Source: Flaccisagitta enflata (taxonomy: Eukaryota). From it: 64,000 nt of DNA. A program made the position numbers and the translations under genes. The stretch spans positions 23,684,001-23,748,000 of the forward strand of contig OZ231126.1 in the NCBI GenBank assembly GCA_965153355.1. The letters are read 5' to 3'. This document shows positions 1 through 64,000 of the stretch, in pieces. The notes beneath the pieces are model-generated. The model saw only the letters and a list, made by a program, of their open reading frames with translations. It searched no databases and was not told the DNA's origin. The first letter of the stretch is position 1. Each line of letters starts with the position of its first letter.

Positions 1-3000
1 CCATCTTTTCATCGCGAAACCAGTAGTAGCGGAAAAGACCTGCGTCCTCTTCGGTGACATAGATTTCGTGGAAGTAGTCCTTAATGTCCGCGCCCACCGC
101 GACAGGGCCTTCACACCGGAAGCGCATCAACACGCCTCTGATGTCGTTGGCAAGCTGTGGTCCGTCCAAGAGCTGGTCGTTAAGGTTTGATCCACCCACT
201 GCTGCTTTACAATCGTGGCAGATGCGGACTTGCCCGGGCTTGCCGGGCTTGTCCGCCACATGGATTGGAATTGTCCATCTAGGTCGATCTGGTGGCATGT
301 TGGCGTGCACATTTGGATCTATTCTCCTCACGCGCCCTTTTCCCAGAATTTGGCCATAGTTTCGAAGGAATGTTATTCGCGCTCTCTGTCCCGGTGACAA
401 TTGTTTTTTCAGACAAACAAGTTGCGGTCTAGGGCCATCGTTGGGGAATCCAAATTGTTTAGTGCATCGGCAGTTGCTTGCCTTCCACCTTTATGAAGGA
501 CTGGAGTTCGGTAGTGTTCCGTTTCCTGATCCCACCTGATGCCTTCCTTCATTTGGCGGATAGCAAACTTATCAATTAGAGACATTTCTCGCCATTTTCG
601 CCACTTTTTCGAATTCACCGGCATTTATTCTTTTTATGGTTTTTGCCAAATCTGAATCAATGCTGTGAAAGGAAGCAAAGTTGCAAACAAAATATCGCGA
701 GTCAGTGTTGTTTCTGGGGCCGATCAGACCGGCGCCGAGCGGCGTGGAAATTCCCATGGGCAATCCCTCGGCGCCTTTGTATGTCTCTCCGCCGATCCAG
801 ATTCGAGCGTGTTCCGCGCCGATTATTACGCCGATGGAGCATCCGTCGTCGCCATCCGGAAACGCAGGAAATTCCAGGTCGACGAGATGCTCCATCCCGG
901 CGGCATCTCAGCGCGTGGTGGTCGCCCTTCGATGCGATTATCTCCCAAAGATGGCGTTGTTGAGAGTGATACTGTAGCCGTTGGTACCTTCAATTACTAC
1001 ATCTGCCACTTCCCTCTCTCCTTCCACCATCTTCTCGAGGGTGGTTATCGTCATCGTCGTTTTCCTCCCACTTAGTTTTAATCTTTTACACAAGTCCTTC
1101 GATTACACAAGCCTGTTGGCGCCGCCATCCATCAAAGCAAAAGTCTTAACTTTTCTTTCACCGTTCGTTATGTACAGCGGCAAGATCAACTTCCACGCTC
1201 CGTCGTTGCCGCCAACTTTGAAGACGGAGGTTGGTCGGCGCTCATGTCACGCAGTTTCGATCCTTATCGCCGGCGTTTTTGTTATCATCCGTTTGTTTTC
1301 CCCGCCGGGTTAGGTTCCGGGTGCGCTAGAGGGTGGTGGAAGCCATTGCATTTATCGCAAGTGATCGTCGACGGACACGCCTTGGCGAGATGGCCTCCTT
1401 CGAGGCATCTGAAGCAGATGCCCAAGTTTTTGTTGAATTTCCGGCGGTCCAACGCGTTCATCTCGCTGTAAGTGGGGCAATCCGCTAGACCGTGTTTTCC
1501 GTCGCAACGAGGACAGAGGCCCGGCGTCGTTTTTGAAGCCGGCGTCGGCATCACGGCCTTCTTTGCGGCGGCGTTGGCGGTCGTCGCGGAAATTTTAGCC
1601 GATGCAGCGGGCTTATTTTGATTGTTGTTGCGATGGTATCCTGACAACATTTCAGAAATGGTTTGCTCTTCATCAATGAAATCAAGAAAGTCATCAAATT
1701 TCAAATCTGAACCATTTTTCTTCCTATAACCTCACAACTTTTGCCCACTTATCTTTAGGAAGGGCTTCCTGACGATCTCCTTGACCACCAACTTGTTCTC
1801 GAAGCTGCCCACTTTTTTGTCTCGGTTGCGAATTAATGGACGCTCATCAACCGCGCGCAGAAATCGAGCATCCTGTTGTGATCTTTTTCGTCGATCGCTT
1901 TACCCTGCAGCACTTCGACAAGCATCTCTAACGCGGTCTCTTGGCGCATCCCGAACTTCTTCGTCAACTTCTCCAACGCCTCGTCGACGGCCGACTCCGA
2001 CTTCAGCGTCTCCGCCTCGATCAGCTTGAAGGCCGATCCCTCAAACCAATGCTGCAACTCGTTCAGCATTTGCTTCTTGGATACGCCCGGGATCTCCATC
2101 GCCTCGTTGAAGATCTTCATATGCTTTTCAAAGTCCATTCTTTTAGTCGTGTTTCCGGAGAACTTTTTGGCGGGTCTAGCTTCCTTTTAGCTGGTGGATG
2201 GCCGTTTGCTTTAGCGCCGCCTCCAACTGTTGTCGCTGCAGCCGCAAATGCTCACACCTGTGGTCTGAGACATTTGAAGCATGGCTGCTCGCGCCTGCTG
2301 GAAGCTATCGACGGCGCCTTCGAACGTGTTGACGATGATCTCGACACGATTGACGAGCGACTGGGGCTTTTCAATTCTTGCGGATGTGTTGCCACAGACG
2401 CATCTGTCTTTACCCCCGGCTTCGCCTTCGTCCTGGGATCCCTCTCTTGTTCTTTCCTGTTCTCCTGATTCCATTTTCTTTGGCTTCACGTCACCCAATT
2501 TACGGTAAGGCATTGTCGGTGGTTTTTTGACCTCCGTCTTTGCCTCTTTTTCCTTTTTTGGGTCTTCGGCGTAAAGCTTCTTTTTCGACTTTCGCAGTGG
2601 ATCCGGTAGCGATCTCTCTGGGACTGACGGCGTCTTCACCTCCTTCTTGGCCGTCGACGTCGGTCTCGACGTCACTCCGTTCACCCACGCTCGTCAATGC
2701 ATCCGGAGTTTCGCCACCGAATGCTGCACCTGCGGCGGTCATCTCCAATCCGGTGCCAGCGGTCCTCGACTTTTCACCCTCACGACGGCAGCGCTGCCGT
2801 TGACTGTTCGCCTCATTCGCCGCTATCAAGTCCTGCAGCTCCGCCCGTTTTGTCAATGTTATCCAAATCTCTTTCTCATGGAGGGTTTTGTCGAGGTCCT
2901 TTTGCCTTTGTATGTCTTGGATAATGCTTTGATGATACGCAATATCCGCGTTCGCTTGCGCGTCGTTGGATTTTATCCGTTCATTCTCGGCTTCCCTTTT

Positions 3001-3267
3001 TCTCTGTCTGTCTTTTTCCACCTGCTGTGACATCACCGTCGACGCTTTGCTCCTCTGGGATCCCTTTTTTGACGACCTCGTCGAGTGTGTCGTCGACCTG
3101 GCATTTTCTGCGTCGTCCTCGCGTTCGGGATCAGCACGTGGACTTGAGCGCATGGAAAGGGAAAGGACTATATTATGCCCTCTAGTGAAGCTGCCCGATT
3201 GCAAACTAGAAAAAAAACTCTGCAAGTTATATGCCTTAAAAGCACGTGCGCTCTTGCGATGCTCCAC
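1..3267 (-). mobile_element. Degenerate BEL/Pao-type LTR retrotransposon (gag, protease, start of RT; runs off the left edge)
   Basis: Minus-strand fragments in the expected order: gag helical region (MDFEKHMKIFNEAME..LNELQHWFEGSA, 1833-2138); three Cys/His knuckles CPRCDGKHGLADC, CFRCLEGGHLAKAC, CDKCNGFHHPLAH (1285-1704); aspartic-protease motifs VKTFALMDGGA (~1120-1150) and IGVIIGAE (572-895 ORF); RT start VRICHDCKAAVGGSNLNDQLLDGPQLANDIRGVLMRFR..VAVGADIKDYFHEI..EEDAGLFRYYW (1-235). Broken by stops and frameshifts. A possible 5' LTR lies at ~3268-3395 but its partner is outside the window. Confidence 0.9.
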
Positions 3268-3521
3268 TGTAGTTTGATGTTTCTGAAATGTTGTATTGAT
3301 TACTGTCTTTATGTTTAGAGTCTTTCATTTACACACATCTGTAACAATATGTAGGAGTTTGAAAATAAAGCTTGTATACGGGACTGTCTGTCACAATGTC
3401 ACAATGTCAATGCAATGATTTATGGGCACATCTTATATCCTATTCCGTGACTCTCGTTTTGTGTTAAATTTAATTCTTTTTTTATGTTAGCTCTTCTTTT
3501 TTTAACTTAGCTCAAAAATCA

Positions 3522-3740
3522 TTTTTAGTCGCAGACTGGTGACTCTATATAAGGCTTTGTCCGTCCGTCGGTCCGTCCAATGGTCCGCAAGCGCGAATCA
3601 AAAGTGGGATAACTAGCATTTTAGATGTGTTTTTTTGTGAATATGAGTGTGTGTATGTGGGGGGGGGGGGCATGATAGGGGTGTAGGGACGCCACTGCCC
3701 ACCCGTCCGCTACGAGCTAACCCCGCGCTACTTTGTTTTA
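3522..3740 (+). mobile_element. Helentron/DINE-1-like non-autonomous element, family A
   Basis: Starts TTTTTAGTCGC..GACTCTAT, has a GTCC/GTCG microsatellite core and a GCCCACCCGTCCGC 3' motif shared with the copies at 10284 and 17169. 3' boundary approximate. Confidence 0.55.
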
Positions 3741-4721
3741 ACGCCTGCTTTTCCAGGCCTTTTGCAATGCATTTTTTTTCTCAACATGAATGGACGGACG
3801 CATGGACTGAAGGACGGACGGCAAGGACCCTCCAACAGCGAGACGATAATTCAATTATCAAACGATAATTTATCGGTAGAAATACCGTAGGGGTCTCTTG
3901 TGTGGTTTCTCTCGAACTAAATTGATGTTTATTGCCACGGGTGTCACGAATGTCTGACGAGAAAACTTGTTCTCAAGCTCAAAACTGTTAGTTTTTCGAG
4001 TTTCCAGTTTCTCTCGTCCTTTTATTAGTTTTATCAAGTCGCAAAAGTCAATATTCAGAAAGAATGGGTCAGTAATTACATAATTAACATATATAGTAGC
4101 AACCCGAAATAATGATTATTTTGTCTAGTATCTTTTTTCAAAAAAAAAAAAAAGAAAAGAATCATTTCATCTGTGGAATCATAATTTACCCAAAATTTCC
4201 TTAATTTTACAGTGTGATTTTTTTCTCATCTGCATAATCTTAAAGCGACCTCGCAAAACATGCACTTGTATCAACCAATTATATTCAAAGTGATTAGTTA
4301 ATGCTCAAACCTTAGCAATCAGTCAATTGCGGAGGAAAGGAATAAAACAACCAACGATGCATCCTCTATGAATGAACATTTTTCATAAATAAATGTTTTT
4401 CATGGAATTAATGTAAAAGGATGAATGAAAGAATAAATGAATAAATTAATGAATGAATGAATGAATGAATGAATGATTAGATGAAAGAGTGAGTGAGAGA
4501 GTATATTGGTACTGCATTTTTGATGAAAGAGTCTCGTATTTCATGATTAAAACGTTTGTATGATGGACCAACAGACCGACCAAACAACGCAACGGACAGA
4601 CACAGCCTCATAAAGAGATGCGAGGACGCATCTAAAAGTAGGAGAAAAAAAATACAGAATACAAAAGTTCACGAAAATACAAAGGAACACCTCCTAAAAA
4701 GGGAGGATTTAGGGTCCATGA

Positions 4722-4769
<48 letters not shown>

Positions 4770-4988
4770 AAAGGAAAGAAAAAAAGTAGACGAATTCGGA
4801 TCATTACAAAGAATTTTTGCGACTCTGAACATAACGGTCGAGTCTTGGAAGGCGACAATTCATAAAAGGATGAATTATGACCCGACACTTGGAGAACAAA
4901 ACGGGACAAATAGGGACTGGCAACGGAATGACGTCGACAAAGACGGTCGAGGCCAAAAGACTCATTTTAGGCTACCTTTCGTGTACCC

Positions 4989-5583
4989 CTTTTTTGGGCA
5001 GCGGCCCCGAAGGAGTCAAAGACCTGTAGATCACAGGGCAAGGGGAATATGTTCGTCCATTCGTTCGTCCATTCCTCCGTTCTTTCATCCACCCCCCTCT
5101 GATTTCAGGCTTGAAGTCAGGCCTCCCAGGCTTCAAATCAGGCCTCTCAGGCCTCTCAGGCCTCAGTTCAGCTCTCACAGGCCTCAAATCATCCCTCACA
5201 GGCCTCAAATCCGCCCTCTCGGACTCTGAAACAGCCCTCGCAAGCCTCAAGTCGGCTCTCAAGCCTCAAGTTGGCTTTCTCAGGCCATATAACAGCTCCA
5301 TCAGATCTCAAATCAGCCACTTCAGGCTTCAAATCAGCCTAGCTAGCTTCCATGGGTCTTGAACTAGCCTTTAGGAAGCTTTCAGGCACTTAAAGGCCCT
5401 CAATCAGCCCTCTATAGCATCTCAACATTTTTTCAGCCAGGACGAATGAAACTTCCCCTGTGTTCTACACTCTATAGAACTTCATCCCTTTTGGACCGCT
5501 TCCCTTCTTCCCCTCTCTTAAATTGACAATCTTGCAAAGCAACGTGTATCAAGGACCACATATTGCACTTGGGCGACTGGTTG
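4989..5583 (+). mobile_element. Helentron-like non-autonomous element, family B, with 21-bp internal repeats
   Basis: Starts TTTTTTGGGCAGCGGCCCCGAAGG; degenerate inverted copy near 5480-5503; 3' end GACCACATATTGC..TTGGGCGACTGGTT shared with the 8761 and 59184 copies; internal AGGCCTCAAATC-type repeats. Confidence 0.6.
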
Positions 5584-6193
5584 TAGCTCAAATTTGAGCC
5601 ACTTTGGCACAATGAATAAGTATGGACTGTATGGTGATCCAGTATATACGGTAGTAGAATAAACATTTTATTTCACCATTAGCGCAATTACGCCTACTAC
5701 GATTATGAAAGACGAGGTTTTTATCATTACCCCACTGTAATTCAGATTGGTACGAGAGGTTAAGTGTACGTTCTGTAGGATTCATATTGCAAAGATGAAT
5801 CAATGATCTGACATTTAATCTTACCTGCGTGCATTTCTTGGAGTAACCAGTAACGCCGTTACTCGGAAGGACGAAGAAGAAGAAGAAGAAGAAGAAGAAG
5901 AAGAAGAAGAAGAAGAAGAAGAAGAAGAAGAAGAAGAAGAAGAAGAAGAAGAAGAAGAAGAAGAAGAAGAAGAAAAATAAAAATTTTGTCATTCAGATGA
6001 TTAGGACATGCTTCTTTTGAGTACGCGATTTACTTGCCTTGGATGCTTCTCGTCCGGATGGTGAAGCCGCAGAAGGGGCAACGACACCCGGAATTCCCTT
6101 TCGCGCAGGACCAGCGCCGGGAGGACACATTGAGTTTCTATTCACAATATTGCTTCCCTGTGCTGATTTGGAACAAAAACTACATCAATACGC

Positions 6194-6797
6194 TTTTTGG
6201 GCAGCGGCCCCGAAGGGGTCGATGACCTATGCTTTCACACATATGGGGGATTTTCTCCTTCTTCTTCTTCTTCTTCTCCTACGTCCCCCCCTCAAATCCC
6301 AGTCCCTAGGCCCAAATTCCAGTCTCGAGGCCCAAATCCCAGTCTTAAGGCCCAAATTCCAGCCTCAAGGCCCAAATCCTAGCCTCAAGGCCTAAATCCT
6401 AGCCTGGAGGCCCAGATTTCAGCCGTGAAGCCCAAATCTCAGCCTCAAGGTCAAAATCTCCGCCAAGAGGCCCAGATCCCGGCCTTGAGGCCCAAATCTC
6501 AGCCTCCAGGCTAGGATTTAGGCCTTGAGGCTAGGATTTGGGCCTTGAGGCTGGGATTTTGGCCTCAAGACTGGGATTTGGGCCTTGAGACTGGAATTTG
6601 GGCCTCGGGACTGGGATTTGAGGGGGAGGGACGGAGGAGGAGGAGGAGAAGAAGGAGGAGGAAATCCCCCATATGTGTGAAAGCATAGGTCATCGACCCC
6701 TTCGGGCCGCTGCCCTGCTCCCCCCTCAACTTCAACAAAAACCAACTTGGGCAGGGCACGGGCACCGCTGACCATCTAACGCTTTTGCGACTATTCA
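6194..6797 (+). mobile_element. Helentron-like element (family B variant), internally palindromic
   Basis: TTTTTGGGCAGCGGCCCCGAAGGGGTCGATGACCTATGCTTTCACACATATGGGGGATTT at the 5' end with its inverted copy at ~6662-6715, followed by a short 3' tail; 21-bp AGGCCCAAATCCCAGCCTCA-type repeats in two opposed arrays. Confidence 0.6.
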
Positions 6798-6841
6798 ACC
6801 CTTGTTCGCGGGAAAAATATCTTAGATCAACAATAGAAGTA

Positions 6842-7608
6842 CAGGGTGTTTCACATCAAACAGGACAAAAGAAAACGATGTATTTCTGCTTCTAGAAGTG
6901 CAAAATCATTTCTGAAAATTGTTTCTAAGAGATAGCTTCAGACGATTTTTGAATAATGCAGACTTTTGCTAGTCATTGTTAACATATATCCTCAGCAAAA
7001 CCATGAAAAAATGCCTTTTTTGAGCAAAAAACACCAATTTTTATCCCAATTCAAGGTTTTTCCTTAGATTTTCCATGCCATATACAGATATAGATAATAA
7101 AAAATGGTCAGAAATGTTTGTCAGTTAAGCTAGGACACTGAAGATTGGGATTCCATCATGACCTTTGTCAAAATTGTATCATTCAATATAGTTATTGAAT
7201 GTTTTGTCAATGCACATGAAACTTTTTTGTGATGAAACTTACAAGAAAGTCTCTGGACCCAACCAATATTGTGAAATTTTCTCATTTTCTGCACAGGTAT
7301 GATTCTACCTCACAATATCTTTAATTTAATACCATTGCCAGGATTGTAGCACCATTTGTTTGGAAATGAGAGAGGGATAAAAGGATGCTTGTCAATACAC
7401 AACAAAACAAGCAAAAACTCAAAGTAAAAAACTATACTTTGCTTTAAATAATACAAATGGATTCAGTTTGATTAATGAGCCTTTGGCAAAATACAGATAA
7501 AAAATCGTTTTGTAAGAGCTTTCTGAACCTGTTAACAGAATCTTTTTGGCATTTCTAGAAGCTGAGATACATCGTTTTCTTTGGTCCTGTTTGGCGTGGT
7601 ACTCCCTG
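6842..7608. mobile_element. Tc1/mariner-type MITE
   Basis: TA on both flanks; ~56-bp imperfect TIRs CAGGGTGTTTCACATCAAACAGGACAAAAGAAAACGATGTAT.. / ..ATACATCGTTTTCTTTGGTCCTGTTTGGCGTGGTACTCCCTG. Confidence 0.85.
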
Positions 7609-8760
7609 TAGTGCAAAGTAATGGATTAGAAAATGATTTTACTGAAAACTGAGTGATAAAATTCTAATGAAGGCCCTCACATGCATATCTTCAGCTAGCT
7701 GCGTTATTTCTTGTAAGAAAAAAAAAATCGTTGAGGGTGGCAAAAAAAAAGTGATTTCTATGTAAAATTGCATCAGGATTCCATTTTTGATGTTTTTAGG
7801 GCCCTACGAGGGGGCCCCTAGAAACGCACAAAAAAAAACAGCCAAAAATAGCCTATTTTGGCTATTTTTGTTGAAAATTTTTTGCTTTATGAGACCCCAA
7901 CCCCCAAATTTTTTTGGTGGTAATACTTCTTGATGTAAGAGACTGAAAAAAAAATGATCATGATGGTAAGTGATGGTTGGGGTACCTAAAAAGGCCCAAA
8001 AAGGGCCCGTAAAACATAGAAATATCACTTTTTTATTCATTGCGCGTCTAAAAATGCTTGGATTCCTACAAAATTTGAAATGGAACTTCTCATTTTATGC
8101 AACAATCTTCCTGCAAAGTTTTGTGGCCACTTTTGAACAGCTTCATGTTGAAATCATGCTCCAAAAAACAAAATTCGGCCAAAAAAACCCCAATTTTTGA
8201 GTATTCTTACATGAAAACACTATTTCAAGGTCCCTGAATCCATTTTTTTTTTGAAAATGGTTAGTCATGCATCTTGAGAGATCCCAGAAAAAATTTCAGC
8301 AGATATTTCCAAAAAATGGCCGAGTTATTACAGTTCAAAATGACCTGGTAAATGAAAAAAAAACACAATTTTGTAACTTCAAGGCTGTAAAACTGAAAAA
8401 TTATACTAAAAGTAGGGAAGTAAACGAAGAAATTTTTTTTTCTCCAAACCCCAAATGACCGGTATGAGTCGACGCAGTATTGCAAGGGCTTTCATTTGAT
8501 ACCTCATAACACACATTTTTTTGTATTTTATGTCGTTTTGACTAAAAAGTTGTAAAATCGCCCTATTGGTTGTTTCTGTCTACTTTTTCTTGATCACCGT
8601 CGCATTCTTCTTGGGCTAATCAATGAACAAGGTTAGCCAAAAAAGACCAAAAATGTTGTTTCTATTGGGAGGAATGGTAAAATGCCCATTTTTTAAAAAA
8701 AAAAGGCATTTAACACTATTAAAGCAATGATGAACAAATAATGGGAAAAGGCCCAACCAT

Positions 8761-9578
8761 GAACAGGTCGCCCAAGGGCAATATGTGGTCAGCGATACCC
8801 GTTGCCCTGCTTCGCATGGGTGTAAATCGGAATGAGAGGCAGAGCAGCGGCCCCAAAGGGGACGAAGTCCTGTAGAACACAGGGGACTTTCGTTCGTTCG
8901 TCCGTCCATCCATCCGCCCCCCCCCAGACCCTCTCAGGCCTGAAATCTGTCCTCTCAGGCCTAAAATCTGCCCTCTCAGGCCCGAAAACTGCCTTCTCAG
9001 GCCTTGAATCTGAGAGGGCAGATTTCAGGCCTGAGAGGGCAGATTCAAGGCCTGAGAGGACAGGTTTCAGGCCTGAAAGGCAGGGGTGTATATTCTTGAG
9101 TCGCTTTTGATTTCTTTGCCCCCCCTGCCTTTGATTTTCCGCGACGCGTCGCGTCACATTTTTATATCCATGATTTTCTTCCCCATATAGCAATAAAACT
9201 ATGTAGTTAAGGTTTAAATAGTGTTAAATTGTGTTTTACTAATTGAGATTTATGATTTGGTACTGTAAAAACTAATTTTTTCCTTTTTTCTCTTTTGTCC
9301 CCCTTTGATTTCGCTCCCCATCTCCAGACCCCCCCCGGGGGGGGGGGAAACTCAAGAATATACAGGCCTGCTGAAAGGACAAATTTCAGGCCTGAGAGGG
9401 CAGATTCAAGGCCTAAGAGGGCAGATTTCAGGCCTGAGAAGGCAGATTTTAGGCCTGAGAGGGCAGATTTCAGGCCTGAGAGGGCCTGGGGGAACGACAA
9501 CTGACTGACAAACGGACGGACAATGAACGAAAGTCCTTGTGTTCTACAGGACTTAGTCCCTTCGCCGCTGCCCAAAAA
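8761..9578 (-). mobile_element. Helentron-like family B copy, interrupted by a hAT MITE
   Basis: AACAGGTCGCCCAAGGGCAATATGTGGTCAGCGATACCCGTTG...CCGCTGCCCAAAAA; same organisation as 59184-59666; 21-bp AGGCCTGAGAGGGCAGATTTC repeats. Confidence 0.7.
9081..9370. mobile_element. hAT-type MITE (290 bp)
   Basis: 8-bp TSD CTGAAAGG (9073-9080 and 9371-9378); 20-bp TIRs CAGGGGTGTATATTCTTGAG / CTCAAGAATATACAGGCCTG (18/20 match). Confidence 0.85.
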
Positions 9579-9649
9579 CGCTGAATTCTTATGACAAGCA
9601 TGGAGAATTGAATGACGACTACACTGATGCTGATTGTCTCTCCTCTCGC

Positions 9650-9737
<88 letters not shown>

Positions 9738-10011
9738 GTTTTTTTTGTTTTTGTCGTTATTGTTTTTGATGTTGTTTTTGTCGTTTTCTGTTGAAGTCGT
9801 TTTTGTTGTGGTTGTTTTTGTGGTTGTTGTCATTATTGCCCTTGTGGTTGTTATTTTTGTTGTTGTTGATATTGTTATTGACGTTTTTATTGCTTTCGTT
9901 GTTTTTGTTGTTGTTGTCAGTGCTGCTATTAATGTTTTTGTTACTTTGTTATTTTTGTTTTCGCTGTTGTTGTCACTGTCATTAATCTCGTTGATATTCT
10001 CGTTGTTGTTT

Positions 10012-10069
<58 letters not shown>

Positions 10070-10120
10070 GGTTGTTTTCTTTGTTATCGTTCATTTTTGC
10101 ATTGTTGTTGTCATTGTTGT
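9650..10120. repeat. (TTG)n microsatellite and low-complexity block
   Basis: Pure (TTG)n runs at ~9650-9736 and ~10010-10068 with degenerate TTG-rich sequence between. Confidence 0.95.
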
Positions 10121-10283
10121 TATCTGTTCTTGTGGCAGTTGTGTACGGTGCTTTGATTTCTGAGTCTTGTTACTTTTGCCTTCGATTTGATCCTTCTTGA
10201 CTGCGCACAAAACATTGAATACGAGAATATCGTGTTGATTTGTGACTATCTGGTGGTAGCTTTTGCTAGGTCATGGGCTGGTT

Positions 10284-10457
10284 CTTTTTAGTTGCGGACA
10301 TGCAACTCTATAAGAGCCTTTGTCCCTCCGTCCATTGGTAAGTTGGTCCATCCGTTGGTCCGTCCATGCGCATGAGTCAAAAAGTTTGAAAATGCGCATT
10401 TCTGCCCCCGCCCACCCGTCTGCTACCGGTATGGCCGTGTATCTGGCCTCGTTTTTT
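10284..10457 (+). mobile_element. Helentron/DINE-1-like element, family A (a second partial copy follows to ~10550)
   Basis: TTTTTAGTTGCGGACATGCAACTCTAT 5' hairpin, GTCC-rich core, CCCACCCGTC, 3' stem-loop GGCCGTGTATCTGGCC, then a T-run. Confidence 0.65.
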
Positions 10458-11502
10458 TAGTGGTATGCACGCGACTCTACACCCCGCTTTGTCCGTTGGT
10501 CTGTCCGCCTTCTGTCTGTTGGTTGGTCGGTCGGTCCGTCACACTTTTTTTTTCAATTGTAATTTAAACGTCCGTTACCAACAGTCCGAACTACAGAACA
10601 AGCGAAATGTGTGACTTAATTCTTTAAAGATGATTTTGATTTATGTCAGTGTCATATGCTGTTTCTCTCGTCGATGGCGCGTTACGGCGTCATCGCACAT
10701 AGAAAATGAAAAGAGATATGAAATCAGCACACTTCAGGGATACTACAGGCAGTCGACGTCAACTCACGGCGGCGAAGTTTGGCCGCAGTAACCATTTTTG
10801 TGAAGCTTTGTCATATCTCAAGTTTTTTACGTATTTAAAAAATGAAAAAAAGATTATCTGGAGACTATTTATGTAAAAACTGATAACCTGGCGCTATGCC
10901 GGTACCATATTTGACCATATTTGACTTACGGGACATCCTGGAATGCTGGTTCAAATTTCTGATATTGCATTTTATCTCGTTTCTCTTGTAACATGAGCCA
11001 TGGTTCATTCCCTACTAAAAGTACCTGGAAAATAGACAAATTAAACAGAAAATGCATGGGGAATTCATTACTGGTGGTTTGGGGGCTCTACAAGGGGGCC
11101 CCTGGAAACACACCCAAAAAAAAAGCTAAAAATGGCCTATTTCGGCTATTTTTTTAGAAATTGTCTTATTTAAAGAGACCCAATCCTTCCAAATTTGTTT
11201 GGGCTATACTTCATGATGTAAGAGACTGATTGAAAGAGAATCATGATGGTAGATGATGGTTGGGGTACCTAAAAAGGCCCGAAAGGGGCCCGTAAAACAT
11301 AAAGATATCATTTTTTTATTCACTGCGCGTCCAAAAATGCTTGGATTCCAAAAAAATTTGAAATGGAGATTCTCATTTTATGTAAAAAGCTTTTGAACAG
11401 ATTCATGGTAAAATTATACTCAAAAAAACAAAATTCGCCCCAAAATAAGCCAATTTTTTAGTTTTCTCACATGTAGACACTATTTCAAGGTCATGGAATC
11501 CA

Positions 11503-11862
11503 ATTTTTGTCGCATGCACGCGACTCTACAACCCGCTTTGTCTGTCCCTCTGTCCGTCCGTCAGTCCGTTGGTCAAACATTATTCTTTTTATTACTTTTA
11601 GTTATTCTTAGTCATTTTAGGCCATTTTTAGTCATTCTAAGTCATTCTAAGTTATCGTAAGTCATTGTAAGTCATTTTGAGTCATTTTACATTATATCAA
11701 GTCGCTTATGTCAATTTGGTCAATTTAGTCGTATAAGTCATTTATCATCATTTTATGTCTTTTTAAGTTATTTTCAGTCATCTTAAGTCATTTTAAGTCA
11801 ATTTGAGTCATCATAAGTTATCTATGTCTCGCACGCGACTTATAGGTGTTGGCCTTGTTTTT
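11503..11862 (+). mobile_element. Helentron/DINE-1-like element, family A, with a 10-bp AAGTCATTTT-type array
   Basis: TTTTTGTCGCATGCACGCGACTCTAC start, internal 10-bp repeats at 11610-11820, subterminal CGCGACT and GGCCTTGTTT end. Confidence 0.65.
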
Positions 11863-14800
11863 TTTAAATGGTTTCTCCTGTATCTTAAAAGGTCCCAGAA
11901 AAAATTTAAGCAGATATTTTTAAAAAATGCTAGTACTGTTTAAAATGACCTGGTTAATGAAAAAAGTAAAGAGGCTGTTTGCATGAAAAATTCTACTAAG
12001 AGTAACTGGAAAAAAGTTAAATGTATTTAAAAATGCATGGTGAATCTATTTCAGATGGTTTAAGGGTCCTATAAGGGGGCCCCTAGAAACGCACTAAAAA
12101 GACTTTCCATAAATGGCCTGTTTTTGCTATATTTGGTAAAAAGAAATTTATCAATGAGACTCCAACCTTCTAAAATTTAAGGTAAGAATACTTCTTGATG
12201 AAAGAGACTGAAAAAAAGAATCATGATGGTAGGTGATGTTTGGGGTACCTGAAAGGCCCAAAAACGGGTGATAAAACAATGATACAAATTTCTTATTCAT
12301 TGTGCTTTAAAAATGCTTGGATTTCTTCAAAAAATTGAAATAGAACTTTGCATTTAATGCAAAAAGCTCACTGTTAATTTTTGGTTCCTTAATTGGAGTA
12401 TTTCATGAAAAAAAATAAAACCACAAAATTGCCCCCCCCCCCCACCTCTGTAAATTCAATTTTCATTTTCATTTAAACCAGTGTTATTTAAAAAATAGTT
12501 GTTCCTGCATATGAACAGTAAACAGAAAGATGATCAACTTTACAGCACCGGTATGACTCAGCCTGGACCACATGCTTAGAATCTTTAAGTGCACCAAAGC
12601 ATTTTTGATTCACTTACTGGCAAACAAAGAATACCATTTTCTTTTTTAAAACAGTTTCATTGTTTTTCATGTGGCCCTGGTGCCCAGGGGTGTCCGCGTG
12701 AAGGCACATACCGATTTCCCATATCAGGATGAGTCAGGTGAGTCACATGGTTCATCCTGATATGGACATTACACCCCCTCCTAGCTAGCTAAGCTAATAA
12801 GCAGGACTGTGGAGGTCAAAGTTGCTTATTTAAGATGTATCTTCCCTTTCTCGGACTATCATGAGTTTTTTATCCTTCATTTGTCATCAGAGGCCAATAA
12901 AACAAACAAATACGAATTTCTTATTCATTATGCTTTAAAAAATGCTTGGTTTCCTTAAAAAACTTGAAATAGAACTTGTCATTCAATGCGAATAGCTTCC
13001 TGTTGATTTTTAGTGCCTTAATTGGAGTGTTTCATGGAAAAAAAAAGAAATCTGTAAAATTCACCTCTCTCTCTCTCCCCCTTGTCACTCACCGCCCTCT
13101 TTCCATTTTTATCCCTCCCCCTGTTATGAGATTCCTTTGTGTCTGTATGGTTGTAACCCACTATATCAGACCCAAGAGTAATGGTTTTAGGGGCCCTTTT
13201 TGGGGCGAATTTTGTTTGAGCATAATTTTACCATGAAGCTGTTCAAAAGTGACCAAAAAATTTTGCAGGAATCTATTTACATGAAATGAGAATTTCCATT
13301 TCAAATTTTTTAGGAATCCAAGCATTTTCGGACGCGCAGTGAATAAAAAAATGATATCTTTATGTTTTACGGGCCCTTTTTGGGCCTTTTTAGGTACCCC
13401 AACCATCACCTACCATCATGATTCTCTTTCCATCAGTCTCTTACATCAAGAAGTATAGCCCAAAAAAATTTGGAAGGATTGGGTCTCTTTGAACAAGAAA
13501 TTTTTACAAAAAAAAGCCAAAATAGGTCATTTTTAGCTTTTTTTGGGGGGGTGTTTCCAGGGGCCCCCTTATAGAGCCCCCAAACCACCAGTAATGGATT
13601 CCCCATGCATTTTCTTTTTATTATGTCTATTTTCCAGGTACTTTTAGTATGATTTTTCAGTACTACAGCCTTGAAGTTACAAAATTGTGTTTTTTTTCAT
13701 TTACCAGGTCATTTTGAACCGTAATAACTCGGCCATTTTTTGGAAATATCTGCTGAAATTTTTTCTGGGATCTCCCAAGATGCATGACTAACCATTTTCA
13801 AAAAAAAAATTGGATTCAGGGACCTTGAAATAGTGTTTTCATGTAAGAAAACTCAAAAATTGGTTTTTTTTTGGTCGAATTTTGTTTTTTTTAGCATAAT
13901 TTCAACATGAAGCTGTTCAAAAGTGGCCACAAAACTTTGCAGGAAGCTTGTTGCATAAAATGAGAAGTTCCATTTCAAATTTTGTAGGAATCCAAGCATT
14001 TTTAGACGCGCAATGAATAAAAAAGTGATATTTTTATGTTTTACGGGCCCTTTTTGGGCCTTTTTAGGTACCCCAACCATCACTTACCATGATGATCATT
14101 TTTTTTTCAGTCTCTTACATCAAGAAGTATTACCACCAAAAAAATTTAGGGGTTGGGGTCTCATTAAGCAAAAAATTTTCAACAAAAATAGCCAAAATAG
14201 GCTATTTTTGGCTGTTTTTTTTTGTGCGTTTCTAGGGGCCCCCTCGTAGGGCCCTAAAAACATCAAAAATGGATTCCTGATGCAATTTTACATAGAAATC
14301 ACTTTTTTTTTGCCACCCTCAAAGATTTTTTTTTTTTTACATGCTAGCTGAAGATATGCATGTGAGGGAAGGTCCCATAAAAAACTCTTAATCTGCTTCA
14401 AGACAAACTTTTTTGCATTTCCGAGAACATGGCTTCCTTCCTACGGGTCTTTGGACGAGGGCCATGTTTTTCGTTTTTTGAATTTGTCATTCTTTATGCA
14501 AATTAAGAGTTTTCCGTGGGGTCTTATCTAGTGATAAAAACGAATTTTCTCCAGAAAATGTCTAATTTTTCGTAGTATATTGATACATTTTAACACTGTC
14601 TAAGTCATCCGATTTGAGCTTTCCGTGCAAATTCTTAGCAAGTGTAAGTGGACCCTTCAATGGAAATGTTTGATCGATTTTCCTATCGAGTGAAAAATTG
14701 GCTGCGGCAGTGAAAATAGCGAACATCTGGAAACCGTGTCTTGAGCCATCGGTTCTCAACTCTCAAGTGCCAGGTTACCAGTTCACAATAAGCGAGCGGG

Positions 14801-15499
14801 TCCCCTCGGAGACTTTTCACAAGGTACACAAAGGAAAGGTTCTACAGAGAAGAATTTCAAAAATGATTTATCAAATGCATTGCATGCATCCATTTTTACA
14901 AAACTGCACAACAAATGAAACGAGTATGATCTTTTTGCACATGAAAAGCGTAAATATTATCTGTTTATTTAGTTTAAGCAGCGTGTTAGTATTTGGCTTT
15001 TATTCCAATTGAGTAAAGCTTGAATGATTGATATTTCAAAAGCCAGAAGCCTTAAAACTGCATTATGCAAATTAGATAATTGATGATGTAACAAATTCGT
15101 CTTCATAAAACTCAGGGTTGGTAAACTTGAAGTTAGACGGGATTGGCAAGTCGGAAAATCCCAGGGGAAAATATAGGTTACTCGGAAGGAAAGTAAATAA
15201 TGCACGCCTGTAATCTTAAAACATTTAGATTAGAAGTATATATCTCAAAATGTAAAATCATCTTTGGTTCCATATCTTGGCTCACGGAATCTCACAGATC
15301 CTCACGGAATTACTGACATGACCTATCCAAAGAAGATGTACTCACAGTCTCACACACCCACCGATGCTGCGCTACCTGACCTCTGACGTCGCGCCACCTG
15401 ACCTCCCACATAGACACGAATCCCTTTTAGCCCCCTTTTACTAGCCTTTAAATGATTTTTCGTCATAAAAGAAGTCGTAAAGACATCGATTGATGGAGC

Positions 15500-15591
<92 letters not shown>

Positions 15592-16656
15592 GAAAAAGGA
15601 AAGAGGTTGAGCCTTTCGCAGCCAAATAAGCAAGGCTAGGATCTTCTTTATGGCCTTTCTTGGTTCCCTCCTCTTCCTTTCTTAATCTTTTCCATCCTCG
15701 TTCTTTCTCTTTCCTCAGTTCCCCCACACCCCCCCCCCTGCAGTTCTCTATTCTTATAAGTCTAATGTTCTTCAGTTCTGTCTTTTTGCCTCTTCCTGTT
15801 TTGCAATTGTCCTTTACAATTCTTTCTTTTCTCTTCCTTAATTCTTTGCCTGTCTCTTGTTCGATTATGTTATTCTTTTTCTTGTTTTGTCTTTACCTTC
15901 TTCCCTCAATACAACTGAGTTTCCTCCTTTCTTTTTCATTCTTTTCCTTTCGTTCGTTGGTTTACCTCCTCTCACTCGCGCTCTCGCTCTTGCTCTCAAT
16001 GAAAGTTGGACAACATTACTACTCAACCCTACTTTAATAAAGGATGAGAGCCTTTGGAGCTCTCACTGGTGTTTAATCCGGACCCATCACAACTATCCTT
16101 TAAATTTCTAAAGAAATATTCCCTCTTCAGAAATTATCACAAGACTGGTCAAAAGTTATGCATCATTTAAAAAAAGTCACCAATTTCTGTCTATACATGA
16201 GATATGCAGACTACAAGAAAACACTTGATAAATATGGCGCGTCGAAGGATACCATATCCATCTGGGCACCTTCTCATACTCCTCATATACCAAAAATAGC
16301 AAGGAACTGAAACTCTTCTTCCTGAAACAACCCTTTCAAAAAATCTTATGTCAACCCCAAAATCTGAAATCAAAATTTTTTTGTAATAGTACATCCCAAT
16401 TGTTACAGACAAATTACCAAATGATGATGTAGCTATCCAAGGATAATCTAGATATCAAAGGCAATGTTGTTAAAAACCATACCATTGAAGGCAAGAATCG
16501 AGAATCAACCATATGGGATCGCCGGCATTCTATACCATGGTACTGAAATATATGAAAGTTGGACAACATTACTACTCAACCCTACTTTAATGTCACTCTC
16601 TCATTCTTTCTCTCTTTCTTTCTGTCTTTTTGGGACACAAAGTTACTATTGCTTTT

Positions 16657-16736
<80 letters not shown>

Positions 16737-17168
16737 ATACCCTGAGGATTTGAAGAAGACTCTTTGATAATTAAGCCTACATAGCCAAAGAAGGTGAGAG
16801 GAGGGATTGAGTGAAGGAATTGTGTAGATAACAGCGAAAAGCCATTTATAGCGTAACGACTTTCTCTCTGAGTTGCGGCGGTGATTGGTTTTTGTGGGGT
16901 TTTGGATAAAGCAAAGGGAAAATGACAACCGGGAATGTGGCCCATAATGCGATGTTAGGTGCGGTTTGAATTAAACAATTTGCATGAATGCTCGACTGCG
17001 AGATATTTTCGATGCCCAATGAATCGGCCCCTCGCGGGCATTCCGCCAATCCCAGGGACAGCAATGAGTTATTTCTGGTGAGGTGAAACTGTTTCGCTTG
17101 ATGTAAATCTTATCAAAACAAAATCGCGCGTTTAGATTTACACAATTTTGATATTAACAATGTTTGTC

Positions 17169-17365
17169 TTTTTAGTCGCGTGCACGCGACTCTACACCCC
17201 GCTTTGTCCGTCGGTCGGTTGGTCGGTCGGTCGGTCACACTTTACTTTTTTTATGATTTTTATATCTGGACCTTACTGTTCCTGCCCGAATGGTCCAGTG
17301 ATCTCAAATATGGCCCCTGCCCACCCGTACGCGACTTGGGTAGCCGTTTATCCGGCTTTGTTTTT
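17169..17365 (+). mobile_element. Helentron/DINE-1-like element, family A (cleanest copy)
   Basis: TTTTTAGTCGCGTGCACGCGACT 5' subterminal inverted repeat, (GGTC)n core, 3' CGCGACT, stem-loop GCCGTTTATCCGGC, then TTTGTTTTT; no TSD. Related remnants at ~24679, ~32257, ~37003 and ~56137. Confidence 0.75.
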
Positions 17366-18059
17366 GTAAATTCTCCAAAGGGAATCAATCACAGCCAAAC
17401 GTACTCGTCATTGAAGTTTAGACTTTGTTCCTATTGGCTTGTTTTGCTTCCACGGAAGAAACAAAACCAACAGAGCAGAATTTGTTAATTTATTTATTGC
17501 GATATGCAAATCAGGCAAACCTAAACAGTAATGTGGCCTTCATGATTCTTGCAACACTATTTTCGCTTATCTATAACAGCAACAATACAGCGTAAAGAAC
17601 GCCACAAACAAAAGAACACAGGCATCGAAAGCCCAAATACAAAGGCCTTATGGGAATCCATGATGGCTGCCTCCATCCTGCAAAGACACGAATTTTGGGA
17701 ACAGCAGAGCCACCTTAAGTCTACCGTTAGCACGAAGACTCGCGGCTGCGGCTGCGACGACGGCTGCCGTCTGCGGAATGCTGCCGCTGCGGCCTCCGTT
17801 TTCTGCCTTTAGAAATGATGAATCTTCTCAATAAATCGAATCGCAGGCAAACCTCCTTTCCTCCGTCCTCTTCCGCGGCTCCACTCTTCCTTCTTCTCTT
17901 GGAACTCTACACGACGCCTCTTCTTCGTCCTCCGGGCAACGACGATGGATGAGCTTCTAGCACCGGCTCTCTCTTGGCTGGCTCGAAAGCTATACGCACG
18001 TATATATGAAAGATATCGAGCTATTTCTCATGGCAAAAAAAGAGAGGAAAGGAAAGGAA

Positions 18060-18124
<65 letters not shown>

Positions 18125-18349
18125 AAGACAGGGAGACAGACGGAAAGATAGACAGACAGGGAGACAGACGGAAAGATAGACAGACAGGTAGACTGAAAAC
18201 CAAATCGACAGATAAAAATATCTAATTAGACAGAAAAAGAGGGACAAACAGTTGCAGAAACAAAGTCAATAAGGCCAACGTTGAAAGGGACGATAGGTGG
18301 AAAGAGAGAAAGACAGTGAGCTAGGTGGAAACAAAATAAAGACAGACAG

Positions 18350-18444
<95 letters not shown>

Positions 18445-18831
18445 TGGCTCTCGGGCCGAGGTCGTAAAGCGGCATTTGGCGAGTGGAAGCACGTAAAAGT
18501 GGTAAGGAATGACGTCCTCTACTCTTTCTACGTACTCGTTTTCAGACTCTTTTCTGCTTCATCATTATTTTATGGCTTTTATTTTTCTCTCATCGGAATA
18601 ATTTTCACCGGACTGATTTTGATTTGCGAGAGAGAGAGAGATAAACAGAGAGAGAGAGAGAGACGGACGCAGGCACAGCCATACAAAGACAGGCATTGAG
18701 ACAGACTAAGAGACAGACAGAATGACAGAGAAACAGAAATGCAGACAGGCAGTCAAAAACTCGGAAAGCTAGGCAGAGAGGGTCTAGTCACGGACAGGGG
18801 CGGAAAGACAGACGGTAAAAACGGATAGCGA

Positions 18832-18885
<54 letters not shown>

Positions 18886-19580
18886 AGGCGTAACGAAAAC
18901 AATTGCCCGTTTTACGATTATGCTAATGAAGGATTTGTTTTGCATCTTCAATATGGTTCACAATTGACGACGCTGCATAAACCGGACGCTTGAAATATGC
19001 TTGTTACCAGATGCGTCCTCGCATCTCCGTCCGTCGGTCAGTCCGACGATCTGTTTGTCCATTGCGCCTGTGCTAAAACCGCATTTCTTGGTACTTTCCA
19101 GCTGCGGGTATGTCACGCTTCAAATAACAAGCCCGATCGGGCAACGATGCGTCCGGGCTGTGTCTCAGCGTGTATTGATCATGTGACATTTGTATGGAGA
19201 GACAGATGGACGCACAGACGGGTGAAAAGACTCTCAAAACATCTTGGTTGATCATTTGTTTCAGTGTAGGATATCACTGTGGCCAAAAACAGCCGAGAAA
19301 CGCGGATTTTGCACAGGCGTAACAGACCGACCGACCGACCGACCGACCAACCGACCGACCGACCGACCGACCGACCGACCGAACTACCGACCGACCGACC
19401 GACGGATGGACGGACAGACCCTTTTATAGAGATGCGTTCCTGACGCGAATTTAAGATTAAAAGATTTCTTTGGTAAAATGAAAGACACAACCATGTAGGA
19501 TACTGACAAATATGTGCTAAAAGAGCATCGGAATGTGTTTATGAGTGTTAATGTATGTATTTTGTAGGGGTGTGTTCTTT

Positions 19581-19789
<209 letters not shown>

Positions 19790-20365
19790 GTAGGCGTTTG
19801 CTCCTTTGTGTGTGTGGTAACGACATAAACTGTTTAGAACGGGTTAGGTGAGGGAGCGAGACGAGTTTCTGGGCTATGACGACGTGGACGGTAACGATGA
19901 CATTTACTGCTTGGATGATGACGACGATGACGACGATAACAGTTATATCGACGATGATGACGACGGTTTTGACGACGACGTACAATGACGACACAGGATG
20001 ACACTTCAGTAACAATTTTAGTTGGCCTCGATGCTCAGCCTCGAAACAATTCATGTCTTTATTTCATCGTCATGTGTTCATACATTTAAGGGAGCTTTTA
20101 GAAGCAACTGTTTTCCTTTGCTCTCCGTTTGTTTCTCGATCTAGCCACTTCTTTCCCAATCACTCCTTTTTTATCTGGCTGTCAATTCGTTCACCCGTTT
20201 GTCTGTCTGTCTACCAACCCTATGGTGCTCTGTCTGTTATTCTGCACATGCTTGTGATTGTCTGTCTGTCTGTGGCTTTCTCTGTCTTTCTGTCATTATG
20301 TTTGTCTATCTGTCTGCATGATTGTGTGTGAGTTTGTGTTTCTCTGTTTCTCAGTCAGTCTCTGT

Positions 20366-20471
<106 letters not shown>

Positions 20472-20508
20472 CACGCGCACAGCATATACCATACACACAC
20501 GCGCGCGC

Positions 20509-20601
<93 letters not shown>

Positions 20602-21033
20602 TTTCTTCTTCTTCTTCTTGACCAAAAAACCGTCCCATCATTCGTTATTCGTCATTTTTGTTGGCGTCTTTATTTTCCACGTCGTAAAAGCGTCTAACTC
20701 ATGAAGGCGATTTTAGTTTACTACTTTGCCACGCGAGGACGCCCCCCTACGCCATTACGCCATTACACACCACTACGTCACTTGGCCCAAGTCTTGAAAG
20801 GCCATTTTGGTTTATGGTCTCAGCACTTGGGGGCTGCAATACGCTTTCTACTATACTACTTGGGAGGCACTGAAAGACGATTATCTATTCTTTCAAAAAA
20901 GCGAGAGAATAAAAGAAAAAAAAAGAACAATAAAGCAGTCGTTGCTATTCTTTTTTGGCTACTGCAACGATCTTCAAAAATTAATAACGTAAAGGGAACC
21001 TCCAATCATGTCCGTCGTTCCGTGTGTTTTTCA

Positions 21034-21125
21034 GTCTGTTACGCATCCGTCTGTTACGCATCCGTCTGTTACGCATCCGTCTGTTACGCATCCGTCTGTT
21101 ACGCATCCGTATGTTACACATCCGT
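21034..21125. repeat. 15-bp tandem repeat (GTCTGTTACGCATCC)n
   Basis: About six adjacent copies. Confidence 0.9.
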
Positions 21126-22006
21126 TCGCTGATGCACCGGGTGCAGGTATTGACCCAGTTTTGTAAATCAAGTCAAGATTGAAATGAAAAAAATGTAATG
21201 ATAGAAGTTAGGATGCTCGATGCAACAGAACAATATATTTGGTAAATGGACACCTCTGGGTTACCGACAGACCGACAATCCAACTCACGATAAGTCACAC
21301 AAACTCTAGAGTAGAAAATACACTAGCGCGAATCAATACATTTATATGAGACAAACGAAATGAGAAACCAACATGTTGTTTTTCGGGCCAATATCATTCA
21401 CCTGTTGATGTCTCTTCAATTTGCGTAAGAGATTCAGTTTCGTATATTGACTAAGAAAGAAGTTCATAAATTCAGTCGTTTCTACCGTTAAAGGTCATTT
21501 TGACCAATAGAACGAGAGAGATTGTCAACAGCCGACTTCTCCGCCTCTCCACGACTCCGACGTAATACCGGGAAATTATTGCGCATAAAAGTCACAGTGG
21601 CCACCGGAGGCGACGACTGCTCCAACTCTCCACCACTGCCTCCACCACCATCGTGCCCACCGCCACCGCCTCCAGCTCCACCGGCACCGCTTCCACCGCT
21701 ACCGCCTCCAGCTCCACCGCCACCGCCACCACCTCCAACGCCACCGCTTCTACTGCCCCTCCGACACCGCCACTGGGTATGGTCGTTGTTATTTTGTTTG
21801 CATAGCCTGTCGACATCGTACATCAACCGGACGCCAGGAGTGAGTTGTCCTCGCGCGGGTTCTGTCTCTGTTTCTGTCTCTGGGCTTGGTCTGATACTGT
21901 CTGTCAGTGTCGCAATGTGTCTGTCCGTCTGTCTGTGTGTTTATCTGTCTGTGTGTCTGATTATCTTTCTGTCTGTCTGCTTGGTTTTTACCTTGCTGTC
22001 TTTCAT

Positions 22007-22097
<91 letters not shown>

Positions 22098-22288
22098 TTT
22101 CCCTAGGATTTTCTGGTCGTCCGAACAAATGAACATCGTTTTCCCTTTTTTTCTCGCTCTTTCGGTTTTTCTCCACTTGGAGCGCCGCTTTTCGACGTTA
22201 CGCGTCATTTGGACTCATTTCCGCTTATTTATTTGACCATTTACAACTGCGACGCTCACTCACACACATATTCACGGCGAAGGGACAC

Positions 22289-22334
<46 letters not shown>

Positions 22335-22524
22335 CAAGAATAACAGTTGTTGTTTTTTTTTTTGTTCATCCTCGAAGAGTGGCTAACACCTTCTCAAGCA
22401 AGATCGTAAATCACGCTTTCTGTTTTGTTTTTTAGTTTACAACATTTCTTTATTTCCAGGTTAGGAGTTTCTGCTGCGAAATGCTATGTCTTCTAACTAC
22501 GTTGTTTGATTGTTGTTGTTGTTG

Positions 22525-22572
<48 letters not shown>

Positions 22573-22607
22573 CGTTGTCGTTGTCGTTGTCGTTTTCGTC
22601 GTCGTCG

Positions 22608-22677
<70 letters not shown>

Positions 22678-22787
22678 ATTTGTTGTTGTTGTTGTTTTTG
22701 TATCAAGTTATTCTGGTTGTTGTCGTGTTGATCCTCTTTAAGTTCTTTTACTGAATATTCTTTCTCGAATTCTCTTTTTCACTTATA

Positions 22788-23767
22788 CAGTTGAACCCCG
22801 CAATAGCGGATGTCAAGGGACTTAAAGTTGTATGCGTTATTTATGGATTTCTGTTTTTGCTTACATAAGAAATTAAAAGAAATAATATGAATGGACCAAC
22901 ATTTCATATCTGTTATAGTAGTAAGAGGATGCCTAAAACTTCTATATCACTTAGTATGAAAATTTTGTCAAAATAGGATTATTAGTTAAGCTTTTGAAAG
23001 TATATGTTCAATAAAATATTAATGGAGTTCATTTTCTATATAGATATGGCCATGATCATTAAACAACAAGGTCGGATACACGGCAATCCAGTCGCGGACA
23101 TCTGTTATAGTAGTAAGAGGATGCTAAAACTGCTATATCAATTGAAAATTTTGTCGAAATAGGACCGATTAGTTAAGCTTCTGAAAGTATATGCAATAAA
23201 ATATTAACGGAGTTCATTTTCTATATAGATATGGCCATGATCATTAAACAGAAACTGGGTCTAAAAAATTGTCTGTTGCGATGAACTTCCTTCTGAAGCT
23301 GTTTAGCTGTGCAGTTATTTTATGCATATATACCATGAAAACAAGCGATTGGTAGAAGGAAAGCGCAGCAGAGAAAATATTTTTTGAAAACAACTTCAGA
23401 AAGTGTTTGGTATATATTATACCATCATATATGTGTGAAACTTGCAGATGCAAACATATTAAGACCCCCTTCAGCATGTTCAAAGTTGAGAAGATTTTTG
23501 GCAATTTCTACGGATTGCCTTTCTTCGCTTTTCCAACTTTTCAAGATCGTCTGAGGTGTGTTCTGGTATGCCTCAGCATGTTCACACACAAATATTGCTG
23601 AAAAACAAGCAGACACCAGTTAAGATATGTATATCAAACTCATTTTAGCGTGAAGAAAAGACAATTTTTCGACAATAGATTTCAATAACTTGACAATTTA
23701 CGTTCCTGCTTACTAGTTATAGGCAGATTTTCCTTACTTTCAGGTTCGTTCTCGCGGGGTGTAACTG
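22788..23767. mobile_element. Tc1/mariner (pogo-like) non-autonomous element
   Basis: TA flanks; TIRs CAGTTGAACCCCGC / GCGGGGTGTAACTG; internal ~155-bp duplication (~22908-23065 vs ~23101-23250). Confidence 0.7.
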
Positions 23768-24121
23768 TAGACAGTTTCCTCCATCCTTTCATTGTCGACT
23801 TTTGCTTCGCCATCTTTTCCTCCCAACATATTGTTTCTCTTATGTCTTGCTCCACACAAAAACTACTTCCTCGTTATTCTGATTTTTTCCTTCCTTTTCT
23901 CCTGATGGTGAATGGAATGTCAGCAAATTGACATCAACAACCATCATCGTTTTACAGGCCCATCCAGCCCATCGTGCCCCGTAATAACCATCATCTTAAT
24001 ATCATCGTATATATCGCTGCAGCCCTCACGTCCTAGACTTTTCTTTACAGTCCCTCTTGCGCGTTCTTCTTCTCTTTTTTCCTCTCTGCTTTTGATCTCT
24101 GTCTCTGTCTCTGTCTCTGTC

Positions 24122-24273
<152 letters not shown>

Positions 24274-24288
24274 CTTTTTTTTTACCTA

Positions 24289-24422
<134 letters not shown>

Positions 24423-25053
24423 TCTCCCTGCTGCATCAGCAGCTGCGGCATGAATTTTGAAAGAGTTTTTTTCAGCCGCGGCCGCAGCTTGGGCGGTAAA
24501 CCGTCTGCTGCTGCCGCGTCATCTCCCAACGAGATTGCATGAGTGAAGGACTATTCGCGCGGATGAATACAGATTACTGTCTTCATCTATCCTTTTTCAT
24601 TTCCTTTGCTTGTGTTTCTGTCATTGTTCTATAATATTTTTCTATCTTTTTTGTCTTCATTTTTTATGGTTTGCCTTTTTTTTGTCGCGCAATCGCATTT
24701 CTATCAGGGGCTGTGTCCGTCCGCGTCCGTCCGTCGATCCATCTTTCCAGCAGCCCATGAAGCGCAAGTCAAAAAGTGTAAACCCGGGTGTTTTCGCCCC
24801 TGCCCAGTACCCACCCTAACCCCTCCCCCTTTGAGGAAATTGTAACCCTAGATTACTTGATTTCTCCTCTGTCCTTTTCTATTCCTCCGTAAATATACCT
24901 ACTTGCCTGTACGTTTCTCAATGTGTAGTTTAGTTTCCTGTCTGTATGTCTGTCTACATTTATATACGTCTGTCTCTGTCTGTCTGGCTGTCTGTCTGCC
25001 TGTCTGCCTGTCAGTCTGTCCGTCTGTCTGTCGGCCTCTTTCTTTCTTTCCTG

Positions 25054-25158
<105 letters not shown>

Positions 25159-25266
25159 GCTTGTCTCTCTGTCGCTGAACGTATCCTTTTTTACTGAAAT
25201 TGTTCTATTTTTGTCTCTGATGCAGCTGAAGAAAATTTCATGTGGGAATCTTTCTGTGTTTGTCTG

Positions 25267-25401
<135 letters not shown>

Positions 25402-26201
25402 CCATCCTTCATTTCTTTCTTTTGCTCCTCCTCTGTTGTCTCCTTTTCCTCCCCTTCCTCCTCATTCCTCTCCTTCTGCCCCTCCTCTTCCTCCACATTT
25501 CATTTCTGGACTCCTCCTCTTTCTCCACTTGTTCCCTTTCTTTCTCTTATTCTTCCTCATTGCACGTATTCCATCGTCGTCGTCGACTTCGTTGTCGTCG
25601 TCGTCAGCGTCGTTGTCGTCGTCGTCATCGTCGTCTTCGTCATCGCCATTGTAAACAACGCCGTAATCATCATCGTTATCGCCCTTGTGGTCGTAGTTGT
25701 CGTTTTCGTCGCTGCTATGCTCGTCGTCGTCACCGTCGTCATCATCATCGTCATCGTCATCAGGTTTCTTTTTCTCAGGGCAGCGAGGCGCGTCGTCTAC
25801 CTCGTCGTTGCCATTCCCGTCCTCTGATTGGTCTGAATTTTTTTCACGACGAATGTGACAGTTTGATTGTTTAATTAAACGTATATGTGTCCCAATGAGC
25901 AGTGCAAGGCGTACGCCGTGGTGGTCGCAAATCAACTTGTGCGTGTTTGTTGAGAAAGGAAGAGAGAAAGGAGGGGGAACTGGGAAGACAAGCGCCCCTC
26001 TCTCTCTATCTTTCGATACCGGGCGCCTCTTGTTTATTACACTTTTCCCTTTTTAGTGGCGTTTTACGGAATGACGCCATACTTAGCCACACATGTACCT
26101 ACACTAAAAGACAAAAGACAAAAGAAACGAAAACCAGAAACAAACAAGAAAAAAAAAACCATCGTCAGGTGAACGCGATCATAACACCCATTGCGCGCGC
26201 T

Positions 26202-26302
<101 letters not shown>

Positions 26303-26972
26303 CTTTGCTTTCGTCAGCGCCGTTTTTTTTTCATTTCCGGTTTTCTTTCCATCGCGTCAAAGCTTTGGGCGCGCCAAGATCAGGTTTTTTCCTTTTTAAT
26401 TTTTTGCTCACATTTCTCCATATTTCTTCTCCGCATTTTCTTCGGGCATTAAGTAGTACTACTTTCTTACACACACACAAACACACACAAGCACACACAC
26501 ACACACTCTTACAAAGACAAAGACATAGACAAACTCAAACTCAAACATTCACACACTTAAATCCACACTCACTCACTCACTCACTCATTCACTCACTCAC
26601 CCACTCATATGTCGCACATTTCAAGCGTAGACGCACAAAATTGGTAAGAACTTCTACTCAGTTTTTTTTCTCTTTATTTTACTCTTTTTCTCCTTTTTCC
26701 GTTTAGACAAATGAATGAAAAGCGCGTCTTCCAATGAATGAAAAGCGCTTCTTCGAATGTGATCAACAAGAGGGAGCAATAAGCGTAAAAATAAAGAGGT
26801 GACGACACAAACAAAAGGACAAACGAAATGAACGTCATAAACGATGATCAAATAAAACGCTGACTAGCCGCAATGGAAAAGAAAAACACGCAATAGATAC
26901 GCATGTCTCCGACGCAATAAACGACGCAACGTTATTCGACAATTCATGTGCGTGAATGTGTGTGTGTTTGTG

Positions 26973-26980
26973 TATAAAGG
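26973..26980 (+). promoter_or_regulatory. Candidate TATA box of the Hox gene
   Basis: TATAAAGG ~195 bp upstream of the first ATG. Position is plausible; no transcript evidence. Confidence 0.3.
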
Positions 26981-27169
26981 GCTATCTTTTCCATAGCTCT
27001 TTCACCTTCGCACATCCTCCCTCTACATCTCCAAAGTCCGAAAAATTCTGTGAGTTTTCACCCACGCCAACGCTCGCGCGCCCTCGCGGGTCTTCGCTTG
27101 AAATAACAAACCTCAGATAAAAAAAAGTATATTTCATTCTAACCTCGCCCACACACAACCACCCCACCG

Positions 27170-28352
27170 ATGTTAACCATGGCGACGATGAGCACGTATA
27201 ACGTGGACACGTTATTGTCGTCGCGTGGTGGCGGCGGCGGCGTCGGTGGCGTCCCAGGAGGCGGCGGCGGAGGCGGTGGAGGCGGCGTCGATAGCGCCAT
27301 CATGGACAAATTTAACGTCAACGGCGCCGTCAACGGAAGCGTTAACGGCGTCAACGAATATTCCGGCGCCTTGAATCATCACAATTCCAACGCCTACGGC
27401 GGTCATTGCAATTACCCTCCTCATTCGCAGCCGCTGCATCCCAGCGTTGGCGCCTCTCAACAGCAACAACAACAGCAACAGCAGCAGCAACAACAACAAC
27501 ATCCTCATCAGCCTCAATCGACGCCTCCCCATCAGCCTCACACCCCTTCGGGCTTACCCTCGGACATTACCAATGGGGGTGGTGCAAGTGGGAATGGTTC
27601 TCATAAGTATCACACAACGAACGGTTGGGGTAATCATCATCATCAATCGATGGGCACCCCCAATAACTCGGCCCCTTCCTCGTACTCTTGTCACGGCGCG
27701 GCTCTTTCAGCGTCCGCCGCCGCCGTGACTTCCAGCCCCCGATGCCCCAGCGTCGGATCGATGGGGGGAGCTCACGGAGGGGCCGGAGGAGCAGGAGGAG
27801 GAGGTGGCAGTGACTATTCCGCGTATCAGCCTCCAGGCGCCACCGGCGCCCCAGGAACGCCAAATGAAAACGATTACGTGAAAATGACGGTTTGCGCGGA
27901 CACTTACGGCGGACACATTCCGGGACACATCGGACAAGCGTCGCATCCGTACGGACATTCTCAACATCCATCGCAACAGCATCAGGCCGCCCAACAACAG
28001 CAACACTCGGCCGCCCAACAACATCAGTCTCAACAACAGCAACAACAACAGCAACAGCAAGGACATCCGAATCGGTGGTCGCCCCACCCGAATCAAACGC
28101 CCCCTCACGGTGGCGGCCACAGTCCAGTGTTGGGCAGTTCGTACTCGTCTCCTCAAAACCAGGGTCTCGGTATGCCGCATGACGGATTCTCTTCACAGGG
28201 GCATCCGGGCGCCATATCTTCCCAACATCAGGATCTTCCCAACAACCACAGTCCCATCCACAGCATCTCATCGTCTCAATGTTATAACAACGGCGGTCAT
28301 CAACAGTCCGGAGGACCGCCAACACCCTTCTATCCTTGGATGAGCTTAGCAG
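27170..28352 (+). CDS. Central-class Hox protein (Antp/Ubx/abd-A/Lox2/Lox4 group), coding exon 1
   Basis: Long ORF with N-terminal MSTYNVDTLL (resembles the Hox MSSYFVN motif; the true start may be the ATG at 27188), poly-G/Q/H tracts and PFYPWMSLAG hexapeptide. Donor AG|GTAAAT at 28352/28353 is phase 1 and joins in frame to 46386. Confidence 0.92.
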
Positions 28353-28434
28353 GTAAATCATTGTTAAAAACGTCTGGCTAGCTTACTGCTTGTGTTTTCT
28401 TACGCGTCTGCATGTGTGTGCGTGCGAGTGCATG

Positions 28435-28502
<68 letters not shown>

Positions 28503-29782
28503 AGTGTGAGTGTGTGTGTCTGTGTGTCTGTGTGTGTGTGTGTGTGTCTGTGGTTGTGTACGTGTGTCAGTTTGTGTTTGTGCCTTGTCGTGCTTATATA
28601 TGGAGGGTTTTTTGTCAGTTTTTGATCTTCAATGGATACCAGATCATAGAATCAACATTTGCATGTGTGTATTTGTGTGGGGACTAGATATAAAAGATCA
28701 GGAGGCGGGATTGTGGACTTATATTCATGCATGAAGGCGAAGAAGTTCCTCAGGGAGGAGAAAAAGAGTTTCCTGAGGGAGGAGAGCTCGATTTGATTGA
28801 CTTTTATGATAGCAAAGGAATCTCGACCAAAGGCCTTCTAATGATATGAGGAAGAATCTTTTGGAAGATGAAAAAAAAAAGAGCCAATTATCTTTAATGA
28901 CTGAAAGAATACCCGATCAATAAGTAAGCACATATCTATGTATCAAATTTTATTGGCGCCCCTCCCCCTTCCCGATACAAACAGTTCATTTTCATGTTTA
29001 ACGCCCTAAACGAAGCTAAAAGAATTTAGACCTAACTTCGCGTATCATAAATTGATACTCGAAATTATTATTCATTTACCGTAGAAAAAAAACTTGCTTT
29101 TCTTGTAAGAAAAACAAAGGACATCAACGAAATAGGAATACGATCATCATGTTTGAATACTCGGTTTAAGAATGAGCCTCTAAACAAACTGGAAAAAAAA
29201 AGTTAACGGGGAAATAAGATGGACATGATGTACATGAGATGTACATGTAAGATGTACATGATAGAAAATAGATATTTTACTCCAAAAAAGAAGAATGAAT
29301 TTATTGGATCAAAATCTGAGTGAGCCTGACTCATGTGTGGGTAGACGCGGTGGGTGGGCGAAGCCAAAAAACGCGTGGGTTGGGAATGATGAGTGGGAAG
29401 CCATTGATCTTGTCTATGAGAACATAAAACATGCAGCTTTGTTTTGTCTTTTTCTATATCACTCCGTCTTTGTCTCTCTCTCTATCCATCTATCTAACTG
29501 GTCTTCACCTTCTTCTTCATCTTCTCTCACTTGTTTTGCTTTTTTGAGGCCTCCAGGGATTTTTCTCTCCATGAATATTTTGGTATGTTATTTTTTTTTC
29601 TTCTCGGAAGCTCATCTGCTATTTCTTCTCTTTCTCTGACTCTCTTTGTTTTCGTTTCTTCGTCTTGTTCTTTTTTTTCTTTCTTTCGTTTTTTCTTCCT
29701 GTTTGAAACCTCTTTGCATAATTCATCGCTAAAAAGATGGACTACGGTTGTTTTAGGTGTGAGAATGTCATGATAGAAACGC

Positions 29783-29825
<43 letters not shown>

Positions 29826-29978
29826 CAGACAGAGACAGACAGAGACAGAGACAGAGACAGACAGAGAGAGACAGAGACAGAGAGAGGAAAGAAAAATAGA
29901 AACAAGTGAGCAAGACGGAAAGAAATATCTGTTAAGCCAAAATAAAATACGATCTCCCTGAGCTTCGCGAAATCGTAA

Positions 29979-30038
<60 letters not shown>

Positions 30039-31634
30039 CATCCGTTCAAATTGACTCTCTCTCTTTCGACCACCAGAGCGATGATAAACTTCCCATCATC
30101 TTTCTCCCTTGAAATCGTTCTTCACATGTTTTAGTTTTTAAGAGAGAGAGATAAAAAGAAAAAAAAAAGAAGGGATATGTTTTATACTTTTAGTTAAAAA
30201 GCCGCTTTGAACGAGAGAATCTGGATTATATTTATGGGGGACACGGATGGATTTGATGTAAGCGATTTTACTCCTTTCATTCAAAACATTAATCAGCCCC
30301 ACCAAAAATATCGATGTATAACTATTTGTACATACGTATTTTTTTTCTCTCTCTCTCTCTCTCTCTCTCTCGCTCTCGCTCTCTCTCTATCTCTCTCTCT
30401 CTCATTCCCATTCTCCCTCCTTTTCTATCGGCAAATGTGAAAGAGAATGAAAGCGTTTGTCTTTGAAACGGAAAACGTTAATCATAACAAGGCTAAAAAA
30501 AATAAGAGTAGATGAAATTGTGAAAGTTTTGTGAGCAAAGGAAACCGACCGATCCAGGAACCATAGATTTCACCAGTCAGTCAATTTGCCCCCGAATAAT
30601 TGTGCAGGAAAAAAAATGAAAAAAAAAGAATCCACAAAAATACACACATTCTAAGACAACTCAATCATTTTTTTCTTTCTTGCCGAATTCGTCTCATATA
30701 TATATATATATATCTATACATTTGAGGTTAACGAAAAGGTCAAATAGCGTCTTGTCTTGTTTATAATTCAATTAATTTGCTTGATTTCTTGTATATATTT
30801 TTTGTTCTTGAGCTCATTCTTTTCCTGTTTTTTTTTCCTTAGTTTTGTTCTTGTGTTTGTTCTTGTTCTTGACTTCTTGTCATAATTCAATTACTTTGCT
30901 TGATCTCGTAAATGTTTGCGGTCCTGCGTTCTTGTCAATTCAATTTTTTTTCTGACATTTTTTAACCTTTGTACACTTTTTTGTTGGTTTTGTTGTCTTA
31001 AAAGGCGGCCCTAAAAAAAGTCGATAAAAGTCGTGAAATTGCTCGTCAAATTCCGTCTCAATCCAAATCAGTGTTAATTGTTTTATGTGTGCAGTGTTAT
31101 TCAGTGATCAATTGCCAAATAACAGCATGAAACTACTAAGATAGCTGTTTTTTTTTCTTTAGATATTGTAAATCGACGGTATGGTTACACAACATTCTCT
31201 CCTCGTTGATACCATGTAGGAAATAAAGAAAATGTGCTAGTTTTCGTCCTGCCTCAATTGAATTAGGTACATACTTTGACCAATACAACATACTAAAACC
31301 TATAAGAAATTAACAAATGCAATTGAATTAGTTTTATGTTGCCTCTTCGTGTTGGGGTGCCATGTGGCATCGTTCCCACAACCGATGAGTAACCGACCAA
31401 CTAAAGTGATCAATATTTATGAATTATAGATCAGTTGGCCGTCTTCATTAGTTTCGAACATCCATGTAAACTGAATCTTGATCGGGGTTCAGAAATCAGA
31501 ATAGACGAAACTTTTTTTTTCAGCTGCAACTGATCGCCCTACTTATTCAAAAAGTGGAAAAACCGGCTTGGTCGTTTTCCAACGGTTCTTTTTTTACCAA
31601 TTTTTTACATGATTATCTCAAAGGTTAAGAGATG

Positions 31635-31713
<79 letters not shown>

Positions 31714-31739
31714 TGAGTGAGTGAGTGTGTGAGTGTGTG

Positions 31740-31791
<52 letters not shown>

Positions 31792-32955
31792 TGTGTGTGA
31801 GCGCGCGCGTGTGTGTGTGTTTGTGCATCGATAAAGAGGAAGAGAGAAGGGGTCGAGTCCTGGAAGGCATGAATCACCGACTGTTGACCTTTTGATGCCA
31901 TAAACGATAAAACCGATAACCAATTTCCATTTCTTTTTTTTTTTCTTTTGCCTCCATTGACTTCTAACTCGTGCCTTTGCCTTTTTATATGCTTTTTACA
32001 TGACAAAGGCTTTCTTGACTCGATCTTTCATCCTGTCTTTCACTGTCAGCTAAAACGACTCCCAACCCTTCGGTCCGAGTGTCCATTGATCTGGGATACC
32101 TAACCTTTCACTGCGTCTGCGTTAATTCCTTCACTGATATGGCCGTATTTGTTGGCGCCCCTGCCCAAGGCCCAGTGCCCAGTGCATTTGCATACACAAC
32201 AAGCATTTTTTTTTTTTTTTTAGCGCTCTGTCGCCTATCCTATCCATGCCCTCTCTTTTTAGTCGCGGACTCGCGTCTCTAAAAGGGGTTTTGCCCGTCC
32301 GTCTGTCTGTCCCTTTATCTGTCGGTCTGTTGATCCATCCGTCACGCCTGAGCTAGTATTGTGTGTGTATTTGTGTTCTGAGGGGGTGTATGCTGTATAG
32401 AGGTAGCGTACACAACTGCCTACGCGTCCACGACGATGTCGTGACCCTGCGTCACTTGTTTGTCTACTTCCCCTCTCCAATTTTGCTCTCTTAAGCCCTC
32501 CCCCACCTGTTCCTCTCCTCAATTCTACCTCTTAACTTCCTTTCCTTTCTCCAATTCGGCCATTTTTTTAGGTTTTTGTTATCGCGCCATTTTGTCGATT
32601 TTTCCGATATGTTCGAGTCTTTTGTCCTTTTGTTCGATATCTTTCCATTTGTCGCCTTTTCTGCGCCTTCTTTCAGCCGATGACCCAGATGGCGCAGGAG
32701 GTCGCGAGAACAGGAGAGCAAAGCAAAGAGAATTTTTCCTCATTGGGATGATGGAAGGAGGTACATGTGGGAGGAGGGGGGGGGGGCGGAGATGGGTGGT
32801 TGTGCACGATTTTGACTTCACAAGATGGCGCACACTTTCGAAGTGAGAAGGAAGCTGAGATTCTGAGAGGATGCAAGCGTAAAGGAGAGAGAGAATGTGT
32901 TCTTTGTCCAGTTAGGGATGAAAACTTCTTAGGGTCATCAATTGATAGTTAGGTA

Positions 32956-33519
32956 CAGTACGATGGGAGCAAGGACGACCTAGACTGGAGGATGGATTTT
33001 AGGTATTTTAATTTTATCTGTTTCAAAAAATATTTGAGATGTAAAAATTGCCCTGTTGAGTAAATGCATTTGCGTCTCTTAAACTTAAATTTGTGACCTC
33101 ATCAACACTTCATTTTTCCAGGTTCAAACTTATTTCATTAAATTAGGCAAACATTTTATAAATTTTTTAAAAGAAATCAGCTCAATTGGACCATTTTTAT
33201 GGGTTTTACTTAAGTTATGAAAATCAAATTTTGGGCAAAACTTAAAATAGCCATACAACCTGTAAAAATAGACTGATTGAGCTGATTTTTTTTTTCAAAA
33301 CTCTAAAAAATTTTTACCCAATCTATTGAGATAGGTTGGAATTTTGAAAAATGAAGTCTTGATGAGGTCAAGTCATAAGTTGAAGTTTCAGATATAAATA
33401 ATTTCACTTAATAGAGCAATTTCAAAAAACTTAGATCTCAAAAATTTTATGATACAAATAAATTTAAGATACCGAAAATCTATCCTCCAGTCTAAGTTGT
33501 CATTGCTTCCATCGTACTG
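32956..33519. mobile_element. Palindromic Tc1/mariner-type MITE
   Basis: TA flanks; TIRs CAGTACGATGGGAGCAAGGACGACCTAGACTGGAGGAT.. / ..ATCCTCCAGTCTAAGTTGTCATTGCTTCCATCGTACTG; imperfect inverted symmetry over most of the length. Confidence 0.85.
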
Positions 33520-33884
33520 TAGTAATGCCGGATTATGAGACCTAAAGAATTTGATTCCGTCGTCACATTTTTGTCGTAATCCTAACTAACTCCACGTCAC
33601 TCTTTCATTGATTTGTGGTTGTAAGAGGTGCTTGCTTAGTAGGGCAGCCGAAAAGGACAGGAGTGGGAGAACATAAGGAAGATATCGAGAAAACTTATTA
33701 CTAAAATATCAACACAAAGCTGATTAAGTAGCGGGAAACATGAGTAAAGTAACAATCGGGAGAAAGATAGAAAGAAAAAAAGAAAGAAAGAAAGACAGAG
33801 AGAAAGAAAGAAAGAAAGAAAGAAAGAAAAAAAAAGATAGGAAAAAAGATAGAAAAAAAAAAGAAAAAAAAAAGGAAGAATGAT

Positions 33885-33963
<79 letters not shown>

Positions 33964-34471
33964 AGGAAAGAAAGAAAGAAAGAGGAAAAGAGGGCAAAGT
34001 CGATCGATTCTCAGTTTTTCTTGTTTATCGTTTCTTTCTCACTCCTTTTGGGAACCAGATAAAAAGTTGTCTCTCACGTCTCTCTTTCTTTTCTCACTCT
34101 TAGTAAGCCTGTCTTTTTGTCTGTCAGTCTGTACATGATTTACTGCCTGTCTGTCGGTTGGTCGGTCAGTTGGTCGGTGTTTTTTACTACCTCACCCGAA
34201 GTTTCTGTAGTGAGAGGTTTTGATTCATTATTTTGAGTGGCTTGCGGATGCGAGCGGATGCGGATCGAAAGTGGGGTTAAACAGCGATGATGCATAGATC
34301 TAATTATAAATCTCTTGTCCAAACAACCACACAGCCATGAAGGTGTTGAGGCATAGTGATTATATTGAACAAATCATAAACAAACGTTGAAAAATCAGAA
34401 TACCCAATGCAGCACACAGCCATTGCTCAGTTTGTCTTCAATGATATTACTGCACCCTTTGGGTGCGTTGA

Positions 34472-34731
34472 CAGTCTATGGACATTTCGGTATTTGTAGA
34501 TATGTCAGCAGTTTGGTACATTTCAACCCGTTGAATTCTCTCATATTTCAATGGGTTGAGATCTTTCATTCTACTGATAATAATCTTGTAGAATGAGAGA
34601 TTTCAATGTGTTGAAATGTGCCAAAATGAGATATTTCAACCCGTTGAAATATGCCAAAATGAAAGATTTCAACGGGTTGAAATATACCAAACTGCTGACA
34701 TATCTACAAATACCGAAATGTCCATAGACTG
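34472..34731. mobile_element. MITE with ~64-bp TIRs and apparent 4-bp TSD (TTGA)
   Basis: TTGA|CAGTCTATGGACATTTCGGTATTTGTAGATATGTCAGCAGTTTGGTA.. and the near-perfect reverse complement ending CCATAGACTG|TTGA. Confidence 0.8.
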
Positions 34732-34933
34732 TTGAAGCGATCCCAAACTATTTCCTCCCTCGCCCTTGTTTCTTGTCCCTTTTGTTCTCATTTTCAATTT
34801 TCTCGTGAATTTCCATTTGAATATGTTTTTCCGCCATTTTTGTATCGCGTCCTCATTTGGAATATCGTCTCCAGCATCATTTTCCCGCCTTTTCCCCCTC
34901 CCACGGCACTTAAAACGGTCCATCATGACCGGA

Positions 34934-35027
<94 letters not shown>

Positions 35028-35407
35028 AAAAAGAAAAAAAGAAAGAAAACAGCTGATTTTGAGTGTGTGTTTTTTTTTCCGCGGTTACGTCGCTGTAAGT
35101 AGTGAGGAAATGGTACAATAACCGCCAATAAAAGCCCAGTTGAACATCAAGACCGATCGTAAAGGCCGTTATTTATGCCCGGTGCGCGGAGAAAGCGGGC
35201 GGGGAAGGGGAGGAGGAGGACAAGGGGGAGGAGGAAGAGGAGGAGCAGGCGGAAGAGTCACGCCGTGACCGTTCAATGAGGCGAGGATGAGCAAGTTTGA
35301 AAAGGAAAGTGCCTCTCCTTCTTTTCTCCCCCTTCAACACTGCTGGCAAGATGATGTTGATGGTGTATCTGAGGAGAATAAGCCGGAAGGGAGATAGTAA
35401 AAAGAAA

Positions 35408-35507
<100 letters not shown>

Positions 35508-37218
35508 CAGACAGACAGAGAGACAGACAGACAGAGAGACAGACAGACAGAGAGACAGACAGAGGCGAAAAGATAGTCAGACCAACAGCCAGAGATGTGA
35601 ATATTAACAGAGAGCGAGGAGGTGATTCTCACATTGAGAGTAAGAAAGGCAAAAAAAAAGAAAAAAAAAAAGAAAAGAAAAGAATCAGCCATAGATGATT
35701 TTTGTTGAATCTTTCGCCGTTTTTTTCAATCTTTACCCTACACCAACGGCCGTTCCCTCTTTGAACAATCATAGGAGATACACCGTCGAAATTTCCTGTC
35801 CAGGCTCCATCTGAAAAAAGCGAATGTCGATCGGCCGAATTGCGTTCCCGTGTTTCGTGACCACAGCATTGTCCGAATGCAGGCTGATCAATTATGTTCT
35901 TGCTCACCGTTTCTGTTTTAAGCATGGGTCTATTTCAGGAAAATCATACTCCAAAACTTCAGTGTGTTACCTTACATTCTACCTCTGTGCCATTGCCAAC
36001 CATATCATCAACGGTTCAGAGGCTTCATTGTCGTCCACAGAATATGACGCGGCATTCATTAAGGAGTTTAAATTCCTTTTTTTCTCTCTCTCGTTATTTG
36101 GCACATATTTTCCGTCTCTGAGACCTGCGACCGCGACTTCCTTTTATTCTTTTGAAAAATGCCCGACCGTGACGGAGATAGAAAGAGATGGAGAGGAGAA
36201 AGAAAAGCCGCCACCGAAACGTTGGGGTTTAAAAAAGAAAGGCTGGAAGGTTCACTCCGAATGTGATAAGGAGGGGAGGATGCAATTGAAAATAACGAAA
36301 CAATGCAATGGGTCGCTCCAGCTGAACGATGAGAGGAATTATGGTTTGTTGCATTTAGGATGTCAACTTTGTTATATGCAGCGAAAAAGGTAAGAAGCAG
36401 TTTGACTTGTTACAGCCATGGAGGCGTGGAGAACAACAACAACAGTATATATACGTGTTTCATGGATCCTATGTGTTCTTCAATGAAGCACAATTGACTG
36501 AATCGTACTGAATCGTGAATCGTCCGTACCGCCAAGATTCCGCTTAGTCATTCTCGGCGAGGTAGTTCCCCCGCCATCTAAAAATGCCCCCGGAAGGTAA
36601 TCCGGAGGGGGTCGCACTGTGGCTTTTGAGATAATGATAAAAAGAACCACAAATATCTTAACAAGAATTTTTTATACGTGATAAAATCATACATTATCGT
36701 GTCTTGGTATTGATTACGGAACTGAGTTGCTGGTCGCCTCTTCTCTTGTACTCCGAAGTTTTAACTACTATCTTTCGTGTAAACGAAGGATTTAGCGACC
36801 TAATGGCAAATCTATCAGTCCTGCGACGATAAGTCATCTTAATTTGAGGCATCTTACCAAAACCGCGATATGCAAATTAGACGAACATGATCACGGTGAG
36901 AATAAAAGTTCGAGGAGGCCCACGCGTCCTTCTTCTCGATCATCGAGCAAATGCGTGGCGATTGACACACAGGCAAACTGACGGAGAGACCATCATGAAA
37001 CTTTTAGTCACTCGCTAAGCGACTCAAAAAGGGTGTGTGTCAGTTGGTCGGTTTAATTACAGAAAATTCTATTTCTGGGATGACTTGAAGTCGGTCGAAA
37101 TAGTGATATATGAGCATTACTGAACCCTGCTCAGTCACAGAACGTCCCCCGCCCATCCACAAATTTAAGCATCTTAAGGGATTTAAGCGTCACTACATCC
37201 ACACCAAAGCACACACCA

Positions 37219-37264
<46 letters not shown>

Positions 37265-38951
37265 TCTCTCTCTCTCTCTCTACTCTCTCGACGCCCCACT
37301 ACTTTAAAGTCTTCTTTTGAACTCTTTTGTAATCTCTTTTCAACGAGAGCCCTGGGAGTCGTTAAGCAGCGCCAAAAATATCCCAGCGGCAGAAAATCCA
37401 AACAGAGGAACATCATCATCAAAAGCCTCAACGAGAAATGATAACAGATTCGATGTAAAAGGGACAGTTACGAGTTCAAGGAGCGCCAGTGCCACACATG
37501 GCGCGGTTGAGGAGGAGGAAGAGGAGGAAGACGCAGAGGAGGAAGACGCAGAGGAGGATTGCCCACAGGGCCACGCAGAGCGAAGGGTCTTAAAATAAAT
37601 GGTGCGTTTTATTTGGTTTTAAAAGCCTCAAATGCGAAAGAGAGAAAGAATGAGAGAGATGCGATAAAATCAAAAGAACATGGATGCAGTTTTTGGCAAC
37701 GGTACAACTTGAAAGAGGATGCAGTTTTCGAAGGTTTGCTGCAGCGCAGGTTTGGCGTCGAAGTCTTGGAGATAAAATGGTTAATCTGTCCGTCGTTTTG
37801 TCGGTGATGTTTCCGTCAGGTAGTATTGGACTGTAGAATGCCACATGGGATATCGCTCATCAGATGAGGGTAGTGATTTTAAAACATACTTTTGATGCAA
37901 AAAAAAGGAAAAAATGAAAGAAAAAGAAAAATGCAACAAAGCATATGCAGCGCATATCCTTAGTGGTGCATCTTAAGAACGCATTGTGTTTGTGCAGGCC
38001 ACTGGATAAAGGAAAACGGTTATTTTGCCCGTGCTGCTTGTCCGGTGACTGTGGAGTTGAAGTTTAAGAAGAGAAGTACTTTCCGACAGCCGACCAAGCC
38101 AACCGACTAACAACCGACCGACCGACCGACCGACCGACCGACCAAGCCGACCGACAATCGACCCACTGAAAGCCGTCTCGCCCATAATCATTCTCGCAGA
38201 ACGCATAAAGTAAATGAAGCAACAAAATTCAGCGAGTCTCGTTTCGGTCCAATGAGTCGTGTTGTTTTTCTTGACCCCAGTCCATATATTTTCTTCGTAT
38301 ACAGAAACAGAGAAGAAGAAAAAGGATATGAGAGAGAAGAAAAAAAAAGGAGGATGGAAAAAATGATCTTTCATGTTTCAAGGACGAACAACTCAGTAAC
38401 TTAACAGTTTACATGCACATGACATGCCGCTTGGCTTATCAGTAAATGTGTCAGTATGTCGGTTACTGACTCGGTCAGACACCGTCAGTGCGTCGGGCGA
38501 TCGGAGACAGCAGTATTGCCATCAGAGAAATTCATACACTTAATCACAAGGATTGTGTATATTCAGAGCCTGCATTTGTAGCAGAGTGTAACTTAACTTG
38601 TTAGACTGCATCAGAGGTATTTCAATTTCTGCCGTAAGGCATTCACTCTGCTTTGATCATAGATGATAACACATTCTCGCATAACTAATCTTAAATTCAG
38701 ACTGTAAAAAAAGCAATGTAAAAATTAGCGAAACAACGGTTCAGGAAAGGGCGAGAATCAGAATGAAACGGAATCATGTTGCAGGCTGCAAATTGTTTTT
38801 AAGGGTGAAGAGGATGAAGTTGCGTCTCTTCGCCCGTTTTGCCCGTCCTTACCTCTGCATTTTTGTCTGTTGACCAATCTGTTTTCTGTCTTATGTCTTC
38901 TGTATTGTCTCATTTAATTTCATTTCACAGCATGCCGGTACGTTTCTTATT

Positions 38952-39020
<69 letters not shown>

Positions 39021-39027
39021 CTCCCTT

Positions 39028-41171
39028 CACTCTGTGCCGCTCCAATGTAAAGACTGCTTACAATTCCAACTATCCCAAAAGTTGGTTATCATTGCTCAGA
39101 ATGGTGGACAGGGACCAGACAAACATGAAACTAGAAAAAAAGAATACATTTGGGGGGTCAGGGGGTACCCAGGGGGCTATTTTGGGGTGATTTCATGGCC
39201 CGGCGACTAATATCATGAGTTTTAGAGCATTCAAGCTTATTTCTTTGGTCAGAGTGGTGAACAAGGACCAGACAAACATACAACTAGAAAAAAAAATACA
39301 TTTGGGGGGTCAGGGGGTCCCCAGGGGGTCCCCAGGGGGCTATTATGGGGCGATTTCATGGCCCGGCAATTAAAATCATTGAAAATCTTGATTTTTAGAG
39401 CATTCAAGCTTATTTCTTTGGTCAGAATGGTGGACAAGGACCAGACAAACATACAACTAAAAACAAAAATACATTTGGGGGTCCCCAGGGGATCCCCAGG
39501 GGACTATTATGGGGCGATTTCATGGCCCGGCAATCAAAATCATTGAAAATCTTGATTTTTTAGAGCATTCAAGATTATTTCTTTAATAAAAAGATTATGA
39601 ACAAGCGCCATCAAAGTAAACCTTAAGTAGTGAAATATATTCAAGGAGGTCTGGGGGCCCCAGGGAACTGTTTCTGGGGCCATTTTATGGCGCAGCAACC
39701 AAAAAACATCAAATCTAGATTTTTAGAGCATTTAAGCTTATGCTAATTAAAAATATTGTGCACAGGTATTTTAAAAATAAACATTTAATTCTTCTTCTTC
39801 CCTCTTCTTCTTCTTCTTCTTCTTCCATCTTCTTCATCTTCCCTCTTCTTCATCTTCCCTCTTCTTCTTCTACTTTTTCTTATCCTTCTTCTTCCTTCTT
39901 CTTCTTCTCCTTCTTCTTCCCTCTTCTTCTTGTTCCTTCTTCTCTTTCTTCCCTCTTCTTCTTCTTCTTCTTCTTCTTATTTCTCTCTTCTTACTCTCCT
40001 TCCTCTCCTTCTTCTTCTTTTCTTACTATTCCCTCTTTTTGATACCCTATGTTTTTTTTTTTTTTCATTTTCTACCTCTTTTTTCCCTTCTTTGTTCTTG
40101 TACACTTCTTCTTCTTCCTCCCTCTACTTCTTCCTCCTTCTTCTTCTTCCTCCCTCTTCTTCTCATTCTTCCTCTATTCCTTCCCTCATCCTCTTATTCC
40201 CTCTTCTATTTCTAGTGAAAACAGCATTTTTTTTAAGACAATGTGCCAATTTATGATACTCTGCTCTACACATTGCAGCTTCTTCTTCTTCTTCTTCTTC
40301 TTCTTCTTCTTCTTCTTCTTCTTCTTCTTCTTCTTCTTCTTCTTCCTTTTCTTCTTCTTCTTCTTCCTCTTTTTCTTTTATTTATAAACCCAACATTTGT
40401 TTTACTCTCCTTTTTCCTGATTTACTTGAACAATCAACATTTTATATATCGTCCTCCTCCTCCTCCTCCTCCTCCTCCTCTATCGCCTCCTCCTCCTCCT
40501 CCTCTACCCCCACCACAACAAGATATCTAATACAAAATTTATGTAGTGTTGCTATTCATCAAGGGGTTTCATGTTATTGTAATGAAAGCAAATCTAGTTA
40601 TTTAAGCGACTGAGAGAGAATTTTACTTCATTGGCCATATGAAATGAAGCTCTATATTTCGTTAAAAATGGCCGTAAAAAAAAGTATCGTCGAGTATCCG
40701 TCCCAATTTTTTTTGTGGAGCTTCCTAACTACCTAATTAATGAATGCATAAAAAGAAAAAGGGGGACAAAGGGGGTACCTGACCCCTAAAAATACAAAAA
40801 ATTGACCTCCTAGAGGGGTTTCACGTAGTTATTTCTTTGTTATTTACGTACTTTTGACGAAGTATAACTCCGCAAAAAATCACTTTCTGGCCAAAACAAA
40901 ATTAGTTTTAGCCAGCCCTAGGTGTCCTCTAACTACCCTTAAAATTTCAGCTGCTTTGGAGAAAGTCAGTTTTTTGCTCTTTTTCCCCCTCCTCCTCATT
41001 TTGGGTGGTTTGGGTGGTTTGGGTCGTTCCCGATATGCTGGGTCGCCCAAATTTTGGGTTTCTATTTTTTTGGTCCTAGATAGTATTCTGATTGAAAAAA
41101 CCAGATTGATTCCTCATTTTTAATACTATTTTTAACGATTTGGAATTTTGAGCAAAAAGAAGCACAAAGTG
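39028..41171. mobile_element. Non-autonomous Transib/RAG-like DNA transposon (2144 bp)
   Basis: CCCTT duplicated at 39023-39027 and 41172-41176 and single at the empty site in the duplicate contig (58283-58287). Termini CACTCTGTGC / GCACAAAGTG. About four 150-175-bp subterminal repeats (39096-39750) and a CTT-rich core. No transposase ORF. Confidence 0.75.
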
Positions 41172-41256
41172 CCCTTTCTCTCTCTTCCTGTACCTCTTTG
41201 AAGAGGAAAAGCGAGAAAATCAGCGTTAAGATCATTATCACGGACAGATGGGAGAA

Positions 41257-41361
<105 letters not shown>

Positions 41362-41466
41362 GAGAGAGTCAGAGTCAAAGTCAGTTGAGTCTCAAATGGA
41401 GATGCATTAAGCTTAATGTAGGCGGACAGGGGAGGCGATCTTGACTTTCTCTCTCTTTCTCTCACG

Positions 41467-41547
<81 letters not shown>

Positions 41548-42057
41548 TCTCTCTCTCTTTGATCTCTTGGGATTCACAGTCTAAATTATATGACGCAACC
41601 AACTAGCGTGAAGATATATCATCAAGGACTTGTAAGTCTCTTGAGCACTCGTCATCATGATATATATTCTAACAATGATAGGGAAGGGGGAATTTATGCT
41701 GCAGGGGGTCATGAGGATGTAATGTTTTTCATTATCTCGATAAAACAGGCTTATGATGTGCAAACAAAGATAACATGGTTTGCAAACAAAACATTCATCC
41801 ATCAATAATGGCATTTTGATGATTTGTAATGTCAGAAAATAAGTAACTATAACCGTAATTATAATGAGAATACTGTAAATAAGGAAAGCAGTGCCCAAGT
41901 AAAAGAACTTGAATAATACAATTGCTTGGAAAGTTGGCCAGTGAAACTTGACTTCTTGCCAAATCAATGGCTCATAACAACCGAAACTTTATTTCAAGTA
42001 AGAGCGTGGGACCGTCTAACACCACAAGATGTGAAAAATGTCGCTGGCTGTCTAATA

Positions 42058-42677
42058 GAGACCAGAACAGCGTAGGAACGGCGCAGTGGCCGACTGTCCA
42101 AAAGAGAGACCAGAACAGCGTAGGAACGGCGCAGTGTCCGACTGTCTGAAAGAGAGACCAGAACAGCGTAGGAACAGCGCAGTGGCCGACTATTTAAAAG
42201 AAAGACTAGAACAGCGTAAGAACGATGCAGTGGCTGACTATCTAAAAGAGAGACCAGAAGAGCATAAGAATGGTGCAGTGGCCGACTGTCTGAAAGAGAG
42301 ACCAGAACAGCGTAGGAACGGCGCAGTGGCCGACTGTTCAAAAGAGACCAGAACTGCGTAGGAACGGTGCAGTGGCCGACTATCTAAAAGAGAGACCAGA
42401 AGAGAGTAGGAACGGTGCAGTGGCCGACTGTCTGAAAGAGAGACCAGAACAGCGTAGGAACAGCGCAGTGTCCGACTGTCTGAAAGAGAGACCAGAACAG
42501 CGTAGGAACAGCGCAGTGGCCGACTATCTAAAAGAAAGACCAGAACTGCGTAGGAACGGTGCAGTGGCCGACTATCTAAAAGAGAGACCAGAAGAGAGTA
42601 GGAACGGTGCAGTGGCCGACTGTCTGAAAGAGAGACCAGAACAGCGTAGGAACGGCGCAGTGGCCGACTGTCTGAAC
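42058..42677. repeat. 48-bp minisatellite, ~13 copies
   Basis: Unit GAGACCAGAACAGCGTAGGAACGGCGCAGTGGCCGACTGTCTGAAAGA, head to tail; gives the 16-aa periodicity seen in the ORF track. Confidence 0.95.
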
Positions 42678-42864
42678 GGGACCAACGTCGAATTCGAATG
42701 AGAAGGCGGGAAGTCGAGTTTCATCGTCAGTTGAGTTTCATCATCGTCATCGTTCAGTTTCATCCTCGGTCTCAGACAGTCTGACTCTTTGCGAGGTTGA
42801 GAGAGAAAGAGACCGACAAAGTCAATTGTAAATGGGATCGCGTGTCATCGCTTCAATCGTCTAG

Positions 42865-43070
<206 letters not shown>

Positions 43071-43078
43071 ACATGATA

Positions 43079-43254
43079 CAGTGGAACCCTGCAATAACAG
43101 CCTCGTTTTTAAAGGTTCCCCATCAATAAAGGTCAACATTTTGAGGTCCAAAATGATAGTTTTTCATATGATTTCACCTCTCTTTAAAGGTTATCCTGAA
43201 ATAAAGGTGAAAAATCTTCAGTCCTAATGGGACCGATGAGGCGGGGTCCCACTG
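43079..43254. mobile_element. pogo/Tc1-type MITE (176 bp), absent from the duplicate copy
   Basis: TA TSD; TIRs CAGTGGAACCCTGC / GCGGGGTCCCACTG; empty site CATGATATTGTC at ~60127-60138. Confidence 0.9.
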
Positions 43255-43527
43255 TATTGTCTTCCGATCCTCTGAGCTCACCTTGAAAATATCAGCTAGT
43301 TTTAAGAATTGCATTTGAATGAACCATTTATTACTACGACTTTTCTTGTTGCTCACTATTTTCATTTTCGCATACTTTTGATGATGCTCCACTGACATGA
43401 AACGACCTTTCAATGAACAGTTGTGATGAAATCTTCCAGCTGTTTACTTCTAAGTAGTCGGTTGTAAAATAAAGCCAGTTCTTGAGATCTTAGTCGGGGT
43501 GAAATCGTATGAAATTTGGCGTAAAAA

Positions 43528-44603
43528 CGTCTGGGAGCGGGGGCGAAAGTATCTGAGAGTGTAGGCGAGAGTGTCTGAGAGCAGAGGCAAGAGTGTCTGA
43601 CAGTGTAGGCGAGAGTGTCTTAGTGTGTAGGCGAGAGTATCTGTGAGTGTTGGTGAGAGTATCTGAGATTGTAGGCGTGAGTGACTGAGAGCGAGGGCGA
43701 GAGTATCTGAGAGTGTAGGCGAGAGTATCTGAGAGTGTAGGCGAGAGTGTCTGAGAGCAGAGGCAAGAGTGTCTGACAGTGTAGGCGAGAGTGTCTTAGT
43801 GTGTAGGCGCGAGTATCTGTGAGTGTTGGTGAGAGTATCTGAGATTGTAGGCGTGAGTAACTGAGAGCGAGGGCGAGAGTATCTGAGAGTGTAGGCGAGA
43901 GCGTCTGAGAGCAGAGGCGAGAGTGTCTGAGAGTGTGGGCGAGAGTATGTGAGAGTGTAGGCGAGGGTATGTGAGAGTGTAGGCGAGAGTATCTGAGAGT
44001 GTAGGCGAGAGTATCTGAGAGAGTGGGTGCGAGTATCTGAGAGTGTAGGCAAGAGTATCTGAGAGTGTAGGTGAGCGTGTCTGAGAGCAGAGGCGAGAGT
44101 GTAGGCGAGAGTATGTGAGAGTGTAGGCGAAGGTATCTGAGAGTGTAGACGAGAGTATCTAAGAGTGTTTGTGAGAGTATCTGAGAGTGTAGGCGAGAGT
44201 ATCTGAGAGTGTAGGCGAGAGTGTCTGAGAGTGTGGTCGAGAGTATCTGAGAGTGTAGGCATGTGTAACTGAGAGTGAGGGCGAGAGTATCTGAGAGCGA
44301 GGGCAAGAGTATCTGAGAATGTAGGCGAGTGTCTGAGAGCAGAGATGAGAGTGTCTGAGAGTGTAGGTGAGAGTATGTGAGAGTAGGCGAGGGTGTGTAG
44401 GAGTGTAGGCAAGAGTATCTGAGAGTGTAGGCGAGAGTATCTCAGCGTGTGGGTGAGAGTATCTGAGAGTGTAGGCGAGAGTATCTGAGAGTGTAGGCGA
44501 GAGTATCTGAGAGTGTAGGCGAGTGTGTCTGAGAGCAGAGGCGAGAGTGTCTGAGAGTATAGGCGAGCGTGTCTGAGAGCATAGGCGAGAGTGTCTGAGA
44601 GCG
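43528..44603. repeat. 22-bp minisatellite (GAGAGTATCTGAGAGTGTAGGC)n
   Basis: ~1.07-kb degenerate array; a shorter counterpart lies at ~61846-62405. Confidence 0.95.
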
Positions 44604-44932
44604 ACTTCTTGCTGTTGAAGCATTTGGGTCGATACAATTTGAAATTCTCGTTTGATCCGTGACCGAAATAATTGACCCTGAATCTCGAAGGGCGATACGC
44701 ATTGTAAATGCTCTCTGTCTGTCGCCCCGCCTTCACACCACATCTGTCTGTCTGTCCGTCCGTCAGCCTGTCTGTCTGTTTTTCCGTGTACCAGTTTATT
44801 CGTCTGTCAGTCTATCCATTTGCAATCTGTTTCTTGGTCTTTGTATTTCTTTTTTTTCTGCTTTGTCTGTCTGTCTGTCTGTCTGTGTTTCTGTCTACCT
44901 GATGTAATTATCTCTTGGCCTGTCTGTGAGTC

Positions 44933-45012
<80 letters not shown>

Positions 45013-45522
45013 CTCTCTCTCTCTTCCTATTGTAAAAGCGTCTTTTTCTCTCCTCGACTTGAGATGGATGGATGTGATCCCGACTTTTGCGACCGAGTTG
45101 TTAAATTCTCATTTGCATAATTCATTTCGGTGGAATGATCACAGATCAAAGCTGAAAAAAGAAATGCTAACTAGTTTTTTTTTCCACAAGTTTTGCGATA
45201 AATTCGTCAAAATGGTTCATGTGACATAGCATGTCGTTGTTGTTGATTCCGGACACTAGCAGGAATTTAATCTATCCCCAGCTTGATTAGCCACGACGAA
45301 CCCTCCATTTTATTTCGAACTGAGGTAGGGAATCGGTTGTTTTACATGACTCAGAGATTTCATATCGACATTGAACCACTCATTAGTAACATCTGTTTCG
45401 ATCAAACCTATAGCTGCATTCTTTTTATACTTAAGTATTTGTTCAGTGCACAGGCGATATGATAGCAGGCTGCATAATGCAATGACAAGTCAATATTTCT
45501 TGCCCCCAGAATAGAATAATTA

Positions 45523-46124
45523 CTACGCGAATAAAAAAAAACGCAAGTTTTTCTATTGGTGATTTATTCGCCTTTGGTTTACTCAGGACATATTTTATTG
45601 GTGACCAAATTGAAGCTTTTTTCGAGGGCTTTCTTTTGAGCGCAATCCCACACCTGTAGCTTTATTCGTTTAGAAGTTTCATTCAAATGAAGGTGCACAA
45701 GTCAAAATTTTAAAATGCAGTAAGAGAAAAAAAAGGATGTTTGGGGGTGAAGATGATGGAATAATTTCCCTGCCATGAGCAATCGGGTATTGTTCTACTC
45801 ATGCTGTCTGCTTTTATAGTTCCTATATTTGAGTCCCTCAAAGTCTATGATGAAAAATGAAGCACCAATCTTATTAAATGTAATAAAACCTTTAAAATCA
45901 TCTTGGAACAAACTGAATAACAAAAGCGAAAATACGTAAAGTATATGTCACTTTTGCACGGCTATTTCTCTGCAACAACTTGATTTTGATGGCTAAAACT
46001 CTTTGACATGATACACAGAAACTCAAATAAACCAAACCAGCTTGCAAAAAGCTGCTCAGAAGAAAAAAAAAGTCCAATTCAAGCTCTTTTATGAAAAACA
46101 TGCGTTTTTTTTTTATTCGGGTAG
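45523..46124. mobile_element. TA-flanked MITE (CTACGCGAAT termini)
   Basis: TA|CTACGCGAATAAAAAAAAACGCAAGTTTTT ... AAAAACATGCGTTTTTTTTTTATTCGGGTAG|TA. Confidence 0.75.
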
Positions 46125-46385
46125 TATGCTATAGCTGCAATATGCAAATTAGGATACAGACGCTGACTTCACGGCTAAAGGTCATTGCTCTTAAACTTTT
46201 TCACACCGGAGACAAAACTCATGGCAGCATTAAGGGTTTGAGTGCATGTGACCAACTTTGGAGATGATAGAAGGACTGAAAATGTGAAATATGGCACCGA
46301 TTCATAGTTATCATTGCTTGATTGAGGATCTTATAATCATATTCTCTCTCTCTCTCTCTCTCTCACCAACCCGCCCATTCTCCAG

Positions 46386-46549
46386 GCGTGAACTCTCCTC
46401 GTAAGCGCGGTCGTCAGACATACACGCGATATCAGACGTTGGAGTTGGAGAAGGAGTTCCATTTCAATCGGTATTTGACGCGTCGGCGTCGAATTGAGAT
46501 GGCGCACGCGCTCTGCCTCACAGAAAGACAAATCAAGATTTGGTTCCAG
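46386..46549 (+). CDS. Central-class Hox protein, coding exon 2 (linker plus homeodomain residues 1-50)
   Basis: Acceptor ..CATTCTCCAG| after a pyrimidine tract; encodes (G)[54 protein letters not shown]; donor CAG|GTAAAT, phase 0. Confidence 0.97.
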
Positions 46550-46754
46550 GTAAATGTCATGGGAGGGAAGGGGTGGATTGGGGGTGCTTGAGTTGAGATA
46601 GGTTATTTTACTTGATAGGTGGTAATTTAGAGCTATTGTGTGTCACGATTCGGCAGCACGCGATAGGATCAGATTTTCTGCCAAATAACATTAGCCCAAG
46701 CTTCAGATACATCATTGGGTAATGGGTACGGATTTAATGGTTCAAAGACATTTA

Positions 46755-47165
46755 CTATACGAATTTTAAAAAAAGACTCACTTTTGAATGATTGATTTTG
46801 CCATTGAAAATCAAGAAAACTAATTAAGATCTTAGACCATTTTGAAGCCCTTGAAAACCTTTTTCATTTGGCGCCAATCTGGTATCTCTATCTTTTTTCG
46901 TTTGGAAATGGCATTGGTTTGAGTAAAAATGTTGCCAAATTTGTTTTTGCAGTCCCTTTGAAAAAGATGCAATTCAGCAAAATGGTGTCTCACTTTAGGA
47001 AGCTCCAGCACCTAAACCGTTAAAGATACAGATCTGGGATTGGTCTAGAATGAAAGATAATTTTCAAATCTTTAAAATTCTTATCTTTAATAAATTTTTT
47101 TAACACTTTTTTAGTATGCTTTATCAGCAAATCAAAAGGTGCGTCTCTTTTTTAAATTCGCGTAG
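46755..47165. mobile_element. TA-flanked MITE in Hox intron 2, termini related to the 45523 element
   Basis: TA|CTATACGAATTTTAAAAAAAGACTCACTTTTGA ... TCAAAAGGTGCGTCTCTTTTTTAAATTCGCGTAG|TA. Confidence 0.7.
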
Positions 47166-47371
47166 TATAACTACCCAGTGCACAGTTTCAGATCTTTTTT
47201 GTCACCTCCCCTATCCCTAAAGAGTTAAAAAAATTTTTTGAGTTTTTGTCAATAAGTATTATTACAACAGAATACACAAAAAATTGAACTCACATCTCAA
47301 TTGATAATATATCAAAAACAGTATAAATATGAAATTTACCGCTTACCGATTCATATGTTTTTTCTGGACAG

Positions 47372-47518
47372 AATCGTCGTATGAAGGAGAAGAAAGAAAA
47401 GCAGAAAATCGAAGAGATGAAAGTCGACGGAGTCTCGCCCAACAAAGACTCAAACAACAGCCTCAACAAACTCGACAATTCTCCAGAATCGGCTGATGGA
47501 GTCTGCTGCGAAGGCTGA
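47372..47518 (+). CDS. Central-class Hox protein, coding exon 3 (end of helix 3, UbdA-like parapeptide, C-terminus)
   Basis: Acceptor TTTTTTCTGGACAG|; encodes NRRMKEKKEKQKIEEMKVDGVSPNKDSNNSLNKLDNSPESADGVCCEG*, completing WFQ-NRRMK; TGA at 47516-47518. Confidence 0.95.
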   Translation, partial: NRRMKEKKEKQKIEEMKVDGVSPNKDSNNSLNKLDNSPESADGVCCEG

Positions 47519-48768
47519 CCCGACCCCCACATCCCCTCATCCCCCGAATTTGTTAAACCCACCCCTTCATCATCCCTATTATTCCCTCCCCCCATCTTCA
47601 AACTCTTTCCCAATTTCCTTTCGCCCTGCTGAGTACTGAAAAAAATGTCCTAAAGCTAAATACCTTTCTTTTTCATGCCCCTTGCTCTTGCTTCTTCTTT
47701 TCTTGCCTTCTTCCGCCTTCCATAGTGAAATACATTTCTTCCACCCCCCCCCACACCTCGCTTTACATCTCCGTCCCGAATTCATTACCCCCACCCTCCC
47801 AAAAGTCTCCCCCCTTCATCATCATCATTAATGACATCATCTTCGTCATCGAAATCGTTACTTTCAATCATTTTTTCTCAAAGATCACACAGTGCAATGT
47901 CTCTTCAAAAGTCTTTTTATGACAAACAACTCGTTGAAACAAATGAGTTTGAAAAAAAAAAACTGATTAAAAAAAATCTATGACGTCATTCTGTTGGTAA
48001 AACGAATTCTGTTGCGACGAGATTTACAACACGATGAGACAGTTTGACGGTCAGAGGTTCTTTAATTGAAGACACATGTGAAATTCTCCTAGATGGTTTC
48101 GATAGGCACAAAAGTTAATAGTGACCAATTTACATCACTTAACGGTTCAAAGTGAAACCAAGCCATGTAGTGTCTTTGTAATGATGTCTTCACGTAAGCC
48201 ACCGACGACTCTCATCTGCCCTGATTGTCTGTGTTGTTTTCGTTGTCGTTGTTATCTCTCGTCAAGAACTGTAGATGGCGTCATAGTAACTTATCGCAAT
48301 CGTCTAATCAATACCCCTTGTCAGTTCGAGGTCATTTTCTTCCTTACCCCTTCACGCGGTATTTGGGAGAGAGAAAGTCATGTTTTTCTTCTTTTTTTTT
48401 TTTGTAAACGCATTGACATAAATAAACATTCAAACAAACATACACGCGAGTTTCGGTTCCGATAAGATGGGAATTGGAAGTGATGGATACACTCGCTGCT
48501 ACCTCCTTTTTCCGCGCCCAGACAAACATTTCTTTTATCAGCAAGTTTATTTCTTCCTTTCCTTGATTCAATTTTTTTTCTTGGCGCCATACTGTCTCTT
48601 TGTTTATCTGTATCTCTTTCTTAAGCTCTTTTTTCGCCTTTCTCATCTCTCTTCTCCCTGTCCTCCTGACTTTTTGTCTCTCTATCTGTGTCTGTCTCAC
48701 TTTCGGTCTCTCTCTGTCTGTCTGTCTAACTGTCTCTGTCTGTCTATCTGACTCTGTCGGTTTGTCTG

Positions 48769-48809
<41 letters not shown>

Positions 48810-49896
48810 GCAGTTTCCGTTGATCATTTCATTTTCAGTCTTTGCCCATTAACTTTGTTTCTACTAGCCATTGATGCCAAAATTTAAATGAAAAAAAAAT
48901 CGGTAAAAACTTGGGAAAATGAAATAGACACAATTATGTTTTTTTTTTTAATGCGGGGGTAAGCAAAATCGCCGCTTTGTTTTCATATCATCCGTGTCGT
49001 AACGAAATGTGATATCAGAGCATGATATCCGCCAGAAACAAAAACACACATTTTAAACAATGTCGTTGAATTCGTTTTCCCTGAATGCTGAGGTCATACA
49101 GACTTTTTTCTCCATCGTTGTTGGTACAATTCTTGCATATCTCCCGATGTCTTCATGCGCGCCATTTTCTTTGTTTTTTTGAAATATGCCATTCATGTTT
49201 TTCCGAATCCATTGCTTGTATCTCTCTCCATTTTCATTTCTTTCAATTTTCATCAATGACGTTGTAAAGAGGGTGAGACCGTTTCTAAATCTAGTAATGT
49301 CTTTTTTTTTTAAGAAAATTTCGTGAGCGGACGAACCCTAATGAGACTATTTTTAGAAAATGAAAACTGTTAAATGCGACTAAAACCATGTTTCAAGCTA
49401 GTTAAAAATGATGTTTCAAAATCGATTTCCGTTTTCTTTTTTATCATTCTCTTTGAGGAAGAATCTAGTCATCGATGTAATTATTGTAAGACTTCGACTT
49501 TTATTTTCAACATTCTTCCAAATATCCATGTTTTTGCTTTTTTTCGTTTCGGTCTCTTTATCTTGTTATCCAAATACTACTTGTATAACATTTACTATAC
49601 CATTACACAACTCTAGTGGTCTTAATTGATCGAGGTATACATAACAAAAAAAATGTTAGCTGTCATCAGGGTCAAAATGTTCAGCAAATTGAATTTAACG
49701 GTTTCTGTTCTGTCTCTTTTGTCTCTCTCTTTCTCATGATTGACTTGCCTTCAGAAAAAGTTGAACTTTTTAAATTTCAACCTCGTCTGAAGGTTGATTT
49801 AATCATGCTTCCTTTTAAAAGCTGTTCGCTTCATTGTTCAGTTTTTTTTTTTCTGTATGCACTTATTTCATTAGCCATTCTATTACAGCAGTATTT

Positions 49897-49943
<47 letters not shown>

Positions 49944-51133
49944 CTCTTCCGATTTCTAATATCTGCTAGACATACTTTTTATCATTCATTTCATCTTTTT
50001 TCATATCTGTGATCAGTACAGAATTTCGTAGACCTTCTTCGGTTTGGTATATACCATATTTCTCTTTTTCTTTTGTTTTGGTTTCAATTTCTTTTTAACT
50101 TGGTTGCTAAATTCTGTCCCCATGAAAAAGAGGTCATTTACAATTCATGATGCGTGGTTCATGAACGACTTTTTGTGCCATACGTTTTTAGGCCTGCAAC
50201 ATTTTCAATGTAAATACGGGTTTTCCATACTTGGCCTTTTATGATATATTATCATAAGAGGCCTCTTTCGCTTTTTTGAAGTTAAACTGAAGGATATTGA
50301 AACTACTATTGATAAAATGTGCTCGTTCTTTGATATCTCAGAGCATATTTGTACGGAGATTTTCTTTTTATAAAAAAATGACGGGAGGTACAAAAGAAAA
50401 AAGAAAAGAAATTCGCGAAATATAGACTTCAAAAACTTGAAAGTGAAGCAACCTTATTTTCCGCTTTTTTCCTGCGTAATGAGTCCTTCATTCATTCATT
50501 CATTCAAATCCCCCATCTTTTGGTTACAAACCCCCTCTTTTATTCGTTTTTTTTCTCGTAATGTTTTACCAGGAAGTCATAGTCATTTACAAATTGTGCT
50601 GATCTTTTTTTTTTTAAACAAAATTCATCCACCTTTTCCAGGATGTTTTGTGTGTATTTAAACTTATCCCTCCTCTCGTTTTCCCCCCTCTCTTTCATTC
50701 TTCCTTTCTCTCTCTCTCTCTCTCTCCCTCGTTCTCTTTCTCTCTCTCCTACCCACCATACAACATTGTGTCGAGGTGTTTTCGTCCCGGAAAAGGTGGC
50801 GTTGTCATTGATATAATCAATCATTGTTTTTGTTTTCTTGCATATTTATGGCCACATGTATTTCAAGAATAAAAAGTCTGTCTTGAAATGGTTTCCGTTG
50901 GTATTTTCTTTTCTTCTTCTTTTCCCAATATTGTGTTCAAAGTCTCTGTCTACGTTTTTTTATCTATCTCTTGCCGAAATTGCTTTGAGTAATGTCGACA
51001 TTGAACGAGATGAGACATTCAAGGGGAAAAAAGATATTGAGACGAGGAGACGCTAAAAGAAGTAAAGAGAGATAGAAAGACACAATGTCTGGCTGTTTTA
51101 TCTAAGCCAATATGGGGAAAAAAGAGAAGTAAA

Positions 51134-51211
<78 letters not shown>

Positions 51212-52236
51212 GCGAAAGATCGACAGAAAGATCGACAGACGGACTAGGTGACAGCCAGATAGAGCGAAAATGTCTATTCAAACGCACCGCCGGTCATAAA
51301 ATAGATCGCCAGAGGATCTGAACCGTGTTTTTGAAAAGTGGCGAAGATTCTTCTGAGCTTTTTCTCGTCCTTAGATTCCAGACTCAAGAAAATTAATGTT
51401 TCAATCATCATCCGTTTGACAGAAGCTTTGTCAGAATAGATTTCTCTCCACTAAAAAGTCGGCACATTATAGAAAAAGAACCGAATTTACATGAAATCGA
51501 ATCTACTCGATAATTTTCTCGGGTCATCGCTTCCCGCAAAGCTGAAGGAGAAGCCCTTCATTTTTATCAAGCTGACTGGAAGACTTAAGAAAAGAGATGA
51601 CGATTTGGCGTAGGCTAGATATAAACGACGTGACATTGAGTAAAAGTTGCATCTCCTACTCTTCAAAACCTTGCGAAGTCTTTCTTTCAGGTCATTTTAT
51701 GCCATATTACGTCATAACGTGTTGAGTCAAGATGACTTATTTCGACAATAGTGGACATTCTTTTACCAAAAAAGTAGATGAGCAAGTGAATGTTTGTGCA
51801 ACAGAGCACGCGATGCCATTCTCTTTCTTTTTGGGCATATGGACTGGTAATTGATGATTAGGGAGGCTACGAGCGCAGAGCGCATTTTAACTGATGGTCA
51901 AAGATTCGTGAAATTAAGATAGAGAGGCTCCTGGGGCAACGTTCATCAGCATTGCCGCCTGATAAAAAAGTTACACCTCTTTTTCCTGCTTCATGAGGCG
52001 TAATTAAATCATCAGAAATTGCCAATCTAAATGAGCCATTTCAATTTGATAGTAGGAGAAAAAAAAATTGGCAAAAAACAGGAAACGCTTCCGACCTTAA
52101 AAAAGACTTTTTAAAAAGTCGATTTGAAATGGAAACCAAATGAAATAGTTCGCGCATCGCTACACAATCATACATAGTTGAGCACTTGAGCTTGATTGCC
52201 GAGCAAGATTATGCCTTATCGTGAGGAAGCAGGTTC

Positions 52237-52411
52237 TATGCCTCATGCCTTATGCCTTATGCCTTATGCCTTATGCTTATGCCTTATGCCTTATGCCTTA
52301 TGCCTTATGCCTTATGCCTTATTCCTTACGCCTTATGCCTTATGCCTTGTGCCTTATGCCTTATGCCTTATGCCTTATGCCTTATGCCTCATGCATTATG
52401 CCTTATGCCTT
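52237..52411. repeat. 7-bp tandem repeat (TATGCCT)n
   Basis: About 25 adjacent copies. Confidence 0.95.
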
Positions 52412-54042
52412 AGCCGGTGTGCTCTAGCGGTTCCCCATTGTATTGGGCTTTGACTTCGGAAGTAACGGTGAAAGGATGAGCAGTAAACAAGAAATTGATC
52501 AATTTTCACTCAATCATTTGGCATAAATCAGGAGCGGTGCCCAGAGAGCCTCCTGCTCCCCCTTGAAAAAACAATGTTGCTGAGAGTGAGATAGAATCGC
52601 TTGCTCAAGAAGAGGGAACATGTTGTCAGACAGGCAAAATGTAAACAATCATGTTATGAGCCTGATAAACAATGAAAATGTTACTGGCGCATTTTTTGAA
52701 GACGAAAACGGTTGGAATCATTATTTCCACTCATAAGAATTGCAACGCCTTTGAAGGTTATAATATCAATTCGAATTATGCAGCAATTGTCATTACCCCC
52801 TGTCGTCGAAGGAAATCGATATAAACACGGAGATTGAGTTTGATTAGATAATAGATTGGATATGAAATTGGCACTTAGGGTAAAAACGAATATTCTAGTT
52901 GGAGAAATACAGTGGAAATTGCATGAAATGGTGTTACTGATGGTAATGAACTGATATTCTAAAAATTCAAAAAGTGCACCATTTGGCATTGTGGCCTTCC
53001 TTGAATGGAAATACATAAAGGAAATGATCATCGTGATAATGATATTCATACAAACGGTTTATCATTTGGTATTGTGTCCATTCTTGGATGGAAATGGATA
53101 CAGATGATGATGGTTATGATAACAATGTTCATCCAAACGGTGCATCATTCGGCATTACTTACTTACATTAATGGAAGTCGTTACAAACAATAATAGTTAC
53201 CAGTAATTGCGGCTGTCGCCGTGAGGAAAAAAGTCGTAAGCATTGGTCACTTTTTACCAAGTTTTTATTTTCAGTCACTGCAAATCTTTTTATTTGTTAG
53301 ATCAAGTTAGGAGCAATTGTATGTATTGATGGCACTAAAAATCAGAGAAAAATATGACTGAGCCAAATAAGCTAGATGAACTAAAATGCTCAAAATCATT
53401 TAAGCAGACAACCAGCTATATTCACAGACATGCTTACTTGTATTTGCATGCTCACATCAAAACATTTATTCATTTATCCCAATAAAAAAAGACAGAAAAA
53501 AAGATTGAGCTAAATGAGCTAAATGAGCTAGAATACTCAAAAACACCCACTCAGATGAGCAGTTCTGCTCACTGACATGCTTTTTTGTATTTGCATGCTC
53601 AAACATATATCAAAATATTTATTCATTTATTGCATTTTAAATCAGAAAAACAGATTGAGCTAAATGAGCTAAATGAGCTAAAATACTCAAAAACACCCTC
53701 ACAGATGACTGCTCATATTCATGTTTTCTTGTATTTGCATGCTCAAACAAACTTAAATACACTCTGTTATTGATCCTACTGAAAATCATAAAAAATCAAA
53801 AAAAATTTAATTTGAATTTTTTGTAAATAAATCTTTAAAAATTCATGACGCTAAAAATATTTGCCGTAGAGCATTCTGCTTGGCGCCAAATGAAAGAGAA
53901 TTATCAAATTTACTTACCCCATCAATTTCATTGGAGGGCTCATTCGGTCGGTGGAGATCCCCAACTTCCGCATAAGAAAATGAAAACCCCGTTTCTCTCG
54001 AATATGTCAAAAAGTCGAAGACTGACTTCAACTTTTTTTCCG

Positions 54043-54410
54043 ATGATAATAATGTTCATGCAAACGGTGCATCATTCGGCATTACGTCCTTACATTAATG
54101 GAAGTCGTTACAAACAATGATAGTTATGATGATAATGTTCATTCAAACGGTGCATCATTCGGCATTACGTCCTTACATTAATGGAAGTCGTTACAAACAA
54201 TGATAGTTATGATAATAATGTTCATCCAAACGGCGCATCATTCGGCATTACTTTCTTACTTTTATTGAAGTCGATACAAACAATGATAGCTATGATAATA
54301 ATGTTCATTCAAACGGTGCATCATTCGGCATTACGTCCTTACATTAATGGAAGTCGATACAAACAATGATAGCCATGATGATAATGTTCATTCAAAAGGT
54401 GCATCATGTT
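54043..54410. repeat. 83-bp tandem repeat (further copies at ~53030-53200)
   Basis: CAAACGG recurs at 54061, 54144, 54227 and 54310 (83-bp period). Confidence 0.9.
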
Positions 54411-54540
54411 GCATTGTGTCCTTTCTTGGATGGAAATGGATGGAAAGGCTTCTCTCAGCGAAGGCATCGAAGCGACTTCAAAGGCAGACCGTCGTAGCAA
54501 AGGAATAAATCAACTCTCTCAGGCACTGCAGGCCGGAGAC

Positions 54541-54614
<74 letters not shown>

Positions 54615-54709
54615 AGTCTGAGAAACAGACAAAGAGACAGAAAGAGCAAGGAAAGAGGCACAAATATAGAAAAGAGTAGACCCACTTAGAGAGAGACAGA
54701 TAGAAAAAC

Positions 54710-54818
<109 letters not shown>

Positions 54819-55098
54819 AGCGAGAGACGGAGTGACGCTTTTCTCTTTTTCTTTCATTCCGTCCCCTCTGTCTCCCTTCTTGCGTCGTCTCTCTCTCTCT
54901 CGGTCTACATTCAGCAGCAAAAACGGGGGTACTTTTTGATTTGTGTAATTGTTGTTTGAAAACTTTCCCCCGTATGAAAATGGAATTGTGAGCGTGAATT
55001 CAGTTCTTTTTGTTGTCGACGACTTTTGTGACGGATTTACGACCGGACAAATTTATGACTTCGTAGCAGCGAAAAACGGAAAAATATCGCGTTTCAAA

Positions 55099-55296
<198 letters not shown>

Positions 55297-56565
55297 CACC
55301 TCGAAATGGCATCAGAAGGAGACGGGGGAGAGGAAGAAGAAGAAGTTGAAGAAATACAAAGAAAAGAGAAAGAGGAAGAAGGAGAAGAAGATGAAGAAGA
55401 AGAAGAAGAAGAAGAAGAAGAAGAAGAAGAAGAAGAAGAAGAAGAAGAAGAAGAAGAAGAAGAAGAAGGACAAAGAAAAGAAATAGAGAAGGAGAAAGAA
55501 GATGAAGGAGAAGAGGATGGAAAAAATGAAGAAGAAGAAGTTAGAGCAATTAGAGAAAATCATTGAATGAAATACAGGCAAAGGAAAAGACGAAAGAAAG
55601 ATCAAAAGAAAGATAGAGTAAAAAGAAGAAGAAAAGAAACTATAAACATGAATTGAAAAAGAATAAAAAGAATATTTCTGTGAGAACTGGGAAGAGACTA
55701 CAAAAGCATCAAAAGAAAATTGACTCTCAAGAATAGAAACTTTCAAAGAACCCAACTTATGATATTTTTTCTCTTATTCATAAGATAATTTACAACTTTT
55801 ACACAAATAAAAATGCCGAATTGAAAGATGTAATACATCACGTAAGTCATTCATGAAATATAGCAAACCCGTGGGAGAAAATGATGGATGCACCAAGATC
55901 TATTCAGATAAGTTCACTGGTTGTCTCGTTTTGTAACTCATAATATGAGGCACAATTGTTTTGCTACACTCACAACACCGTCGCCACAGAACACATGCTC
56001 ACTCACACAACTTGCATGAAAGCAAGGCCGAAAAGTGAGTCAAACATGCAGTCCAGTTACCACTTTAATTTGACAGCCACGTTCAGGGCAGTCAGACGGA
56101 TCGTTCATCCTTCCCTACATACGTATATTATTCACATTTTAGTCGCGCACGCCGACTTCTATACCTGCTCATCCGTCACGACTCGGTACCGGGTTTTGTC
56201 GGTTGGTCGGTTGGTCTGTCCCCATTTTACTTTTTTATTTGTTTTATTCCTATGAAGTCATTCTAAGTCAATTAANNNNNNNNNNCTGTCTTAGCAAAAT
56301 ATGCGATACGTCTTCGTTCTCAGTTTTATCAAGTCGCGTGCACGCGCTTCTTCATATTCTGTCGTAGAGCGTTGACCATAATTGAACCCTGGATCGTCAT
56401 CTCCGTGCGCGCGACCATTTACACATGATCGTGTGATTCAACCAGTCAAACACAACGCAACTTTCTCTCTATCTGTCTTTCCCTTCTTTCTGTCTTTCCC
56501 TTCTTTTTTTCTTTCCTTCTTTGTGACTTTTTTTCTTTCGCAACACTTTACTCTTTCTTTCTTTT

Positions 56566-56608
<43 letters not shown>

Positions 56609-58221
56609 ACGCCCCACTACTTTAAAGTCTTCTTTTGAACTCTTTTGTAATCTCTTTTCAACGAGAGCCCTGGGAGTCGTTAAGCAGCGCCAAAAATATC
56701 CCAGCGGCAGAAAATCCAAACAGAGGAACATCATCATCAAAAGCCTCAACGAGAAATGATAACAGATTCGATGTAAAAGGGACAGTTACGAGTTCAAGGA
56801 GCGCCAGTGCCACACATGGCGCGGTTGAGGAGGAGGAAGAGGAGGAAGACGCAGAGGAGGATTGCCCACAGGGCCACGCAGAGCGAAGGGTCTTAAAATA
56901 AATGGTGCGTTTTATTTGGTTTTAAAAGCCTCAAATGCGAAAGAGAGAAAGAATGAGAGAGATGCGATAAAATCAAAAGAACATGGATGCAGTTTTTGGC
57001 AACGGTACAACTTGAAAGAGGATGCAGTTTTCGAAGGTTTGCTGCAGCGCAGGTTTGGCGTCGAAGTCTTGGAGATAAAATGGTTAATCTGTCCGTCGTT
57101 TTGTCGGTGATGTTTCCGTCAGGTAGTATTGGACGGTAGAATACCACATGGGATATCGCCCATCAGACGAGGGTAGTGATTTTAAAACATACTTTTGATG
57201 CAAAAAAAGAAAAAATGAAAGAAAAAGAAAAATGCAACAAAGCATATGCAGCGCATATCCTTAGTGGTGCATCTTAAGAACGCATTGTGTTTGTGCAGGC
57301 CACTGGATATTTTGCCCGTGCTGCTTGTCCGGTGACTGTGGAGTTGAAGTTTAAGAAGAGAAGTACTTTCCGACAGCCGACCAAGCCAACCGACTAACAA
57401 CCGACCGACCGACCGACCGACCGACCAAGCCGACCGACAATCGATCCACTGAAAGCCGTCTCGCCCATAATCATTCTCGCAGAACGCATAAAGTAAATGA
57501 AGCAACAAAATTCAGCGAGTCTCGTTTCGGTCCAATGAGTCGTGTTGTTTTTCTTGACCCCAGTCCATATATTTTCTTCGTATACAGAAACAGAGAAGAA
57601 GAAAAAGGATATGAGAGAGAAGAAAAAAAAAGGAGGATGGAAAAAATGATCTTTCATGTTTCAAGTACGAACAACTCAGTAACTTTACAGTTTACATGCA
57701 CATGACATGCCGCTTGGTCTATCAGTCCATTGATCAGTATGTCGGTTACTGACTCGGTCAGACACCGTCAGTGCGTCGGGCGATCGGAGACAGCAGTTTT
57801 GCCATCAGAAAAATTGATACACTTAATCACAGGGATTGTGCATATTCAGAGCCTGCATTTGTAGCACCATGTAACTTAACTTGTGAGGCTGCATCAGAGC
57901 TATTTCAATTTCTGCCGTATGGCATACACCCTGCTTCGATCATAGATGATAATGCATTCATAAATTCAGACTGGAAAAAAAAGTAATATAAAAATTAGCG
58001 AAACAACGGTTCAGGAAAGGGAGAGAAACAGAATGAAACGGAATCATGTTGCAGGCTGCAAATTTTTTTTAAGGGTGAAGAGGATGAAGGTGCGTCTCTT
58101 CGCCCGTTTTGCCCGTCCTTACTTCTGCATTTTTGTCTGTTGACCAATCTGTTTTCTGTCTTATGTCTTCTGTATTGTCTCATTTAATTTCATTTCACAG
58201 CATGCCAGTCCGTTTCTTATT

Positions 58222-58277
<56 letters not shown>

Positions 58278-58372
58278 CATCTCCCTTTCTTTCTCTTTTC
58301 CTGTACCTCTTTGAAGAGGAAAAGCGAGAAAATCAGCGTTAAGATCATTATCACGGACAGATGGGAGAAAGG

Positions 58373-58473
<101 letters not shown>

Positions 58474-58577
58474 AAGTGAGAGAGAGAGAGAGTCAGAGTG
58501 GAGTCAAAGTCTTGAGTCTCAAATGAGATGCATTGCTTAATGTCTGGACAGGGAGGCGATCTCTCTCTCTCTCTCTC

Positions 58578-58627
<50 letters not shown>

Positions 58628-59183
58628 TCTCTCTCTCTTTGATCTCTTGGGATTCACAGTCTAAATTATATGACGCAACCAACTTGCGTGGAGATATATC
58701 ATCAAGGACTTGTAAGTCTCTTGAGCACTCGTCATCATGATATATTCTAACAATGATAGGAAAGGGGGAATTTATGCTGCAGGGGGTCATGAGTATGTAA
58801 TGTTTTTCATTATCTCGATAAAACAGGCTAATGATGTGCAAACAAAGATAACATGGTTTGCAAAAAAAAAACATTCAACCATCAATAATGGCATTTTGAT
58901 GATTTGTAATGTCAGAAAATAAGTAACGATAACCGTAATTATAATGAGAATACTGTAGATAAGGAAAGCAGTACGTACCAAAGTAAAAGAACTTGAACAA
59001 TACAATTGCTTTGAAAGTTGGCCAGTGAAACTTGACTTTTTGCCAAATTAATGGCTCATTATAACCGAAACTTTATTTCAAGTAAGAGCTTGGGACCGTC
59101 TAACACCACAAAAAGTGAAAAATGTCGTTGGCTGTCTAATCGAGACCAGAAGAGCGTAGGAACGGCGCAGTGGCCGACTGTCT

Positions 59184-59666
59184 AACAGGTCGCCCAAGGG
59201 CAATATGTGGTCAGTGATACCCGTTGCCTTGCTTTGTATGGTTATGAATTGAAGTGAGGGGAAGCAGAGCAGCGGCCCCGAAGGAGACGAAGTCCTGTAG
59301 AACACAGGGGACTTTCGTTCGTTCGTTCGTTCGTCCGTCCGTTTATCCGTCTGCCCCCCCCCCCCCCCCAGGCCCTCTCAGGCCTGAAATCTGCCCTCTC
59401 ATGCCTTGAATCTGAGAGGTCAGATTTGCGGCATGAGAGGCCTGAGAGGGCAGATTCCGGCCTAAGAGGGCAGATTTTAGGCCAGAGAGGGCAGATTCAA
59501 GGCCTGAGAAGGCAGATTCAAGGCCTGAGAAGGCAGATTCAAGGCCTGAGAGGGTAGATTTCAGGCCTGAGAGGGCCTGGGGGGGGACAAATGGATGGAC
59601 GGATGCACAAACGAAAGTCCCCTGTGTTCTACAGGACTTTGTCTCCTTCAGGGCCGCTGCCCAAAA
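59184..59666 (-). mobile_element. Helentron-like family B copy inserted between two 48-bp repeat units
   Basis: AACAGGTCGCCCAAGGGCAAT...GGGCCGCTGCCCAAAA sits in the A-run of the 48-bp unit with no TSD; absent from 42058-42677. Confidence 0.8.
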
Positions 59667-59896
59667 GAGACCAGAAGAGCGTAGGAACGGTGCAGTGGCC
59701 GACTGTCTGAAAGGGACCAACGTCGAATTTCGAATGAGAAGGCGGGAAGTTGAGTTTCATCGTCAGTTGAGTTTCATCATCGTCATCGTTCAGTTTCATC
59801 CTCAGTCTCAGACAGTCTGACTCTGCGAGGTTGAGAGAGAAAGACCGACAAAGTCAATTGTAAATGGGATCGCGTGTCATCGCTTCAATCGTCTAG

Positions 59897-59994
<98 letters not shown>

Positions 59995-60001
59995 GGCAGA
60001 G

Positions 60002-60080
<79 letters not shown>

Positions 60081-60155
60081 TGTGTGTGTGTGTGTATGTG
60101 TGTGTGTGTGTGTGTGCGCGCGCGCGCATGATATTGTCTTCCGATCCCCTGTGCT

Positions 60156-61592
60156 CACTTGACGGTATGTTTTCCCCCTCATGTGCTCAAAACCCATGTA
60201 CCTGATCGTTTTTGATTGCTTTTATAATATCACTACCTAGAACTAAAGAGATTTGGGATTTTTTATCCATTTTAGGGACCGCGAGTTCCATTTATTTATC
60301 ACCACTCCAAGGTGGTTGTGGTGACATTGTTGAAATTTGGTCACTTTGGGCTAAAAATCGGGCCACTTTGGTTTGGAAATTTGACCCAAAATCTGTGAGA
60401 TTATGAAACTAGAGCTCAAAAGCTAACCAGTGGTGCAATCCGCATGTTGCTATCATTTTTTGTTAAGATTTGAGAGCTTTTCAAAGATGGAAGGGTATGA
60501 GGGTTATTTTACCAATTGAATTTGGTGGTCAATTTTGACATTTTTTGTAATTTTTGATATATTTCCGCTTTGGATGAACAAATCTGGATGAAATTGGTGA
60601 CCAAATTGAAGAGTTTTTGATACTCTAGATGAATCTGGTAAAATTTTGGATCGATATGACCCTCAAAATTTTTGGGAGACTCTACAAGCAGGTGCTAAAA
60701 AGTGATTTTTTTCGCCATTTTGGCTACTTTGGTCAAAAAATTTGGGCACTTCTGAGATAGAAAATGACAAAAAATCAGTGGGCAAATTAAACTACTGTTC
60801 AAGATCTAACCAATGGTGCAATCGGCATGTCAATAGGTTAAAGCATATAGATTTGGCAAAGCTTCAAAGATCAGTGGGTATAATAAAATGACATTTTTTG
60901 GTCATTATGAGCCTAAAAGCTCTGCCAAATCTATATGCTTCAACATATCGACATGCCGATTGCACCATTTGTTAGATCTTGAACAGTAGTTTAATTTGCC
61001 CACTGATTTTTTGTCATTTTCTATCTCGGAAGTGCCCAAATTTTTTGACCAAAGTAGCCAAAATGGCGAAAAAAATCACTTTTTAGCACCTGCTTCTAGA
61101 GTCTCCCAAAAATTTTGAGGGTCATATTGATCAAAAATTTTACCAGATTCAGTTAGAGCATCAAAAACTCTTCAATTTGGTCACCAATTTCATCCAGATT
61201 TGTCTATCCAAAGTGGAGATATAACAAAAAATGTAAAAAATGTCAAAATTGACCACTAAATTCAATTGGGAAAATAACCCTCATACCCTAATGATGGCAA
61301 CATGCGGATTGCACCACTGGTTAGCTCTTGAGCTCTAGTTTCGTAATCTCACAGATTTTGGGTCAAATTTCCAAACTTAAGTGGCCCAATTTTGAGCCCA
61401 AAGTGACCAATTTTCAACATTTTCACCACAACCACCTCGTTGTCGTGATAAATAAATGGAACTCGCGGTCCCTAAAATGGATCAAAAATCCCAAATCTCT
61501 TTAGTTCTAGGTAGTTATATTATAAAAGTAATCAAAAACGATCAGGTACATGGGTTTTGAGCACATGAGGGGGAAAACATACCGTCAAAGTG
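60156..61592. mobile_element. 1.43-kb palindromic (foldback) DNA element, absent from the first copy
   Basis: ~700-bp inverted arms (TTGACGGTATGTTTTCCCCCTCATGTGCTC.. / ..GAGCACATGAGGGGGAAAACATACCGTCAA) around a ~50-bp spacer at ~60865-60915; empty site TCTGAGCTCACCTTG at 43271-43285. Confidence 0.9.
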
Positions 61593-62548
61593 CTCACCTT
61601 GAAAATATCAGCTAGTTTTTAGGATTGCATTTGAATGAACCATTTATTACCACGACTTTTCTTGTTGCTCACTATTTTCATTTTCGCATACTTTTGATGA
61701 TGCTCCACCGACATGAAACGACCTTTCAATGGACAGTTGTGATGAAATCTTCCAGCTGTTTACTTCTAAGTAGTCGGTTGTAAAATAAAGCCAGTTCTTG
61801 AGATCTTAGTCGGGGTGAAATCGTATGAAATTTGGCGTAAAAACCTCTGAGAGCGTGGGCGAGAGTATATGAGAGTGTAGGCGAGAATGTCCGAGAGTGT
61901 AGGCGAGAGTATGTCAGAGTGTCGGCGAGAGTATCTGAGAGTGTAGGCGAGAGTATCCGAGAGTGTGCGTGAGAATATCTGAGAGTGTAGGCAAGAGTAT
62001 CTGAGAATGTAGGCGAGAGTGTCTGAGAGTGTGGGCAAGAGTATCTGAGAGTGTAGGCGTGAGTAACTGAGAGCGAGGGCGAGAGTATCTGAGAGTGAGG
62101 GCGAGAGTATTTGAGAGTGTAGGCGAGAGTGTCTGAGAGCAGAGGCGAGAGTGTCTGAGAGTGTAGGCGAGAGTATGTGAGAGTGTAGGCGAGAGTATGT
62201 AGGAGTGTAGGCAAGAGTATCTGAGAGTGTAGGCGAGAGTATCTGAGAGTGTGGGTGAGAGTATCTGAGAGTGTAGGCGAGAGTATCTGAGAGTGTAGGC
62301 GAGAGTATCTGATAGTGTAGGCGAGCGTGTCTGAGAGCAGAGGCGAGAGTGTCTTAGAGTATAGGCGAGCTTGTCTGAGAGCAGAGGCGAGAGTGTCTGG
62401 GAGCGACTTCTAGCTGTTGAAGCATTTGGGTCGATACAATTTCAAATTCTCGTTTGATCCGTGACCGAAATAATTGACCCTGAATCTCGAAGGGCGATAC
62501 GCATTGTAAATGCTCTCTGTCTGTCGCCCCGCCTTCACATCCGTCAGC

Positions 62549-62657
<109 letters not shown>

Positions 62658-64000
62658 CGTGATCCAGTTTATTTGTCTGTAAGGGTATCTGTATGCAATC
62701 GGTTTCTTTATCTCCATCTCCGTCTCGGTCTTAATTTCTGTCAGTCTTCGTTTTTCTTCATTCCCACCTCTCTCTGTCTATCTGTCTGTGTTTCTGTCTA
62801 CNNNNNNNNNNAGACCGCCAGTTAAATACTGAGTGGTACCACGCCCAGGTGCTGTTCAATTTAACTACCGGTACGCAGCATGGCGTGGAAAGCGCCGCCA
62901 TTCACTGAGGAGCGTATTCCACCATCACATCCTCATCCCATCGATGAACAGGCCGGCCAAGTCCAGGAAGCTGCTACCTACCGAGGGCGTGGAATGACGT
63001 CCGCCCAGGGCCTGGCGGCAACGCCCACGGCGGCATTCTCATGGTTTAGGAAGGGTTGAAGTTGAGTTTTTGTTGTAAAGTGAATCTGTGTACGATAAGA
63101 ACTTTACTAATCAATCTGCCCCTATTCTTTCTTTTTCCTTTGTCTTCCCCTAGAAGATTCCTCTCAGGCAGCTGCACCACCTGCACCTTCCGATGCGGTC
63201 TGCCGTTGACATGACATCATTCATAACCTTTCGCCACGAGTTGGCAGAGATATTTAAGAACCCCGGAATGACCTTTGTTCTCTATATTGAAAGCCACTTG
63301 AGTAAATATTAGTAGATCCATAATCTTACTAATTTTCTTTGTTTTTCCAGCAGTCTTTTTTATATAGTTAGTAATTTATTTAATTTTGTCTTGTTTTGTT
63401 TGGTTCCTTGGAGCATGTACATTTTTGTTGTGTTTGTTTTGTTATAGTGTTTAGTCATTGTACAGATACTTTCGTATGATATGTTTTTAGTAGTATGCCC
63501 CTACTTATTATTTTCCACTCTCAAGTCAAGTCCCAGGCTTGGAGTGCTCCAAGGCCCGTTCCCCCTTTCCCCCCTTTCCCCTTAACTTTTTACAGAACAT
63601 GCCTCAACCTCGTCGCCTCTCGTTTCCATCAGCGTCATCGTTGATGGGTGAAAAATTTGCTGGTGGCCAGATCCCTTTCCAGGCCGAGTCATCATTGATA
63701 CGGTCGCGTCGATCTGTTGATAGCAGGTGGGGATGGCGGTGGAGCCAGGGAGGCGAGGCTGTGTCTGTGTAAATTTTTTTAGGGAAAGGTATTATCGGTT
63801 TTTTAGTAGGGTTTCCCATGGAAGCTAGATGTCGGATTGCAAGTGACAGGAGGTATGGGGGCAGAATATTAGAAAATATATGTCCGTCCGTTTTATTAAG
63901 TATGTGTGCTTTTGTTTCTTTTGCGTGCTTTTGGCTTTTCTTCCTTTCCTTTTATTCAATGCCAGCGTCTTTTGTTTCTTGCCACTTTTTATATAAAACG

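Follow-up and report, generated by a model that had tools for sequence, protein, structure and literature searches.

A mobile element of 2144 bp occupies positions 39028-41171 of the window, which is the whole 64,000-nucleotide stretch of DNA that was analysed. The first letters of the element are CACTCTG and its last letters are CAAAGTG, and it raises the question of which kind of transposase could have moved it and whether the unequal layout of its two ends has a meaning. The element is a real and recently active non-autonomous transposon, and the signature of the Transib superfamily fits it, transposase aside. We consider it fairly probable that it represents an abundant non-autonomous cut-and-paste family that belongs broadly to the Transib superfamily (Transib or RAG-like) and is moved in trans.

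The insertion in a Hox intron

An earlier, sequence-only reading of this DNA had proposed a 5-bp target site duplication and an empty site elsewhere in the window. Both are found: CCCTT stands on either side of the element, and a single unfilled CCCTT is present at 58283-58287. The insertion, its ends, and its empty counterpart comprise the following features:

39023..39027, + strand: left copy of the duplication, CCCTT, by direct reading; the unfilled site has one CCCTT
39028..39045, + strand: left terminal block CACTCTGTGCCGCTCCAA, the CAC heptamer plus 11 bp, which translates to HSVPLQ in the frame used for finding other copies
39049..39060, + strand: the stretch of the left spacer that varies, with the codons K-D-C-L; the subfamilies are KDCL, KGGL, and YYGF, and the length is constant in alignment A1
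39062..39069, + strand: the shared subterminal octamer AATTCCAA in its left copy, which begins 34 nt from the tip, inside the 15-bp block 39055-39069
41140..41171, - strand: right end, read inward CACTTTG-TGCTTCTTTT-TGCTCAAAATTCCAA; the heptamer occupies 41165-41171, and the octamer AATTCCAA, 24 nt in from the tip, occupies 41140-41147
41172..41176, + strand: right copy of the duplication, CCCTT, by direct reading
56286..62801, + strand: contig of 6.5 kb bounded by N runs (56276-56285 and 62802-62811), a collinear second copy of 37263-44779 at 88-95% identity
58283..58287, + strand: unfilled target site with a single CCCTT on the other haplotype, from the flank alignment

The element had also been placed inside a Hox intron, and the gene structure agrees, as it lies between an exon that ends at about 28354 and the homeobox exon at 46337-46591. 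The upstream exon belongs to the open reading frame at 27143-28381, which ends with ...FYPWMSLAG followed by gtaaat. The homeobox exon matches the Pfam family Homeodomain (E 2.6e-17) and ends with ...KIWFQ|gt, and the remainder of the homeodomain, NRRMKEKKE, is found at about 47375. From these exon positions it follows that the element sits within an intron of approximately 18 kb of an Antp-class Hox gene.

The flanks of the insertion align with the N-bounded contig on both sides. The left flank (37263-39005) shows 94.7% identity to 56582-58275 over 1745 columns, and the right flank (41172-42098) shows 88.8% identity to 58283-59182 over 938 columns. Public contigs were placed on positions 38300-41900, of which 1575 came from run X1, 798 from X3, 166 from X2, and 126 from X6; run X3 carries the same organism label as X1, and X2 and X6 are marine metagenomes. 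On the left flank, two haplotypes with comparable depths of 79 and 90 are present in run X1. Wherever X1 has an alternative letter (6/6 left-flank and 4/4 right-flank sites), the second haplotype agrees with the 56-62 kb contig. At positions 38533, 38585, and 38586, runs X3, X2, and X6 have no alleles other than those of this contig, and because the alternative alleles occur there on their own, the flank differences are allelic rather than fixed between paralogues. The contig at 56286-62801 is therefore probably the other allele, which was placed in tandem during scaffolding, and the insertion is probably heterozygous. The sequence-only reading had called the element polymorphic, and the run alleles bear this out by indicating that the unfilled site lies on the other haplotype and not in a paralogue. 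No contig across the unfilled site was among those listed, since the adjacent CT microsatellite is skipped in placement. The Hox intron of this host is thus a place where the haplotypes differ by several recent transposon insertions.

Ends and interior of the element

The ends had been written, read inward, as CACTCTG-TGCCGCTCCAATGTAAAGAC-TGCTTACAATTCCAA on the left and CACTTTG-TGCTTCTTTT-TGCTCAAAATTCCAA on the right, which is exact to the letter. Both the 13/15 identity of the second block between the two ends and the preceding spacers of 20 bp (left) and 10 bp (right) are likewise as had been claimed; the 15-bp inner block of the left end therefore sits 10 bp deeper than its right-hand counterpart. 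The terminal blocks of the two ends share 9 of their first 10 and 11 of their first 18 bases. Together, the inverted two-block ends are approximately 32-42 bp long. The element opens with CACTCTGTGCCGCTCCAA... and closes with ...GCACAAAGTG.

Within the window, the two-block arrangement is confined to the element. The pattern CACTYTGTGC-N{5,20}-TGCTNANAATTCCAA was found in two places only in the 64 kb, namely the two element ends, one on each strand, and in 0 of 100 shuffles. By chance, a second block with at least 13/15 identities came up 9 times when the two 60-bp ends were shuffled 5000 times, and 50 times among 5000 random 60-mer pairs drawn from the microsatellite-rich window. Short-word BLAST with both 60-bp ends and with the whole element detected no other copies within the 64-kb window, where it returned the element itself and its internal repeats only.

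Between its ends the element is filled with repeats and a unique part:

39089..39741, + strand: tandem array of about 3.5 units of about 164-173 bp, where the contigs of other copies skip or repeat units
39786..40521, + strand: tract of TTC/TCC-type microsatellite; repeats are skipped in contig placement
40522..41139, + strand: unique right-hand internal part without a Pfam-matching open reading frame; its summed depth in run X1 is 20,000-54,000

The open reading frames at 40806-41123, 40880-41113, and 40530-40613 match no Pfam family, and the same holds for all of the tested frames within or overlapping the element (a match in 0/6). The copy encodes nothing recognisable by this measure, in keeping with its earlier description as non-autonomous.

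An abundant family with uneven ends

In run X1, the summed contig depth is approximately 50-170 over the flanks and approximately 8,000-132,000 over the element interior, which is roughly 100 to 1000 times the depth of the flanks. Summed contig depth is an indicator of abundance and not a copy number; as such, it is evidence that the family is very abundant.

Other copies were found through the open reading frames that are open across both tips, which were used as queries in a large protein collection containing short frames called on public assemblies. The left-tip search returned four cluster representatives and eight further members, of which 10/12 reach the tip and two start inside. All 10 of the other frames that reach the left tip contain HSVPLQ, and the similarity begins exactly at the H that is encoded by CAC. 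The residues before the tip are LP, KV, TI, ES, LL, HW, LL, and HF, and SL in the window. The ES flank occurs twice, probably from one locus, and the second LL occurs twice with one flank whose upstream sequence differs from that of the first LL. This leaves eight independent left junctions beyond the one in the window, all in the long form and running ungapped, at the protein level, from the tip into the inner block.

At the right tip, the protein P0004 is identical to the window in 35/36 residues up to the tip, continues into another flank, and has the short form. When 1.84 billion representative proteins were searched with the 36-residue query from the right end, P0004 was found alone, plus two weak unrelated rows. 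A contig of 675 nt from X6 covers 40530-41175 with nine mismatches and no gap, includes the short right end, and then passes into unrelated sequence, and a contig from X2 reaches 41176 with the short right end and runs on beyond it. The short form is thus present in all three of the other right ends (P0004, X6, and X2).

The unevenness described for the single copy in the window therefore recurs elsewhere, in 8/8 other left junctions (long) and 3/3 other right ends (short), and since the other copies share this long-left/short-right layout, the offset is a trait of the family. A private indel as the source of the 10-bp offset was considered and is ruled out by the eight left and three right ends of other copies.

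The copies also show which parts of the left end vary. In alignment A1, columns 78-81 vary, and P74-Q76 and F83-T105 are invariant; QFQLSQKL, which corresponds to the inner block, shows no or almost no change across 13 sequences, as does the 18-bp tip where it is covered. The three subfamilies (KDCL, KGGL, and YYGF) differ in four spacer codons with the spacer length unchanged. Judged from this alignment, the left spacer behaves as length-constrained and free in sequence.

Resemblance to Transib ends

According to the available text of Kapitonov and Jurka 2005 (PMC1131882), Transib is the sole superfamily among eukaryotic DNA transposons that has 5-bp duplications. The consensus of the Transib terminal inverted repeat (TIR) is given there as CACAATG, a variable spacer of 23 bp, and AAAAAAATC, and some Transib families are described as having strong target preferences. 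The same text reports ends resembling a recombination signal sequence (RSS) with an RSS12-like 5' and an RSS23-like 3' end for Transib5, Transib2_AG, and TransibN1-3_AG. The earlier assignment of our element to a Transib/RAG-like transposase holds in part: the 5-bp duplication, documented in one copy, and the CAC termini correspond to the Transib signature in the published text; the transposase family and any functional role of the asymmetry are inferred.

The individual motifs compare as follows. Each of the heptamers CACTCTG and CACTTTG matches the Transib CACAATG at 5/7 positions. In a registration that was chosen after seeing the sequence, the left end can be written as heptamer-23-TTACAATTC and the right end as heptamer-13-TCAAAATTC, and these nonamers match AAAAAAATC weakly (5/9 on the left and 6/9 on the right), both having A at positions 5 and 6. 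The spacers become 23/13, 20/10, or 27/17 depending on whether the second block is placed at these nonamers, at the 15-bp blocks, or at AATTCCAA. The 10-bp spacer difference is robust because it is independent of the registration, and the absolute lengths are not.

The closest published counterparts are Transib5 of Drosophila melanogaster and Transib2_AG and TransibN1-N3_AG of Anopheles gambiae, which, in the available text (PMC1131882), share the 5-bp duplication, the CAC heptamer, the variable spacer, and a second block. These asymmetric families likewise have one end that is shorter by about one helical turn and are non-coding and moved in trans (PMC1131882). Unlike them, our element is found in a marine planktonic animal and not in insect hosts, it has TTACAATTC and TCAAAATTC (5/9 and 6/9) in place of the A-rich AAAAAAATC, and a tandem array and microsatellites fill its 2.1 kb.

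The signals of V(D)J recombination offer a second comparison. Similar to the 12/23 RSS, whose two spacer classes are 12+/-1 and 23+/-1 bp, the ends have a CAC-led heptamer, a variable spacer of fixed length, and A at positions 5 and 6 of the second block, and in one registration only (13/23) there are two spacer classes one turn apart. They differ from the RSS in the heptamers (each 5/7 against CACAGTG) and the nonamers (4/9 and 6/9 against ACAAAAACC), and they are ends of a mobile element, whereas the RSS is a domesticated signal.

The end asymmetry had been put forward as a possible new rule, which overstates the case, as Kapitonov and Jurka 2005 (PMC1131882) and the papers on RAG-like transposons precede it in their available text. 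The design of uneven ends is already in print, and the family adds an example and not a new principle.

A possible mechanism and the meaning of the asymmetry

Movement of the element could be pictured as follows. A DDE transposase of the RAG1-core type, such as autonomous Transib copies encode, would be encoded elsewhere in the genome and would act on the element in trans. This enzyme would recognise the terminal block with the CAC heptamer together with a subterminal block containing AATTCCAA; from tip to subterminal block, the left end is longer than the right end by one helical turn (10 bp). Excision would take place at the CAC/GTG tips, and reinsertion with a 5-bp stagger would have produced the CCCTT duplication in the Hox intron of one haplotype.

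It is tentatively possible that the 10-bp asymmetry has no function at all, being a spacer indel of the founder that was inherited by its descendants, with a transposase that reads mainly the terminal 15-18 bp. The available text of PMC7204232 argues that invertebrate RAG-like enzymes depend on the terminal 15-17 bp and respond rather little to TIR asymmetry. Within the left end, conservation is highest in the terminal 18 bp, and the copies seen are close relatives, so that their common length could be due to inheritance. The behaviour of the subfamilies speaks against this, as all three changed four consecutive spacer codons but kept both the length and the inner block, a pattern that is expected under a spacing constraint. 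Furthermore, the offset amounts to 10 bp, that is, one helical turn, as it does in asymmetric Transib elements (PMC1131882) and in the RAGL-A transposon (bioRxiv 10.1101/2023.08.20.553239), as far as the accessible portions of these sources describe them.

At the other extreme stands the proposal that the transposase has a true requirement for a long end paired with a short one, as in a 12/23-type pairing, and reads a hybrid end of the RAGL-A type, which we regard as very improbable. Such a hybrid end, consisting of a heptamer, a conserved adjacent block, a length-constrained spacer, and a nonamer-like block, may be what the family carries, and so far it has been described for the hemichordate RAGL-A only. 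If the proposal were true, the pairing rule would exist in a different, possibly protostome, planktonic animal in which the element is still jumping, and the time at which this rule arose could be studied on hundreds of natural substrates. How the 12/23 rule originated is debated, with asymmetric signals being derived either from Transib or from a RAG-like transposon (2021 review; bioRxiv 10.1101/2023.08.20.553239, both as far as their available text goes). The hypothesis in the 2021 review is built on asymmetric Transib ends, and the Transib families cited with such ends are few. The family described here is abundant and polymorphic and has kept its asymmetry through subfamily divergence, which would make it a useful natural test set if the transposase is found.

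Junctions and alternative origins

The 5-bp duplication is documented in one copy, and the other copies are seen from one side each. At the right junction, X2 and X6 (2/3 of the others) continue with CCCTT or CCCT, like the window, and the right flank of P0004 back-translates to ARCAN. None of the eight other left junctions is compatible with CCCTT. Owing to these unrelated left flanks and to the ARCAN of P0004, CCCTT does not belong to the element and is not a target that it requires. The right-junction flanks of X2 and X6 were not found in the window with up to three mismatches allowed. As to the preference for GC-rich targets in the Transib superfamily, the target CCCTT is 3/5 G+C and adjoins a CT microsatellite, and the other flanks are represented by two residues each. 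The recurrence of CCCT(T) at right junctions leaves room, at a small probability, for a target preference or a different insertion chemistry.

An origin in another or undescribed superfamily, either as a relative of CACTA, Mirage, or Chapaev or by site-specific recombination at a CCCTT-like core, is improbable. In the site-specific variant, the CCCTT pair would be a crossover site and not the duplication left by a staggered cut. The tips begin with CACT as they do in CACTA elements, and the shared right-junction letters and the single documented duplication just described can be read in favour of such an origin. The ends of CACTA, Mirage, and Chapaev elements also resemble those of our element in having a subterminal structure behind tips that begin with CACT. 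However, the duplications of these three groups are 2-4 bp long, and the 5 bp found here set the element apart from them. The site-specific variant is opposed by the unrelated flanks of the eight other left junctions and by the right flank of P0004, and the inverted two-block ends are typical of DDE transposons.

It is highly doubtful that the element derives from a transposon with a convergent pair of RAG1-like and RAG2-like genes between its TIRs (ProtoRAG type) instead of a plain Transib. Such a parent would leave the same signature of a 5-bp duplication and a CAC heptamer, and the 18-bp conserved tip, the variable spacer, and the conserved inner block resemble the layout of RAGL-A in the available part of its description (bioRxiv 10.1101/2023.08.20.553239). 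In that account, the heptamer of this hemichordate transposon is followed by a conserved block, then by a spacer that is asymmetric by 10 bp, and then by a nonamer-like block, and TIR length asymmetry is stated to be now known in Transib as well as in both RAGL families. In the RAG-like transposons, according to this description, an A-rich TR2 of 9-10 bp follows directly after the heptamer, but in this place the left end of our element has TGCCGCTCCAA and the right end TGCTTCTTTTT, neither of them A-rich. Compared with RAGL-A of Ptychodera flava as it appears in the accessible description, our element is thus alike in its 5-bp duplication, its heptamer with an adjacent conserved block, its 10-bp spacer asymmetry, and its nonamer-like block, whereas RAGL-A carries RAG1L and RAG2L and an A-rich TR2, and the element is gene-free and not A-rich. 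Leads to the phylum of the host are weak: a search with the first Hox exon gave one protein at 75% identity, and protein-atlas hits at 0.90-0.91 went to two clusters, in one of which Mollusca and in the other Arthropoda is the commonest phylum, and to fragments of arthropod Antennapedia. Regarding the distribution of these genes, the available text of PMC7204232 counts arthropods among the taxa that lack RAG-like sequences.

LTR retrotransposons and solo LTRs also produce 5-bp duplications, but their termini are 5'-TG...CA-3', and they are ruled out because the element starts with CA, ends with TG, and has two-block inverted ends.

The two-block pattern in other contig collections

The two-block pattern was also searched in several contig collections. 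It had no matches among viral contigs, and among prokaryote genome contigs it gave four chance matches, whose spacers of 11-17 bp in no case measured 10 or 20. A relaxed pattern matched 86 loci in metagenome contigs with unrelated strings, none of which is similar to the element by BLASTN. As a separate observation, 72 of these 86 metagenome loci are one recurrent 42-mer that occurs in two variants, and many of the contigs concerned are labelled as human gut metagenome.

Probable haplotig and haplotype-specific insertions

The contig between two 10-N gaps (56276-56285 and 62802-62811) repeats positions 37263-44779 of the main scaffold sequence with 88-95% identity and is probably a haplotig that has been set in tandem, as a result of which the Hox locus is partly present twice in the scaffold. 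In the following, the main scaffold sequence is referred to as the first haplotype and the contig as the other haplotype.

A 176-bp element is found in the first haplotype (43079-43254) and is missing from the other one. It starts with CAGTGGAACCC, ends with GGGTCCCACTG, and has TA at its flanks; its unfilled counterpart in the other haplotype (near 60130) reads CATGATA directly followed by TTGTCTTCC. This looks like a polymorphic miniature element of the Tc1/mariner type. Conversely, an insertion of ~1431 bp (60159-61589) is private to the other haplotype, the unfilled counterpart lying near 43262-43269 of the first haplotype. Its inverted ends are long, consisting of TTGACGGTATGTTTTCCCCC... 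and the reverse complement thereof, and GTGCTCAC is present at either side, whereas the first haplotype contains one GAGCTCAC only. The insertion resembles a foldback or long-TIR element that is polymorphic and has made a duplication of 8 bp.

Long minisatellite arrays occur at 43450-44811 and 61726-62600, in which one frame is open (up to 453 codons) and whose length is unequal between the two haplotypes.

Other features of the window

In the stretch 46589-47375, the homeobox is interrupted by an intron with ...KIWFQ and NRRMKEKKE on its two sides, which is an unusual position and may give a clue to the affinities of the host. Two 704-bp arms in inverted orientation (7712-8414 and 13639-14341) are 96.9% identical and spaced ~5.2 kb apart; they may represent the long TIRs of one large element. 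Finally, the minus strand of 1-3324 carries remnants of a retroelement gag region, with weak matches to zf-CCHC_5, PNMA, and DUF1759, every one under the Pfam cut-offs.
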